A stretch of DNA of 64,000 bases from Candidatus Aminicenantales bacterium (GCA_049515535.1 JBEKTZ010000011.1:1-64000); one strand, 5' to 3'; positions 1 through 64,000 are shown, numbered from the stretch's first letter. Notes: generated by a model not told the origin, from the sequence alone. Translations and numbers: made by a program.

Positions 1-127
1 GAAAATCGATCATTTCGTCCAACATTCAAATGCCAGCGCCCAGGCTTTCGCCTGGACGGCCACGGCCGATTCCATCCTGGCCAAGATCAAGAGACTTTGC
101 CAATATATTTCCGAGACGGAACACTAG
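1..127 (+). mobile_element. 3' end of an IS630-family transposase gene / IS right end (runs off the window edge)
   Basis: Frame starting at nt 2 reads KIDHFVQHSNASAQAFAWTATADSILAKIKRLCQYISETEH*, matching the typical IS630 C-terminus (W-T-A-T-A-D-S-I-L-A-K). The stop codon lies in ...ACACTAG, consistent with a TA/CTAG target. Confidence 0.85.
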
Positions 128-565
128 TTCTGAAGACACAATTAGCATTTTATGGTTTTCGTTTATATCTTCAGGCAATTCTTGGTGAAATTTGTTTCTG
201 AAAACATCCTCGAGTGAACCTTGGGTTCCTAGATAGGAATTTGCGATATCCGTAATATCTTCATTCGATAAATCTTTAACCCACGTCGCATAATCCAGAA
301 TCTGCGCCGTTACATCCCTTGGAGTCCTATCTCTTTTGAGTTCGATGATGACGATATCTCCCCTCGAATCAAGGCACAGTAAATCAATTCCTCCCCCAAA
401 CCTCGTAATAACTTGACGGCCGATAACTAGCAAATCTGATGAAATTATAGAGATATCTCTCTCAATCCATTTTTCAAGGCGTTCTTCTAGATTTAGTTTT
501 GTTTTTTTAAGCTCAGATAGAGATTCGCCGCTCTTGATTTCCCAAATTCTAATATCTTCGGCCAT
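124..565 (-). pseudogene. NucS/DUF91-like PD-(D/E)xK endonuclease, interrupted by the IS630 element
   Basis: Motifs EERLEKWI, IGRQV, IDLLCLD...IIELK and AQILDY. The last ~33 aa of the listed ORF (26-565) are read-through into the antisense IS sequence. Confidence 0.75.
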
Positions 566-1072
566 GTCATGCCCCCATTTCAGATTAGTTTTATTCTATT
601 TACTATTCAGTAAGGATGTCAATTATATTGGCTCATTCCGATGTGTCAGAATCAGAAAAGGCATATAAGGGTTTTTAGGCCAAAAAAGGAGAGACATCAG
701 GAGCTGATATTTTGGAGCTAAAATGATATCTCTGACAATATATGAATAATATTGGCGGGAAGCAGGGCTAGCGGCTCCATGCCTCATCGTCCTAAGGGCC
801 ATTTTCTCCTAATATATTCAGCACTCTCTTTTGGGCCGAGTTTTTGTGTTTTATTTTGCACCCTTATATAAAAAATATCCGTACCCTTTTCTCTCACCCA
901 GACAGGTTCTTCACTCTGTTTCACGCGGATTCTGCAGTTCTTATCAGAAAATATGCGAGGCCTTCTAGCTTGCGCGTTATTCCATTTTTATGATATATAG
1001 GAGCAGATCAATGCCTCTATCGCAGGGCCAAGGCGTACTTATGGAATATCAAGACCGGGGGGAAGGTTCAGC

Positions 1073-1621
1073 ATGCAGAAAAGATTAGTCATTGGCTGTG
1101 CAATTTTCCTTTTAACGGGAACCGCGTTCGCCGCTTCAATCTCCATCCAAATGAAAGCTTCCTACTTTCTTCCCTCGGATGAATACTTCAAATCGATCTA
1201 TGGGAACGCCCCGACCTATGGCGCCAAAATCGGTTTCGACATTTGGAAGAGCATAGGCATTTGGCTGGACGCCGAATTCTATTCCAAGACAGGAAAAACA
1301 ACTTTGATGTCCGAGGAGACCAAGCTCCAACTCATCCCGATCACGGCAGGCGTTCGCTATATGTTTCTACCGGACAAGAATTTCTCGCCTTATCTTGGGG
1401 CCGGTATAGGCTACTTCCAATACAAAGAGACTAACCCGATCGGAAGCGTTTCCAAGGGCGACGTCGGGTTCATTATCCAGGGCGGGTTCGTCTTTAAGCT
1501 CAACCGAATGATCTTTGTTGATGTCCAGGGGAGCTACAGCAGCTGCAAGGCAAATCCATCCGGCGTCGAAGCAGAGCTAGGGGGAATCAAAGTCGGATTG
1601 GGCTTGGGAATTTCCTTATAA
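1073..1621 (+). CDS. Outer-membrane beta-barrel protein (OmpW/OMP_b-brl-like)
   Basis: Signal peptide (..GTAFA), amphipathic strands, SPYLGAGIGY motif and a C-terminal beta strand. Confidence 0.8.
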   Translation: MQKRLVIGCAIFLLTGTAFAASISIQMKASYFLPSDEYFKSIYGNAPTYGAKIGFDIWKSIGIWLDAEFYSKTGKTTLMSEETKLQLIPITAGVRYMFLPDKNFSPYLGAGIGYFQYKETNPIGSVSKGDVGFIIQGGFVFKLNRMIFVDVQGSYSSCKANPSGVEAELGGIKVGLGLGISL

Positions 1622-1856
1622 CGCGGGCCAACTTAACCAGCTGTTTTTATTGGAAATTCGAAGTAACATTCCGAATTCTTCTCTCATTTGGAATGTGTCG
1701 GCGAATTTTTACCCTATTTTCCCCAGATTTCTACTTCGGCCCGGCGGGCGGTCCGAAGCAGGCTCCGGTAGCGGAAATCGATTTTTCACAAAATCGCAGA
1801 CACATACGAATTCGCGAAAATTCTGTATATGTTTGCATTTATCACCGTGTCTGCAT

Positions 1857-4800
1857 TTAGCGCACGCTCATTTCGGTCAGTGCGCTCTCCCAGCCTAAAT
1901 TGTTGACTGCTGACACGGCATACCGATATTCCCGATTTATTTGCACATTCCTGATCAGAAATTCGAGTTTATCGGAATTCACTTGTCCAATTAGATTTTT
2001 CTTGTCGTTATCAATTTCATAGATCCGATAAGATGAAATTCCGCCGCTATCCGGGTTGGATTGCCAAGTCAGTCGGACGATGTACTCGATCATAAGGAGC
2101 GAACGGTTTATTAGTTTTTCGCCCTTGAAATTCAGCGGCTGGGCAAGATCTCCGGCGAAATTGGCGGTGATGGCCTTGTTCGCATCCAAGGTAATCGAAA
2201 GTGGATTTATATTCTCGCGCCCTGGCGGCACATTCCCGGTCCATTGGAAAAAGCTGTATTTGGCATCGGGGATGGCCCAAACAAGAGCTTCGATTCGACT
2301 ATCTTGGTTATCATATTCATAGTTATTGCGGGGAGCCGGATTCGTCGTGCCCCCTTGACTCGATGAGATGGAAAGAAGACTCGTGGCAAAAGGTGGCGGC
2401 GCTGTTTGAAAGTTCCAGATCGGGCTTTCCGCGATGCCTCCGTTCAAATCCTTAGCGACGACTTTCCAATAATAGGTACTTCGCGTTGCCGGCTTGTGCA
2501 TAAAGTCCTCATAAAAAGGTGAGGTTTGTCCTTTTGAAAATAAGGGCGGATTGGACGTCGTTCCCAAATAGAGATCATAGGAGACAATATCTCCAATATC
2601 GTCATCTCCTCCCGCCCAGTTGGGGAATAAAAAATTTAGAATCCCGACCATTGTCTGGCCATTTGAGGGAAATGGATTCCATGGCATTTGGGGAGGGGTA
2701 TTGATTTGGTTAAGGGTAGTGGCGCTCGCGGGACCAGCGGAATTGGATTCCCCATATTTGTTGTAAGCGCTTATCTGGAAGACATGCTGTCTATTTTTCT
2801 CCAGGCCGTCTACAGATATGGAAGTAAAATTCGCCGGAACATATCCCCAAATCTTGAAGGCAGTATCGATATTTTGTCTATACTTGACGATAAACCCTCG
2901 CTCATTGGAGGAGTTGTCTGTCCAGTTCAAATTGATACGGTTGTTAGAAACCGGAGTCGCTTGAAAATTCGATGGGGCCGCCGGCGTGCCAGCCGGGATA
3001 TTCGCCTTGAAGCCGACGACACGATCCCCCCATTTGAGTTCGCCGACCCATAAATATTCTCCATCGAAGCATAGGCCGCCAGGCAGAGTCAGCGTTGTAG
3101 CCGACTGCCCTGCTATCTTGCTCGTTAAATCCGGCTGGCCTAAAACGACGTCATAGGGCTGATCGCTCCGAATCGGGAAGCTCTCATAAAGACAAATCCG
3201 GTGGTTCCCTGCATCCGAGACGAATAGTCGATTATCCGAAATAAAGATTCCCCCTAATCCATTAAAACTCAACGGGGAACCCTTCAGGATGAAATCGGGC
3301 GGCTGGTTATTTGCCGTCGGAAGGTTGTTCCAAATATAGACTCCCGTGTCCACTGAGATGACGGCAAGTCTTTGGCCATCCGTGGCCATGTGCGCCGGCG
3401 CATTGAGCCCTTGAATAGTAATATCCGGGGTCGTGGATTGCTCTCCCTTCGGCAGAGAATTCCAAATCAGAATCCGATTGTGACCGGTATCAGATACGAA
3501 CAGCTTGTTGCCGACCATGGCGACTCCCTGGGCCCCACTCATCAATCCCGCAGGATTAATAACGATATCGGGAAGGACCTTATCCCTTTGAGGAATTTGA
3601 TTCCAGATCTGGACTCCGCCATCTTGATTGGCGATCGTGACGAGCCTGACTCCATCGCTCCAGATTTGATTTCCCGGCTCACGAAGCACGCTTGAGCCGA
3701 GGTAATTCGGTTTCCATACTCCAAAATCGATCGGCGAGATCAAATTGTCGGCATCCTCATTGTTTTGTTGGGGCAGATCCTGGTGGATAACGATGCGGTC
3801 GCTAAAGCTCTTAATCATCAACGTTTTTCCCGTGCTGAACACATCGGCAATTTGCCATATGCCTTTTTTTCCGAGAAAGACATCGACTCCGAAATCTTCC
3901 TCGCCAAGAACAAGATCCGCCGGCGCGGCAGGATTCTGGAGAAGTTGGTTGTAAACTAGAGTTCGGTTTTGATAGGAGTCAGCGATAAATAATCGTTGTC
4001 CATCATACCAGGCTCCCGAACCAGCAAATGGCTGTCGGGTAGAATCTCCACCCGCTAAGACGACATCCGGCCATTGATTGTTTCGCGTGGGAAGGGAATT
4101 ATAGATATAAAGCATCGCCCCCGCGACAATGAGGACGTTGTTTTTCAGGCACAATCCGCCGTGGTGGAGCGCCAGCCCGTTGGCGTTCATATGGTAAAAA
4201 TCGTCTTGAAAAAGCACGAGATCGGCGGGCTGTCCGTTTTGTGTCGGGAGCGTCTTCCAAATCAGGACTCGTTGGAAGTTGTAATCCGATATGGCTAGCC
4301 ATGTTCCGTTCGTGGCGATCGATCGCGGTGTAGCCATGTTCCAAGCATTGGGATTTTGCCAAGGCGCCGTATCTGTGAAATTCTGTCGGCCAAGGATTAA
4401 ATCTGCCTCCTGGTTATTTCTTGTCGGAAGCGAGTTCCAAACCAAGACCCTGCCGGTTTCCGTACAGACCACATACAGTCGCGTGCCGTCGTACAGAACA
4501 TCCCACGGCCAGTTGGTTGAAGCGGGACCCATTTGTTGGCCTCGGACCGTGTCGAAATCCGGTTGGCCGAGAACCAGGTCCGCGGGATGTCCATTCGTTG
4601 TCGGAATATGGTTCCAAATTAAAATCCGATTATTATACGTATCCGCAACAAATAATCTCTTTCCGTCAGAATATGCTTTATGAGGCCAGTTCATAAGGGA
4701 AGGTCCGGCCCCCGATTCGTTATGCGTAAAATCGGGCTGGCCGACAACGACATCGGGCGGCTGATTCATCATCGTCGGCATGGAGTTCCAGATGAGTATC

Positions 4801-5024
4801 CTATTATTGCGCGAGTCGGCGATAAAAAGCCGAATCCCATCGCTCATCACGCCATAGGGATGATTCTGGCCGGTTGCGATGGCATTGTTATGCGCATAGG
4901 GGTTTAAAAAAATCTCCGCGGGTTGCCCGGTTTGAAAGAGCTGGCTCCCTTGGAGAGCAAAAGCAAAAAAGAAGTATGATAAGCAAAAGATAAAGATCTT
5001 TTTTGATGTGCGAACGGAATTCAT
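1857..5024 (-). CDS. Secreted NHL-repeat beta-propeller protein with FN3 domains and a C-terminal FN3-like domain
   Basis: Signal peptide; repeated LFVADTYNNRILIWN...ADLVLGQPDF units; FN3 motif PAAPSNFQA...LNWTDNSSNERGF. Confidence 0.85.
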   Translation of the reverse strand: MNSVRTSKKIFIFCLSYFFFAFALQGSQLFQTGQPAEIFLNPYAHNNAIATGQNHPYGVMSDGIRLFIADSRNNRILIWNSMPTMMNQPPDVVVGQPDFTHNESGAGPSLMNWPHKAYSDGKRLFVADTYNNRILIWNHIPTTNGHPADLVLGQPDFDTVRGQQMGPASTNWPWDVLYDGTRLYVVCTETGRVLVWNSLPTRNNQEADLILGRQNFTDTAPWQNPNAWNMATPRSIATNGTWLAISDYNFQRVLIWKTLPTQNGQPADLVLFQDDFYHMNANGLALHHGGLCLKNNVLIVAGAMLYIYNSLPTRNNQWPDVVLAGGDSTRQPFAGSGAWYDGQRLFIADSYQNRTLVYNQLLQNPAAPADLVLGEEDFGVDVFLGKKGIWQIADVFSTGKTLMIKSFSDRIVIHQDLPQQNNEDADNLISPIDFGVWKPNYLGSSVLREPGNQIWSDGVRLVTIANQDGGVQIWNQIPQRDKVLPDIVINPAGLMSGAQGVAMVGNKLFVSDTGHNRILIWNSLPKGEQSTTPDITIQGLNAPAHMATDGQRLAVISVDTGVYIWNNLPTANNQPPDFILKGSPLSFNGLGGIFISDNRLFVSDAGNHRICLYESFPIRSDQPYDVVLGQPDLTSKIAGQSATTLTLPGGLCFDGEYLWVGELKWGDRVVGFKANIPAGTPAAPSNFQATPVSNNRINLNWTDNSSNERGFIVKYRQNIDTAFKIWGYVPANFTSISVDGLEKNRQHVFQISAYNKYGESNSAGPASATTLNQINTPPQMPWNPFPSNGQTMVGILNFLFPNWAGGDDDIGDIVSYDLYLGTTSNPPLFSKGQTSPFYEDFMHKPATRSTYYWKVVAKDLNGGIAESPIWNFQTAPPPFATSLLSISSSQGGTTNPAPRNNYEYDNQDSRIEALVWAIPDAKYSFFQWTGNVPPGRENINPLSITLDANKAITANFAGDLAQPLNFKGEKLINRSLLMIEYIVRLTWQSNPDSGGISSYRIYEIDNDKKNLIGQVNSDKLEFLIRNVQINREYRYAVSAVNNLGWESALTEMSVR

Positions 5025-5552
5025 TCCCTTTTCTCCTTAAGAAATCATCATTCTGAGTTCACCGATAAGAGAGAAATAATAAACCGTCAAAAACACCTGT
5101 CTCCCCTTGGCTCCTTTATCTAAGAATTCATTAGCACAACGAATCAGCTTTGTCAACGCATTGAACTCGTTCACTACGTTAGTGATGGTGGGGCTCGATG
5201 AGATTTCAGCCAACGCTGATAATATTCGCATGGGAGAGGAAAAGTACCCCCAATTTTCATTTCCAGATATGTGTCGAGACTAATTCCAAGAAAAAAAAAT
5301 AACTTAGCCCGATTTCATCTTAATTATTGGGGGAAGTCCTCTTTTCTTTCGGCCGCGTTCTGTGGCGCCGGACCGATGATAGGCCTTTCATTTCCTATTA
5401 TTTCTATATGAATTGACGTTTGCTTGTCCACTTTCGGTCCCCTTTTTTTGATCCAAAGGGCTATTTTCGGCTATATTTGGCTATGAATGAAAAAATGCGC
5501 CGACTCAACGGCTCGCATTCATAAGATATTGATTTTCTTGAGTTATAAGGAG

Positions 5553-5649
5553 TGGCGGGAGGATGTGGGAATCGAACCCACCCAGCCCCTTCGTCAGAAG
5601 CCGTGCTGGATTTGAAGTCCAGAGGGGCCACCAGACCCCATGCCCTCCC
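5553..5649 (-). tRNA. selC: tRNA-Sec (anticodon UCA), full-length copy
   Basis: Minus strand reads GGGAGGGCATGGGGTCTGGTGGCCCCTCTGGACTTCAAATCCAG...GTGGGTTCGATTCCCACATCCTCCCGCCA. It has a 6-bp D stem with a 4-nt loop, a TCA anticodon, a long variable region, a T arm and an encoded CCA, and lies near selABD. Confidence 0.93.
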
Positions 5650-5658
5650 GGGTCGGCT

Positions 5659-5667
5659 ATTGTATCA
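5659..5667 (-). promoter_or_regulatory. Extended -10 promoter (TG-A-TACAAT) for the full-length selC
   Basis: TGnTACAAT ends 9 nt upstream of the tRNA 5' end, the same spacing as the promoter in front of the second tRNA copy. Confidence 0.65.
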
Positions 5668-5854
5668 CAAGATCAGGGATCTTGACCTCCAAAAGGCAAT
5701 CATTTCAGCCTCGCCATCCTCTGCTATCCCGCGGTGTTATGTCAATTTGGCTGACAAAGCCAAACAAACAAAAAGTCACGACTCACGACATCCATAAATT
5801 GTGCAGTCCGTCAAAAATTCATTTGAACCAATTCATTGCTAATAGAGCTCAGCG

Positions 5855-5889
5855 ATTTTTCTACAGATTTATTCACAGAAACTGTGGAA
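5855..5889. repeat. Conserved cassette end motif ATTTTTC..AGA.T.ATTCACAGAAA.TGTGGAA (copy 1; copy 2 at 8852-8886)
   Basis: Manual alignment of 5855-5889 with 8852-8886; contains inverted TTCACA/TGTGGA half-sites. Confidence 0.75.
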
Positions 5890-5993
5890 AAGGAGCTCTT
5901 ATAATTGATTACCCCCTCCCCCTTTGTTCATTATTCATTCCCCCCGCCGCCGCCAAGCTTCTTTAGGATCCGGCGGTGCAACCGTCTGGCCGA

Positions 5994-8402
5994 TCAGGGT
6001 TCCAGGTTCATCTTCCGCAGCAGGGCCTTGTAGCGGGGATGGGTGCGCAGCGGATCGTAATTGGGATGAACATGGATGTGGAGCATCAGGGGCTCGTGCT
6101 CGTCGACTGCCTTCTCGAACCAGTCGAAGGCCTTGTCCATCTCTCCGAGACCTACATAAATGGCCGCGAAACTCCAGGATGGCACGTACTGCTTTTGAGC
6201 GCGCTCCTGCAGTTCCTCGAGGAGTTTCAGGGCTTCTCCTGTCCGGCCTGTTCGAGCATATGCCCAGCCAAGATTTCCCAAGGCAAATGAGCTGCGTCCC
6301 GTCACCTGTGCTAGCGTTTCTATAGCTCGAATCGCGTCGTCATGCTTCCCAATTTGGAAGTAGCAGGATCCGAGAAGAATGTAAGCCCAGCATTGCGGAT
6401 CAAGTTCGAGCGCATTGCGGCACTGCTTGATGGCTCGATTCCACTCCCGCTTGAGACAGTAATTGTAGCCGAGCTTCACCTGCAGAGAGGGTGACAGCGG
6501 ATCCATCTCCAATGCCCTTAGGTATGCCGCGACCGCTTCATCCAAGCGCTTCATGGGCCCAAGGTAATAGTGGTCGTACCATATCAAGACGTCTTCTGAC
6601 TTGGGATCGAGCTCCAATGCCCGGCTGAATTCACGCTCGGCCGCCTTCCAATCAAACTCACTGGCCCGGAGCACGCCCATCATCGCATGGGGCTCCGCCA
6701 GCTGGTCATCGAGTTGTAGCGCCTTCCGGGTAGCCTGGTCGGCTTGCGCATTGACTGCTTTCGGCGGCATTAGTCCGGACATTCCCAGGATATTGTAAAA
6801 CCCGGCCAGACCATGCCAAGCAAGAGCATAGTTTGGATCCAACGCAATGGCCTGCTCGTAATACTCTTTACTTTTCGCAAGACCTTCCGGAGTAAACCTT
6901 AAAAGCTGATAACGCGCCTTCAAGCACAGGTTGTAGGCTTCCACGTTTTCCGTGTGCCGCTTCACCAGCGGACGGTCAGCCGCCAGCCGTACGCGCAGCT
7001 TCTCCACAATGGCCTGCGAGATTTCGTCCTGAATGGCGAAGACGTCCGTCATCTCGCGGTCGAAGCGCTGGCTCCACAGGTGGTACCCGTCGCTCGCCTT
7101 GACCAGCTGCGCCGTCACCCGGATACGGCTGCCCAGCCGGCGCACGCTCCCTTCCAGGATATGCTCGACGTTGAGCCGCGCGCCGATTTCGCGCACGTCC
7201 TGCTCCTTGCCGCGGAAGGCAAAGGCCGAGGTCCGCGCCATCACCCGTAGCCCGGGCACCTGCGTCAGGGCGTCGATGATGTCCTCGGCCAGCCCGTCGC
7301 TGAAGTACTCGTTCTCCTGGTCCGCGCTCAGGTTCGCAAACGGCAGCACCGCCAGCGATGGGGCGCTCGGCGCCGCGGCCGCGCGTCCGGACTCGCGCTC
7401 TCGTTTCAGCCGCGTCAGGTCGACCAGCAGATCCTTAGCCGACTGGTAGCGTACGTCCCGCTCCTTCTCAAGCGCCTTCTCAATAATATGTTCGAGTTCA
7501 GCCGGCAGGTCGGGGTTCAGCCGGATCGGCAGCGCCGGCATTATATTCAGGATCCCGTTGAAGATGGCCGCCGACGTATCGCCGCGGAACGGCAAAATCC
7601 CTGTGCCCATCTCATAAAGAACGACGCCCCATGAGAACAGGTCGGTCCGTGCGTCCAAGTTCTTACCCAGCGCCTGTTCCGGCGACATATACGCCACCGT
7701 CCCCATGGTCGAGCCTGGACTTGTCAGCAGTTCCTCGATGGTCAACGTCGGTATCTCAGGAGCTAGCCTCCCCTCCGCTTTTGGCTGCGGCGCCTGGAGA
7801 AGCTTGGCAAGTCCAAAATCCAGGATCTTCGCCTGTCCCGAGCCCATCACAAAAATATTCCCCGGCTTGATGTCCCGGTGGATGATGCCTTTAGCATGGG
7901 CCGCTTCCAGCCCGCCGGCCACTTGTATCGCCAGATCCACAATCTGGTCCACGTCCAAACGCTTCCCCTGCATATATTCCCTGAGTGTCGTTCCTTCCAA
8001 AAACTCCAAGGCCATAAAGTGTTGGCCCTCGTGCTCATCGATATCGTAGATCGTGCAGATGTGGGGATGGTTCAGGGCTGAGGCGGCCCTGGCTTCCCGC
8101 TGGAAGCGCTCGACGGCCTGGCGGTCGTGGGCCAGGTTTTCGGTCAGGAACTTCAGGGCAACGGGGCGCTGGAGCTTGGTATCCTCGGCTTTGTAGACGA
8201 CACCCATCCCGCCTCTGCCGATCATTTCAAGGACCTTATACTTCCCGGCAATTATAGCGTCCCTGGGGATAATCTTCAGGGACTCTGGGATGGTTTTATC
8301 TTGGGAGGGAGTCGCCGCCTTGGCGCTCGTGAGCGGCGTCGCGCAATTGTTGCAGAATCGGGCCGTATCGAGGTTATCGGATTGACACGCCGGGCATTTC
8401 AT
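5994..8402 (-). CDS. Ser/Thr protein kinase with N-terminal zinc ribbon, TolB-N-like domain and TPR repeats
   Basis: CxxC...CxxC; GRGGMGVV, VALK, HRDIKPGN, DFG, YMSPEQ; SLAVLPFANLS; TPRs. Start placed at ATG 8402 after a GGGAG RBS. Confidence 0.92.
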   Translation of the reverse strand: MKCPACQSDNLDTARFCNNCATPLTSAKAATPSQDKTIPESLKIIPRDAIIAGKYKVLEMIGRGGMGVVYKAEDTKLQRPVALKFLTENLAHDRQAVERFQREARAASALNHPHICTIYDIDEHEGQHFMALEFLEGTTLREYMQGKRLDVDQIVDLAIQVAGGLEAAHAKGIIHRDIKPGNIFVMGSGQAKILDFGLAKLLQAPQPKAEGRLAPEIPTLTIEELLTSPGSTMGTVAYMSPEQALGKNLDARTDLFSWGVVLYEMGTGILPFRGDTSAAIFNGILNIMPALPIRLNPDLPAELEHIIEKALEKERDVRYQSAKDLLVDLTRLKRERESGRAAAAPSAPSLAVLPFANLSADQENEYFSDGLAEDIIDALTQVPGLRVMARTSAFAFRGKEQDVREIGARLNVEHILEGSVRRLGSRIRVTAQLVKASDGYHLWSQRFDREMTDVFAIQDEISQAIVEKLRVRLAADRPLVKRHTENVEAYNLCLKARYQLLRFTPEGLAKSKEYYEQAIALDPNYALAWHGLAGFYNILGMSGLMPPKAVNAQADQATRKALQLDDQLAEPHAMMGVLRASEFDWKAAEREFSRALELDPKSEDVLIWYDHYYLGPMKRLDEAVAAYLRALEMDPLSPSLQVKLGYNYCLKREWNRAIKQCRNALELDPQCWAYILLGSCYFQIGKHDDAIRAIETLAQVTGRSSFALGNLGWAYARTGRTGEALKLLEELQERAQKQYVPSWSFAAIYVGLGEMDKAFDWFEKAVDEHEPLMLHIHVHPNYDPLRTHPRYKALLRKMNLEP

Positions 8403-8543
8403 CGCTCTTTTCTCCCTTTCTGGGTAAAAGAATAACACCAGGAAAGGAAGCCGTCAAATGCGGTAGCAGACTTCTCCCTTGAGGCCTAATGCGTCATATA
8501 TGTGTCACCCTCTTGCACAACGACCCGTACGTTTAGCGACCGG

Positions 8544-8581
8544 AATGTCCCGGTGTGAATAATTTGTGAATATTCATGGGG
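8544..8581. repeat. Conserved cassette end motif with a tandem TGAATA repeat (copy 1; copy 2 at 11657-11694)
   Basis: aatgtcccggtgtgaataatttgtgaatattcatgggg vs aatgttccggtatgaataatttgtgaatattcatgggg (2 mismatches). Both start 149 nt from the anticodon-loop core. Confidence 0.85.
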
Positions 8582-8690
8582 AACTTTAAGGAACTTTGCG
8601 GAACTCGGAGAAACCAAAAAGAATCCAAAACTTATTGATAAATAAGGGAATTTGTTGTTTATAAAGAAAATAGCTCAATCCTAGTTTTCA

Positions 8691-8731
8691 GATTTGAAGT
8701 CCAGAGTGGCCACCAGACCCCATGCCCTCCC
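8691..8731 (-). repeat. 5' half of tRNA-Sec (att-like duplicate)
   Basis: Matches 5609-5649 with a single mismatch, in the D stem. Confidence 0.92.
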
Positions 8732-8740
8732 GGCGATCAA

Positions 8741-8769
8741 ATCCTATTTGATTCGAACCCAATTTTCAA
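8741..8769 (-). promoter_or_regulatory. Sigma70-type promoter TTGAAA-N17-TAGGAT in front of the tRNA 5'-half copy
   Basis: -35 at 8769-8764, 17-nt spacer, -10 at 8746-8741, 9 nt before the tRNA-like 5' end. Confidence 0.7.
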
Positions 8770-8851
8770 GATTAGACTCTAAAACGAGAAGAGTTTTTTC
8801 CGCAGACCGATTTTTTTAGAAGAGCATTGAAGCGCGCGTCGGAGCAATGCT

Positions 8852-8886
8852 ATTTTTCGAAAGACTAATTCACAGAAATTGTGGAA
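8852..8886. repeat. Conserved cassette end motif (copy 2 of 5855-5889)
   Basis: atttttcgaaagactaattcacagaaattgtggaa. Confidence 0.75.
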
Positions 8887-8974
8887 CACGCGATCGAGAA
8901 GACCTGTCCATCACCCGGCATTGGATGGCCTAACTCAGGTGCGCCGGCGAAATTCCCTCGTGTGATGTGGCTAA

Positions 8975-11413
8975 CTACTGGGGGAAGTTCATCCTGCGCA
9001 GCAGCGCCTGAAAGCGCGGGTCGGAGCGGAAGGGGTCGAATTGAGGCATCACCTTCATCTGGCACATGTATGTCGTCCGATCCTCATAGCCCCTTTCCAA
9101 CTCTTTGAAGCCCTCCTCCCTTTTATCCTCCATGTACAAAAGAATGAAGGCCAGGGAGGTTGGGGGGACGTATCTGCGTTTCGATAACTCCTGCAGGTCA
9201 GCCAATATCTTCAAGGCCTCGCTCCGCTTGCCTTCTTGCGAATAGGCGATGCCAACACCTGCAATATATCGCGGGCTGCTTGGTTCAAGGGCCAGCGCTT
9301 TTTTCATTTGGGCTACAACATCCCCCAGCGTCGGTTTCGCCTGATAAACCCCTCCGAGGAGCCAATGAGCAAAAGCAAAATTCGGCTCCATCTCCAACGT
9401 TGCGGTCAGCTGTTTGACCGCCTGTTCAAACTGGCGGGCAAAAGCGTAGTGAACGCCCATCATGGCATTGATTTCGAGCGACGTCGGCTCGATTTCCCGC
9501 GCTCGACTACATTCCAGCAGGCCCTCTTCAAACCGTCCCATGCAATCCAGGTACTGGCCGTAATACATGTGAATATATGCAATGTTCGGATTCAGTGCGA
9601 TGGCGCACTTGAATTCCTTCTCCGCTTCCTGCCAATTCCAGTCGTAGTACGCGGCGGTAAACGCTCGGACGGCATGGGCATCAGCGAGGCTATCATCCAA
9701 GGCGAGAGCATCTTGCGCTGCTCTTATCGCCTGGGGGAAGGTATCTCGCGGCGCAAGATAGCCCAGATTGCTGAGGTTGGCATAGAAGTTGGCCAATCCG
9801 GCGTGGGCCAAGGCAAACCCCGGATCCTTTTCGATGGCTTGATTGAAAAACTGAATAGCTCGGCGGAACGCTTCCTCCGTCATCTTTTTCCCATAGTACA
9901 GCCCCTTCAGGTTGAGCTGATAGGCCTCCGTGCTCTCGGTATAACGCTTGGTCAGCAGCTTCCGCTCTGCGCCCGTCAGCTGCAAGCGCAACTTATCTGA
10001 TATTTCAGTCGCGATTTCCTCCTGCACGGCCTGAATGTCCGCGAGCTTTCGATTGTACTGCGCTCCCCAGAGTTGCGAGACCTTCTGCACATCCACCAGT
10101 TCGGTCCGGACATCCAGGCTCTCGCCCCGCTGAATCACCCTCCCCATCAGGATCGAACGGACCTTGAGCTCCTTGCCTGCCTTTTGGGCATCAACGTCCT
10201 TTCCCTTGTAGCGAAAGGCCATGTTGCGGGGCACGACTCTCAGGTTGGACAATTGAGCGAGGCTGTTGATCAGGCTCTCGGGAATGCCGTCGCTGAGGTA
10301 CTCCGTATTGGGGTCGCCGCTCACATTGACGAAGGGCAGAACCGCAATCGAATCGACGGCCTCCTTTTCACGACGGGGCCTGTCGGTTTTTCCTTCTTTG
10401 ACCGTAGCGCCCTTTGTATTGGCTGTCTTTGTTCGGGGAATCACCCTTGCCCCTGTCGGTCCTTCATGTTCGATCGTAGCGAGCCCCGCTTTGAGCTCAT
10501 CTGCGCTTTTGTAGCGGTTCTCCCTGGCTTTTTCCAGGCATTTCAGGATCACCCGGCTGAGGTCTTCGGGGACCTGAGCATTAAGTTCGCCAGGATCCCT
10601 GGGAATTTCGCTCTTCTGCTTTATCCCAACCGCAAACGGCGTGTCCCCTTCGAACGGCAATTGGCCCGTGACCATCTCGTAGAGGATGATCCCGAGCGAG
10701 TAGATGTCCGACCGCGGGTCGACATTCTTCCCTTCGACTTGCTCGGGGCTCATGTACTCCGGCGTCCCGATCATCATCCCGGCGCCCGTGATCCCCTTCC
10801 CCGCCAGCGAACGGGCGATCCCGAAATCCATGATCCTGGCATTCCCCTCTTTATCGATCATGATATTGCTGGGTTTAAGGTCCCGATGAACGATCCCAAC
10901 CCGGTGGGCCTCGGCTAGCCCGTCGCAAACCTGCTTGGCGATCGAAATCGCGGTCCCGATCGCTAATTGCCGCGACTGGCGGATCAGCCCCTTCAGATCC
11001 TGGCCGGGGATGTATTCCATGGTGATGAAATGCGTTCCGCCGTCCTCCATCAGCTCGTACATCTTCCCGACGTTACGATGGCCGATCTTGCGGGCCAGCT
11101 TGAGCTCGTTGCTGAAGCGTTCGACCGACTTCTTGTCCAAAGCGATCTCGGGTTTTATGAGCTTGAGGGCAACTTCCTCGTTGAGTTTCTTGTCGACGAC
11201 CCGATAGACTTTACCCATGCCGCCGTGGCCGAGCTCCTCGATGATCTGATAGCGGCCGGCGAAGGTCGAGCCCGTGGCGAATTCCTTGATAGGCGATTGA
11301 AGTGTTTCCGTGGCCTCTGGATGGAGATCCTTAGAAGGAGGAAGTGGTGTCGCGCATTCTTTGCAAAATTTTGAGTCAGAGGGATTATCGGTCTGGCACG
11401 TCGGGCATTTCAT
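8975..11413 (-). CDS. Ser/Thr protein kinase with N-terminal zinc ribbon, TolB-N-like domain and TPR repeats
   Basis: MKCPTC...FCKEC; GHGGMGKV, VALK, HRDLKPSN, DFG, YMSPEQ; SIAVLPFVNVS; TPRs. Start placed at ATG 11413. Confidence 0.92.
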   Translation of the reverse strand: MKCPTCQTDNPSDSKFCKECATPLPPSKDLHPEATETLQSPIKEFATGSTFAGRYQIIEELGHGGMGKVYRVVDKKLNEEVALKLIKPEIALDKKSVERFSNELKLARKIGHRNVGKMYELMEDGGTHFITMEYIPGQDLKGLIRQSRQLAIGTAISIAKQVCDGLAEAHRVGIVHRDLKPSNIMIDKEGNARIMDFGIARSLAGKGITGAGMMIGTPEYMSPEQVEGKNVDPRSDIYSLGIILYEMVTGQLPFEGDTPFAVGIKQKSEIPRDPGELNAQVPEDLSRVILKCLEKARENRYKSADELKAGLATIEHEGPTGARVIPRTKTANTKGATVKEGKTDRPRREKEAVDSIAVLPFVNVSGDPNTEYLSDGIPESLINSLAQLSNLRVVPRNMAFRYKGKDVDAQKAGKELKVRSILMGRVIQRGESLDVRTELVDVQKVSQLWGAQYNRKLADIQAVQEEIATEISDKLRLQLTGAERKLLTKRYTESTEAYQLNLKGLYYGKKMTEEAFRRAIQFFNQAIEKDPGFALAHAGLANFYANLSNLGYLAPRDTFPQAIRAAQDALALDDSLADAHAVRAFTAAYYDWNWQEAEKEFKCAIALNPNIAYIHMYYGQYLDCMGRFEEGLLECSRAREIEPTSLEINAMMGVHYAFARQFEQAVKQLTATLEMEPNFAFAHWLLGGVYQAKPTLGDVVAQMKKALALEPSSPRYIAGVGIAYSQEGKRSEALKILADLQELSKRRYVPPTSLAFILLYMEDKREEGFKELERGYEDRTTYMCQMKVMPQFDPFRSDPRFQALLRRMNFPQ

Positions 11414-11656
11414 CGCTCTTTTCTCCCTTTCTGGGTAAAAGAATAACACCAGGAGAGGAAGCCGTCAAATGCCGTGGCAGACCTCTCCCTTGGGGCCTAT
11501 TACGTCACTTTTATGCCACCTTTTTGCGCAACTCTCCGGACATTACTACGGGGAGCAGCAAATATGTTACATAATCCTTACTGCTCCCCGAGTACTAGCC
11601 AGGCGACAAAGACATCCGGGGTCAATTATATTCCGCCCGGCTTAGTAAGTAACCCA

Positions 11657-11694
11657 AATGTTCCGGTATGAATAATTTGTGAATATTCATGGGG
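11657..11694. repeat. Conserved cassette end motif (copy 2 of 8544-8581)
   Basis: Offset from copy 1 is 3113 nt, identical to the offset between the two tRNA-half repeats. Confidence 0.85.
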
Positions 11695-11805
11695 GCCTCA
11701 TAGGGGCTATGAGGGGCTTATCGGGGCCAAAATGAATACAAAAATGAATCGATTAAAATACAATTTGCTGATTCTAAGGAAAATGCCTTAATGCGTGATT
11801 TCGGT

Positions 11806-11844
11806 TTTGAAGTCCAAAGGGGCCACCAGACCCCATGCCCTCCC
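11806..11844 (-). repeat. 5' half of tRNA-Sec at the presumed ancestral selC position, directly after selB
   Basis: Matches 5611-5649 with one mismatch and begins 7 nt after the selB stop codon. Confidence 0.92.
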
Positions 11845-11851
11845 AGCCGCG

Positions 11852-13765
11852 TTATTTTAGCACATGTTTATCGCCGAGTCTTTTCGTCAGGCCCGTCCTG
11901 TCGAAATATTCGAGAAGGGCGCAGGCGTACTTGCGTGACAAGCGCAGCCTGTCGCGAAGCTCGGCGATCGTGATCTCGCGTTTTTTCCGCAGATGGTCCA
12001 GGACCGCCTCACGCGCTTTCTCGAAAAACTCCCGGTGATACGTCACCCGGGGATCGATCCGGACGAGTCTCCCCTGCTGGACGAGCGCATGCATCAGCCT
12101 CTTGAAAACGGTGGGCGTGAGCCGGAGCTCGCGGCAGACGTCGTCTTCGAGCGGCGTCTCGAATCGCGCTCCGCGAAAAACGCTCTCGATGCGGTCCGCG
12201 AGCGCCTGTTCGTTCGACGACGTCTTGACCTCGCGGCCGGGGAGTTCGATCGCATGGTCTTTCCGGGCCAACGCTTTCTTCTCCAAAAGCCCGTCCAGGA
12301 CCCATTTGAACAAAGGCTCGCCCGCCCCTTGAACAAAATGCGCGCGAAGATCCGCCAACGGCATGTCGGGCCGGGACGGATTCGCCTTGAAATATTGGCG
12401 GACGGAGGCCAGCATCTTCTCGCTCAAGCGATCGCTTTCCTCCTCGAGAACGTATTCTTCCTTTTCCGCGGGAAGCGGGATGAGCCTCCCGGCCTCGCCG
12501 AGCATTTTTACGGCATCCCGGATTTCTCTGACGTGGATGCCGAGCTCCCGGGAGATCTCCGCCGGCGCCAGAGGCTTCGGCGCGTATTTTTTAAATGTCT
12601 GTTCGACGACGTCATCGAGCGTTCCCTCGAGCTTTTTCATCGCCTCCTGCGCCTTCGGATCGAAGCGCTTGTGGCGGGCCGGCGTCGTGTCGAGGATTTC
12701 CCCTCCCCCGATCGTTACGATGGGCGAAAACGCGCGGATGATGAAACGGTCTTTGAACAAGGCGGCCGTCGGAGATTCCAGGACGAATTGGACCAGAACG
12801 GATTCGCCGGGAAAGGCTTTTTCTTTTTCGAGGAGGATGACCCGGGCGATGACTTCGTCCGTGCCGACGTGGAGGCGGACGCGGTCGCGCGTCTTGATCT
12901 CCTTCGCCCCGTCTTCGAGAAGGCGGAGCCGCGCGTCGATGCGCGTCGCGGGAGCGAGAAAACCCGGCGTCGCCGCGCACTGCCCCCGTCGCAATGACTC
13001 CTTGTCGATATCGTGAAGGTTAAGGGCGGTCCGCCGGCCGATTTCCGAGCGATCGCGCTTTTCCTTGTGGACCTGGATGCCGCGGACCCGGGCCGTCGCT
13101 TTTTCCGGCAGGATCTCGACGCTGTCCCCGACCTTGATCTCGCCCGACAGGATCGTTCCGGCGATGACCGTTCCGAAGCCGTGCATGGTGAAGACGCGGT
13201 CGATCGGCATCCTAAAAAACCCGGAGTCCGGTCGCCCGGCCACGCGGCGCCCGAGCTCCATGAGGGCCGACCGGATCGCGTCCAGGCCAGCGCCCGTCAC
13301 GGCCGAGACCGGGAGGACCGGGGCGGCTTCGAGAAACGTCCCAGCCGTGAAATTCCGGACCTCGGATTCGAGTTCGAGGAGTCGGGCCTCGTCCACGAGA
13401 TCGGACTTGGTCAGCGCGACGAGGCCTTCGCGGATACCCAGGAGCTTGAGAATGTCGAAATGCTCGCGCGTCTGGACCGAGATGCCTTCATCGGCGGCGA
13501 TGATGAACAGCGCCGCGTCGACGTGGCTCGCGCCGGCGACCATGGTCTTGACGAATTTCTCGTGGCCCGGAACGTCGATGAACACGATCTGCTTTTCATA
13601 GCCGGGAACGTCCATGAAGACGAAGCCCAGCTCGATCGTCATGCCGCGCTCTTTTTCCTCGGGGAGGGCGTCCGGATCGATTCCGGTCAGGGCCTTGACA
13701 AGCGCGCTTTTGCCGTGGTCGATGTGGCCGGCCGTGCCGACGATGACGTGCTCTTTTTCGGTCAT
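11852..13765 (-). CDS. selB: Selenocysteine-specific elongation factor
   Basis: [32 protein letters not shown]-terminal winged-helix region with SRKYA..LLEYFD. Confidence 0.96.
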
Positions 13766-14955
13766 GCTTTTTTCAGGACGATTTTTCCCTTGGATTTGCC
13801 GACGATCCGTCCGATCACGGCGGCCTTTCCGGCCCCCTTTTTCTTCAGCTCTTTGAGAACGGCGCCGGCCTTCGCCGCGGGCACGCAGAGGAGAAGTCCG
13901 CCCGAAGTCTGCGGATCATAGAAGACCGCTTCGAGCGCCTCGCCGATGCCCGCGCTTTTCTCCACGAATTTCGCGGCGTATTCCATATTGCGTTCGATGC
14001 CGCCGGAGATCATCCCCTTCCTGAGACAGTCCATGACGCCGCTGAAGACGGGCACGGCGCCGGCGCGGACTTCGGCCGTGACGCCGCTCTGGACGACGAT
14101 TTCGCTCAGATGACCCATCAGCCCGAATCCCGTGACGTCCGTCGCGCAGCGCACGCCGGCCCTGATCGCGATCTCGGCGGCCGCTTTATTGAGCGCGGCC
14201 ATGGACCCGGCGATCTCGGCCAGCCATAGTTTCTTCGCTTTGTCGAGCTGCGCGGCGAAGCCGATGACTCCTGTTCCGATCGGTTTCGTGAGGATGAGGA
14301 CGTCGCCCGGCCTGGCTTTGTCGTTCGTAATGATCCTCCGCGGATGAACGACGCCGGTCACCGCGAAGCCGAATTTGATCTCCTTGTCCTTGATGCTGTG
14401 GCCGCCGATAACGACCGTCCCCGCCTCGCGCAGCTTGTCGATCCCGCCCTGGAGCATCCGGTTCATGATCCGCGGGCTGAGCTTTTCGATCGGAAAGGCG
14501 ACGATGGCAAGGGCGGTCAAAGGCGTCCCGCCCATAGCGTAGATGTCGCTCACGCAATTGGCCGCGGCGATCTGGCCGAAGACGTAGGCGTCGTCCACGC
14601 AGGGGGTAAAAACGTCCACGGTCTGGACGAGCGCAAGCTCTTCGTTCAATCGATAGACGCCCGCGTCGTCGCCCGTGTCGGCGCTGACGAGGACGTTGGG
14701 ATCGAAAACGCGGGGAAGCCCGGTCAGGGCCTTTTTGAGATCTTCCTGGCCGATTTTGGAGGCGCAGCCGACGTTCTCCACGAACCGCGTCAGCCGCGCG
14801 TCCTCGGCCGTGTCGTCCTCGCGCTCGCCGGAACAGAGACAGACGTTTTTCCGTTTGAAAAGATCGCAGGGACAAGGCTCCTTGGGATTGCAGACGCAGT
14901 GGCCGAGCTTGATCGACCGGCCCATGATCCTTCTGCGTTTGGCGTAATCGATCAT
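13762..14955 (-). CDS. selD: Selenide, water dikinase (Cys form) with an N-terminal Cys-rich extension
   Basis: GCASKI active-site motif, [42 protein letters not shown]. Confidence 0.95.
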
Positions 14956-16361
14956 GATGGAAGGAACAGCCCTTCAATCGCCTCTTTCACGATCTCGTCT
15001 TCATCCGGCTGGATGGTCCGGAAATCGAACAGCACGGCATCTTTGTGAATTCTGGAAAAAATCCGCGGCTTATGAAGCCGCAGCGCTCTTCCGATATCGT
15101 CCGGGCCCAGCGAAGCGGAGGCGATCGCCAGCATTTTTGTCGGGATGGTCTCAACGGGGACTGAGCCGCTCCCGACCTGAGATCCGCCGTCCACGACGCT
15201 CACCCGGACGTCGGCCGGAAGGCTCTTTTTCAATCTCCGCTCGACGCGCCGGGCCCTTTGTTGAAGCTCTTCCACGGTCCATGAGAGCATGCGATAAAGC
15301 GGATGCCGCTCTTTGAGCAAGTCGGGCGCCAGAAAAAGCTTCAGCGTGGCTTCCATGGCGGCAATGGTCAGCTTGCCGCAGCGAAAAGCGCGGGCCAGCG
15401 GGTCCTTCTTGACGCGGTCGACGTATTCGGCCTTTCCGACGATGAGTCCGGACTGCGGGCCGCCGATGAGCTTGTCGCCGCTGAAGCAGGCCGCGACCAC
15501 TCCCGCCTGGACGCTGCGCCGGACCATCGGCTCTGTGGCGAGGCCGAATTCCCGAAGATCGACGAGAGCGCCGCTCCCCAAATCGTCGATGACGGGAATG
15601 TCGTGCTTGGCCCCGAGCTCGACGAGTTCTTCGATTTCGGGCTCTTCGTGGAAGCCGACGATCCTGTAGTTGCTGTGATGGACGCGGAGGATGGCGCCTG
15701 TCTGGCCGCTAATGGCGGCGGCGTAATCGCGCAGGTGCGTTTTGTTCGTCGTTCCGACTTCGCGCAGGACGGCGCCGCTCGCGCTCATGACGTCGGGCAT
15801 GCGGAACGAGCCGCCGATCTCCACGAGCTGGCCCCGCGAGACGATGACGTCTTTCCCGCGGGCGAGCGCGTGAAGGACGAGGACCGTGGCCGCGGCGTTG
15901 TTGTTGACCAAGGTCGCGGCTTCGGCTCCGGTCAGTTCGGCGAGCAGGCGGCTGACGCGGAAATCGCGCTGGCCGCGCCGCCCCGTCTCGAGGTCAAGGG
16001 CGAGTGTGCAGTAGCCGCGCGAGGCTTCATCGAGCGCCTGCCGGGCCGCCTCGGGAAGCACGGCCCGGCCCAATCCGGAATGCATGAGGATGCCGGTCGC
16101 GTTCACGGCTTTTTCGAGGGCGAACGAGAATTTTTCGTTCAATCGATCTTCGATCCGGCGAAATAGGCTCTCCTGCGAAAAAGCTCCATCTCCGGGCGCA
16201 AGGCTTTTTTCGCTAAGGATCTCGTCCCGGAACTCATCCAGCGCGGCGCGACAGGTTTTTAGAAAAGCGTCCCGGCCGAATCGGCCGATGAGCTTTTGGC
16301 CGGCTTCAGCGGAGAGCAAGGAATCGATCGAAGGGATTTGACGGAGCCGAGTCTCTTTCAT
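14952..16361 (-). CDS. selA: L-seryl-tRNA(Sec) selenium transferase
   Basis: NATG...LGRA, VNNNAAA, SRGQLVEIGGSFRMP, EVGTTNKT, FSGDKLIGGPQ. Confidence 0.96.
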   Translation of the reverse strand: MKETRLRQIPSIDSLLSAEAGQKLIGRFGRDAFLKTCRAALDEFRDEILSEKSLAPGDGAFSQESLFRRIEDRLNEKFSFALEKAVNATGILMHSGLGRAVLPEAARQALDEASRGYCTLALDLETGRRGQRDFRVSRLLAELTGAEAATLVNNNAAATVLVLHALARGKDVIVSRGQLVEIGGSFRMPDVMSASGAVLREVGTTNKTHLRDYAAAISGQTGAILRVHHSNYRIVGFHEEPEIEELVELGAKHDIPVIDDLGSGALVDLREFGLATEPMVRRSVQAGVVAACFSGDKLIGGPQSGLIVGKAEYVDRVKKDPLARAFRCGKLTIAAMEATLKLFLAPDLLKERHPLYRMLSWTVEELQQRARRVERRLKKSLPADVRVSVVDGGSQVGSGSVPVETIPTKMLAIASASLGPDDIGRALRLHKPRIFSRIHKDAVLFDFRTIQPDEDEIVKEAIEGLFLPS

Positions 16362-16474
16362 GGGCGCCCTCGCGTGATGGTAATTTTAACATAATATTTT
16401 TTCTTTTCTTCCAATATTTTATTCTATAAACTGTCTAATACAGCGAAATCACTCCTTTCCACGGAGGTCGGACC

Positions 16475-18061
16475 ATGAAGCGTCGGGATTTCTTCGATAC
16501 CCTCGGCAAAGGCGCGGCCGCCGCTTTTCTTGCCCGCGGCGAGTTATGGCGGATCGCCCGCACGGCGGAAAAAAGCGCGCCGGCCGGGAAAACCAACATC
16601 GTTCTCATCCTGGCCGACGACCTCGGCTATGCCGGCGTCGGCGTCCAGGGATGCACCGACATTCCTACGCCGGCCGTCGACTCCATCGCCCATAACGGGG
16701 TTCGGTTCACCCACGGCTACGTCTCGGCTCCGCTCTGCTCTCCGACGCGCGCCGGGCTCATGACCGGCCGCTATCAGCAGCGCTTCGGCCACGAGACCAA
16801 TCCCGGCTCGATCATCCAAGCGCCGCCGGATTTCGGCCTCCCTCTCGATGAGACCACGATTGCCGAGCGGCTGAAGAAGCTCGGGTACGTCACGGGCATG
16901 TTCGGAAAATGGCACCTTGGATTCAAACCCCAATTTCATCCGACGAAGCGCGGTTTCGACGAATTCTACGGCTTTTTGGGCGGCGCTCACTCCTACATTC
17001 CCGGTAGCCGCCAGATGAACGACGGCTCCATCCAGCGCGGCACGGAGACCGTCGTCGAAAAAGAATATCTGACCGACGCCTTGGCCCGCGAAACCCTATC
17101 GTTCATCGACCGCCACAAGAGCGAGCCGTTTTTCGTCTATCTCCCCTTCAACGCCGTCCACGCGCCCATGGAAGCCGATCAGAAATATCTCGACCGGTTC
17201 AAGGATATCAAGAACGACTTGCGCCGGACGCACGCGGCCATGCTTTCGGCCATGGACGACGCGATCGGCCGGGTCCTGGCGAAGCTCCGCGAACTCAATC
17301 TCGAGGAAAAAACCCTCGTCATCTTTCTTAGCGACAACGGCGGGCCCACCCCGCAGACGACCACGTCGAATGTCCCGCTCCGCGGCTTCAAAGCCCAGGC
17401 GCTCGAGGGCGGCATCCGTATCCCGTACATGATACAGTGGAAAGGGACGCTGCCCGCGGGAAAAGTGGACGACCGGCCCGTGATCTCTCTCGACCTCCAT
17501 CCGACCGTTGTCGCCGCGGCCGGCGCCGCGATCGATCCCGCATGGAAGCTCGACGGCGTCGACCTCATCCCCTTCCTGACCGGGGCAAAAACCGGAACGC
17601 CTCACGAAACGCTCTATTGGCGGATGTTCGCCAATCAAAGGGCGGTCCGGCACGGCAACCTCAAGCTCGTCTGGTCGGGACCGGCCGAGCAGGGCGGTCT
17701 CTACGACGTCGTCAACGATCCGGGCGAAAGCAGAAATTTAGCGAAGGACCGGCCCGAGGACGTGAAAAAGCTCCAGGCGCTCTATGACGCTTGGAACGCC
17801 GAGCTGGCCAAGCCGAAATGGGGACCCGCCCCCCTAGCCAAGCTCAATCTCAATCAGCTCACGCCGCAACAGCGGGCCGCGCTTCCGCAGCCAGGTCAGG
17901 AAAAGGCCTGGTTCGATCGTCTCGACAAGAACAAGGACGGCAAGCTTACGCCTGAGGAATTCCCCCGGCCGCGCATCTTCCAAATGATCGATACGAATCG
18001 CGACGGCACCCTTACATTCGACGAAGTGCTGAAATTCCTGGAGACGCTTCGAAAACTCTAG
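16475..18061 (+). CDS. Tat-exported arylsulfatase-like protein with C-terminal EF-hands
   Basis: KRRDFF Tat motif; LADDLG, CSPTRAGLMTGR and GKWHLG; EF-hand loops DKNKDGKLTPEE and DTNRDGTLTFDE. Confidence 0.9.
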   Translation: MKRRDFFDTLGKGAAAAFLARGELWRIARTAEKSAPAGKTNIVLILADDLGYAGVGVQGCTDIPTPAVDSIAHNGVRFTHGYVSAPLCSPTRAGLMTGRYQQRFGHETNPGSIIQAPPDFGLPLDETTIAERLKKLGYVTGMFGKWHLGFKPQFHPTKRGFDEFYGFLGGAHSYIPGSRQMNDGSIQRGTETVVEKEYLTDALARETLSFIDRHKSEPFFVYLPFNAVHAPMEADQKYLDRFKDIKNDLRRTHAAMLSAMDDAIGRVLAKLRELNLEEKTLVIFLSDNGGPTPQTTTSNVPLRGFKAQALEGGIRIPYMIQWKGTLPAGKVDDRPVISLDLHPTVVAAAGAAIDPAWKLDGVDLIPFLTGAKTGTPHETLYWRMFANQRAVRHGNLKLVWSGPAEQGGLYDVVNDPGESRNLAKDRPEDVKKLQALYDAWNAELAKPKWGPAPLAKLNLNQLTPQQRAALPQPGQEKAWFDRLDKNKDGKLTPEEFPRPRIFQMIDTNRDGTLTFDEVLKFLETLRKL

Positions 18062-18099
18062 ACATTCGGCGACAGGCCCATGCCTGTCACCGGACTTTT

Positions 18100-18639
18100 T
18101 CAACGCCCGGCGCAGCCTTGATCGGTCTTGACCAATTTTCCGACGTCGAACCCTTTATCTTCGCAACGTTTGACGATCTCCCGGTAGAACCCCTCGTCCA
18201 GTTGCGGAGTCCGGGCGAGAATCCACAGGTATTTTCTGTCGGGCGCCCCGACCACGGCATAGCTGTAATCCTCGGCCAGGTCGATGATCCAGTAATCGCC
18301 CCGGAACGGCCAGAAAAATTGCACCCGCAGCTTGGCGTTGTTACTGTTCTCGACGACGAACGCTTTGCCGTTGGCCACATTCGGCTTCCCGTCGGGGCCG
18401 TTCTTCCGGCAGGTGTTGACGACCCGGACATAGCCCTTGTCCGTCATCTCATATTCCGCGGTCGTGCAGTGGCAGCCCTTCTCGAATCTCTGGGGAAAAG
18501 CGGAGATCTCGTACCACTTGCCCATGTATTTCCGGAGATCGACGGACGGCACGGTCGCCAGGGGCTTGTCCGTTGCCGCCGGCGATTTGGTCATCCCGAA
18601 TGCCCCGATGACGATGAAAGCGAAAATAAGGTTCCTCAT
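18100..18639 (-). CDS. Bacterial lipocalin (Blc-like)
   Basis: VDLRKYMGKWYEI and LRVQFFWPFRGDYWII..DYSYAVVG..DRKYLWILAR. Confidence 0.9.
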   Translation of the reverse strand: MRNLIFAFIVIGAFGMTKSPAATDKPLATVPSVDLRKYMGKWYEISAFPQRFEKGCHCTTAEYEMTDKGYVRVVNTCRKNGPDGKPNVANGKAFVVENSNNAKLRVQFFWPFRGDYWIIDLAEDYSYAVVGAPDRKYLWILARTPQLDEGFYREIVKRCEDKGFDVGKLVKTDQGCAGR

Positions 18640-18865
18640 GCGCCCATTATCGCCCAACGGGCCCGGCGATACAACAATAAAGCCATATGGCCCGGGCGCG
18701 AGCGCCGCGCATTTTCTAAACTGGGGTCGCGTCTACACTTTACACTTTTATTGAAGCTGCACCATCACGAACGGAAAAAGTGTAAAGTGTAGACGCGACC
18801 CCAACGTGCCCTCTTCTTGACTTTAGCGATAGCCCTATATATAAAACTTGGGAAGGTGTGACGAC

Positions 18866-19315
18866 GTGAACGAAGCGCGCGAGAAGCCGATCAAGATCCT
18901 CTTCGTCTGTCTCGCGAATCTCTGCCGCAGCCCGATGGCGAAAGCCATCGCCGAGGCCGTTTACGGCGGCATGATCGAGGCCGAGAGCGCCGGGATTCTG
19001 CCCGCGACGGGCCCGCCATTTCCCGAAACCGTAATGATCCTCCGGGAACACTACGGCGTTGACATCTCCGGTCACAGACCCCGGCACGTCCTCGAATTTC
19101 CCATCGCGGATTTCGATTATATCATCGCCCTGGACACCCCCGTCTTCATCCGGCTGAACGAGATGAAAGAGATCCCCAGGGAGAAGCTCTATGGTTGGGA
19201 GATCGTGGACCCCTGCGGCCTCGGGATGGAGGCCTATGAGCGGACGGCCCTGCGGATCGAAGACGAACTGGAAAGATTTGTCCATCATATCGAAACCGAG
19301 CGAAAACGACGCTGA
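18866..19315 (+). CDS. Low-molecular-weight protein-tyrosine phosphatase/ArsC family protein
   Basis: ILFVCLANLCRSPMA P-loop, ESAG and a DP motif. Start uncertain (GTG 18866 or TTG 18848). Confidence 0.85.
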   Translation: MNEAREKPIKILFVCLANLCRSPMAKAIAEAVYGGMIEAESAGILPATGPPFPETVMILREHYGVDISGHRPRHVLEFPIADFDYIIALDTPVFIRLNEMKEIPREKLYGWEIVDPCGLGMEAYERTALRIEDELERFVHHIETERKRR

Positions 19316-19332
19316 TTTCCAAGGAGAATAGG

Positions 19333-20589
19333 ATGTTCGACCTCGCGAAAATCCGCCATCAATTTCCCGCCCTGCAGGCCGGGGCGCTTTACCTCGACAA
19401 TCCCGGCGGGACCCAGGTCGTCAAGAACTGCCTGGACCGCGTCATGGACTATCTGATCGAATCCAACGCCAATCACGAGGGCGCCTTCAAGACGAGCCGC
19501 GCCTCGGACGAACTCATCCTCAAAGCGCGGACGGCCATGGCCGACTTCATCGGCGCGGCCCGGCCGGAAGAGATCATCTTCGGCCAGAATATGACCAGCC
19601 TGACGTTCCATCTGAGCCGCTCCCTGGCGCGCCGGCTTCAGGCCGGAGACAAGATCGTGGTCACGCGCCTCGACCACGATGCCAACGTTTCCCCCTGGCT
19701 TCTCATCGCCCAGGATCTGGGATTGACCGTCCGCTGGGTGGATTTCCGGCCCGAAGACGGGACGCTCGACATGACGAGCCTGAAAACGGCGCTCGACGGT
19801 CGGCCCAAGCTCGTCGCCGTGGGCTACGCGTCGAACGCTCTCGGGACGATCAACCCGGTCGCCGAGATCGCCAGACTCGCCCGCGAAAAAGGCGCCCTGG
19901 TCTTCGTCGACGCCGTCCATTTCGCCCCTCACGGACCGATCGACGTCCGAGAGCTCGGCTGCGACTTTCTCGTCTGCTCGGCCTATAAATTCTTCGGCCC
20001 GCATCTCGGGATTCTCTACGGCCGCTATGACTTGCTCGACGGGATCTTCGCCTACAAAGTCCGCCCCGCCCACGACGCGCCGCCCGGCAAGTTCGAAACC
20101 GGCACGCAAAACCACGAAGCGATCGCCGGGCTGCTGGGGACGCTCGAATACCTCGAATGGGTCGGTCGCCAGTTCGGAAAGGAGCGGGCGGCGGAATTCG
20201 AAGGAAAATATCAAGGCCGGGCCTTGCTTCTGAAACAGGCCATGGCCGCCATCCGAGCCTACGAACGCGACCTGAGCCGGGCCATGATCAAAGCCCTGCG
20301 CGAAACTCCCGACCTCACGATCTACGGCCCGACCGATCCAAGCCGGATCGAACAGCGCGTTCCGACGTTCGCGTTCAGAATGAAAAACATCGCCCCGCGC
20401 CGGGTCGCCGAAAAGCTGGACGCCGAGGGCATATACGTCTGGGACGGCAATTATTACGCCCTGGAAGCGACGAAGCGCCTCGGCGTCGAGGAGTCCGGCG
20501 GCATGGTCCGGGCCGGAGCCGTCCACTACAACACGATCGAAGAAATCGAACGGTTCGGCAAAGCGCTCCACAAGATCGCCCGCGCCTAG
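19333..20589 (+). CDS. Cysteine desulfurase-like class-V PLP enzyme
   Basis: YLDNPGGTQV, DHDANVSPW, DAVHFAPH, SAYKFFGPH, FETGT. GNYYA replaces the catalytic-Cys motif. Confidence 0.9.
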   Translation: MFDLAKIRHQFPALQAGALYLDNPGGTQVVKNCLDRVMDYLIESNANHEGAFKTSRASDELILKARTAMADFIGAARPEEIIFGQNMTSLTFHLSRSLARRLQAGDKIVVTRLDHDANVSPWLLIAQDLGLTVRWVDFRPEDGTLDMTSLKTALDGRPKLVAVGYASNALGTINPVAEIARLAREKGALVFVDAVHFAPHGPIDVRELGCDFLVCSAYKFFGPHLGILYGRYDLLDGIFAYKVRPAHDAPPGKFETGTQNHEAIAGLLGTLEYLEWVGRQFGKERAAEFEGKYQGRALLLKQAMAAIRAYERDLSRAMIKALRETPDLTIYGPTDPSRIEQRVPTFAFRMKNIAPRRVAEKLDAEGIYVWDGNYYALEATKRLGVEESGGMVRAGAVHYNTIEEIERFGKALHKIARA

Positions 20590-20664
20590 AACCGCCGGGG
20601 TGCAATTGAACACCCGCCCTTTATGTGTTAAAATTTTGCCTCCCTTCTGAAACAAGGAGTTGGC

Positions 20665-21591
20665 ATGAAAATCCTCGTCATCGGCGGGTCCGGCTTTATC
20701 GGGTCTCACATCGTCGACGTCCTCCTCGAGCAGAATCATCACGTCAAGATCTACGACATCGAGAGCCCCAAGTTCGGCCAGGCTTGCGAGTTCATCAAAG
20801 CCGACGTGATGGACCTCGTCCGCCTCGTCAAAGAATCCGAGCATTACGAGGCCGCCTATCTCATCGCCGCCGAAGCCAACGTTAACCGCTTTTACGACAG
20901 CCCTTTTTATTCGAACGCCATCACCTCGTGCTCGGCGATCAACGTCGGCGAAGCCGCCCGCAAGAACGGCCTGGGACGGATCCTCCTGGCCTCGACCGAA
21001 TGGGTTTACGGGAGCGACCCGGGCAACCCGGACGTCCTCATCACCGAGGAGACGCCCATGACGGACGACCCCGACCATATTTACACGTCGTCCAAGATCG
21101 CGGCCGAGCTTTTTTGCAAGAACTACCACAAGATGTACGGCGTGAATTACACCATCATGCGCTTCGGGATTCCGTACGGCGAGCGGGCCCGGCCGGAGAC
21201 CGTGACGCCCATCTTCATCCGGAAGATCATGAACGGAGAGGAAATCACCATCCACGGCGACGGCAGCCAGACGCGACAGTTCATCTACGTCAAGGACCTG
21301 GCCAGGGGCTGCGCCGCCTGTCTCCAGCCCAAGGCCGCGAACGAAACCTTCAACCTGAACGGCGGGGAACGCATCAGCGTCATCGACATCATCCGGAATC
21401 TCGAAGCGATCCTGGGCCGAAAGGCGCGGATCAAGTTCGTCGATCAGCGGACGGGCCAGTTCAAGGGCCGCCTGATCTCCTCCGAGAAAGCCAAGACCCT
21501 GTTGGGCTGGGAGCCGCGCTATTCCTATCGGGAGGCTCTCGAGAAATACGTCCAATCGCAAATCGCCGATCTCCAGAGCGGTCAGCGATGA
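20665..21591 (+). CDS. NAD-dependent epimerase/dehydratase
   Basis: GGSGFIG, YTSSK, GDGSQTRQFIYV. Confidence 0.92.
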   Translation: MKILVIGGSGFIGSHIVDVLLEQNHHVKIYDIESPKFGQACEFIKADVMDLVRLVKESEHYEAAYLIAAEANVNRFYDSPFYSNAITSCSAINVGEAARKNGLGRILLASTEWVYGSDPGNPDVLITEETPMTDDPDHIYTSSKIAAELFCKNYHKMYGVNYTIMRFGIPYGERARPETVTPIFIRKIMNGEEITIHGDGSQTRQFIYVKDLARGCAACLQPKAANETFNLNGGERISVIDIIRNLEAILGRKARIKFVDQRTGQFKGRLISSEKAKTLLGWEPRYSYREALEKYVQSQIADLQSGQR

Positions 21592-22976
21592 GATTCCGCG
21601 TTCCCGTGATTCCCGCGTCGGCGACGATCCAGGAAGCCATCCGGAAGATCGAGATCGGCGCCGGCGCGAGCGCGTTCATCGTCAACGAGCATAAAGAGTT
21701 CGTCTGCCAGGTTTCCATCCAGCAATTGCGGCGGATGATTCTTTCGGGCGCGGACAGCTCCTCGCGACTCGCTCCGTATCTCGCCTTCGGCGCCATCAAG
21801 ATCGAGCGGGCGAAGGCCGCCGATCATAAAGCCCTGGCGGCGATCGCCCAGGATATGGAGATGCAAGGCATCGGATATTGCGCGATCGTCGACCGGAAAA
21901 ACAAAGTCGTCGGCGGACTGGGCCTCAAAGAAATCAAGAAGATCGTTTCGCATGACCGGAAAAAGGAGCCTCCGGCCAAGACGGTGCCGACGAAAAACGT
22001 CCTTATCGTCGGCGGCGCCGGATACCTGGGAAGCGTCCTAGTTCGAAAGCTCCTTCAGACCGAACGCTTCGTCCGCGTCCTCGACAGCTTCATTTACGGC
22101 AAGAGATCGCTCCGTGACCTTGAAGGCCACAAAAACCTGGAGATCATCGAGGGCGATTTCCGGAACATCGAGACCGTCGTCAATTCCCTGAAAGACATCG
22201 ACGCCGTCGTCCTTCTGGCCGCGGTCGTCGGCGACCCGGCCGCCCATCTCCGGCCGGAACAGACGATCGAGACCAACATCCTCGCCGCCCAATCGCTGGC
22301 CTTCGCCTGCAAGCTCCAGTGCATCAGCCGCTTCATCTTCGCCTCGACGTGCAGCGTTTACGGAAAAACCGACGGCATCCTCGACGAGAACGCGCCCTTG
22401 AACCCCGTCTCACTCTACGCCCGCTCCAAGATCTTCTCCGAAAAAAGCATCTTCGAGCTGGCCGGCGATAATTTCTCCCCGACCATCCTGAGGATGGGCA
22501 CGCTCTACGGGTATTCGCCGCGCATGCGGTTCGATCTGGTCGTGAATACGATGAGCCTGAAGGCCCACGTCGAAAAGCGAATCCAGGTGTTCGGAGGCGA
22601 CCAGTGGCGGCCCCTGCTCCACGTCGAGGACGCGGCGGACGCCTTTATCAAATGCCTCGACGCTCGGCTCGAGAAAATCGGCAACCAGATCTTCAACGTC
22701 GGCTCGAACGGGCAGAACTACCAGATCCGGGAGATCGCGGATACCATCGGCCGCACGCTCAAGAAGGTGAAGATCGAAGTGGAAGAGGCGCAGATCGACG
22801 CGCGCGACTACCGGGTCGCCTTCGACAAGATCCAGCGCAAGCTGAGTTTCAAGCCGCAGCGGACCATTCCGATCGCCGCGAAAAAGATCGATCGCGAATT
22901 GAGCCTGGGCAGCATCAAAAACCCCTTCGCCAAGGTCTATTACAACCACTACTTCGACGCCGCCGAAGAGTCTTAA
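21588..22976 (+). CDS. NAD-dependent epimerase/dehydratase with an N-terminal CBS-like region
   Basis: ATG overlaps the upstream stop (ATGA); GGAGYLG, FASTCSVYG, YARSK, SPRMRFDLVVN, QWRPLLHV. Confidence 0.88.
   Translation: MRFRVPVIPASATIQEAIRKIEIGAGASAFIVNEHKEFVCQVSIQQLRRMILSGADSSSRLAPYLAFGAIKIERAKAADHKALAAIAQDMEMQGIGYCAIVDRKNKVVGGLGLKEIKKIVSHDRKKEPPAKTVPTKNVLIVGGAGYLGSVLVRKLLQTERFVRVLDSFIYGKRSLRDLEGHKNLEIIEGDFRNIETVVNSLKDIDAVVLLAAVVGDPAAHLRPEQTIETNILAAQSLAFACKLQCISRFIFASTCSVYGKTDGILDENAPLNPVSLYARSKIFSEKSIFELAGDNFSPTILRMGTLYGYSPRMRFDLVVNTMSLKAHVEKRIQVFGGDQWRPLLHVEDAADAFIKCLDARLEKIGNQIFNVGSNGQNYQIREIADTIGRTLKKVKIEVEEAQIDARDYRVAFDKIQRKLSFKPQRTIPIAAKKIDRELSLGSIKNPFAKVYYNHYFDAAEES
22627..22976 (+). 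repeat. 350 bp direct repeat, copy 1 (3' end of the epimerase gene)
   Basis: Matches 25991-26340 with 7 substitutions, counted by hand. Confidence 0.95.
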
Positions 22977-22984
22977 TCAGATTA

Positions 22985-23923
22985 TCACTTAATATCGACT
23001 TCGACCGTGAAAAATCTAAAGTTTGTGTATAGGACCTCCGTCTTGGATCGTACTATTGCTCTTCCTAAACTATTAACATAGGCTTCCTCAACATACAGAC
23101 GACTCGGGAATCGAATACCATTTTTTTCAGTTTTAAATTCAGAACTTATCGTCAGACGAGGCGAACGCATATATCGTTTTCCGCGTTTTTCGAAGACCTC
23201 ATAATTGCCGATCCGATTCTCATTCCATTCGATCTTGCGGATATCAGCGGTCGTCGGATCGATCCATGCCTTTCCAAAGAGGTTCTTAATATCAGGAGCC
23301 CCAAGCTTGGGTTTGGCTTCGATTGTGATGACCTGAAGCCCTTCAATTTTAGATTTGCCAATGATGGCATAATCAAATGACTTCTGATAGGCCTCACTCA
23401 AAAGCCCCACTGGCGCCAATAGCGCGTTGCCGAAAACGACGACAGACGTCTTAAGAACTGAATTTGAAACATTTTTTATTGCCCCGTTTTCTTCAATAAG
23501 CGTTCGCATCTCTCGGATGATATGATTTGATCGAATACATTGGTAATCATAAACATAGGAAAAGTCTTTCTTGCGCAACGGAAGAATCTGTGCCGCTACG
23601 GCATGTCCGGGGGGAATGAATTGCCAATCATCTACGGTATCTAATGGGTCCATGACATCAAGAGTCGGATCTATCGTTTCTCTGATTTCTTCATGGCAAA
23701 CGAAATTCAAAGCAACGCCCTCGAGCTTCCGGCAGTACACGGCTAATTTTCCCAAGAGGTCGTCAAGGCTGAGGGCGGGAGTTTTTTCCTGACGAATCGG
23801 CAGCCATCCAAACGCATTTATAAAGAGAAATCCGATACATGCCAGTAATATCCCGGCTCGTATCCGGATTGTCCGTCGTGCCAAATACATCAAGGATCTC
23901 CTTTCAGGTACCTCATCATTCAA
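22985..23923 (-). CDS. Hypothetical exported protein in the AT-rich insert
   Basis: Long AT-rich ORF overlapping the VWA gene stop; N-terminal hydrophobic segment; GKAWIDP..DIRKIE motif. Confidence 0.7.
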   Translation of the reverse strand: MNDEVPERRSLMYLARRTIRIRAGILLACIGFLFINAFGWLPIRQEKTPALSLDDLLGKLAVYCRKLEGVALNFVCHEEIRETIDPTLDVMDPLDTVDDWQFIPPGHAVAAQILPLRKKDFSYVYDYQCIRSNHIIREMRTLIEENGAIKNVSNSVLKTSVVVFGNALLAPVGLLSEAYQKSFDYAIIGKSKIEGLQVITIEAKPKLGAPDIKNLFGKAWIDPTTADIRKIEWNENRIGNYEVFEKRGKRYMRSPRLTISSEFKTEKNGIRFPSRLYVEEAYVNSLGRAIVRSKTEVLYTNFRFFTVEVDIK

Positions 23924-25895
23924 TGATAATGCTGGTCCCTATTCGGGAAGAATGGATATTAGCTATGTCAGTTGCCAAGATATTAAATGCGTATGTGTCG
24001 GGTTCCACGTCTGGGATATTCAATTTAATAAAAAATGCCTTTTTTTCTCTTTCTTGGTTTTTGTCGACCACAGTCAATGGAACAGAAACTTCATTTCCGT
24101 TATTCCTATCAACAAGAAATGCAGACAAACGAAGTCCCTGAATATCCCCTTTATTATAATAACAATGGACTGTAGCCCATATATCCGTGTTGCGCTTAAA
24201 AGACTTTTCGATATATGGCATAAATTGGGCAGGATTAAATAAGAACATCTCTGCAATTTTAACGTTCCCTTTTATTGCTTTAGCGCCTCCTATCGATTCA
24301 TCGCTTAAATTAATGGCATCTTTAGCCGGAAGATAGAAAATCGGCGGATATATAACGAGATCATCTGCTTTAGGCTTTGGAATATGTGCCGACACGGAGG
24401 CGACCGCCGCTCGACCTGTTGAATGATTCCTTAATACAATCCTACAATCATAATCCCCGAATGGAACAGAAAGAAGGACGAAGAGGAATGCCTTCTTATT
24501 CTTATAAATCGTAAAATCTGATTCAACATAGTGAAAATCGACAATGTCATCAGAACCATTAAAAACAAGACTGATAACCTCTACCCCTGCTTTAATAATA
24601 TCCTCCAGCTTATCGAGAGGGATCTCAGCGACAAGCCCGAGATTATTTGGCGGCATATGAGAACGAACGAAAGCCCTCATCTTAAATTTCACTGGCGTTT
24701 GCGATAAGGGTTTTTCAGCCAGCGCTATATCCATAAGGTGAAGTTGTCTTTCAATTTCTGAATATTTATCAAAAGGCTTAGGATCGAAATAGCCGGATAG
24801 TATTCGGACAACACATCCAGGGCGATTTACGTTGACCTTAATATTATGGAAGTCTTTGCCACGCGTCGCTTCAACTCGATATCCCAAAACATAATATGTT
24901 CCGGTCAGAGTCTGAATATCATTTAGATATTCCTCCGAGTCTCTCACGTTGCCATAAAACCGCCCGCCTGTAGCCGCGGCCATTTCTCTAAGAGCACTAA
25001 TTGCTTTTTTGGATTTCGCTTCTTCATTTTGGGGACCAATATAACTAGAGTAAACCGCGATATTTGATGCCGCCATTTTTTTGTAGAGCTGCGGATAATC
25101 AATGTTCAAGCTATATTTTGACCTCTCCGATTTATTATTCATCTTGTTGGGAATACCACTCGAATAAAGGATAATATTTTTTTGTCCGGGAAGATCCTGC
25201 AAAGCTTGGGCAAAAGATGTCAGGGCCCAGACGAAATTTCGAGCCATGATTTCTTCATTCGACTCATGCGCTTCTGTCATTACAGCTTGGTCGGTAATAA
25301 TAAATTTACGGCCGACGAGATTTTTATCATCATTAAGCGGAATGACTGGGTTCAAATCTTGAAGGCCAAACGATTCTATGGTTGCAGCTATTTTAGAGCG
25401 GTCTTTCGTCTGGAATTCGTATAACCTAAAATTCTTCCTGCCCGAAAAAGAAATGACGCCGATCTCATCCGTAGGAAGTATTTTATTTTTAATGAATCGG
25501 AGCGCTGAATCCCGGGCTAAAAGAAATCCCAACTCATCAGTAAAGGCGAAGTCAAAAAGGAAAAAGATCCTACGGGGAAGGAGCGTATTTATAGATTTAT
25601 TCGGAGTTTGGCTATTTTGTTGTTCATTATTCAAAGCACTGATATTATGGTTTTCAATGACTGTCAAGTCCCGCGGCCTTCCGTTATCATATAAAACAAA
25701 ATCCTTCATCTGAAAATCTGTTACGGGATTGCCTTTTTCATCCATAACGGCGATTTGAACAAGTTCAATCCTGCTGGATGATTCTTTCCTGACAGGTCCC
25801 TGAAGTAATTCTGTGTCCTTGGCAATGCTATTCGAGATTGGGAACGTAGAAGCGTATAAACAAAAGCCAACCAAAAGGACACGAGAGTTTATCAT
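23916..25895 (-). CDS. VWA-domain protein (VWFA-related, Acidobacterial type)
   Basis: Signal peptide; VMDEKGNPVTD...DFVLYDNG, FLFD, KNIILYSSG, MAAATGGR, YYVLGY. Confidence 0.82.
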   Translation of the reverse strand: MINSRVLLVGFCLYASTFPISNSIAKDTELLQGPVRKESSSRIELVQIAVMDEKGNPVTDFQMKDFVLYDNGRPRDLTVIENHNISALNNEQQNSQTPNKSINTLLPRRIFFLFDFAFTDELGFLLARDSALRFIKNKILPTDEIGVISFSGRKNFRLYEFQTKDRSKIAATIESFGLQDLNPVIPLNDDKNLVGRKFIITDQAVMTEAHESNEEIMARNFVWALTSFAQALQDLPGQKNIILYSSGIPNKMNNKSERSKYSLNIDYPQLYKKMAASNIAVYSSYIGPQNEEAKSKKAISALREMAAATGGRFYGNVRDSEEYLNDIQTLTGTYYVLGYRVEATRGKDFHNIKVNVNRPGCVVRILSGYFDPKPFDKYSEIERQLHLMDIALAEKPLSQTPVKFKMRAFVRSHMPPNNLGLVAEIPLDKLEDIIKAGVEVISLVFNGSDDIVDFHYVESDFTIYKNKKAFLFVLLSVPFGDYDCRIVLRNHSTGRAAVASVSAHIPKPKADDLVIYPPIFYLPAKDAINLSDESIGGAKAIKGNVKIAEMFLFNPAQFMPYIEKSFKRNTDIWATVHCYYNKGDIQGLRLSAFLVDRNNGNEVSVPLTVVDKNQEREKKAFFIKLNIPDVEPDTYAFNILATDIANIHSSRIGTSIIIE

Positions 25896-25990
25896 GTTCC
25901 CCCCATTAATAAACGCATAAAAATTAGAATAGCTATAACCGCCGTTTAATTCTACCCTATAGATCTAAAGAGATAAATATAAAAAATCCA

Positions 25991-26340
25991 AGGACGCGGC
26001 GGACGCCTTTATCAAATGCCTCGACGCTCGGCTCGAGAAAATCGGCAACCAGATCTTCAACGTCGGCTCGAACGGGCAGAACTACCAGATCCGGGAGATC
26101 GCGGATACCATCGGTCGCACGCTCAAGAAGGTGAAAATCGAAGTGGAACAGGCGCAGATCGATGCGCGCGACTACCGGGTCGCCTTCGACAAGATTCAGC
26201 GCAAGCTGAGCTTCAAGCCGCAGCGGACCATTCCGATCGCCGCGAAAAAGATCGATCGCGAATTGAGCCTGGGCAGCATCAAAAACCCCTTCGCCAAGGT
26301 CTATTACAACCACTACTTCGACGCCGCCGAAGAGTCATAA
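25991..26340 (+). pseudogene. 350 bp direct repeat, copy 2: orphaned 3' end of the epimerase gene
   Basis: No upstream part of the gene; abuts the AT-rich insert. Confidence 0.92.
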
Positions 26341-26435
26341 GCCGGCTCCCGTTCAATTGAATCAGCTATTTAATTTGGGCCGCCCCCATCCTCAAAGCCC
26401 GAAATGGACGCAGTCGCCGCGGACGATCACGGCCG

Positions 26436-28418
26436 TCACTCCCTGGCGATGTTCGACCATGCGCTTTCGAACCCGACGGTGGTGGTCACGGTGACGACGT
26501 ACTCGAACTTATCGGCGCTGAGCCTCCGGTCGCGATACTCGGAGACGTTGGCCGCGACGGACCCGATTCTCTTGAACTGGCTGTCCGACTGGCCCTGAAT
26601 CCTGCGAAAGATATTGACCTGGAGGATCGTGACGGCGTCGTTCAGCGGGTTCCGGGCCCAGGAGACGACGTTGATCTTCTCGGACCGGAATAGAGATTGG
26701 TTGATCGCGGTCGAAACGGCGGCGTTCAGCGGCTCGAAAACGGGAATTTCGGAGACATAATCCGACCTATCGCTTTCCTGGCCGTAGGGATCCATGGGAA
26801 TCGTCGTCAAGGCGTAGGTGTATTTCTCGTCCAACGGAAGGTTCCCGTCCACGTAAGCGAACGTGCCGGGGGATACGGCGGCCACGACGCTGAAATCCAG
26901 GTCGTCCAGGTTCTCCCTTTTGCGCCAGACCCGATAATTTTTAAGTGCGTACGCGTCGTTGGCCGGGTTTCTTTGCCAGAGAAGGGTGTTGATCTTGCGC
27001 GTCTGCGAGCCGTCGAGACGGGTCGTGAGCGTCGGGTCGAGCGGCGACCGGGGATGGACGGGAATCGACGTCGTCGTGGTCGTGGACGTGGTCGAAGTCG
27101 ACGTGGTCGTGGTCGACGTGGTCGTGGTCGACGAAGTTGAGGTCGTCCGAGTCGTGCTCGTCGTCAGAGCCGTGGTCGTCGACCCGATCGTCGTCGTGGG
27201 CGGCGGTCCGGTGGCCGTCGTCAAATAAAAGATTTCCCAGTTCCCGTTGATTTCCTGTTGGTAAGCGAGATATACACCGCCGCCGTTGTCAACGCTAATA
27301 ACCGGCCAGCCGCAGCGATAATTGCTGTTCGTGAGGTTCTGCGGGCCCGTCCATGCTCCTCCCTGCCAGGCGTTTCCATAGACCTGGTTGTTTTCCTCCC
27401 AGACGATGCCGATTTGACCGGTGAGGTGGTTGACGCCGATATCGGGTTTCGAGGGAGTGCCGGTCGAATTGGAGACGTTCACTTCTTCGGACATCGACCC
27501 CCCGGGGAAGATCTTCCGGAAAAAGATCTGGTCACGGCCCGTCGTTCCGTCCACCCAGACGACATAAACATTTCCGTCGTTGTCGCAGTCGACCTGAGAG
27601 AACGCCCAGTCCTCTCTCGTATCGTTCTTGACCACGATAGGAGAATTCCAACCGTTCGGATTGGAGGGGTTGTCGTTATGCGCATATAACACGGTCGACG
27701 ACCCATACGCCCTGTTGAACCAGATGCAATGCGCCCGGCCGTGAACATCGATGACGAACTCCGGGCGATAATCCGGATAGCCTCCCGAGTGGAGGACGCC
27801 GACGTTCTCCCAGTTTCCCGAAGGCGACCGGTACACGTCGAAGATATCCCACATACGTTGGGTGTCGTCGAACCAGCCTGCGACGACGGACCCGTCGACG
27901 GGACTGACCGCCGCGCCGGGGGCGTTCGAAGACCCGGGGGTATTGCTGATATCGCTCTCGGCGCTCCAGCCGTTGTTATAAACCATATGCCAAATATCAT
28001 AGTTCGTGTGGGTGGGGTCGGCATCTTTATAGAATAGATGGCAGACACCATTCGGGGCGACCGCGAAGCCTTTATAGCCGTCGCGGTCCAGAAACCCGAT
28101 GTGGGCAACGTATTGGGGCGAGCCCCACGTTCCCCCCCGGTTGGTCGCGAAATAGAGAAGGCTTCCCCCTTCGAGCCAGACGACGTAAGTGGCGCCTGAG
28201 CTATCCACGCCGATCAACGGCTCGGCGGATTCCGAAGAGGTGTTCGAAATATTCACGGGCGTGGGGGTCGCGAATAGAGGAAAGAGGGGAAAGATCTGGG
28301 CGGGTTTTTCGACGGGTCCGACCAGAGCCAAGCCCGAAATGGCCAAGCATAAGGCCGCGAAGCCCATCAGCGAGAGCTTGATTCGTTTCGCCACACCGTC
28401 CATATCTTCTGTCGCCAT
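26436..28418 (-). CDS. Secreted beta-propeller-like protein with a Thr/Ser-rich linker and two FN3-like domains
   Basis: Signal-like N-terminus; repeated NISNT..S..P.I.VD..G..YVVW units; poly-Thr linker. Start uncertain (28418 or 28403). Confidence 0.78.
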   Translation of the reverse strand: MATEDMDGVAKRIKLSLMGFAALCLAISGLALVGPVEKPAQIFPLFPLFATPTPVNISNTSSESAEPLIGVDSSGATYVVWLEGGSLLYFATNRGGTWGSPQYVAHIGFLDRDGYKGFAVAPNGVCHLFYKDADPTHTNYDIWHMVYNNGWSAESDISNTPGSSNAPGAAVSPVDGSVVAGWFDDTQRMWDIFDVYRSPSGNWENVGVLHSGGYPDYRPEFVIDVHGRAHCIWFNRAYGSSTVLYAHNDNPSNPNGWNSPIVVKNDTREDWAFSQVDCDNDGNVYVVWVDGTTGRDQIFFRKIFPGGSMSEEVNVSNSTGTPSKPDIGVNHLTGQIGIVWEENNQVYGNAWQGGAWTGPQNLTNSNYRCGWPVISVDNGGGVYLAYQQEINGNWEIFYLTTATGPPPTTTIGSTTTALTTSTTRTTSTSSTTTTSTTTTSTSTTSTTTTTSIPVHPRSPLDPTLTTRLDGSQTRKINTLLWQRNPANDAYALKNYRVWRKRENLDDLDFSVVAAVSPGTFAYVDGNLPLDEKYTYALTTIPMDPYGQESDRSDYVSEIPVFEPLNAAVSTAINQSLFRSEKINVVSWARNPLNDAVTILQVNIFRRIQGQSDSQFKRIGSVAANVSEYRDRRLSADKFEYVVTVTTTVGFESAWSNIARE

Positions 28419-28511
28419 TATCGGGGGTCCATTGAAAATTGTCAATTGCGGCCCGTCTCTTGGGCAGGGACGGACGTCCGGAAACCAAAAACTCGCGCTT
28501 CTCCTTGCCGG

Positions 28512-28745
28512 TCAGTTGGGCTTTTTGTCCACTTTGGCCGGCACTACGGGCAGGACGATCCTGGAGTCCCGGGCGGCGTCCCTGTAAACCGTTATCGTCG
28601 GCGGCGGGGTCACAGGCCGCGTCTCGGCGTTGTCCCTGTCGGCGCAAACGATCGTCACCCGGATCCTGTTCCCGGCCTCGAAGATGTTCGATGTCGGCTC
28701 CAGCTCAAACGCCAGCTCGACCGCCTCGCCTGGCTTGAGAAAGAT
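28512..28745 (-). pseudogene. Orphan C-terminal fragment of a CocE/NonD (PepX_C-type) hydrolase
   Basis: Not in the ORF track. Translates LKPGEAVELAFELEPTSNIFEAGNRIRVTIVCAD...TITVYRDAARDSRIVLPVV*, with an in-frame stop upstream and no start codon. Confidence 0.7.
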
Positions 28746-28784
28746 CTGGGAGAGCGGCGAGTCAGGGGACGAGCCTCATATCCT

Positions 28785-28823
28785 TTCATCAAACATTCAT
28801 TTCTCCTTCATCATTTCTTAACA
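28785..28823 (+). promoter_or_regulatory. Pho box: four direct repeats at 11-bp spacing
   Basis: TTCAT at 28785, 28796 and 28807, and TTAACA at 28818, upstream of the porin-pst-pho operon. Confidence 0.75.
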
Positions 28824-28933
28824 GGGTGAGCCTATGCTTAGGTTCTCTTTAATAAGAAAAACCTCCGATCGCGCGGGAACCCGGTTCACCTCCCGCCGAC
28901 GAGAGAGGGAACATAAGAAAAGGAGAAACACGA

Positions 28934-30064
28934 ATGAAGACAGGAACCATGAAGAAAGCCGCCGTCCTTGCGGCCTTCGCGATCCTCACGGCCAGCGGGC
29001 TGTCGGCCCAAACCCCGACGCCGCCGCCCCAGACCTTCAGCACGACGATTTACTTCGACTACAGTTTCTGGGCGACGAACAACGGCTATCTCACGAACAC
29101 GGATCCGGCGGTTAACATCAATCCACTCACCAATAAGTTCGCTTTCCGCCGGGCCTACTTCACCTACGAAAATAAGATCAGCGCCGACCTGAAGTTCCGT
29201 TTCCGCCTCGACGCCGACAACACGGGCCGTCTCACCGCGACATCCGGCACAAAGGACGACAGGCTGGTCCCCTTCGTCAAGCACATCTATCTCGACTGGG
29301 CCGGGCTTCTGCCCAATTCCAGCTTGAAGATAGGAATGACCGAGACCCTGGCCTTCAAAACGGCCGAGGACCGCTGGGGTCTCCGGAGTGTGGCCAAGAC
29401 GCTTGTCGACGGCTACAAGGACATCACCGGCGCCGATATCCGCGCCTCGAGCGCCGACCTGGGCGTCAACCTCACCGGCGCCATCACCAAGGAACTCCGC
29501 TACGGGGCCATGGTGATGAACGGCGAGGGCTACAGCCATCCCGAACTCAACAAGTATAAAAAGTTCGGCGGCTTCCTCCAGGTCGTGCCCATCCCCGGAT
29601 TGAACTTCTGGGGCTACGCGGAATACGAGAAGCTGAGCGACAAGCCCGAAGCCGCAAAGATGGTCAAGGCGGACTGCTATTTCGACATGATCCCCGGCCT
29701 GAACATCACCGGCGAATGGTTCAAATACAACAGCGACCAGAAATACAACAAGGTCCAGCAAGACGACGGGACCGGAACCGGAACCATGATCTCCGTCAAC
29801 AGACATTTCGACGTCAGCGGGTTCTCGATCTTCAGCACGTACAAGATCATCCCCGACACCCTCGCCATTTTCGCCCGCTACGACGGCTACCAGCCCGACT
29901 CCACCGACTCCGCTAAAAACTTGAGCCTGATCATCGCCGGCCTCGACTGGGCGCCCATCCACAGCAGCTGGAAGATCCAGCCCAACGTCTGGATCTACAA
30001 CTACAAGGACTCCGCGAAGAAGAGCGACGTCATCGTCAACGTGACGTTCTTCCTCTCCTTCTAA
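28934..30064 (+). CDS. Putative phosphate-regulated outer-membrane porin
   Basis: Signal peptide; FAFRRAYFTY, amphipathic strands and a C-terminal Phe; first gene of the pst operon. Confidence 0.78.
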   Translation: MKTGTMKKAAVLAAFAILTASGLSAQTPTPPPQTFSTTIYFDYSFWATNNGYLTNTDPAVNINPLTNKFAFRRAYFTYENKISADLKFRFRLDADNTGRLTATSGTKDDRLVPFVKHIYLDWAGLLPNSSLKIGMTETLAFKTAEDRWGLRSVAKTLVDGYKDITGADIRASSADLGVNLTGAITKELRYGAMVMNGEGYSHPELNKYKKFGGFLQVVPIPGLNFWGYAEYEKLSDKPEAAKMVKADCYFDMIPGLNITGEWFKYNSDQKYNKVQQDDGTGTGTMISVNRHFDVSGFSIFSTYKIIPDTLAIFARYDGYQPDSTDSAKNLSLIIAGLDWAPIHSSWKIQPNVWIYNYKDSAKKSDVIVNVTFFLSF

Positions 30065-30093
30065 CGATAAGAGATCAAACAAGGAGGCATAAA

Positions 30094-31011
30094 ATGTTTT
30101 ACGAGAAATTCAAAAAATGGATCGCCATCGCCGAGCTCGCGCTGGCCCTGGTCTTCGCCCCGATCCTGATCGCTCAGGGAAGGAAGATGATCCAGGTCAA
30201 GGGCTCGGACACCATGATCAATCTCGTCCAGATCCTGGCCGAGGAATACATGAACGCGAATCCCAAGGCGACGCCCATCGCCGTGCTCGGCGGCGGCTCC
30301 GGCACGGGGATCACGGCCCTGATCAACAGCACCTGCGACATCGCCGACCATTCCCGCGATTTCAACGTCAAGGAATTCAACCAGGCCTGGGAGCGCGGCG
30401 TCAAGCCGCGGGTCTTCGCCATCGCCGTGGACGGCCTGAGCATCGTCGTCAACGAGAAGAACCCTCTGAACCGGCTCACCATGGACCAGGTCGGCGCGAT
30501 CTATCGCGGCGACGTCAAAAACTGGAGAGCCTTCGGCGGACCGGCTATGCCGATCTCGCTCTACGGCCGGCAGTCCAACTCCGGCACCTACACCTTCCTC
30601 CAGGAACACGTCTTGAAGAACAAGAACTATTCCCCCGACGTGAAAGAGATGAACGGCAACGCCCAGATCATCGAGGGCGTGCTCGCCGACGAGGCCGGCG
30701 TCGGATACGTCGGCGTCGGCTATGTCGTCGACAAGGCGACGGGCAAACCCATGAAGGGCCTCAAGGTCCTCGATATTTCCAAGGACGAGAAGTCGGAAGC
30801 CACTTCGCCCATGGATAAAGAAGCCGTCGACACGGGAAAATATCCCATCGCCCGCGCTCTGTGGCAGTCGACCAACGGCAAGCCCGGCTCGGACGTCGCG
30901 GCCTTCATCCAGTTCGAGCTCGGCCCCGAAGGACAGAAGATCGTCGAAAGGGAAGGTTTTTACCCGCTCGGCGCCAAATATAACGAGGCGAACGCCAAAA
31001 ACCTCAAATGA
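30094..31011 (+). CDS. pstS: Phosphate ABC transporter substrate-binding protein
   Basis: KGSDT, GGGSGTGI, IAVDGL, GRQSNSGT, YPIAR. Confidence 0.93.
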   Translation: MFYEKFKKWIAIAELALALVFAPILIAQGRKMIQVKGSDTMINLVQILAEEYMNANPKATPIAVLGGGSGTGITALINSTCDIADHSRDFNVKEFNQAWERGVKPRVFAIAVDGLSIVVNEKNPLNRLTMDQVGAIYRGDVKNWRAFGGPAMPISLYGRQSNSGTYTFLQEHVLKNKNYSPDVKEMNGNAQIIEGVLADEAGVGYVGVGYVVDKATGKPMKGLKVLDISKDEKSEATSPMDKEAVDTGKYPIARALWQSTNGKPGSDVAAFIQFELGPEGQKIVEREGFYPLGAKYNEANAKNLK

Positions 31012-31025
31012 TTCCGCAGCCTTTG

Positions 31026-31056
31026 GCCGGGGAAGGGCGACGGCCCTTCCTCCGGC
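31026..31056 (+). terminator. Stem-loop between pstS and pstC (partial terminator or mRNA stabiliser)
   Basis: gccggggaagggc-gacg-gcccttcctccggc. Confidence 0.55.
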
Positions 31057-31110
31057 TCCTTCTTCAAACAGGCTGCGGGATCCGACGATATCAGGCTGCG
31101 GAAAACAACC

Positions 31111-32004
31111 ATGACGAAACGGAGACTGAGGAATATCAAGGAGTCCGCTCTCAAGGCGTTCTTTTTCGCCAACGGAATCATCGCGATTCTGGTGTTGCTC
31201 GGCATCTTCGCTTTATTGTTTTTTTCGGCCGTGCCGGCCTTCCGGGAAATCCGTCTCAAGGAATTCTTCACGAGCATCACCTGGGACCCCACGTCTCCCG
31301 TCAAGGCGGAATACGGCATTCTATCCATGATCGTCAGCACTCTCCTGGTCACGATCGGCGCGCTCGTCATCGCCCTCCCCATCGGTCTCGGCGTGGCCGC
31401 TTATCTTTCGGATGTGGCCCATTGGCGGGTGCGGGAAATCGTAAAGCCGATCGTCGAAATTCTGGCCGGTATCCCGTCGGTCGTCATCGGGTTTCTGGGG
31501 ATCGTCCTCTTCAGCCCTTTCATCGCCAAGGTTTTCGGCAGGTCCAACGGGCTGAACGCGATCAACGGCAGTTTGCTTTTGGCCGTCATGGCCTTGCCGA
31601 CGATCATCAGCATCTCCGAGGATTCCCTGAACGCCGTGCCCCCCGCTTACAGTGAGGCGTCCCTCGCCCTGGGGGGATCTCGCTGGCAGACGCTCATCCG
31701 AGTGAAGATCCCGGCCGCCCTGTCCGGCATCATCGCCGCGGTCATGCTCGGCATGGGCCGGGCGATCGGCGAGACGATGACCGTCCTGATGGCCACGGGG
31801 AACGCCCGGGCGTTTCCCCACGGCCTTTTGGACTCGGTCCGGACCATGACGTCCAACATCGCCATCGAGCTCGGCGAAGTTCCCTATTACACCCCGCATT
31901 ATTATGCCCTCTTCGCCATCGGGCTCGTCCTCTTTATCATGACGTTCTGCGTCAACCTCGTCGCCGATATTTTCTTGAAGAAGTATCAGGAGCGCGAACT
32001 ATGA
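31111..32004 (+). CDS. pstC: Phosphate ABC transporter permease
   Basis: LAGIPSVVIG, EASLALG, GRAIGETM. Confidence 0.93.
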   Translation: MTKRRLRNIKESALKAFFFANGIIAILVLLGIFALLFFSAVPAFREIRLKEFFTSITWDPTSPVKAEYGILSMIVSTLLVTIGALVIALPIGLGVAAYLSDVAHWRVREIVKPIVEILAGIPSVVIGFLGIVLFSPFIAKVFGRSNGLNAINGSLLLAVMALPTIISISEDSLNAVPPAYSEASLALGGSRWQTLIRVKIPAALSGIIAAVMLGMGRAIGETMTVLMATGNARAFPHGLLDSVRTMTSNIAIELGEVPYYTPHYYALFAIGLVLFIMTFCVNLVADIFLKKYQEREL

Positions 32005-32867
32005 GACACCGGCTGATGAAGAAAAAGAACGTCATTCAATTCTTCGGCTTCTTCGCCCTGAGGGGTTGTCTCTATCTCGTCCTGGCCGTGCTCCTGCTGT
32101 TCCTCTATGATATCGGGAAAAAAGGCGGCGGCGCCGTCAGCTGGGAGTTCTTGACCAAGGCGCCTCGCAAGGGCATGACCGAGGGAGGCATCTTCCCGGC
32201 CATCTTCGGGACTTTTTTGGTCACGCTCATCACCGCGATCATGGCCATCCCGCTGGGGACGTTCGCCGCGATTTATTTGAATGAATACGCCCGGCAAACC
32301 CGCCTGACCCGCCTCATCCGTCTCTCCATCCGGAACCTCTCGGGCGTTCCTTCGATCGTCTACGGCCTGTTCGGCGTCATCCTCTTCGTCAACATTTTCA
32401 AATTCGGAACGTCCCTCCTGTCGGCCGGATTGACGCTGGGGCTCATGACCCTGCCCTGGACCATCACGGCCGGAGAAGAGGCCCTCAAAACGGTCCCGAA
32501 TTCCTATCGGGAGGGGGCTCTGGCCCTCGGCGCGACCAAATGGCAGTCGATCCGGACGAACGTCCTTCCCTACGCTCTGCCCGGAATGTTGACGGGAACC
32601 GTGCTCGGACTGGCCCGGGCGGCCGGCGAGACGGCTCCGATCATGTTTACGGGAGCGGCGTTCTCTCTGCCGTTCCTGCCCAAATCGCTCAAAGACCAAT
32701 TCATGGCCCTTCCCTACCACCTCTACGTCATGGCCACGCAGCATCACGACATCCTCAAAGCTCGGCCGCTGGCTTATGGGACGGCCCTCGTTTTGATTGT
32801 TTTCGTCCTCGGCATAAACATGGCCGCGATCATTCTCCGCTACCGGCTGCGGCGCAAAAGGAGATGA
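32001..32867 (+). CDS. pstA: Phosphate ABC transporter permease
   Basis: AAIYLNEY, GVPSIVYGLFG, LARAAGETAP. Confidence 0.93.
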   Translation: MRHRLMKKKNVIQFFGFFALRGCLYLVLAVLLLFLYDIGKKGGGAVSWEFLTKAPRKGMTEGGIFPAIFGTFLVTLITAIMAIPLGTFAAIYLNEYARQTRLTRLIRLSIRNLSGVPSIVYGLFGVILFVNIFKFGTSLLSAGLTLGLMTLPWTITAGEEALKTVPNSYREGALALGATKWQSIRTNVLPYALPGMLTGTVLGLARAAGETAPIMFTGAAFSLPFLPKSLKDQFMALPYHLYVMATQHHDILKARPLAYGTALVLIVFVLGINMAAIILRYRLRRKRR

Positions 32868-32870
32868 GAG

Positions 32871-33635
32871 ATGCCCGCCCTCAAACCGAAAATCGAAGCC
32901 CGCGGCCTGAGTTTTTATTACGAAAGCAAGCTCGCCCTGAAAAACCTCCAAATTTCCTGCGCAGAGAAGCAGGTCACGGCTATCATCGGACCGTCCGGAT
33001 GCGGCAAATCGACGTTTATCCGCACCCTCAACAGGATGAATGACGTCGTGCCCGGGACGAAAATCGAAGGCCAGGTCCTCCTCGATGGAGACGACATCCG
33101 GTCTCCGAAAATCGACGTTGTCGAATTGCGGCGCCGGGTGGGGATGGTCTTCCAAAAACCCAATCCCTTTCCCAAGTCGATTTTCGACAACGTCGCCTAT
33201 GGCCTGCGGATCAACGGCCTGCGGAACAGGGACCGGCTCGAGCAAATCGTGGAAAAAAGCCTGAAAGAGGCGGCCCTCTGGGAGGAAGTCAAGAACCGGC
33301 TCGGAGAAAACGCCTTCGCCTTGTCCGGAGGGCAGCAGCAGCGCCTGTGCATCGCCAGGGCGCTGGCCGTGGAGCCCGAAGTGATCCTCTTCGACGAACC
33401 CTGCTCGGCCATCGACCCGATCGCCACGGCCAAGATCGAAGACCTCATCCAGAGGATGAAACAGCATTACACGATCGTGATCGTCACCCACAACATGCAG
33501 CAGGCCGCGCGCGTCTCGGATTACACCGCCTTTCTGATGTTGGGCGAGCTCGTGGAATTCGACGTCACGAAAAAAATCTTCACGGCCCCGGCCAACAAGC
33601 TCACGGAAGACTATATCACCGGCAGATTCGGTTGA
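32871..33635 (+). CDS. pstB: Phosphate ABC transporter ATP-binding protein
   Basis: [39 protein letters not shown]. Confidence 0.96.
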
Positions 33636-33690
33636 GCGGCTCTCTTCTTTATCTATCCCCGCCGGCCGTTTTTGTTTATAATGAGTCCCG

Positions 33691-34398
33691 ATGATGACGG
33701 ACGAAATCAAGCTCCACGCAAAGCGCCGGATCGCGGTCGTCGAAGACGAGCCGGACATCGCCGGCCTGGTCGTCTCGCATCTGCGAAAAGAAGGGTTCTT
33801 CGCCGAGTCCTATTTGACGGCCGAAGCCTTTTTGGGATCTCTCCAAAGGCAGCTCCCTCATCTCGTTCTCCTCGACCTGATGCTGCCGGACGCCGACGGC
33901 CGCGACATTTGCCGGCTTCTTAAAAGCAAGGATGCCTGGAGATCGATTCCCATCATCATCGTCACCGCCAAGGGCGAAGAGACCGATCGGATTCTGGGCC
34001 TGGAGCTCGGAGCCGACGATTACGTCACGAAGCCTTATTCCCTGAAAGAGCTGGCGGCCCGCATCCGCGCCGTGTTGCGCCGGATGGAAGATCAGGCGGC
34101 GGTCAAGGTGATCGACATCGGCGGCCTCCTGACCATCGATCTGGACAAACACGAAGTCCGGAGCGGGGAGGGATTCCTCGATCTCACGACCACGGAATTC
34201 AATCTCCTGAGTCTCCTGGCCGCGAAAAAGGGCCGGGTCTTCACGCGGGATCAGATCCTGGATCATCTCTGGGGTCACGACAAGATCGTCCTGGACAGGA
34301 CGATCGACGTGCATATCAAAAACCTCCGGGAAAAACTGGGGCCGGCGGCCCGGTTCATTCAAAACATCAGGGGAGTCGGGTACAAGGTCGAAGAATGA
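33691..34398 (+). CDS. phoB: OmpR-family response regulator (PhoB/PhoP)
   Basis: Receiver domain LLDLMLP, GADDYVTKP; winged helix RTIDVHIKNLR; located after pstB. Confidence 0.82.
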   Translation: MMTDEIKLHAKRRIAVVEDEPDIAGLVVSHLRKEGFFAESYLTAEAFLGSLQRQLPHLVLLDLMLPDADGRDICRLLKSKDAWRSIPIIIVTAKGEETDRILGLELGADDYVTKPYSLKELAARIRAVLRRMEDQAAVKVIDIGGLLTIDLDKHEVRSGEGFLDLTTTEFNLLSLLAAKKGRVFTRDQILDHLWGHDKIVLDRTIDVHIKNLREKLGPAARFIQNIRGVGYKVEE

Positions 34399-36140
34399 AA
34401 AAATCCATTTTTTTTAAGGTTTTCGGCGGTTACGCGCTCATCATCCTCGTCATGAGCGCCCTGCTCCTCGTCTTTTCCTTGGCGAAGATTCGGACCCACT
34501 ACCAGAACACGCTCGCCGCCGAGCTCGAAAATCTGGGCCGGGCCCTGAGCGCCGACGTCCTGCCGCTCCTGGAAAACGGCCGAGCGAACGATATGGACGT
34601 CATTCTCAAGAAAAAAGCGAAGGACATCAACGCCCGCATCACGGTGATCGATCCTCAGGGGACCGTCCTGGCCGATTCGGAAAAAGATCCCGCCCTCATG
34701 GAAAACCACATGTACCGGCCCGAGGTGATGGAAGCCCTGACGGGAAAGATCGCCCGGTCGCTCCGCCACAGCGTCACCGTCGAGGCGAACATGTTGTACA
34801 TGGGGATGCCGCTCGTCAAAGACGGGCGCATTCTGGGCGTGCTGCGGCTCAGCCTCTATATGAAAGACATCGACGCCCTGCTTCACGGCTTGCGCGCTTC
34901 GATCGGGCGCGTCGTGCTGATCATGGCCGTCGCCGCCCTGTTATTGGCCCTGCTGATTTCCTTTCATTTCACCCGGCCCATCTTCAAACTGGCGAAAGCG
35001 GCGCGTCAGGTCGCCGGCGGAGATTTCGAAACGAACGTCGCGATCCGGCACAAGGACGAATTTCGCGAACTCGGCGCGGCCTTCAACCTGATGACGGTCA
35101 GGATCCGCGAGCTGTTCGACGACGCGTCGCGGCAGAAAGAAGGCCTGGCCAACGTCATATCCTCGATCCGCGAGGCGGTGCTGGTCGTCGATAAGCAAGG
35201 CCTGGTGGTCTTGGCCAACGACGGCATGAAAGCGCTGATCAAGGAAAACGCCCCGGAAGGAAAATCCTACTGGGAAGTGGTCCGGAAGCCCAAAATTCAC
35301 GAATTCATCGGCCGGACGCAGGCCGGAGGCGGCCCGGTGTGCGATGAAATCCGCCTTGACGACAAATATTATCTGGCCTCGGCGGCCATGCTCGACCGCC
35401 AGGGCGGTGTGGTCCTCACCCTCCATGATCTCACGGATCTCAAAAAGGTCGCCGCCTTGAAAAAAGATTTCGTCATCAACGCCTCGCACGAGCTCCGGAC
35501 GCCGTTGGCCGCCATCCTCGGCGCCGTCGAGACGATGGAGGAAGACGGCGCCTGCATGGACGGGGCGGTCCTGGACATATTGAAAAGGCATGCCGCGCGC
35601 CTCAAGAACATCATCGAAGATCTTTTGAAGCTGTCCGAGCTCGAGGACAAAGGCTTCAAATTGGACGTCAAGGACGTCGATATCAAGCGCTTGGCCGAAA
35701 ACGTTCTACAGCTTTTTTCCGCACGTATCAAGGATAAAGGGCTCGCCGCGGAAGTCAGGGCGTCCGGCGGCCTGCCGCTCGTGAAGGCCGACCCCTACCA
35801 GATCGAGCAGATGCTGATCAACCTGGTGGATAACGCCGTGAAATTCACCGAGAAAGGCCGGATCGTGATTTCCCTGCGGGCGGAACCCCATGAATTCGTC
35901 ATCGCCGTCGAAGATACGGGACCCGGGATTCCCGCCGAACATCTCCCGCGCCTGTTCGAACGGTTCTACGTCGTGGATAAATCCCGCTCGCGGAAGCTCG
36001 GCGGAACGGGATTGGGGCTGGCCATCGTCAAACATATCGTCCTCATCCACAACGGGACGATCGCGGTCGCGAGCGAAGAAGGAAAAGGGACGATATTCAC
36101 GATCAAGCTGCCTCTTTATGCCGTGTCCCTCTCCTCGTGA
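34395..36140 (+). CDS. phoR: Sensor histidine kinase (PhoR-like)
   Basis: Two TM segments, HAMP, PAS, SHELRTPL, NLVDNAVK, FERFY.VDKSRSR..GGTGLGL. Confidence 0.85.
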   Translation: MKKSIFFKVFGGYALIILVMSALLLVFSLAKIRTHYQNTLAAELENLGRALSADVLPLLENGRANDMDVILKKKAKDINARITVIDPQGTVLADSEKDPALMENHMYRPEVMEALTGKIARSLRHSVTVEANMLYMGMPLVKDGRILGVLRLSLYMKDIDALLHGLRASIGRVVLIMAVAALLLALLISFHFTRPIFKLAKAARQVAGGDFETNVAIRHKDEFRELGAAFNLMTVRIRELFDDASRQKEGLANVISSIREAVLVVDKQGLVVLANDGMKALIKENAPEGKSYWEVVRKPKIHEFIGRTQAGGGPVCDEIRLDDKYYLASAAMLDRQGGVVLTLHDLTDLKKVAALKKDFVINASHELRTPLAAILGAVETMEEDGACMDGAVLDILKRHAARLKNIIEDLLKLSELEDKGFKLDVKDVDIKRLAENVLQLFSARIKDKGLAAEVRASGGLPLVKADPYQIEQMLINLVDNAVKFTEKGRIVISLRAEPHEFVIAVEDTGPGIPAEHLPRLFERFYVVDKSRSRKLGGTGLGLAIVKHIVLIHNGTIAVASEEGKGTIFTIKLPLYAVSLSS

Positions 36141-36150
36141 ATTTTATACG

Positions 36151-36250
36151 TTCGACGGCGCAAAACCCCGATTTTTAAATCGGGGTAAAAGCGCCGCTCA
36201 GTATTAACCCTGAATATACCCCGGGCTTCAGCCCGGGGAGTCGAATGGGT
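36151..36250. repeat. REP/MITE-like double-hairpin element between convergent genes
   Basis: Hairpins accccgattt/aaatcggggt (inside cggcgc/gcgccg) and ccccgggct/agcccgggg; terminal ttcgac/gtcgaa. Confidence 0.6.
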
Positions 36251-37477
36251 TTATTTTTTGAGAGCGTTCTTGATCGCTTCGATCCCGACGCCCAGCACCT
36301 GTTGGGCGATCCCGTCGAGCGCTTTTTCTTCACCCTGGAAGTGCATGGTCGTATGGACGTGGGCCAGCGTCCCACCCGGCTTGATCGCGGCCGCGGCCGA
36401 CGAGGATTCCAGCTCGTAGAACGGCCCGAGCGGTTTGGCGCCGGGCGAGGCGGGCCCGTCGTTATAGCTGTTCACGACATCGCCGCCGAACGGTTCCTTC
36501 TGAATCTCCCACATCGAATTGACGTAATCCATCGCGCCTTCGGGAATCGTCAGGTGGACAAGGGTCAATACGCGGTTCGCCGCGTCGTAACTCCCCGCGA
36601 ACGGCTTGACGCGCCGCGGCGAAAGGCCGATCTTGCTCCGGTACCGGCCGTCGCCGCTGAAGAACAGAACGCCGTCTTTTATGACCAGGCGGTCCGCCGG
36701 GACTTTTCCGAAATAGGCGTCGTTGACGATCGGACCGAGCTCGGCTTCGGGGCCTGACTTGAAAGGAACGACGATGGTCGTTTCCGGCGACGGGTTGAAC
36801 ATGCCCAGAATCCAGATCGAGAGCAACCCCTTCTCTTTCGTCCAGGCGTTCTTGCCGGCGTTCGCGATTTCGTTCCCGGACTGATACGCGACGAACTTGA
36901 CGCCCGCGGGAACGGGAACGCCGAGGGCGAGGACCTGGTTCGCCGAAAGCAGCCGGATTTCCCGGTTCAATTCGAGGTCAAACGCGGTCCCGGAATAGTT
37001 CACCAGATGAATGGACTTCTTGAAACGGATCCGGTCCTTGTCCCTGGAGACGACGTCGTAGGCTCCTTCGTTGATCGGCGGCGGCGTGAACCAATTGTCC
37101 AGGTTGAACGGCGCGCCCTTCTTGAAAAAGAGGGAAAACTGCCCGCCTTCGGGACCCAGCCAGAACCGGTCTTCGCCGCCGAACGCGTTCATATGGGCGT
37201 TGTTCTGTTTCGAGGCGAGGAGCTCGCGGTTGATCCAACCGAAGCTCAATCCTTCCGGCCCTCCGGCCGTGCTCGTCATCACCCGCCCCTGCAAATCCGG
37301 ATTGACCGCGACCTGGGCCTGCCCGCCCTCGTCGGAGAGCACGACGACCCCGCTGTTCCGCTTCAAAAAGGCGACGTCGTCTTTGAACAAAATCCCTTTC
37401 GCCGCCTCTTTCTCCGTCTTAGCGCAACCGGCCATGACGGCCAAGACAATGATGAGCGTCCCCACGGAATGTTTCAT
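36251..37477 (-). CDS. Conserved lipoprotein (DUF6786-like)
   Basis: Lipobox MAGC; QGRVMTS, GGEDRFWLGPEGGQF, FYELESSS. Confidence 0.75.
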   Translation of the reverse strand: MKHSVGTLIIVLAVMAGCAKTEKEAAKGILFKDDVAFLKRNSGVVVLSDEGGQAQVAVNPDLQGRVMTSTAGGPEGLSFGWINRELLASKQNNAHMNAFGGEDRFWLGPEGGQFSLFFKKGAPFNLDNWFTPPPINEGAYDVVSRDKDRIRFKKSIHLVNYSGTAFDLELNREIRLLSANQVLALGVPVPAGVKFVAYQSGNEIANAGKNAWTKEKGLLSIWILGMFNPSPETTIVVPFKSGPEAELGPIVNDAYFGKVPADRLVIKDGVLFFSGDGRYRSKIGLSPRRVKPFAGSYDAANRVLTLVHLTIPEGAMDYVNSMWEIQKEPFGGDVVNSYNDGPASPGAKPLGPFYELESSSAAAAIKPGGTLAHVHTTMHFQGEEKALDGIAQQVLGVGIEAIKNALKK

Positions 37478-37492
37478 ATCGCCTCCTTGCTC

Positions 37493-39601
37493 TTACTTTT
37501 TCGGCCCGTCGCCCGCCCACTTTTTCGCCAGCTCCGGGTCGGCCAGCATCTTGACCAGAATTCCGCCGACAACCGGCCGCGCTTGGAACCCCGCCTGTCG
37601 TCCGTTGTTCGTCCAATACCAGTCCGTGAGAGGGACGCGGTCCGTCGTCTTGTTCAGCCAATCGAAAACCGGATCGATCAACGCGGCGAAATCTTCGGCC
37701 GCATCGGCCAGGGTCGCGGTCCACAGAACCCAGTCGAGCTTAGTATATTCTTTCCGGTTGTCGAGCGGCAGCCCGAAAGCGAGCTGAGTTTTCTTATAAA
37801 ACGCCGTCTCCTTGCGCGCGACACCGGGCGGAAAAAGGCCGAAGCCGAGGATCTTGTCCCAGACAAGATTGTATTTCTGGCTCCACGTCCCCGGCTTGTC
37901 GAAGGCCAGCCGGTAATGGTCGCCGTCGTCCGCTTTCATGATCCATTGCCCGGCGAAATCCGCCGCGATTTTTTTGTAAATTCGGGCATCTTCTTTTTTC
38001 CCGGTCCTATCGCAGAGGTAAGCGTAAGCCCGCAGGGCGAGAATGGCCTTGATCGAGAGATTGGCGTTGTGCGCCAGATGTCCGGCGAAATCGTCGGTGC
38101 AGAGCTGGTTCTCGGGATCGAACCCTTTGTCCTTCAAATATTCCGCCCATCGCCGGAGCTGCGGCCAATATTTCTCGGCGTAATCGGGCTTGTTCTCGAT
38201 TTTCACGAGCGCCGCCGTCATCAGCAGCATATTGCCGCTCTCCTCGACGGGCATCTGGTTTTCCTCGGTCTTGGCCCCTCCCCCATAAACCTGGCCGTCG
38301 GCTTTCGGATACGTGCCCAGATCGTGAGGGGCGAACGGAAACGTCCATTCCGTCCCCCGCGCGTATTCGAAAACGGGCCTCATGAGCGCGCGCATCAGCG
38401 CCGGGCTCATGAAAAGATACATGGGCGCCTCGGGATAGATAACGTCCACCGTCGAGATGCAGCCGTTGCTGAAATTTTCCTTCGGGAAAAAGAGCGGCGT
38501 GCCGTCGATATCGACGGCCAGCTTGTGAGCGGCGAGCGACTGGCGGTAAGCGAGCGTGGCGAGGGCGGCGTATTTGTCGCCTCCCGCTTTTTTCATATCG
38601 GCGACGAGATCCTCATCGAAGGCGCGGCAGCGCTTCGTCAGCGCCTCATAATCCCTGGCGGCCGCTTCGAGAAGATCGGCCGCTTCCCAGCCGCCCCGCC
38701 GCCAATAAGGCCGCAGCTTGCGATAAAAATACTCGATGGAAAAAACGTCGTCATAGGCCAGCAGCACGCGCCGGGAGACGGCGCTTTCGCCGACGGCGCC
38801 GAGGTCGAACGCGGCCGCGGCCGTCGGATATCCTTCGGATACCGCGCGCGGCTGCCGCAGATCGTCGCGCGCCGGGAGTTTCCCGTTTTGGATGAAGCTA
38901 TCGCGATTATCCCGGGCGCCGGCGAGGCACGTCGCCGTTTTCTCCTGCGCGGGCAGACCGAGATAGAAAAAGCCCCAGTCGATGCGCAGATCGTCTCCTT
39001 TTCTCTCGAGAATGGCCTGCTGCTGGGTCCCGAAGGACAGCGCTTCGAGGCCGTCGAGCTTGAAACGCGACCAGACGACTTTCTGATCCGGGGTGTTCAC
39101 GGCGAGCTCGCTCGAGGCGTCGAAATAAAGGGCGACGGCGTGGGTCCGGCCGTCCGTCGCGCGGACATCGAAAGTCAGATACGTCACCGGCCGGGCGAGA
39201 ATATCCAAATCATGCGCCAGCAGCGGCGAAAGAAACGTCAGCGTCAGTTCGACGCCGGCCTCGCGGAAAACGTAAATCGTCCGCGTCGGAAAGACCCGGC
39301 ATTCCGCCTGGGTCATGGCCGGAACGCGGCGCGGGTCCCGGCCCATCACGCGATAGGGCGAGCCGTCCACGCGGACCATGGCCATCATCGGCTGCGGCTT
39401 TCCGGTCCAATGCCTGGTCCAGTCGTCCGTCAGCTTGTCGCTCATCGACCAGATGCTGAAATAGGGGTCATGCGTGACGAGCGGGACGGCGGGCGGCCGG
39501 AACGGCGAGTCCGTCCGAACCCCGCTTTGGGCCGCGAGAGCGGCGGATAAAAAGAGCAAAAAGCCAAGCCAGGAAATGAGATGTGAGACGCGGCGGGCCA
39601 T
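37493..39601 (-). CDS. Glutaminase A-like / DUF4965-DUF5127 (alpha/alpha)6 protein
   Basis: RPPAVPLVTHDPYFSIWS, KENFSNG..STVDV, APHDLGTYP, MPVEESGNM, QLCTDDFAG. Confidence 0.85.
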   Translation of the reverse strand: MARRVSHLISWLGFLLFLSAALAAQSGVRTDSPFRPPAVPLVTHDPYFSIWSMSDKLTDDWTRHWTGKPQPMMAMVRVDGSPYRVMGRDPRRVPAMTQAECRVFPTRTIYVFREAGVELTLTFLSPLLAHDLDILARPVTYLTFDVRATDGRTHAVALYFDASSELAVNTPDQKVVWSRFKLDGLEALSFGTQQQAILERKGDDLRIDWGFFYLGLPAQEKTATCLAGARDNRDSFIQNGKLPARDDLRQPRAVSEGYPTAAAAFDLGAVGESAVSRRVLLAYDDVFSIEYFYRKLRPYWRRGGWEAADLLEAAARDYEALTKRCRAFDEDLVADMKKAGGDKYAALATLAYRQSLAAHKLAVDIDGTPLFFPKENFSNGCISTVDVIYPEAPMYLFMSPALMRALMRPVFEYARGTEWTFPFAPHDLGTYPKADGQVYGGGAKTEENQMPVEESGNMLLMTAALVKIENKPDYAEKYWPQLRRWAEYLKDKGFDPENQLCTDDFAGHLAHNANLSIKAILALRAYAYLCDRTGKKEDARIYKKIAADFAGQWIMKADDGDHYRLAFDKPGTWSQKYNLVWDKILGFGLFPPGVARKETAFYKKTQLAFGLPLDNRKEYTKLDWVLWTATLADAAEDFAALIDPVFDWLNKTTDRVPLTDWYWTNNGRQAGFQARPVVGGILVKMLADPELAKKWAGDGPKK

Positions 39602-39635
39602 GTGAACCTCCCGAAAAAACCGGCGATCCGTATCT

Positions 39636-40649
39636 TTATTTAAATATCAGCCGGCAGATTTCATAGAGCAGCCCCGCGCAGAGGGCCGAGCACGGGATCG
39701 TCAGGATCCAGGCCCAGATGATTTTGATCGTCACCTGCCACTTGACCGCGGCGGCGTTTTTTGCCGTCCCCACTCCCGCCACGGCGCCCGTGATGACGTG
39801 GGTCGTCGAAACCGGAACGCCCAGATGCGTCGCCGTAAAAATCGAGATGGCGCTCGCGGTCTCCGCGCAAAAGCCGTCGATCGGCTTCAGCTTCACGATC
39901 TTCTGGCCCATGGTCTTGACGATGCGCCAGCCGCCCGAAAGCGTGCCCATCGCGATCGCGCAGTGGGCGGAAAGAACGATCCACAGCGGGATGGGAATGC
40001 CCTCGCTTCCCTTCTTCAGGAGGCCTGAAGCGACCAGCAGGCCGGCAATGATGCCCATCGTCTTTTGCGCGTCGTTGCCGCCGTGGCCCAGGCTATAGAG
40101 CGCCGCGGAGACGAATTGCATACGCTTCGACCAGAGATTGATCCGCTGCAAAGGCCTTTTATGAACGACCCAGGTCGTCAGGATCATGAGAATAAGGCCC
40201 AGCCCCATACCCATCATGGGCGCGAGGACGATGAAAATGGCGATCTTGATCCAGCCGCTGAGGATGACGACCTTGAAGCCGGCCTTCGCCACGGCCGCGC
40301 CGAGATATCCGCCCACCAAAGAATGCGAGGAGCTCGAAGGAATTCCCAAATACCAGGTCAATAAATTCCAGGCGATGGCGCCGATCAAAGCGCAAAAAAT
40401 CACCAAAGGGATGACCTGGTCGATCTTGATGAGACCGCCGCCGATGGTCTTCGCGACACCCGTGCCGAAGACCAGAAAAGCGATGAAATTGAAGAATGAC
40501 GCCCAGATCACAGCCTGTTTCGGGCTCAGAACCCGGGTGGAGACGATGGTGGCGACGGAATTGGCCGCATCGTGAAGACCGTTGGTGAAGTCGAAGGCAA
40601 GGGCGATGCCGACGATGACGACGATGAAAACGAGGCTCCAGCCGGACAT
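39636..40649 (-). CDS. pit: Inorganic phosphate transporter, PiT family
   Basis: NGLHDAAN and HGGNDAQK motifs, PVSTTH. Start reassigned to ATG 40649. Confidence 0.92.
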   Translation of the reverse strand: MSGWSLVFIVVIVGIALAFDFTNGLHDAANSVATIVSTRVLSPKQAVIWASFFNFIAFLVFGTGVAKTIGGGLIKIDQVIPLVIFCALIGAIAWNLLTWYLGIPSSSSHSLVGGYLGAAVAKAGFKVVILSGWIKIAIFIVLAPMMGMGLGLILMILTTWVVHKRPLQRINLWSKRMQFVSAALYSLGHGGNDAQKTMGIIAGLLVASGLLKKGSEGIPIPLWIVLSAHCAIAMGTLSGGWRIVKTMGQKIVKLKPIDGFCAETASAISIFTATHLGVPVSTTHVITGAVAGVGTAKNAAAVKWQVTIKIIWAWILTIPCSALCAGLLYEICRLIFK

Positions 40650-40651
40650 GC

Positions 40652-41278
40652 TCAGCTGCTTTTGACGATGATGCCTTCGACGGTGTTGCTGATGTTCTGA
40701 TAGACGTCCATGATGTGCTCGAGCGTTCCCAGAATGTCCTTCCACTTGATGATGAGGATCGGGTCTTTCTCGCCGTTCAAGAGGGCCCGGAGCTCCCGGT
40801 GATAAAGGAGGTCTCCTTGATCTTCGAGATCGTGGATTTCGCAAATGAGCTTCCAGATCGTGTCCGTGTATTTCTTATGCTTGAAGAGCTCGTCAATAAG
40901 CGTGATCAGGGATCGCGTCGCTTTGCCGATGAGGATGGAAAAGTCGTCGACGAAAGGCCGCTTCTCCGGGACTTCGTAAAGATAGATGTTGTGGATCGTG
41001 TTTTCCAGGAGGTCGATAATATCGTCGAACTCGTGGATGAGCTGGTAGATGTCCTCGCGGTCGAACGGCGTGATGAAGCTCTTGTTGAGAAGATTGATGA
41101 TGTCGTGGGTGATGACGTCGGCTTTGTGTTCGATCTCCTTGGAGCGTTGCCAATAATGGTCGAAATCCCGGTAGCGCGCCGAGAACTCCTGGAAGACCGA
41201 CGTGATTTCGGTCAGGCAGGCCGACATTTTCTGGAAATGCTCGAAGAAGGCCGGTTCTTTGGGCAACAGGAATTTCAT
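40652..41278 (-). CDS. DUF47 (PhoU-like) Pit accessory protein
   Basis: EHKAD..FITPFDREDI; directly upstream of pit. Confidence 0.9.
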   Translation of the reverse strand: MKFLLPKEPAFFEHFQKMSACLTEITSVFQEFSARYRDFDHYWQRSKEIEHKADVITHDIINLLNKSFITPFDREDIYQLIHEFDDIIDLLENTIHNIYLYEVPEKRPFVDDFSILIGKATRSLITLIDELFKHKKYTDTIWKLICEIHDLEDQGDLLYHRELRALLNGEKDPILIIKWKDILGTLEHIMDVYQNISNTVEGIIVKSS

Positions 41279-41367
41279 GGTAATCCTTGATGAAGATCCA
41301 AGAGTCTAAAGGATATATCCAAAAGGGAATCAATTGCAAGGCGGGAGTCCTGGCGGCCGTGGAGCGC

Positions 41368-44265
41368 TTAATCGATCTTCTTTTTCTTGATCGTCACCTC
41401 GCCCTGCTGAATGATTTGGATCGGGCGGATGATCGGGAAGACGTTGATCTCGACCTTCTCCTGGCTGCCCGGCTTGAGCTCGAAGGTGAACGTGTCCTTC
41501 TCAAAAGCGTGGAGCTCGGGCAGATTGTTGTCGTAAACCTTGAGCGTATAGGTGCCGGGGCGCAGGCTGTCGAAAACGAAGCGGCCGTCCTCGTCCGTCA
41601 GGGCGTGGAAGACCTCCTCGTCCGCGCTGACGAGCTCGACGGCCGTCGCGACGAGGGCCGCGCTTCCGACCATTTTGGGCTTGGCGTCGTCCGCCTTGTC
41701 CTTCTCCCCGGATTCCGAGACAGAGGGCCCTTTCGGGGCCGGGCCTTTTTTAACGAGCAGGGAGGGCTCCGGCTTCTCTTGTTTATAGACCATGATCCGG
41801 CCGGTGATGCTCGCTCCAGTCGTCAATCCGATGGAACATTCGAGCTTCTTTCCGCCTTCGACCGTCAAGTTCAGCGGCGTTTTCTCGAGGGTGATCTTGC
41901 TGTGCTGGGCGGTCCGCTCATCCAAAGTCAGGTTGTAGGATCCCGGCTCGAGACCGTGAAAGACATAATCGCCGCTCTGGTCCGTCACGGTGGCCAGGTC
42001 GTTGACCTTGACGATCACGCCTTCGACGCCCTTCCGCCCGTTCTCGGCGTCATAGACCTTCCCCCGGAGCATCCCGATCGAACGTTTGCGGCTGACCGGG
42101 AATCCGAGCGGGATGGAGTATTCGACGAGCCCGATGAACCGGTTGGCCGGGCCCGTGCCGACGAAGGCGTTGGCCGCCCTCTGGACGCGCACGGACAGCT
42201 GATGGCCGTTGCCGAAGCGCTGGCTGAGGCTTATCCCGAACATGTCGTAGTTGTTCAGGAGGAACGCCGGGTCCTCGAAGCTTTTCTCGGACAGCGCGCT
42301 GCGGTAGAGGTCCTGATGGATGGCCGTGCGATAAAAAGCGTCGAAGCTCGTCCGGCCCGACTGGAATCCGACGTTGAAGTTCAGGTCCAAGCGGCGTTCC
42401 TTGTCCCCGGTGAACGATTCGTCTTGGTCGCGGTAATGGAGATATCCGCCCAACGTCAGCTTATCGATGATCGTGAAATTCGTCGCAAAGGTGTATTCGA
42501 CGAGCTTTTCGAATTTTTTCGTGATTTCGTTGAAGGTCCTGCCGTAGTCCACGAAATTCTGGAGACTGAAGGAACCGATGTTGACCATGGCGCCGGCCCT
42601 CAGCGTCGAGTCGCGATAATTGAACTGGGAATCCAAGGACAGGTCCTGGCGATCGTGATTTCGATGTTCCAATGAGACCATCAGCCATTTCCTAGCCTGC
42701 CACTGAAGCCCGGCCTGGAAAGTCCGGTCGTAGAAGGGCAGGAAATAAGGCAGGATGGCCGTGTTCCTCCGCTGGTCGAGATAGGAAGCCTTCAATTGAA
42801 GTTTGGGCCAGGGGCTCAGGGTCAATTCGCCGCTGCGATAATTCAAATTCTGGTAATATCCGTTGAACTCCGAGCCCGACTGGATGACGTTGGCCCGATA
42901 GGAAAAGAACTTGTAACCGCCGCTGGCGTCCAGCCAGAGCGCGCTGTTGGCCGGCCGAAGGTCTTTTGCGGCCGTCCAATCCCAGGAATACTCCAGGGTG
43001 AGGTTGGCGAGATCGTTGAGATACTGCGACTGGAAGCTGAAAATGCGGCTGTCCGGACGCGCTGTTGCCGTTTCCATCAGGTAGCTGAATTTCAGCGACA
43101 TTCTGCCGGCGGGCGAGAATCCGAGCTGGAGGGCCTTTTCGTTATTGGTCGAGCCGACGAAGAGGTTCCGTTCGTAATATCCACGGAGCGACCACCGGCC
43201 GGCGTTGAGTACGGCCTCGACGCCGCGGCCGTACTCCCCGAACTGGGTCAGGTTTGTCAGGGCGAACGACTTGTCGCCGACGTTCACGTTCAGGAGCGGC
43301 GAATCGTAGCGGAAGCGGTATTCCTCGCGCTGCATACCGAACAGATTGAAATCGTTCCGTCCCGGCCCGCGGAAGAGCAAATCGACCTTGTGCCGCCCCA
43401 GCTCATCGAGCGCCCCGGTCCCGGAGATCTTGAATTGGGCGTACCGGGCGCCTTCGCTCGTGGACAGCGCCACGAAGCCGATCTCGAGGGGAACCTTGTT
43501 GTAGTAGTCGACATTGCCGTAGACACGCGGGATGATGTCCTGTTGGGTCAAAGCCTCCGCGGTCAGCGTTCCTTGGCCGGGGACGACGGCCTCGGCTTTG
43601 ACCCGGACGAGTTGGCCCAGCTTCTTGCGGATGCCGCCGTCCGTCTGGACGGTGACTTCCACGGGGGCGGTTTGACCGGCCTCGACGCGCAGCGTTTTAG
43701 CGCCGGGATCGACGCGAAATCCGTTGCTGATGACGTCCAGGTTTACGTCCAAAGGCGCGTTGCCTTGATTGAGGACCAGGAACTTGGATTTGCAGACATC
43801 GCCGGCGATGGCGAACGGAGGGATGTCCATCGCCTGAAGGCTGAGGCGGGCTTCCAGAAGAACTTTGACCCCCACCTCGGCCCGATCGGCCAGGGGAGGA
43901 TTCCCCGAAGTGCTGACCTCATATCCGATCTTATAGGTCCCCGCCAGCGCTTGGACGGGCACGAAAATCGAGACCAATCGGACGGCCTCGGCGCCCGCGG
44001 CCAGCTTGAAGGCGGATTCGGCCATCACCAGCTTCCAGCCTTCAGGAAGATCGATTCTTCCCGTGAACTCGCGGGGCTTCGTCGTCCGGTTCGTGACCCG
44101 GAAGACGGCGGTAAAAGAGGTCAGGGGCTTGGCTTCGATGATGCCGGGCCGGACGGGCTGGACCGCGACCCCGCGCGACGCGTTCTGAGCGAACGCCGAA
44201 GCGAAGCAGAGCAGGATGATCCCTGCCCGGATCGCGAGCGTTCCAACGAGTCGCTTAGAAGCCAT
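41368..44265 (-). CDS. Large outer-membrane usher-like protein (Ig-like N domains, predicted barrel, two C-terminal carboxypeptidase-regulatory/prealbumin-like domains)
   Basis: Signal peptide; aromatic amphipathic central region; TDQSGDYVF.GL.PG.Y and TDEDGRFVF..LRPGTY; last gene of the pilin cluster. Confidence 0.65.
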   Translation of the reverse strand: MASKRLVGTLAIRAGIILLCFASAFAQNASRGVAVQPVRPGIIEAKPLTSFTAVFRVTNRTTKPREFTGRIDLPEGWKLVMAESAFKLAAGAEAVRLVSIFVPVQALAGTYKIGYEVSTSGNPPLADRAEVGVKVLLEARLSLQAMDIPPFAIAGDVCKSKFLVLNQGNAPLDVNLDVISNGFRVDPGAKTLRVEAGQTAPVEVTVQTDGGIRKKLGQLVRVKAEAVVPGQGTLTAEALTQQDIIPRVYGNVDYYNKVPLEIGFVALSTSEGARYAQFKISGTGALDELGRHKVDLLFRGPGRNDFNLFGMQREEYRFRYDSPLLNVNVGDKSFALTNLTQFGEYGRGVEAVLNAGRWSLRGYYERNLFVGSTNNEKALQLGFSPAGRMSLKFSYLMETATARPDSRIFSFQSQYLNDLANLTLEYSWDWTAAKDLRPANSALWLDASGGYKFFSYRANVIQSGSEFNGYYQNLNYRSGELTLSPWPKLQLKASYLDQRRNTAILPYFLPFYDRTFQAGLQWQARKWLMVSLEHRNHDRQDLSLDSQFNYRDSTLRAGAMVNIGSFSLQNFVDYGRTFNEITKKFEKLVEYTFATNFTIIDKLTLGGYLHYRDQDESFTGDKERRLDLNFNVGFQSGRTSFDAFYRTAIHQDLYRSALSEKSFEDPAFLLNNYDMFGISLSQRFGNGHQLSVRVQRAANAFVGTGPANRFIGLVEYSIPLGFPVSRKRSIGMLRGKVYDAENGRKGVEGVIVKVNDLATVTDQSGDYVFHGLEPGSYNLTLDERTAQHSKITLEKTPLNLTVEGGKKLECSIGLTTGASITGRIMVYKQEKPEPSLLVKKGPAPKGPSVSESGEKDKADDAKPKMVGSAALVATAVELVSADEEVFHALTDEDGRFVFDSLRPGTYTLKVYDNNLPELHAFEKDTFTFELKPGSQEKVEINVFPIIRPIQIIQQGEVTIKKKKID

Positions 44266-44286
44266 GGGTGCCCCTGATCATTCCTT

Positions 44287-45222
44287 TCATTTTTTGACGG
44301 TTTGGCCGGCGCTAGCGATATTCGCGGCAGCGACGGCGGCCGTTTCCGGGCTCTTTTTGACCTTCGCCGGCGCGGCGGCGGGCGGCGCGCTCTGAGTGAC
44401 GTTCAATTTATACTGGGCGCCGAAAACGGAAGCGTCCTTGTTGTCGAAGACGATGAGCGCGTTATAAACGCCCTTCTTGAGCGAACTGGCGTCGAACCTG
44501 TACCGGACAGACGTGCCGGGGAAGATCCTCCACCGTTCGCCCTCGATTTTGCCGGCGGGTTCGCCTTTTTCGTTATAGAGCTCGACATAAGAGAAGGGCC
44601 GCAGCCAGCGCTCGCCGTTGTTCTCGATATCGACCTGGAGCGTCTTCTGTTTCTTGTCCTGAAGCAGCTCGGTTTTAAGGAACTTTAGGCTGCGCGCGCC
44701 CGTTTCGCCGAAGTGCGTCACGATCTGGACGCCATAGCGCATGACCTGGCTGACGCCGAAGTTGATCTCTTTCTTATCAGCGTCTCTCTTGACCCGCTGG
44801 GCGGGCGGGATGACCTCGAACATGATGATGCTCCAATATGTCCCGACCAGGCTCGTGCCGGCGGGGACCTTGCAGGAGTATCTCACGTCCATGGTGGCTT
44901 GCCCGGGGATGGTCACCTGCTTAGGGCCGACCGTGATCCAGGCCGCGTTGGACCGGCCGATCTTGCCGGGGGCATCATAATAGGTTTTGCCGTCGGCCGT
45001 GAACGAATAATCGGTCTGGTAGATCTTGACGGTCTCTTCCTTAGGGCCGTTGTTCTTTAGGGTGATAAAACTCTCGAACATCTCGCCCGGCTTGCAGATC
45101 TTTTCCTGGGTCAGACCGTTGACGATGCCGACTTGGGCCCGCATGATCAGCGGGCTCAAGGCCAAGGCAAGAATGACGCCGAGGACGATCTTCATCGTGT
45201 TGCTCTCATTTTTCTTACGCAT
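44287..45222 (-). CDS. Periplasmic chaperone-like two-Ig-domain protein
   Basis: Signal peptide; ITLKN, WITVGP, GTYWSIIMFE, RYGVQIV, ENNGE resemble the PapD-like chaperone layout. Start at ATG 45222 after GGAGG. Confidence 0.65.
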   Translation of the reverse strand: MRKKNESNTMKIVLGVILALALSPLIMRAQVGIVNGLTQEKICKPGEMFESFITLKNNGPKEETVKIYQTDYSFTADGKTYYDAPGKIGRSNAAWITVGPKQVTIPGQATMDVRYSCKVPAGTSLVGTYWSIIMFEVIPPAQRVKRDADKKEINFGVSQVMRYGVQIVTHFGETGARSLKFLKTELLQDKKQKTLQVDIENNGERWLRPFSYVELYNEKGEPAGKIEGERWRIFPGTSVRYRFDASSLKKGVYNALIVFDNKDASVFGAQYKLNVTQSAPPAAAPAKVKKSPETAAVAAANIASAGQTVKK

Positions 45223-45232
45223 GTTCTTCCTC

Positions 45233-45742
45233 CTAATCCGTCTGAGTGACCGTGTAACGGATGGTCGTCGAATAAGACGCGGCCGGAACGGCGGTTGACA
45301 CACCGGTGAGCTGGAATTGAAGCGTAAAGCCGTCTCGATTTGCATAGCCGGTCATGAACGTCTGGGTCGTCGTCGTGACCTCGAGAAAGGTCGTTCCGCC
45401 GGAGTACGTTCCAGTTCCGGAAGTCCCGTTGTTGGTCCGCTTGACCCAGAGATGGAGATTCGCGTGCCAGGTTGTGTCCACACGCAATACATCGATCCGC
45501 CAAGAATGGCTGCCCGCCCCGGAAACGCCCAAGGTCGCCTGGTCAGTAGCGCTCGTGTAAGTCGAGGTCAGGTCAGTTCCGGCTCCCCCGGTGAGATTAG
45601 CCTGTCCGATCGAAAGCGACCAGCTTCCCGTCACGGTGATCGAGACGGTCGCTTCGGCGATCGCGATCAGGACGAGCGTCGCCAGCAGGATGAGCCCGGC
45701 CGTTTTCCCTGCCTTTTCCATTTTCGTTCTCACGGTATTCAT
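45233..45742 (-). CDS. Minor pilin-like secreted protein
   Basis: Signal peptide; Thr/Gly-rich beta protein ending YSTTIRYTVTQ. Confidence 0.65.
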   Translation of the reverse strand: MNTVRTKMEKAGKTAGLILLATLVLIAIAEATVSITVTGSWSLSIGQANLTGGAGTDLTSTYTSATDQATLGVSGAGSHSWRIDVLRVDTTWHANLHLWVKRTNNGTSGTGTYSGGTTFLEVTTTTQTFMTGYANRDGFTLQFQLTGVSTAVPAASYSTTIRYTVTQTD

Positions 45743-45771
45743 GGTCTTCCAGCTTGTATCTCAATACGAGA

Positions 45772-45829
45772 ATAAATCCGCTCCGCTTCGAGGTAAATCG
45801 CCGCCGCGGATGAAATCAGGGGGTGAAAT
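45772..45829 (-). promoter_or_regulatory. Conserved regulatory block (copy 2 of 47786-47843)
   Basis: ataaatccg-N12-gtaaatcgcc-N8-tgaa.t-N3-ggggtgaaat, with identical spacing in both copies. Confidence 0.65.
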
Positions 45830-45926
45830 TGACTCCTCCCGGGGACTCAAAAAAGGGAGGGGATTCTCCCCCTTGAGGGTGAGTCTGGAGGGTGAGAATA
45901 AAATGAAAGATTAAAAGGAAGAATTT

Positions 45927-46487
45927 TTAGGAATCGGTCAGGGTCAAGGTGATCGTGGCCGACTTGCTTTCGTTGGCCACTAATGACGTCATGGTAATGA
46001 TATTCAAAGCGTATGCAAATCGAGCGCCGCTCGTCGCGCCCGTTCCGGTGGCGCAGCCCCCGATGCTCGTGACTAGGTTCTGGGCTGTGGTCGAAACGAG
46101 GATCTGTCCGGCGCTCGTGCCCTGGCCGCTTCCGGGGGTGGCCGTGAGTCGCAACTCGCAGCCGGTGGGCGCGCTGTTCCCGGTCGCCCAGGCGGCCGTG
46201 ATTCTCCGCGTGACGCCGGAAGCGACGGCGGAAGAGTATTGGGCGTAGGTGCTGGTGCTGGTCGCATTAGAAGGCACACCGCCAGGCGTGGCCGGATTGG
46301 CGATCGTCAGATTAACGGAGCTTGAGGTCACGGCGACAAGGCAGAAGGAGGCTATGGTAACTGAAACGGCCGTAGTGGCCGTCGTTGCGCTCCGGATCTG
46401 GCCGGTCAGGAGGAAAGCGCACAGGGCGCCGATAAGAACGGCCTTGAGGGTCCACGAACGCGGTGAATATGTCATTTTAGCGTCCAT
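45927..46487 (-). CDS. Pilin-like subunit (paralog 3)
   Basis: Shares TYAQY, RITAAW, GC.L.LTATP, CATG and ESKSAT.TLTLTD with its two neighbours. Confidence 0.75.
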   Translation of the reverse strand: MDAKMTYSPRSWTLKAVLIGALCAFLLTGQIRSATTATTAVSVTIASFCLVAVTSSSVNLTIANPATPGGVPSNATSTSTYAQYSSAVASGVTRRITAAWATGNSAPTGCELRLTATPGSGQGTSAGQILVSTTAQNLVTSIGGCATGTGATSGARFAYALNIITMTSLVANESKSATITLTLTDS

Positions 46488-46577
46488 TTTCGTGTCTCAG
46501 CCCGCCTCTCCTCTGCTTCTAAGAGAGATCAGCGGCCAGAGAAGGGAATGTCCCCTTCCCTCGCCGTTCTCTCTTCA

Positions 46578-47114
46578 TCAGGCGGCGTCGGTAAGGGTTA
46601 GGGTGACCGTCGCCGACTTGCTTTCGCTCGCGACCAGGGCCGTCGCGTCGCTGACATCCAGCGCGTAGGACAACTGGGCGCCGTAGGTGCCGCCGGTCCC
46701 GGTGGCGCAGCTCCGGATGGTCGTGACGACGTCCTGGGCCGTCGAGGTCATGGTGATCTGTCCCGCGCCGGTGCCTTGGTTGCCTCCGGCCGGCGTGGCC
46801 GTCAGCTTCAAGGCGCATCCGGCCGGCGCCGCGTCTCCGGTTGCCCACTTCGCGGTGATCTTCCTGGTCGTTCCCGCCGCGACCGTCGAGGTGTATTGGG
46901 CGTAGGTCGTGGTGCTCGAGCCGCTCACCGGCGTCTGACCGCCGGTCGTCGGAGCGGACACGGTCAGCGTCGACGGGTTGCCCGTCACGGACACCACGCA
47001 GATCGCGCCGACCTGCATCGTCACCGTTTGGGTCGCCGTCGAGACAGCGAACGTCAGCCCGACGACACCGAGGCCGAAAACCACTCCTATTAGGATGGCT
47101 TTCAAGTGTTTCAT
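46578..47114 (-). CDS. Pilin-like subunit (paralog 2)
   Basis: Signal peptide, then VSTATQTVTMQV.AIC; C-terminus SATVTLTLTDAA. Confidence 0.75.
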   Translation of the reverse strand: MKHLKAILIGVVFGLGVVGLTFAVSTATQTVTMQVGAICVVSVTGNPSTLTVSAPTTGGQTPVSGSSTTTYAQYTSTVAAGTTRKITAKWATGDAAPAGCALKLTATPAGGNQGTGAGQITMTSTAQDVVTTIRSCATGTGGTYGAQLSYALDVSDATALVASESKSATVTLTLTDAA

Positions 47115-47194
47115 GTCATATCTCCTTTTTCGATCCCATTTTCATTTCAGTCTCAGGGCAACGGGAGAGAACTCGTTCCCGCCGTCCCGATGCG

Positions 47195-47734
47195 TCAAGC
47201 GGCATCTGTCAGGGTCAGAGTGACCGTGGCGGACTTGCTCTCGCTCGCGACCAGAGACGTCACGGTGTCCACGGACAATGCATACGTCAACTGGGCGCCG
47301 TTCGAGGCGCTCGTGCCCGTCGCGCAGCTCCGGATCGTCGTGACGACGTCCTGGGCCGTCGCGGACATGGTGATCTGCCCCGTGCTCGTGCCCTGGTTGG
47401 TTCCGCCGGAGGGCGTAGCCGTCAGCTTCAGCGAGCAGCCGGCCGGCGCCGCGTCCGAACCACCCCACGCCGCCGTGATCTTCCGCGTCTGGCTGGCGCC
47501 GACGGTCGAGGTGTACTGGGCGTACGTTGTGTTGGACGAAGGGTTGGACGGCGTCTGGCCGCCGGTCGCTGGGGCAGAGATGGTCAGAGTCGACGGGCTG
47601 CCCGTGACGGCCAGAACGCAGATCGCGTTGACCTGCATCGTCACCGTCTGGGTGGCCGTCGAGACCCCGAACACGAATCCCGCGATACCGAGCGCGCTTA
47701 CGACTCCTACCGTGAGTGCTTTAAGCGTTTTCAT
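47195..47734 (-). CDS. Pilin-like subunit (paralog 1)
   Basis: Close paralog of 46578-47114. Confidence 0.75.
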   Translation of the reverse strand: MKTLKALTVGVVSALGIAGFVFGVSTATQTVTMQVNAICVLAVTGSPSTLTISAPATGGQTPSNPSSNTTYAQYTSTVGASQTRKITAAWGGSDAAPAGCSLKLTATPSGGTNQGTSTGQITMSATAQDVVTTIRSCATGTSASNGAQLTYALSVDTVTSLVASESKSATVTLTLTDAA

Positions 47735-47785
47735 GATTAACCTCCATCATGCCATTCAGAGATTTTCTCTGAACGCGACGTGAAT

Positions 47786-47843
47786 ATAAATCCGGACATC
47801 GGTACTGTAAATCGCCCCAGGAGGTGAATTTGCGGGGTGAAAT
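47786..47843 (-). promoter_or_regulatory. Conserved regulatory block upstream of the first pilin gene
   Basis: Aligns with 45772-45829 at a constant offset of 2014 nt. Confidence 0.65.
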
Positions 47844-47911
47844 CGCCCCCTCGCCATTGACGCGAAATGAAAACACATCCTCACTTCAAGGGGTGAGGAG
47901 CCGGGGGGAGA

Positions 47912-49225
47912 TTACGCTTCCGGAACGGCGGGCGGGCTGTCGATGAATTTGCCTTCCCAGCGGGCGATGACCGCCGAGGCCAGACAGTTGCCGACGACGT
48001 TGATCGTGGTCCGGACCATGTCCATCAGGCTGTCGATGCCGAGAAGCGCCCCGATCACGAGCGGCACTTTATCGGGCGGAAGGAAGGACGCCAGCGTCGC
48101 CGTCAGGATGACGAGCGCCGACCGCGGCACGCCGGCGACACCCTTGCTCGTCAACATCAAGGTGAAGACCATAATGAGCTGCTGGCCGAACGTCAGGGGA
48201 ATCCCGAGAGCCTGGGCGGCGAACACCGAAGCCAGGGTCAGATAGAGCGATGTGCCGTCCAAATTGAAGCTGTACCCCGTCGGGATGATGAACGCCACGA
48301 TCTCGCGCGGGACGCCGAAGGTCTCCATGGCCTGCATGGCCTTGGGCAGGGCGGCTTCCGAACTCGTCGTCGAAAAGGCGATCGTGGCCGGCTCTTTGAT
48401 CGCCCGGAGGAACTTCCTGACCGGCACTTTAAAAAGGAATGCGATCGGCATGAGAATGCCGAAGATGAAAACGAGGGCGCAGGCGTAGAAGGTCAGGATC
48501 AGGAACCCGAGATTCAACAGCACCCGGAAGCGATCCGCCGAATGCAGGCTGCCCGTGATGAACGTGACCGCCGGAACATGGAACGGAACAAAAACGGGGA
48601 CGACCGCTTCCTGGGGCCGGCCCAGGATGACGGCGATGGCCGCGCCGACGCCGATCGGCGCGTATTTCATGACGATTCCCGTGAACTTGAACATCGTCTC
48701 GGACAGGGAGTCGCAGAAATCGAGGATAATCTTTTTCTTGGAATGAGCCAGGCTCAGGGCGAAGGCGAAGATGATGCTGAAGACGACGACCTGCAAGATC
48801 TCTCCTTCGGCCGCGGCCTGGAAGAAGCTCTGGGGAAAGATATGCGTCAGGATCTCGGCGAACGCCTTCGGCTTGGCCGCGATCACATCGACGCTGCCGC
48901 CCGAGAGCTGGACGCCGACGCCGGGCTTGAGGACGTTGACGAAAAGGAGACCGAGGAAGAGGGCCACGGTCGTGACGATCTCGAAATAGACGAGCGCCTT
49001 GACGCCCATCCGGCCGACGGCCTTCAGGTCGCTGTGGCCGGCGATGCCGACGACCAAGGTGGCGAAGATCAGCGGGGCGATGATGGATTTGATCAGACGG
49101 AGAAAGATGTCGCTCAGCGGCTGGAGCTTGCTGCCGAAGTCGGGAAACAGCGCGCCGACGAGAAGGCCGATCCCCATGCCGATGAAGATGTAAAGGGTCA
49201 GACGGTTTTTCTTCTTGGCGGCCAT
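47912..49225 (-). CDS. Dicarboxylate/amino acid:cation symporter (DAACS, GltP-like)
   Basis: FSTTSSEAALP, PTGYSFNLDG, SKGVAGVP, DMVRT..NV.GN. Confidence 0.93.
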   Translation of the reverse strand: MAAKKKNRLTLYIFIGMGIGLLVGALFPDFGSKLQPLSDIFLRLIKSIIAPLIFATLVVGIAGHSDLKAVGRMGVKALVYFEIVTTVALFLGLLFVNVLKPGVGVQLSGGSVDVIAAKPKAFAEILTHIFPQSFFQAAAEGEILQVVVFSIIFAFALSLAHSKKKIILDFCDSLSETMFKFTGIVMKYAPIGVGAAIAVILGRPQEAVVPVFVPFHVPAVTFITGSLHSADRFRVLLNLGFLILTFYACALVFIFGILMPIAFLFKVPVRKFLRAIKEPATIAFSTTSSEAALPKAMQAMETFGVPREIVAFIIPTGYSFNLDGTSLYLTLASVFAAQALGIPLTFGQQLIMVFTLMLTSKGVAGVPRSALVILTATLASFLPPDKVPLVIGALLGIDSLMDMVRTTINVVGNCLASAVIARWEGKFIDSPPAVPEA

Positions 49226-49297
49226 GTTGGCCTAAAATATCAGAACGCGGTCGGCCAAGTCAAATGACGACATGCCGTCTAAAATAAATGTCAGTCT

Positions 49298-50818
49298 TTA
49301 TTTCGCGACCGAGGTGTCTTTGGCCTCTTCCGTCCCTTTCATTTTTTCCATGATGCTGTGTTTCCGCCCGTAAAAAATATAGATTATCAACCCGATGAAC
49401 AGCCAGCCGAAGAGGCGCAGCCAGTTTGCCGGAGGCAGCGAGAACATCAGCAACAGGCATAAAACGACACCCAAAATGGGTATCAGCGGGAATAAAGGCA
49501 CACGAAACGGCCTTTCGGCCTCCGGATGCGTTTTGCGCATGATCAAGACAGCGCTGCAGACGATGACGAAGGCGAGCAAGGTCCCGATGTTGACCAGCTC
49601 GGCCAACAACTCGAGCGGCAGCGCGGCGGACAACAGCGCGACAGAAAATCCCACCAGGATCGTCGATTTCCAAGGGGTGCGGAACTTCTCGTGCACGGCG
49701 CCGAAGAACTTCGGAGGAAGAAGGCCGTCGCGGGCGATGGCCAGCAAAACGCGGGGCAAGCTCAGCATCATGACCACGAGCACAGAAGTGATCCCGGCCA
49801 AAGCTCCGAGCGAGACCAGCAACTGGGCCCAGCCGAGGCCGACCTGCTTAAAGGCCTGGGAGACGGGCGCGTTAATGTCGATCTGGTTGTAAGGGACCAT
49901 GCCCGTCAGGACCGCGGAGACCAGAATATAAAGGACCGTACAGATGAGGAGCGAGCTGATGATGGCGATCGGAACGTCCTTATGCGGCCTTTTGGCCTCT
50001 TCGGCATGCGTCGAGATCGAGTCGAATCCGATGTAGGCGAAGAAGCTGATCGCCGCGCCGGCCAACATGCCGACCGGAGCCCCTCCCATGGATTTTCCGA
50101 ACAAGGTCTTGCCGAAAAAACTCACCCCCGCCATTCCAAACGGAGCGAAGGGCGTCCAGTTCTTGGGGTTGACGTAGAAGGCCCCGACCACGATGACGAA
50201 GACCACGATGATCAGCTTGAGGATGACCATCGAGGCGTTGAACGTCGCGGTTTGGCGGATCCCTCTGACGAGAATAATCGTCACCAGGGCCGTGATGACG
50301 ATCGCCGGCAAGTCGATCCAGCTTCCGCTGGTGCTGACCTTGCCGGTGGCCATATCGAGCTTAAACGGCGCCCAGCCGATGACCTTGGGAATATAGAGCT
50401 TAAACGTGCTTATGAAATCCTGAAAATAATGCGACCAGCCATGGGCGACGGTGGCCGAGGCGACGGAGTATTCCAAGACCAAGTCCCAGCCGATGATCCA
50501 GGCGAACAGCTCGCCCAGCGTGGCGTAGGCGTAGGTGTAAGCGGATCCGGCCACGGGGACCATGGAAGCGAACTCGGCGTAGCAGAACGCCGCGAAAAGA
50601 CAGGTGATGCCGGCCACGACGAATGACAACATCAGCGCCGGGCCGGCCTTATCGTGGGCCGCAACGCCGGTCAGAACAAAAATGCCGGTGCCGATGATGG
50701 CGCCGACGCCGAGGCTCGTGAGCGTCACGGGTCCCAGGATCCGGCGGAGCCTGTTCTCGCCATGGAGCTCTTCGAGGAGCACGTGGAGGGGTTTTCTTCG
50801 GAAAAGCTTATGGGCCAT
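49298..50818 (-). CDS. APC-family amino acid permease
   Basis: GAIIGTGIF, AGSAYTY, FFAYIGFD, NIGTLLAF. Start reassigned to ATG 50818. Confidence 0.93.
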   Translation of the reverse strand: MAHKLFRRKPLHVLLEELHGENRLRRILGPVTLTSLGVGAIIGTGIFVLTGVAAHDKAGPALMLSFVVAGITCLFAAFCYAEFASMVPVAGSAYTYAYATLGELFAWIIGWDLVLEYSVASATVAHGWSHYFQDFISTFKLYIPKVIGWAPFKLDMATGKVSTSGSWIDLPAIVITALVTIILVRGIRQTATFNASMVILKLIIVVFVIVVGAFYVNPKNWTPFAPFGMAGVSFFGKTLFGKSMGGAPVGMLAGAAISFFAYIGFDSISTHAEEAKRPHKDVPIAIISSLLICTVLYILVSAVLTGMVPYNQIDINAPVSQAFKQVGLGWAQLLVSLGALAGITSVLVVMMLSLPRVLLAIARDGLLPPKFFGAVHEKFRTPWKSTILVGFSVALLSAALPLELLAELVNIGTLLAFVIVCSAVLIMRKTHPEAERPFRVPLFPLIPILGVVLCLLLMFSLPPANWLRLFGWLFIGLIIYIFYGRKHSIMEKMKGTEEAKDTSVAK

Positions 50819-51024
50819 GTGTACCTCTTTCTTTAGGGTCTTAGCATATAAGCATTCATCGAATGAATCTATAAGAATGGCATAATACAAAATAAGAAGA
50901 AACAAAGTCAAACGAAACATCTGCGGGGGCGTCCCTTTGTTATCACCCCGCCGCCGTATCGATTGACCTCTCTCCCCACCTTTGATAAAGTATTTTTTCC
51001 GGTTCCGATCCAAGGAGGTCTCGC

Positions 51025-52350
51025 ATGCGAAAAAGATGGGTCGTCTTCGCGACGGTCATCCTCGTCTGCGCCGTCGCCCTTTCCGCGGCGTTCCGCAAAG
51101 AGGACGTTAAGGTCCATAAGCTCGGCAACGGGCTGAAAATCCTTTTGCTCGAGGACCACGCCATACCGAACGTGGCCCTCTACACATTCTTCCATGTCGG
51201 CTCCCGGAACGAACGGACTGGCGTCACCGGCGTGTCCCATTTCATCGAGCACATGATGTTCAACGGCACGCAAAAATTCGGGCCGGGCGAGTTCGATCGG
51301 AAAATGGAATTTTCCGGCGGCGCCAACAACGCTTTCACCGGCGACGACATGACGGGCTATACCGACTGGTTCCCGGCGAAAGCGCTCGAATCCACCATCG
51401 AGATGGAGGCCGACAGGATGCAGGGCCTAATCTTCGATCCGAAGGTCCTTGAATCCGAGCGCGGGGTCGTCGCCTCCGAGCGGCGGATGAGCGTCGACAA
51501 CAACAACGACAGCCTCCTCTCCGAAAGCGTCCGGGCCACGGCCATCATGGCCCATCCCTATCACTGGGACGTCATCGGCTGGATGAGCGACATCCAGAGC
51601 TGGAAGCGCGACGACATCATGAATTATTACAGGACGTATTATTCGCCCAACAACGCCGTGCTCATCGTCGTCGGCGATTTCGAGAGCGGCAAAGCCCTGG
51701 ACTTGATCAAGAAATATTACAGCGGCATCCAGGCCGGACCACCGCCGCCCGCCGTGACGACGGTCGAGCCGCCGCAAATGGGCCCGAAGAGCGTCCTGAT
51801 CCGCAAGGAAGCGCAGGCGCCGTCCTTTGAGATGGTCTTCCACGCGCCGGACTGCGCCTCGCCGGATTACTGTCCGCTGGCCATCCTGGAGACGGCGCTC
51901 CTCAGCGGCCAGAGCAGCCGGCTCTACAGGCGCCTCGTCCGCGAAGAGCAGCTGGCCATCAGCGTCTCCGGCGGTATCGACGAGACGATCGATCCCCTGC
52001 TCTTCACCATTTCGGTCAAGCCGCGCCCCGGAGCGGACCTCGACAAGCTCGAAGCCGTCATCGAGGAGGAATTGGCCAAGATCAAGAACGAAGGCATCAC
52101 GGACCAGGAATATCAAAAGGCGCTGAACATCGTCCGCGTCCAATTCTATCAGGGCCTGCAGACCATCTCCGGCAAGGCCGGCCAGATGGGCTCGGCCGAG
52201 ATCTTCTACGGCAGCTACGAAAAGCTCTTCACCCGGATGGACGATTTCGTCAAGGTCAAACGCGATCAGGTCAAGGAAGCGGCCATAAAATATTTCACGG
52301 ACAACAACAAGACGGTCGGGAAGCTCGTCCCGGCGGGAGGTGCGAAATGA
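51025..52350 (+). CDS. M16 zinc peptidase, catalytic subunit
   Basis: Inverted zinc motif HFIEH, NAFT, HPY. Confidence 0.92.
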   Translation: MRKRWVVFATVILVCAVALSAAFRKEDVKVHKLGNGLKILLLEDHAIPNVALYTFFHVGSRNERTGVTGVSHFIEHMMFNGTQKFGPGEFDRKMEFSGGANNAFTGDDMTGYTDWFPAKALESTIEMEADRMQGLIFDPKVLESERGVVASERRMSVDNNNDSLLSESVRATAIMAHPYHWDVIGWMSDIQSWKRDDIMNYYRTYYSPNNAVLIVVGDFESGKALDLIKKYYSGIQAGPPPPAVTTVEPPQMGPKSVLIRKEAQAPSFEMVFHAPDCASPDYCPLAILETALLSGQSSRLYRRLVREEQLAISVSGGIDETIDPLLFTISVKPRPGADLDKLEAVIEEELAKIKNEGITDQEYQKALNIVRVQFYQGLQTISGKAGQMGSAEIFYGSYEKLFTRMDDFVKVKRDQVKEAAIKYFTDNNKTVGKLVPAGGAK

Positions 52351-53738
52351 AGACGAAAGCGAAGATCGCCTTATTCACGCTGATCCTGATCGCGGCCTCG
52401 CTCGCGGCCCAAGGCGCCTACCTCGCCTCTCCCGAAAAGATCCTCCTCAAAAACGGCATCACGGTCTATTATCTGAAGAGCGCCGATCTCCCGATCGTGA
52501 GCTTCCGGATGTGGATCAAGGGAGCGGGTTACGTCTTCGAACCGGCCGATCTCGAGGGCGTGGCGTCGCTCGCGGCCACCCTCATGCTCAAAGGCACGGC
52601 CAAGATGGACGCGAACGCCATCGCCGAAGCCTTGGATTTCATGGGCGCCCGGTTCGGCGTCGCCGCGGGAGACGAATACGTCAACGTCAGCGCGGAGAGC
52701 CTGAGCGAGCATTTTCCCAAGGTCATGGAAATCGCCGCGGACTGTCTGGCGAACCCGGCCTTCAAGGACGACGAATTCGCCAAGGAGCGCAAAACGCGGA
52801 TCGACAGCCTCAAAGCGGTCAAGGACAATCCCGGCGCGGCCGTCCGGGCCTATTTTCAAAAGGCCTATTTCGGCGCCCATCCCATGGGACACCTCGCCTC
52901 CGGCACCGAGACCTCGCTCAACAAGATCACCCCGGCCGACCTCAAAAATTATTACCAAAAATATTTCCGTCCCGAGAGAGGCGTTGCCGCGGTCGTCGGC
53001 GACATCGACAAGACGAAGCTCGTCGACCTGTTGAACGCGACGATCGGCTCCTGGAAAAGCGCGGGCCCGGCCGCTCCGGCGTCGACGATCCCGGCCCTTC
53101 CCAAGCCGAAAGGAAAAAAACTGATCCTCATCGACAAGCCCGACGCCACCCAGGCCTACTGGATTCTCGGCGCTCCGGGATACGCGATCGGCGACAAGCT
53201 CACGCCGCAGGCGACGGTGATGAACACGCTCTTCGGCGGGAGGTTCACTTCGTGGCTGAGCACCGAGCTCCGCATCAAGCGCGGCCTGACCTACGGCGCG
53301 AGCAGCAATTTGCAGTCCTGGACGCCCGGAGGGATTTTCAGCGCCGGCTCCTTCACGCGCAACGAAAAAATCGGCGAAATGCTCCAGATCACCTTCGATC
53401 TCCTGAAAAAAGTCCGCGCGGAAGGGTTCGCGGCCGAGGAAATCGAAAGCTCGCGGAATTATATCCTGGGCCAGTTCCCGCCGACGCTCGAATCCAACGC
53501 CAGCAAGGCCACGGCTTATGTCAGGCTGGCGTTCTTCAACCTCGGGTTCGATTATTATGACAAGTACCTGGCGAATATATCCGGGGTGAACGGCGCGCAG
53601 GCGAAAGACGCGGCCGTGAAGCTCGTCCCCGAGGCCGATTTCGTCCTGGTCGTCGTCGGCAAGGCGGCGGAGATCAAGGCCCAGCTCGACAAGTTCGGGA
53701 CCTGGACCGTCAAGAAGATCACGGATCCGGATTTTTAG
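52347..53738 (+). CDS. M16 peptidase, non-catalytic partner subunit
   Basis: No HxxEH; ELRIKRGLTYG; overlaps the upstream gene (ATGA). Confidence 0.9.
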   Translation: MKTKAKIALFTLILIAASLAAQGAYLASPEKILLKNGITVYYLKSADLPIVSFRMWIKGAGYVFEPADLEGVASLAATLMLKGTAKMDANAIAEALDFMGARFGVAAGDEYVNVSAESLSEHFPKVMEIAADCLANPAFKDDEFAKERKTRIDSLKAVKDNPGAAVRAYFQKAYFGAHPMGHLASGTETSLNKITPADLKNYYQKYFRPERGVAAVVGDIDKTKLVDLLNATIGSWKSAGPAAPASTIPALPKPKGKKLILIDKPDATQAYWILGAPGYAIGDKLTPQATVMNTLFGGRFTSWLSTELRIKRGLTYGASSNLQSWTPGGIFSAGSFTRNEKIGEMLQITFDLLKKVRAEGFAAEEIESSRNYILGQFPPTLESNASKATAYVRLAFFNLGFDYYDKYLANISGVNGAQAKDAAVKLVPEADFVLVVVGKAAEIKAQLDKFGTWTVKKITDPDF

Positions 53739-53748
53739 GAGAAAATAA

Positions 53749-55512
53749 ATGAAAAAACGTTTGTCACTGATTTCGTTTTTATTGGTCGCCGCGCTGCTGG
53801 CCGGCGCGTCCGTGTTCGGCGGAGGGCCGAGGGCGCAGCAGGAATGCGCGACGTGCGGCATCGCCGACGCGGCCCTCGAAGCCTGCACGGTCATCATGGT
53901 CGGCAAGGACGCTTCGATCGACGGCTCGGTCATGTCGACGCACACCTGCGATTGCGGCTCGTGCGACTGGACGTTCCGCCGCATCCCGGCCCGCGACCAC
54001 AAGCCCGGCGACGTGCGCAAGATCTACCATATCGGCCAATTCGAATCCCCCTCGCCCGACCTCGGCCTGAAATGGGACCGCGTCCCCTTGGATGGCTACG
54101 CCGGCCTGGACCTGCCCGAACCCGCCCATACCTACGGTTACATTCACGGCGCCTTCGGCTACATGAACGACGTGCAGGTGTCGATCGGCGAATCGACGCT
54201 CGGCTGCCAGAAAAAGATGGAGAACCAGACGCCCACGCCCAAATTCGACATCACCATGCTGACTCTTCTGGCCATGGAGCGGGCCTCCACCGCCCGCGAA
54301 GCGATCAAGCTCATGGGCGAAGTGTCCGAGAAATACGGCTACGGTTTCACCGACTCCGGCGAAATGCTGGCCGTATCCGACCCGAGGGAAATCTGGGTCT
54401 TCGAGATCATGCCCGCCGGCCCGCTGTGGACGCCCCAAAGCGGCAAGCCCGGCTGCGTCTGGGCCGCCCAGCGTGTGCCCGACGACCACGTCTCGGTCTG
54501 CCCCAACGAATCGCGCATCGGCGAGATCGATTTGGCCAATAAAGACTTTTTCATGGCTTCGCCCAACGTCGTCTCCTTCGCGGTCGAGCAGAAGCTCTAC
54601 GATCCCAAGAGCGGCAAGCCCTTCAACTTCAAGCGGGCCTACTCGCCCAACGAAGTCAGCGCCCAAAGCTCCAACGGCAACCGCGTCCGCCTGTGGCGGT
54701 TCTTCAACCTGGTCGCCCCCTCGCTCAATCTCGGCCCCGAAACGCCGAATATGGACCTTCCCTTCTCCGTCAAGCCGGACAAGAAATTCTCGGTGTACGA
54801 CATTATGCAGATGACCCGCGACAAATGCGAGGGGACGATCTTCGCCCCCGCGCGCGGCCTGCAGGGCGGCGCGTTTTCCAACCCGAACTTCCTGCCCTAC
54901 GGCTTCAAGGTGGACGGCAAGACCTACAACACCTCGCGCATCATCAGCGTCAACCGGGCCGAATACGTCACGGTCACCCAGGCCAGAAGCTGGCTGCCGA
55001 ATCCCGTCGGCGGGATCATCTGGCTGGCTTTCGGCGCGCAGGACACGTCGTGCTTCATGCCCCTCTATGCCGGCATCGCCGAGATTCCGCGGTCGTTCCA
55101 GATCGGCGACCACTGGGAATTCAACAGGGAGTCCGCGCGCTGGGCGTTCGATTATGTCGATTTTCACACCCAGGTCCTCTATTCGCTCGCCATCCAGGAC
55201 GTGCGCGAAGCCCAAAAGAAATGGGAGAAAAGCGCGGTGGACCGGACGCCGCTGATCGATAAAAACGCCCTCGAACTCCACCAGAAAGATCCGGCGGCGG
55301 CCGCCAACTATCTCACGGATTATTGCCTGGGCAACGCCAGCGCCGTAGTCAACGCCTGGTGGGACCTGGGCAATCAGCTCCTGGTGAAATTCAACCACCT
55401 CTGGATTTATGACGGCAAGACCCGGAAGCGCAACCCTCTGCCGTTCCCGGATTGGTATCTCAGGGCGCTCGTGGAATACAACAAGCTCAAACCGCAGGAA
55501 GAAAAGAAATAA
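53749..55512 (+). CDS. C69-family dipeptidase
   Basis: Ntn nucleophile CTVIMVGKDASIDGS, YMN..QVSIGEST, WAAQRVPD. Confidence 0.9.
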   Translation: MKKRLSLISFLLVAALLAGASVFGGGPRAQQECATCGIADAALEACTVIMVGKDASIDGSVMSTHTCDCGSCDWTFRRIPARDHKPGDVRKIYHIGQFESPSPDLGLKWDRVPLDGYAGLDLPEPAHTYGYIHGAFGYMNDVQVSIGESTLGCQKKMENQTPTPKFDITMLTLLAMERASTAREAIKLMGEVSEKYGYGFTDSGEMLAVSDPREIWVFEIMPAGPLWTPQSGKPGCVWAAQRVPDDHVSVCPNESRIGEIDLANKDFFMASPNVVSFAVEQKLYDPKSGKPFNFKRAYSPNEVSAQSSNGNRVRLWRFFNLVAPSLNLGPETPNMDLPFSVKPDKKFSVYDIMQMTRDKCEGTIFAPARGLQGGAFSNPNFLPYGFKVDGKTYNTSRIISVNRAEYVTVTQARSWLPNPVGGIIWLAFGAQDTSCFMPLYAGIAEIPRSFQIGDHWEFNRESARWAFDYVDFHTQVLYSLAIQDVREAQKKWEKSAVDRTPLIDKNALELHQKDPAAAANYLTDYCLGNASAVVNAWWDLGNQLLVKFNHLWIYDGKTRKRNPLPFPDWYLRALVEYNKLKPQEEKK

Positions 55513-55611
55513 GGCGGAAGTGGCGGCCGTTCACAAGGGTTGGCGGAAGCCATAACTACGCTCAGATAAAACTGCTCCTCGAGGGCCGAAGAGGAGCGAT
55601 TTAAAGGATTC

Positions 55612-56865
55612 ATGGACGAGACCATAAACCGCGCGGGGCTCTTCGCCTGGATGAGGGGAGCCCCTCCGGCATCGCGGCGGGCGCTCATCGCGGCATCGCT
55701 CGGCTGGATGCTCGACGCCTTCGACATCATGCTCTACACCATGGTCGTAGGCTACATGATGAACGACCTGGGGATGAAAGAAGGGACGGCGGGATTCATG
55801 CTCTCGCTGACGCTCTTCGCCGCGGCGGCCGGCGGGGTCGTTTTCGGCGTGCTGGCCGACAAGCGGGGCCGGACGTGGGCCCTGCGGGCCAGCGTTCTGA
55901 TCTATTCCATATTCACGGCCGCCTGCGGTTTTGCCCAATCCGTGCCGATGCTCGCCGTTTTCCGCATTTTTCTGGGATTGGGGATGGGCGGCGAATGGGC
56001 CAGCGGCGCGGCGCTCGTTTCCGAGACCTGGCCCGACGAGCACCGAGGCAAGGCCCTGGGCTTTGTCCAGAGCTTCTGGGCCATCGGCTTCGCGGCCGCA
56101 GCGCTCGTCAAGGCCGTCGTCCTTCCCCTCTGGGGCTGGCGGGCGGTCTTTTTCATCGGAGCGCTTCCGGCCCTGCTGATCTTCTGGGTCCAGAGGAAAG
56201 TTGAGGAGCCCGCGGTCTGGCTAGCGCAAAAGGCCCACAAGGCCGTCGCGCAAAGAACGAGGATCGGCGCCGTTATCCGGGGCCGACTGCTGAGGATCAC
56301 CATCGCCGTGACGTTGATGAACGGCTTTCTCATGTTCGGCTGGTGGGGACTCAATACCTGGATTCCCGGGTACCTTTCCCTGTCCCAGAGCAAGGGCGGG
56401 ATCGGGCTGAGCAATTGGCTCGCCTCCTCCCTCATTTTCTTCATGCAGTTCGGGATGTGGCTCGGGTACCTGACCTTCGGCTATTTCAGCGACATCATCG
56501 GCCGGAAAAAAACCTATATCATATATTTCGCGGCTGCCGCGGTCTTCATTTTCATCTATGCCCGCCTCAGCGATCCGCTGACTCTGTTTGTCCTCGGCCC
56601 GTTCGTCGCCTTCTTCGGAACGGGAGGTTTCTCCGGGTTCGGCGCGTTGACGGCCGAGCTTTATCCCACCCGGATCCGGGCGACTCTCCAAGGCACGACG
56701 TATAACGCCGGCCGGATCTTGTCCGCCACCGCGCCTCTGGTCATCGGATCGCTCGCCCAAAAAAAAGGATTCGGGACAGCCTTCCTGCTGGCTTCGGCCG
56801 CGTTTCTGGCGGCCGCCGTCACCTGGATCTGGATCCCCGAGACGCGCGGCCGCTCCCTCGAATAA
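55612..56865 (+). CDS. MFS transporter
   Basis: GWMLDAFD, LADKRGR, GLGMGGEW, ELYPTRIRAT. Confidence 0.92.
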   Translation: MDETINRAGLFAWMRGAPPASRRALIAASLGWMLDAFDIMLYTMVVGYMMNDLGMKEGTAGFMLSLTLFAAAAGGVVFGVLADKRGRTWALRASVLIYSIFTAACGFAQSVPMLAVFRIFLGLGMGGEWASGAALVSETWPDEHRGKALGFVQSFWAIGFAAAALVKAVVLPLWGWRAVFFIGALPALLIFWVQRKVEEPAVWLAQKAHKAVAQRTRIGAVIRGRLLRITIAVTLMNGFLMFGWWGLNTWIPGYLSLSQSKGGIGLSNWLASSLIFFMQFGMWLGYLTFGYFSDIIGRKKTYIIYFAAAAVFIFIYARLSDPLTLFVLGPFVAFFGTGGFSGFGALTAELYPTRIRATLQGTTYNAGRILSATAPLVIGSLAQKKGFGTAFLLASAAFLAAAVTWIWIPETRGRSLE

Positions 56866-56910
56866 AACAATAGGGAGAAAACAATAGGGAGACACAATAC
56901 CCATTTCCCT
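56864..56910 (+). repeat. Tandem 14-mer AAAACAATAGGGAG x2 overlapping a 23-bp motif repeated at 59241-59263
   Basis: Seen directly: ggagacacaatacccatttccct vs ggagacacaatacccgattccct. Confidence 0.6.
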
Positions 56911-57008
56911 TTTTCGTCGCTCCATTTCCGTTTCCCCTATTTTTCTGTTGATTTTCCACCTTTGTTGGTATAAGGATTATTTATCTTGAAAAAGGAGGAG
57001 TTAGGGAA

Positions 57009-57932
57009 GTGAACCGCAGAAATTTCGTCAAATACGGACTCGGTTCGGCCGCGGCTTTGTCCTTGGCCCGGCCGAATGAGGTTTTTTCGCAGATTCAAAC
57101 GGGAACGCGCCTTGCCGGAAAAAAATTCAAGCTCAAATACGCCCCGGCCATCGGAGAGTTCAAAGCCCACGCGGGAAACGATCCGCTGGCCCAGATTCAA
57201 TTCGCGGCCGACGAGGGATTCTCGGCGATGTTCGACAACGGCATCATGAACCGCCCCGTCCCCCAACAGGAAGCCATCGCCGGGGACATCGCCAAGCGCG
57301 GCATGACGCTCGGGCCGTTCGTTCTCTACGCCGACTTCGGCAAGGAGAGCTTCGTCACCCGCGATAAGGAGATCCGGGACATGCTCCTCAAGAAGATGGG
57401 GGACGGCATCGAGACCATGAAACGGACGAACATCAAGATGGCCCTCGTCGTCCCCGGCCGCTACGATGAAAGCCTGGCCTGGGACTATCAGACGGCCAAT
57501 GTCGTCGATAATCTCCGGTTCTGCATGGACGCCTGCGCGCCGGCGGGCCTGGTCATCGTCCTGGAGCCGCTCAACCCGAAAAATCATCCGGGCCTCTTTC
57601 TGACGAAGATCCCGCAGGCTTATGAGATCTGCAAGGCCGTCCATAGTCCCAGCTGCAAGATCGTGGACGACCTGTATCATCAGCAGATCACGGAGGGCAA
57701 CCTGATCCCCAACATCGACGCGGCCTGGGACGAAATCGCCGCCTTTCACCTCGGCGACAACCCGGGGCGCAACGAGCCGACCACGGGCGAAATCAATTAC
57801 CGGAACATCTTCAAGCATCTGCACGAAAAAGGATACCAGGGCGTCCTGTGCATGGAGCACGGCCAAAGCCGGCCCGGAAAAGAGGGCGAGAGGGCCGTCA
57901 TCGACGCGTACAGGCAATGCGATAATTATTGA
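57009..57932 (+). CDS. Tat-exported hydroxypyruvate isomerase-like TIM-barrel protein
   Basis: NRRNFV; LEPLN..NHPG, DLYHQQI.EGN, DNPGRNEP.TGEINY. Confidence 0.88.
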   Translation: MNRRNFVKYGLGSAAALSLARPNEVFSQIQTGTRLAGKKFKLKYAPAIGEFKAHAGNDPLAQIQFAADEGFSAMFDNGIMNRPVPQQEAIAGDIAKRGMTLGPFVLYADFGKESFVTRDKEIRDMLLKKMGDGIETMKRTNIKMALVVPGRYDESLAWDYQTANVVDNLRFCMDACAPAGLVIVLEPLNPKNHPGLFLTKIPQAYEICKAVHSPSCKIVDDLYHQQITEGNLIPNIDAAWDEIAAFHLGDNPGRNEPTTGEINYRNIFKHLHEKGYQGVLCMEHGQSRPGKEGERAVIDAYRQCDNY

Positions 57933-57940
57933 AGGAGGGT

Positions 57941-59224
57941 ATGATGAACGAAAAATCTCATCGGAAGAATCATTTTTCACGCCGCGATTTCATCAAAACG
58001 ACCGTCGGAGCGTCGCTCGCGGCGGCCATCCCCGGCAGCCTCGGTCTTCACGCCGGGGGGACGGATACGATCCGCATCGGGATGATCGGCTGCGGCGGCC
58101 GGGGCACGGGCGCGGCCATCGACTGCCTGACCGCGGCGCCGGGCGTCGAGGTCGTGGCCATGGGCGACCTTTTCATGGACCGGATCGAGAGTTCTCTCAA
58201 GAAAATCAAAGAGGCCCATCCGGATAAGATCAAGGTGACCCCGGACAAGATGTTCACCGGCTTTGACAATTACCTCAAAGTCTGCGCCTGCCCCGACGTC
58301 AACCTGATCGTCACGGCCACGCCTCCGGGCTTCCGGCCGATCCACTTCAAGGCCGCGGTCGAGGCCGGCAAGCACGTGTTCATGGAAAAGCCCGTGGCCG
58401 TCGATCCCGCCGGCGTGCGCTCGGTCATCGCCTCCGCGGACCTCGCCGCGAGAAAAGGCCTGGCCGTCGTCTGCGGCACCCAGCGCCGCCACCAGCAGCG
58501 CTACCTCGAGCTGATGAAGCGGATCAACGGCGGCGCGATCGGCGAGATCGTCGGCGGCCAATGCTATTGGAACCAGGGCGATCTCTGGGTCGTCAAGAAG
58601 ACGCCGAAAATGACGGACATGGAATGGCAGTGCCGGAACTGGCTGTATTTCACCTGGCTCTCGGGCGACCATATCGTCGAGCAGCACGTCCATAACATCG
58701 ACGTCATGAATTGGGCCATGGGCAGCCTCCCCGTCAAGGTCATGGCCATGGGCGGGCGGCAGCAGCGCACGGCCCCGGAATACGGAAACATCTACGATCA
58801 TTTTGCCGTCGAATTCGAGTATCCGAGCGGCGTGCGCGTTCAAAGCATGTGCCGCCAGATCCCCGGCTGCGCGGAGCGCGTCGAGGAGAAGATCGTCGGG
58901 ACCAAGGGCTACGCCTTCGGCTACGGCGAGATCCACGGCGAGAATTTCTGGAAATTCGAGGGCGATGAGCAAAATCCCTACGTCCAGGAACATGTTGACC
59001 TGATCGCCGGCATCCGGAGCGGAAAACTTCCGAACGAAGCGCGCCGCATCGCGGAAAGCACGATGTGCGCCATCCTCGGCCGGATGAGCGCCTATACGGG
59101 CCGAGCGATCAGCTGGGAATGGGCGATGAACAGCTCCAAGCTCGATCTCACGCCGCCGAAGTTCGAGTTCGGTCCCCTTCCGGTCGAGCCCGTGGCCATT
59201 CCCGGAAAAACGCCCCTGATCTAA
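57941..59224 (+). CDS. Tat-exported Gfo/Idh/MocA oxidoreductase
   Basis: SRRDFI; GCGGRGTGA, EKPVA, GDHIVEQHVHNID. Confidence 0.92.
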   Translation: MMNEKSHRKNHFSRRDFIKTTVGASLAAAIPGSLGLHAGGTDTIRIGMIGCGGRGTGAAIDCLTAAPGVEVVAMGDLFMDRIESSLKKIKEAHPDKIKVTPDKMFTGFDNYLKVCACPDVNLIVTATPPGFRPIHFKAAVEAGKHVFMEKPVAVDPAGVRSVIASADLAARKGLAVVCGTQRRHQQRYLELMKRINGGAIGEIVGGQCYWNQGDLWVVKKTPKMTDMEWQCRNWLYFTWLSGDHIVEQHVHNIDVMNWAMGSLPVKVMAMGGRQQRTAPEYGNIYDHFAVEFEYPSGVRVQSMCRQIPGCAERVEEKIVGTKGYAFGYGEIHGENFWKFEGDEQNPYVQEHVDLIAGIRSGKLPNEARRIAESTMCAILGRMSAYTGRAISWEWAMNSSKLDLTPPKFEFGPLPVEPVAIPGKTPLI

Positions 59225-59323
59225 ATCTAACGGGATTTATGGAGACACAATACCCGATTCCCTATTAAAAGGGGAAAGCGGGATAGAGGATGGAGTCTCT
59301 CTGAGGAAGAAAGGCAGGACAGC

Positions 59324-60649
59324 ATGGCGAAAGCACCCCACCCAATGCGTCGACGGGAATTTCTCAAAACCCTGCCGATCGCCGTCGCCGGCGTGGCCGG
59401 CTTCCCGACGATCGTGAAGGCGTCCGTGCTCGGCAGGGACGGCGCCGTCCCGCCGAGCGACAAGATCGTCATGGCCGGCATCGGCTTCGGGATGCAGGGC
59501 ATCCCCAACATGAAAGCCTTCCTGAATAAGGACGAAGTCCGATGGTCGGCCGTCTGCGACATCGACAAAAATCATCTCAAGGAAGCGCGGGACATCGTCA
59601 ACCAACACTACGGGAACGAGGACTGCGCGACGGTTCACGACTTCCGCGAGCTCTTTGCCCGTCCCGGCCTCGACGCCGTCTCGATCGCCGTTCCCGACCA
59701 TTGGCACGCCATCCTGTCCATCGCCGCCGTCCGCGCCGGTCTCGACGTCTACGGTGAAAAACCCTTCACCCACAGCCTCGCCGAAGGCCGCGCTCTCTGC
59801 GACGCGATCCGGCGCTACGGCCGCGTCTGGCAAACGGGAAGCTGGCAGCGCTCCGTGGACAATTTCCACCGCGCCTGCGAGCTTGTCCGCAACGGCCGGA
59901 TCGGGAAGATCCTCAGGGTCGAGGTCGGCCTGCCCGAAGGCCATCACGATTTCGCCCGGACCTTCGGCCAATGGACGATCGAGCCGCCTCCGCGCGAGCT
60001 GGATTACGATTTCTGGATCGGTCCGGCGCCCTATATCCCCTATTGCAAAGCCCGCGTCCACATGAACTGGCGCTGGAACATGGATTTCGGCGGCGGCCAG
60101 CTCATGGACTGGATCGGCCATCACCTGGACATCGCCCATTGGGGCCTCGGCTACGATTCCACCGGCCCCGTCGAGATCAGCGGCCGCGCCGAATATCCGT
60201 CGAGCGGCATCTACAACAGCCCGCTCCGCTATTGGGTCGACGCGAAATACGCCGACGGAACGCCCTTTGTCCTCGCCGGGGGATACGACGAGATCCAGGG
60301 CGGCACGAAATGGATCGGCGAATACGGCTGGATCTGGGTCGACCGGGGCGGGTTCGAAACGCAGCCCGCCCATCTCGTCAACGAGATCATCGGGCCCAAC
60401 GAGATCCGGCTGACGAAAAGCCGGGATCACTACCAGAACTTTCTGGACAGCGTCAAGAGCCGCGCCCTGACCATCGCGCCCAGCGAAACGGCCCACCGCT
60501 CGGCGAGCGTCGGCCATCTCGGCGTCATCGCCATCGCCACGGGGAGGACCATCAAGTGGGACCCGGCCGCGGAAACCATCACCGGCGACGAAGAGGCGAA
60601 CCGGCTTCTCAGCTGCGCCTACCGCAAACCCTGGCAGATTCCCGCTTAG
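59324..60649 (+). CDS. Tat-exported Gfo/Idh/MocA oxidoreductase
   Basis: RRREFL; PDHWH, GEKP, DWIGHHLD. Confidence 0.92.
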   Translation: MAKAPHPMRRREFLKTLPIAVAGVAGFPTIVKASVLGRDGAVPPSDKIVMAGIGFGMQGIPNMKAFLNKDEVRWSAVCDIDKNHLKEARDIVNQHYGNEDCATVHDFRELFARPGLDAVSIAVPDHWHAILSIAAVRAGLDVYGEKPFTHSLAEGRALCDAIRRYGRVWQTGSWQRSVDNFHRACELVRNGRIGKILRVEVGLPEGHHDFARTFGQWTIEPPPRELDYDFWIGPAPYIPYCKARVHMNWRWNMDFGGGQLMDWIGHHLDIAHWGLGYDSTGPVEISGRAEYPSSGIYNSPLRYWVDAKYADGTPFVLAGGYDEIQGGTKWIGEYGWIWVDRGGFETQPAHLVNEIIGPNEIRLTKSRDHYQNFLDSVKSRALTIAPSETAHRSASVGHLGVIAIATGRTIKWDPAAETITGDEEANRLLSCAYRKPWQIPA

Positions 60650-60659
60650 AGGTGCGCTC

Positions 60660-62651
60660 ATGGGAACAACGAAAATAAAAAAAATCGCGATCGTCGCCGC
60701 GGCGCTGGCTCTGATCTCCTGTTCCACATCGGCGTTCCAAACCGCGCCGCGGAACGCGAAAGAAGCGGCCGTTCCGAAGCTCGATGACATTCTCAAAAGA
60801 CTGGCGTCCTATGACGGCGGCCTGCATTCCGACGCTTTTTTCGATCTGCGCGCCTATGTTCAAGGACACAAGGACGTCCCGCAAGAGCGGCTGGCCTGCG
60901 AAGAAAAGCTCCTCGCCTTTCTCGCGGCGGACGCGTCGCTCCCCGCCAAAACGGCCGTCTGCCGCCAACTGCGAGTCATCGGCGGCGAAAAATCCGTTTC
61001 CGTTCTCGAAAAGATGCTGCCGGCCGCGGACACGACCGACATGGCCCGCTACGCTCTCGAGAAGATTCCCGGCGCCGATGCCGAAGACGCCCTGATCGGC
61101 GCGCTGGGAAAAACGAAAGGCGATATCAAAATGGGAATCATCGCCTCGCTCGGCCAGAGAAGAGCCAAAGGCTCGGTCGCCGAACTCGCCAAGCTCATCC
61201 GGGGAACGAATCAGGAATTGGCCGGGGCGGCCGCCACGGCGCTGGGGCAAATCGGCGGCATGGACGCGGCCGAAGCGCTTGGCAAAGCTCTCGGCCCGAG
61301 CCGGCCCGGACTCAAGGATATCGTCGCCTCGGCCTTGTTCCGCTGCGCCGAGGAATTCACCGCCTTGAAAGATCAACAAGCCTCGTTCCAGATCTATGAC
61401 CGGATCCTGGTCGAAAAACTTCCGGTCGCCATCCGCCGCGCCGCCTGGCGCGGGAAGATCGCTTCGTCCGGAAGCGAGGGGCGAAAAGGAATTCTCGAAA
61501 CCCTCGCCGGACCGGACCTGGAGATGCACGCGGCGGCCATCGGCCTGATCAAAAACTTTTTTGGCCCGGCCGATATCGGCCCGATCGTCGCGGCGCTGCC
61601 GAAGGTTCCCGAGGCGAGCCAGATCTCCTTGCTCGCCGTCCTCGCCGAGTACCCCAAGGAATCCGTCCTCCCCGTCGTTTCCGAAGCGGCCAAAAACCCC
61701 TCGAAAGACATCCGGATGGCCGGCATAAAAGCGCTCGAAAAAGCGGGCGACGCGTCCGTCGTCCCATTTCTGGCTGAAACGGCGGCCGCCGCGCCCCGCG
61801 CCGAGCAAGCCGTCGCCCGCAACAGCCTGTGGGGACTCAGAGGAAAGGACGCCGACGAGGCCATCCTGGCGCTGCTCGCCGCTCAGCCGAGCGAAGGCGT
61901 CCAAGCCGAGCTGATCCAAAGCGTCGGCGAACGGCGGATCTTCGCCGGAAAAGGCCTGGCCGTCGGGCTCACGGACAGTCCCTCCGCCAAAGTCCGCACT
62001 CAAGCGCTCAGGGCCGTCAAAGCCGTCGGGACGCCTTCGGACATTCCCGGTTTGCTGGATCTTCTATTGAAGACCAAGGACGAAGCGGACCGGCTCGCCG
62101 TCGAAAACGCGATCACCGGCCTCGCCCAAAAAATCGCCAATCCCGACGGCCGGGCGGGCGCGGTCCAGGCCAAGCTGGAGGGAGAGAAAGACGCCCGAAA
62201 GCGCTGCCTACTTTACGGAGTCCTGGGCAAGATCGGCGACGGCAGTTCCCTGGCCCTTCTTCGCGAGGCCCTGCAGGACCCCGACAAAGAGGTCGCCGAT
62301 GCCGCGGTCCGCGCGCTCACGATCTGGCCGACATCGGCGGCCCGGGATGACGTCTTTGAAATCGCCCTGAGGTCGGCCGACGAGGTCCACCGGGTCCTGG
62401 CTTTACGGGCCTTTGTCCGCCTGACCGGACTCGAGAAATACCGCGCTCCTCAAGCGGCCGTCGAAGACCTCCGGAAAGCGCTCGAAATCGCGTCGCGTCC
62501 CGAAGAGAAAAAATTGATCCTCAGCAGCCTGCCCGATTTCTCCTGCCCGGACGCGATCAAGCTCGCCGCGACCCTGGTCAACGACAAGGACGTCAAAGCC
62601 GAGGCCCGCGTCGCCTTGGACAAGATCAAGGAAAAACTCGTTAAAGATTGA
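60660..62651 (+). CDS. HEAT-repeat (probable lipo)protein
   Basis: Possible lipobox LISC; repeated AA.ALG.IG-type HEAT units. Confidence 0.85.
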   Translation: MGTTKIKKIAIVAAALALISCSTSAFQTAPRNAKEAAVPKLDDILKRLASYDGGLHSDAFFDLRAYVQGHKDVPQERLACEEKLLAFLAADASLPAKTAVCRQLRVIGGEKSVSVLEKMLPAADTTDMARYALEKIPGADAEDALIGALGKTKGDIKMGIIASLGQRRAKGSVAELAKLIRGTNQELAGAAATALGQIGGMDAAEALGKALGPSRPGLKDIVASALFRCAEEFTALKDQQASFQIYDRILVEKLPVAIRRAAWRGKIASSGSEGRKGILETLAGPDLEMHAAAIGLIKNFFGPADIGPIVAALPKVPEASQISLLAVLAEYPKESVLPVVSEAAKNPSKDIRMAGIKALEKAGDASVVPFLAETAAAAPRAEQAVARNSLWGLRGKDADEAILALLAAQPSEGVQAELIQSVGERRIFAGKGLAVGLTDSPSAKVRTQALRAVKAVGTPSDIPGLLDLLLKTKDEADRLAVENAITGLAQKIANPDGRAGAVQAKLEGEKDARKRCLLYGVLGKIGDGSSLALLREALQDPDKEVADAAVRALTIWPTSAARDDVFEIALRSADEVHRVLALRAFVRLTGLEKYRAPQAAVEDLRKALEIASRPEEKKLILSSLPDFSCPDAIKLAATLVNDKDVKAEARVALDKIKEKLVKD

Positions 62652-62695
62652 GAAATGGCGGATAATAGGCGGCTCATGGACAAGGAGGTGCGGTC

Positions 62696-63868
62696 ATGAT
62701 CGAAGGGCAGGAAACCCTCACCGCGACCGCCCGCCTGAAATACGGCATGATCGGCGGCGGAAAAGGCGCCTTCATCGGCGACGTCCACCGCAAAGCCATC
62801 GCCATGGACGGCAAGGCCGAACTCGTCGCCGGATGCTTCTCGCAATCCTACCAAAACACCCTCGAAACCGGCAAGAGCTGGGGTCTGGACAAGAAGAGGC
62901 TGTATAAAACCTTCGCGGACATGATCAGAACCGAGGCCGGAGACAAGGACCGGCCCGATTTTATCCTCATCGTCACGCCGAACCAGACTCATTTCCCCAT
63001 CGCCAAGCTCGCCCTCGAGAACGGATTCCACGTCGTCTGCGACAAGCCGCTGACGACGAGCAGCCGCGACGCCGAAGAGTTGGAAAAGCTGGCCGCGGAA
63101 AAAGGCCTCCTTTTTTGCGTCACCTACGCCTATCGCGGATATCCTATCGTCCACCATATGCGCGAAATGATCGCCAACGGCGAACTGGGCGACATCCGCT
63201 TCGTCGCGGCCGAATATCCCCAGGATTGGCTGGCCACGCCGCTCGAAAAGACCGGCCAGAAACAAGCCGCCTGGAGGACCGATCCGAAGCGGGCGGGCCT
63301 ATCCAACTGCGTCGGCGACATCGGCAGCCATATCGAAAATATGGTCTCGTACCTGACCGGGCTCGAGATGGAATCGCTGTGCGCCCGTCTCGACATCTTC
63401 GGCAAGGGGCGCACGCTCGACGACAACGCCTCGATCATGGTCAATTTCAAAGGCGGGGCGAAAGGACTGTTCTGGAGCTCGCAGATCGCGGTCGGCTACG
63501 ACAACGGCTTCCGCGTCCGGATTTTCGGGACCAAGGCCTCGCTCGAATGGGCCCAGGAAGAGTGCAATTACTGCCGGGTCGGCGCCATCGGCCGGCCGAC
63601 GGCCCGCTTGTCGCGCGGCCGGGACCCGTTTTATCCCCGCGCCCAGGCCTTGTCGCGTCTCCCATCCGGACATCCCGAAGGCTATTTCGAAGCGTTCGCC
63701 AACATCTATTCCCGTTTCCTCACGGCGCTGGGCAAGAAATCGGCGGGCCGGAAACCGACGAAGGATGATCTGGATTTTCCCGACATCCGAGACGGCATCC
63801 GCGGCGTGCGATTCATCGAAACGTGCGTCGCGAGCTCGAAAAAGGGCGCCGTCTGGGCCCCCTTCTAA
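62696..63868 (+). CDS. Gfo/Idh/MocA oxidoreductase (cytoplasmic)
   Basis: GMIGGGKGAFIG.VH, CDKP, DIGSH, GHPEGYFEAFANIY. Confidence 0.92.
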   Translation: MIEGQETLTATARLKYGMIGGGKGAFIGDVHRKAIAMDGKAELVAGCFSQSYQNTLETGKSWGLDKKRLYKTFADMIRTEAGDKDRPDFILIVTPNQTHFPIAKLALENGFHVVCDKPLTTSSRDAEELEKLAAEKGLLFCVTYAYRGYPIVHHMREMIANGELGDIRFVAAEYPQDWLATPLEKTGQKQAAWRTDPKRAGLSNCVGDIGSHIENMVSYLTGLEMESLCARLDIFGKGRTLDDNASIMVNFKGGAKGLFWSSQIAVGYDNGFRVRIFGTKASLEWAQEECNYCRVGAIGRPTARLSRGRDPFYPRAQALSRLPSGHPEGYFEAFANIYSRFLTALGKKSAGRKPTKDDLDFPDIRDGIRGVRFIETCVASSKKGAVWAPF

Positions 63869-63880
63869 GGAGCGATCGAT

Positions 63881-64000
63881 ATGAGCAAACCCGTCACGCT
63901 TTTCACCGGCCAATGGGCGGATCTCCCGTTCGAGGACATCTGCAAAAAAGCGGGCGGCTGGGGATACGATGGGCTGGAGATCGCCTGCTGGGGCGATCAT
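63881..64000 (+). CDS. Sugar phosphate isomerase/epimerase (IolE/AP-endonuclease-2-like), 5' part; runs off the window
   Basis: [40 protein letters not shown]. Confidence 0.85.

What the first reader, a model, noticed from the sequence alone, without database searches (positions are those of the whole stretch)
5553..11844. Tandem array of integrase-less ~3.1 kb kinase cassettes that insert at the tRNA-Sec anticodon loop and rebuild the tRNA from its 5' side
Seen: the 5' half of tRNA-Sec occurs three times (5611-5649 in the full gene, 8693-8731, 11806-11844). Shared identity ends at or within 2 nt of the anticodon loop CTTCAAA. The copy 7 nt after selB is truncated, and the full gene now sits two units downstream. 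The units are 3082 and 3113 bp. Each has one kinase gene, conserved end motifs and no recombinase. Established: tyrosine integrases often cross over in tRNA anticodon loops, but usually restore the gene by supplying the 3' part. Inference: these are non-autonomous cassettes whose attP carries the 5' half, mobilised in trans and stacked at selC like an integron array of signalling genes.
Basis: partly seen in the sequence, partly recalled or inferred. Interest (0 to 1): 0.9.

Follow-up and report, generated by a model that had tools for sequence, protein, structure and literature searches.

The report
Integrase-less gene cassettes stacked at tRNA-Sec
Two small kinase-carrying pieces of mobile DNA without a recombinase gene are stacked between selB and the selenocysteine tRNA gene of an uncultured Aminicenantes bacterium; each brought its own promoter and front half of the tRNA, a rare but already catalogued way of inserting, and they belong to a cassette family that appears to be undescribed.

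Summary
The 39-nt 5' half of tRNA-Sec occurs three times (0, 1 and 1 mismatch; none expected by chance). Identity ends in the anticodon loop. Each of the two units has one Ser/Thr kinase and no recombinase.

It is not a tandem duplication. The kinases are 35-37% identical and are not each other's closest paralogs. Each left end is closer to ends in other genera than to its neighbour.

The ~155-nt AT-rich "arm" behind each displaced half defines a family in Candidatus Aminicenantes. It follows displaced 5' halves of tRNA-Sec, tRNA-Leu(UAA) and tRNA-Lys(CUU), always joined in the anticodon loop, with varied cargo.

A cognate tyrosine integrase exists in relatives. It ends about 10-20 nt before the rebuilt tRNA, and its 3' end holds the arm's 20-nt motif at a fixed distance.

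Relatives show 0, 1, 2 or more units at selB-selC. One population has a further unit behind cassette B; another has different DNA in place of cassette A.

Best reading: a tandem-accretion array of integrase-less, CIME-like cassettes. Rebuilding from the 5' side is known (159 of 3919 Islander islands). Whether the cassettes still move is open. No cognate integrase was found in this genome.

The parts
11852..16361 (-). selA (14952-16361), selD (13762-14955) and selB (11852-13765): the chromosomal flank upstream of the array
   Evidence: Pfam hits: SelA 463.7 bits; AIRS/AIRS_C; GTP_EFTU + SelB-wing_3.
11854..11864 (-). Extended -10-like TGTGCTAAAAT inside the selB 3' end, 9 nt before copy A: the native tRNA-Sec promoter
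   Evidence: Read from the sequence. The same TGTGATAAAAT stands before the intact tRNA-Sec at the empty selB-selC junction of G014 and in L087 and L089. That it acts as a promoter is inference.
11806..11844 (-). Displaced tRNA-Sec 5' half, copy A (attL-type core)
   Evidence: 1 mismatch in 39 nt. Rfam gives only a partial match of 27.3 bits.
11649..11805 (-). Arm A: AT-rich, with three ~10-nt direct repeats (AGCCCC type) and the motif GAATATTCACAAATTATTCA at 11669-11688
   Evidence: Arm HMM E 9e-42. 90.7% identical over 182 nt to the arm of G003 in another genus, against 76% to arm B.
11385..11544 (-). Promoter-like leader block of kinase A (TTGACG-17-TATTCT at 11468-11440), shared with kinase B
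   Evidence: 85% identical over 160 nt to 8374-8533. Promoter scan. No other copy in the genome.
8975..11413 (-). Cargo of cassette A: Zn-ribbon + Ser/Thr kinase + TPR protein (812 aa from the ATG at 11413)
   Evidence: Pkinase 199.4 bits. The closest paralogs (49-57%) lie elsewhere in the genome; kinase B is only 35% identical.
8732..8770 (-). Right end of cassette A: the promoter-like TTGAAA-17-TAGGAT that it brought for the tRNA
   Evidence: Promoter scan, 8769-8741. Window 8691-8770 (this end plus copy B) is 95% identical over 80 nt to the stretch in front of and including the start of the intact tRNA-Sec of G003.
8693..8731 (-). Displaced tRNA-Sec 5' half, copy B
   Evidence: 1 mismatch in 39 nt.
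8536..8692 (-). Arm B: three AGTTCC-type repeats and the motif at 8556-8575
   Evidence: Arm HMM E 4e-48. 88-94% identical to arms in other genera and behind other tRNAs, for example L116 behind a tRNA-Lys half at 93.6%.
8374..8533 (-). Promoter-like leader block of kinase B (TTGACG-17-TATTCT at 8457-8429)
5994..8402 (-). Cargo of cassette B: Zn-ribbon + Ser/Thr kinase + TPR protein (802 aa from the ATG at 8402)
   Evidence: Pkinase 161 bits. 37% identical to kinase A.
5650..5793 (-). Right end of cassette B, with the extended -10-like TGTGATACAAT at 5659-5669 that mimics the native selB-end promoter
   Evidence: 97% identical over 186 nt to L167, where another arm follows in place of the tRNA 3' half.
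5553..5649 (-). Intact tRNA-Sec: the 5' half was supplied by cassette B and the 3' half is chromosomal
   Evidence: ARAGORN. Rfam 71.2 bits. A terminator-like hairpin follows at 5498-5510.

Best explanation
The locus is a tandem-accretion array at selC made by a family of Aminicenantes integrative elements. Their tyrosine integrase crosses over in the anticodon loop of tRNA-Sec, tRNA-Leu(UAA) or tRNA-Lys(CUU). These three tRNAs share the sequence GGACT..AATCC around the loop.

The attP of the element carries a promoter and the tRNA 5' half on the integrase side. On the other side it carries a ~155-nt AT-rich arm. Each insertion therefore rebuilds the tRNA from the 5' side and leaves a junction of old 5' half plus arm behind.

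The two units in this window are integrase-less derivatives, like cis-mobilizable elements (CIMEs). Each keeps the attL-type junction, one cargo kinase with its own promoter, and the promoter plus 5' half for the next junction. They cannot move on their own.

Shown: the anatomy, the family, the cognate integrase in relatives, variation in occupancy, and the same cassette behind two different tRNAs. Inferred: that this integrase catalyses the events, that the 20-nt motif and the triple repeats are protein-binding arm sites, the order of arrival, and the route by which the integrase was lost.

My estimates: about 0.5 that such cassettes are still moved when an integrase-bearing relative lands next to them (in cis) or supplies integrase in trans; about 0.35 that they are inert remnants.
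For: 1. Anatomy.

2. Not a duplication. The kinases are 37% identical. Kinase A has paralogs at 49-57% elsewhere in the genome, against 35% to kinase B. Arm A is 90.7% identical to the G003 arm but 76% to arm B.

3. Family. The arm is found in 10 of 61 relatives, 13 of 34 genome-collection loci and 40 of 78 flanked metagenome loci. Every junction I inspected is joined in the anticodon loop of Sec, Leu(UAA) or Lys(CUU).

4. Cognate integrase. In L026 a 374-aa Phage_integrase protein ends 10 nt before an intact tRNA-Sec. Homologs at 60-100% identity sit before intact tRNA-Leu, tRNA-Sec or tRNA-Lys in 8 further loci, plus L137, where ARAGORN called no tRNA because the contig ends. The motif lies 72-76 nt before tRNA base 1, with 0-1 mismatch, in 21 of the rows that one search printed; every other printed row that could be scored had 6 or more mismatches. 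The motif is read in two different frames (EYSQIIHT and RIFTNYSH), so it is a DNA site and not a protein feature.

5. Occupancy at selB-selC. The junction is empty in G014, G051 and G018, holds one unit in L087 and L089, and holds two here.

6. Population variation. An X2 contig at depth 112 has 1021 other letters in place of the 3113-nt unit A, while kinase B is covered with 19 differences in 1648 nt and 44 in 1375 nt. L167 has the right end of cassette B followed by a new arm.

7. Mobility. The same arm plus cargo is 99.3% identical over 447 nt behind a Sec half (L167) and a Leu half (L183), and the identity starts in the loop.

8. An integrase-less state is the rule among the units seen whole. 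Of 46 listed intervals, 30 are distinct; none has a full integrase and one (L127) has a truncated one next to a kinase.

9. The CIME and accretion model is taken from passages of PMC5704250. The count of islands with a 5' tDNA fragment is from PMC4383910, Table 1.
Against: No excision product, circle or empty site was seen for this organism itself (contigs only).

The cassettes lack the integrase-side copy of the motif (6 or more mismatches). If that site is needed, a free cassette circle would not be a complete attP.

No integrase with 60% identity or more was found in this 94%-complete assembly. Such an integrase was found in only 2 of 61 relatives, whereas 10 of 61 have arms.

The X2 variant differs at the selB-side unit and shares the tRNA-side unit. 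Simple one-at-a-time growth at the tRNA end does not predict this. The X2 contig also shows no recognisable 5' half next to selB.

The loci held at most 8-10 kb of flank, so long integrase-bearing elements could not be seen whole. The '0 of 30' count is biased by this.

That the integrase binds the arm is inference.
Confidence: 0.75

Rival explanations
1. The units are dedicated non-autonomous cassettes, in an integron-like system. They are built to be cut out and inserted in trans by an integrase encoded elsewhere, and the arm plays the role of an attC-like site.
For: In 3 of 3 pairs of TOTE cassettes, arm identity (66-80%) exceeds identity at four-fold degenerate sites of the adjacent orthologous gene (41-53%).

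Eight NTase/TOTE cassettes share a homologous right end with no integrase: the NTase stop codon lies 11-70 nt before tRNA-Leu. The integrase-less design is therefore old and not a random decay product.

Displaced halves stay 92-100% intact.

Cassette A and the G003 cassette share both ends but carry different cargo.

Mixed junctions occur: Lys and Sec junctions on one contig (L161/L162), and a Sec half before a tRNA-Leu (L153).

Arrays occur in genomes without a cognate integrase, including the complete genome G047.
Against: No integrase lies next to the arrays. The arm has no conserved secondary structure (consensus -1.76 kcal/mol). The motif on the integrase side is absent from the cassettes. 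Truncated integrases in L127 and L093 show that decay does occur. The arms may have been conserved while the elements were still autonomous. No circle was seen.
Confidence: 0.15
2. The units are inert scars. Two autonomous elements integrated one after the other and each lost its integrase by ordinary deletion. Nothing here moves any more. The arms persist because they are young or because they serve as cargo promoters.
For: Truncated integrase next to a kinase cassette in L127 and a truncated one in L093. No cognate integrase in G000. Units with deleted or truncated arms exist (L022 unit 1, L041, L081 unit 1, L143 unit 2). In about 21 of 29 units the first gene behind the arm is co-oriented with it (my count plus the window).
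Against: Arms and displaced halves are conserved far above synonymous sites in cassettes that have diverged. A shared integrase-less right end is seen in 8 cassettes. Cassette turnover is seen at this very locus in other populations.
Confidence: 0.3
3. Local tandem duplication of a unit made of tRNA 5' half plus kinase, followed by divergence; or an assembly artefact of a repeat.
For: A 160-nt leader block is 85% identical between the two units and occurs nowhere else in the genome. This suggests some local exchange. The only full-length support comes from what may be the source data.
Against: Similarity along the units is mosaic, not uniform: kinases 37%, arms 76%, leader 85%. Each kinase and each arm has closer relatives elsewhere. 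The same architecture recurs in many independent assemblies and in a complete single-contig genome. Independent X2 contigs support unit B.
Confidence: 0.03

Closest known systems
tRNA-gene (tDNA) genomic islands made by tyrosine integrases, the Islander class with anticodon-centred attP and a displaced 5' tDNA fragment
   Same: The crossover is in the anticodon loop. The target tRNA is regenerated. A displaced fragment in the same orientation marks the far end. Tandem arrays occur. In Islander Table 1, 159 of 3919 islands have a 5' fragment, 2083 have an anticodon-centred site, and 125 are tandems of 2 or more (PMC4383910, section 5 read).
   Different: Islander requires an integrase in every island, and the units here have none. 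The units are very small (0.7-10 kb; 3.0-3.1 kb here). One arm type serves three different tRNAs. The element also brings the tRNA promoter.
CIMEs (cis-mobilizable elements) and tandem accretion, defined for ICESt1-related elements of Streptococcus thermophilus
   Same: These elements have lost their integration and transfer genes but keep att sites. They sit in tandem with later arrivals at one target gene, and they can leave as part of a composite with a functional neighbour (passages of PMC5704250 read; the original 2004 and 2011 papers were seen only as references there).
   Different: The target is the 5' side of tRNA genes, not the 3' end of a protein or tRNA gene. Only the attL-type side (core plus arm) is clearly kept. 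No conjugation module is known; the autonomous relative encodes an integrase plus a HerA/VirB4-like ATPase fused to an excisionase-type HTH. Cis mobilisation is not shown here.
Integrons and CALINs (attC arrays without an integrase); this comparison rests on recall, and no paper on them was read
   Same: Arrays of small units that mostly hold one to a few genes, each with a conserved recombination-site module, often in genomes without the recombinase, with variable cargo.
   Different: There is no intI, attI or Pc platform. The arm is not a folded attC-like hairpin. The cassettes carry their own promoter-like sequences. The anchor is a tRNA gene that must be rebuilt at each step.

Membership tests
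tDNA island with displaced 5' fragment (Islander type) | An intact target tRNA plus a displaced fragment of the same tRNA, in the same orientation and on the correct side | tested here: met
   Full tRNA-Sec at 71.2 bits. Two 5' halves lie upstream on the same strand.
tDNA island with displaced 5' fragment (Islander type) | The identity block ends at a recognised crossover sublocation (anticodon loop) | tested here: met
   Identity ends 0-2 nt after CTTCAAA in both copies. The same holds at the Leu and Lys junctions in relatives.
tDNA island with displaced 5' fragment (Islander type) | An integrase gene inside each island | tested here: not met
   No PF00589 match on this contig. No integrase remnant in 5400-12000. 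The feature is met only in relatives (L026, L092 and others).
CIME / accretion array | Lacks integration and transfer genes | tested here: met
   Each unit holds only a kinase gene.
CIME / accretion array | Retains the att sites on both sides | tested here: inconclusive
   The core plus arm (attL type) is kept and conserved. The integrase-side motif seen 72-76 nt before the tRNA in integrase-bearing elements is absent (6 or more mismatches).
CIME / accretion array | Derived from an autonomous element by decay | tested here: inconclusive
   A truncated integrase lies beside a kinase cassette in L127. However, 8 cassettes share an old integrase-less right end.
CIME / accretion array | Mobilised in cis by a functional neighbour | not testable with these tools
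   Only indirect hints: junctions of integrase, 5' half and arm in L163 and L187, and mixed arrays in L153 and L161/L162.
Integron | An integron integrase with attI and Pc next to the array | tested here: not met
   The flanks are selB and an NHL/FN3 protein. Family integrases score below every NCBIfam cut-off, including that for integron integrase.
Integron | attC-type sites that fold as imperfect hairpins | tested here: not met
   RNAalifold on 18 arms gave -1.76 kcal/mol and 12 weak pairs (RNA parameters were used, and single-strand DNA folding was not tested separately).
Simple tandem duplication | Uniform similarity along the units, with each unit the other's closest relative | tested here: not met

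The most novel reading that the evidence does not exclude
Aminicenantes carry a tRNA-anchored gene-capture system that works like an integron without being one. Small integrase-less cassettes are defined by a selectively maintained ~155-nt arm plus a borrowed tRNA 5' half. They are shuffled among three tRNA genes (Sec, Leu-UAA, Lys-CUU) by a few integrase-bearing 'driver' elements, in cis as composites or in trans. Arrays therefore persist and turn over in genomes that lack the integrase. Notes from earlier windows of this scan suggest look-alike arrays in other phyla.
Probability: 0.35. Interest if true: 0.7.

Novelty: new member of a known kind. Interest (0 to 1): 0.5.

Why it matters
This defines a cassette and integrase family in an uncultured, environmentally widespread lineage, and I found no description of it. 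My search for Aminicenantes + integrase + tRNA returned 5 papers, none on this topic by title or abstract.

It gives clean natural examples of three things. First, an attP that carries a promoter plus the 5' half of a tRNA. Second, one arm type used at three tRNA genes. Third, arrays without an integrase in which arms and displaced halves stay conserved.

The family offers a testable case for how accessory and defence genes are collected at tRNA genes without a resident recombinase. It also shows that island finders which demand an integrase in every island will miss these arrays.

For the organism, it shows that selC, whose native promoter lies inside selB, now depends on a promoter brought by mobile DNA.

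Tried and rejected
1. Structured RNA in the arm. Rfam found nothing there at E up to 1, and RNAalifold gave -1.76 kcal/mol on 18 arms. Rejected.

2. The motif as protein-coding conservation. It is read in two different frames in the integrases and forms a third, untested ORF start in an arm. Rejected.

3. Integrase remnants inside the window's units. None were found.

4. A transposase origin for the ORF fragment (KCGGxMKVVAFI) that follows both arms on contig C10. This was my recollection only; Pfam gives nothing. Dropped.

5. A viral origin. The motif has 0 matches in viral contigs.

6. Motif hits in Oscillospiraceae, Alistipes, Paenibacillus and similar records. They have no arm beyond the motif, and I treated them as unrelated. 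24 of the 78 flanked metagenome loci likewise have no arm.

7. Excised circles or an empty site in the window's own population. Contigs of runs X1-X4 show no such joint, but contigs cannot show absence. The many short 'joints' inside the kinase genes in that table are cross-matches of paralogs.

8. Coverage shares of runs X3-X24 were not used for any claim.

9. Earlier-scan look-ups by place and by sequence returned nothing.

10. PMC9897764 was searched for terms on 5' fragments. The only hit was in its reference list.
Full report
**Observation**

Everything lies on the minus strand, in this order:
- selA, selD and selB (16361-11852);
- 7 nt of spacer;
- a 39-nt tRNA-Sec 5' half (copy A, 11844-11806);
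- a ~155-nt AT-rich arm;
- kinase A (11413-8975);
- a second 5' half (copy B, 8731-8693) and a second arm;
- kinase B (8402-5994);
- the only intact tRNA-Sec (5649-5553; Rfam 71.2 bits against a gathering score of 47).

The three 5' halves differ by at most 1 of 39 nt, and 0 matches were expected by chance. The spacings are 3082 and 3113 nt. Identity to the tRNA ends 0-2 nt after the loop CTTCAAA. The units contain no recombinase or remnant of one.

**Not a duplication**

- The kinases are 37% identical.
- The genome holds about 17 paralogs of this kinase family. Several, at 49-57%, are closer to kinase A than kinase B is at 35%.
- Arm A is 76% identical to arm B. It is 90.7% identical over 182 nt to an arm in G003, a different genus.
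- Window 8691-8770, which is the 39 nt in front of copy B plus copy B itself, is 95% identical over 80 nt to the stretch in front of and into G003's intact tRNA-Sec. The cargo between these shared ends is unrelated.
- Arm B is 88-94% identical to arms in other genera, including one behind a tRNA-Lys half.
- Only a 160-nt promoter-like leader block is shared specifically by the two kinases (85%). I cannot explain this beyond local exchange.

**The family**

Record titles of relatives name Candidatus Aminicenantes. The arm was found in:
- 10 of 61 related genomes;
- 13 of 34 loci from a motif scan of the genome collection;
- 40 of 78 flanked metagenome loci. Of the rest, 14 had only the motif and 24 had no arm.

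In every junction I inspected, the arm follows a displaced 5' half of tRNA-Sec, tRNA-Leu(UAA) or tRNA-Lys(CUU), joined in the anticodon loop.

The arm has invariant blocks, three ~10-nt direct repeats and the motif GAATATTCACAAATTAT, and it has no conserved secondary structure. This is the make-up expected of a protein-binding attP arm; that reading is inference.

Cargo in relatives includes:
- MNT/HepT, HEPN and AbiE toxin-antitoxin pairs;
- a TOTE primase-helicase system;
- caspase- and clostripain-family peptidases;
- a BlaR/BlaI pair;
- thioredoxin-like proteins;
- kinases of the window's family in three further loci.

**The integrase**

In L026 (genome G008) a 374-aa tyrosine recombinase ends 10 nt before an intact tRNA-Sec, and the arm's motif lies inside its 3' coding end.

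Homologs at 60-100% identity sit in the same position before intact tRNA-Leu, tRNA-Sec or tRNA-Lys in 8 further metagenome loci. In a ninth, L137, ARAGORN called no tRNA because the contig ends there.

The motif lies 72-76 nt before tRNA base 1, with 0-1 mismatch, in 21 of the rows that one search printed. Every other printed row that could be scored had 6 or more mismatches.

The motif is translated in different frames in different integrases, so it is a DNA site. The attP is therefore: integrase, motif, promoter, 5' half, core, arm with a second motif copy.

In L092 the integrase follows an 882-aa HerA/VirB4-like ATPase fused to an excisionase-type HTH.

Integrases next to Sec are 89% identical or more to each other and about 60-72% identical to those next to Leu or Lys. 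The arms, by contrast, are shared across targets.

**Promoter**

At empty sites the native promoter-like TGTGATAAAAT lies in the selB 3' end (G014). Copy A keeps it. Cassette B brought a near-copy, TGTGATACAAT, which now precedes the working gene. Cassette A brought a TTGAAA-17-TAGGAT site, which is the one in front of G003's working gene. That these sites function as promoters is inferred.

**Variation and mobility**

- selB is followed at 8-11 nt by an intact tRNA-Sec in G014, G051 and G018. There is one unrelated unit in L087 and in L089, and two units here.
- In an independent run, X2, a contig at depth 112 joins window 8732 to 11846 through 1021 other letters, in place of the 3113-nt unit A. 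Kinase B is covered with 19 differences in 1648 nt and 44 in 1375 nt.
- In L167 the right end of cassette B (97% over 186 nt) and its 5' half are followed by another arm, which means a further unit.
- That arm plus 280 nt of cargo is 99.3% identical to L183, where it follows a tRNA-Leu half. The identity begins in the loop.
- Mixed junctions exist: a Sec half before a tRNA-Leu in L153, and Lys and Sec junctions on one contig in L161/L162.

**Integrase-less units**

One search listed 46 intervals between consecutive 5' halves of one tRNA. I removed 16 as the same contig or the same sequence, which leaves 30. None has a full integrase. One, L127, has a truncated integrase beside a kinase. Loci held at most 8-10 kb of flank, so long elements could not be seen whole.

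Cognate integrases (60% identity or more) were found in 2 of 61 relatives, G008 and G004. The next best is 46%. The complete genome G047 has a three-unit array and a best hit of 42%.

G000, which is 94% complete, has only a broken gene at 42-45% identity and one at 32-36%.

Three results argue against pure decay:
- In 3 of 3 pairs of TOTE cassettes the arm is 66-80% identical while four-fold sites of the adjacent gene are 41-53% identical.
- Eight NTase/TOTE cassettes share a homologous right end with no room for an integrase.
- Displaced halves stay 92-100% intact.

A caveat applies: the arms may have been conserved while their elements were still autonomous.

**Comparison with what is known**

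Rebuilding from the 5' side and tandem arrays are both catalogued. Islander Table 1 lists 159 of 3919 islands with a 5' fragment and 125 tandems. The decay, accretion and cis-mobilisation scheme is the CIME model (passages read). The Williams 2002 paper on sublocations is recalled and not read; I saw it only in reference lists.

As far as my four literature searches go, the new elements are this particular family, its use of three tRNAs with one arm, the imported tRNA promoter, and the prevalence and conservation of very small integrase-less units.

Notes from earlier windows of this scan describe look-alike arrays in other phyla. These are unchecked leads, not support.

**Verdict**

This is a new member of a known kind, of moderate interest.

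Noticed in passing
G000 contig C10 (locus L001 8713-13938): A second array in the same genome, at tRNA-Leu(UAA). A displaced 5' half (41 nt, 97.6%) with a diverged arm lies 5.1 kb upstream of the gene, and an arm relic without a half lies 1.6 kb upstream. Both arms are followed by a similar ORF fragment (KCGGxMKVVAFI) that has no Pfam match.
   Followed up: partly
window 8374-8533 and 11385-11544: A 160-nt promoter-like leader block plus the first codons is 85% identical between the two kinases and occurs nowhere else in the genome. The proteins are only 35-37% identical and are not closest paralogs. Local gene conversion is possible.
   Followed up: partly
window ~5470-5500 (-): Three ATAGCC-containing direct repeats at ~10-nt spacing lie about 50 nt downstream of the intact tRNA-Sec. 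They resemble the triple repeats of arm A but are not followed by the 20-nt motif.
   Followed up: no
window 11543-11650 (-); L143 4220-4327: About 108 nt behind arm A's motif, including a 12-bp hairpin, is 83% identical to a stretch that directly follows a tRNA-Leu 5' half in L143. This looks like a further shared module.
   Followed up: no
window 18719-18807: A near-perfect long inverted repeat (about 29-bp arms) scores on both strands as a sub-threshold Rfam mir-4796 match (40 bits against a gathering score of 90). The family call is surely spurious, but the palindrome is real.
   Followed up: no
G000 contig C1 92791-119155: A tyrosine integrase (32-36% identical to the family integrase) ends about 20 nt before tRNA-Glu(CUC). 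A second tRNA-Glu(CUC) 26 kb upstream shares an identical 3' half (44 nt) but not the 5' half. This may be another island that sits on the 5' side of a tRNA.
   Followed up: no
G000 contig C6 85478-89761: A classical island at tRNA-Lys(CUU). The intact gene is followed by 4.2 kb of sugar-metabolism-type ORFs (my reading of the sequence, not checked against a family library), an N-terminally truncated integrase with in-frame stops, and a displaced tRNA copy that lacks its first 17 nt.
   Followed up: partly
L153; L161/L162 (one contig); L031: L153 holds a Sec 5' half and arm whose motif runs straight into the ~45-nt spacer before an intact tRNA-Leu. L161/L162 hold Lys and Sec junctions 3.2 kb apart on one contig. 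L031 holds a hybrid 5' fragment with a Leu-like D-arm and a Sec anticodon arm. These are signs of exchange between the three tRNA sites.
   Followed up: partly
window 1-5600: The DNA downstream of tRNA-Sec (an NHL/FN3 protein of 1055 aa, an OmpW-like protein and a NucS-like protein) has 39-52% G+C, against 58-67% in the sel operon. It may also be accessory DNA.
   Followed up: no
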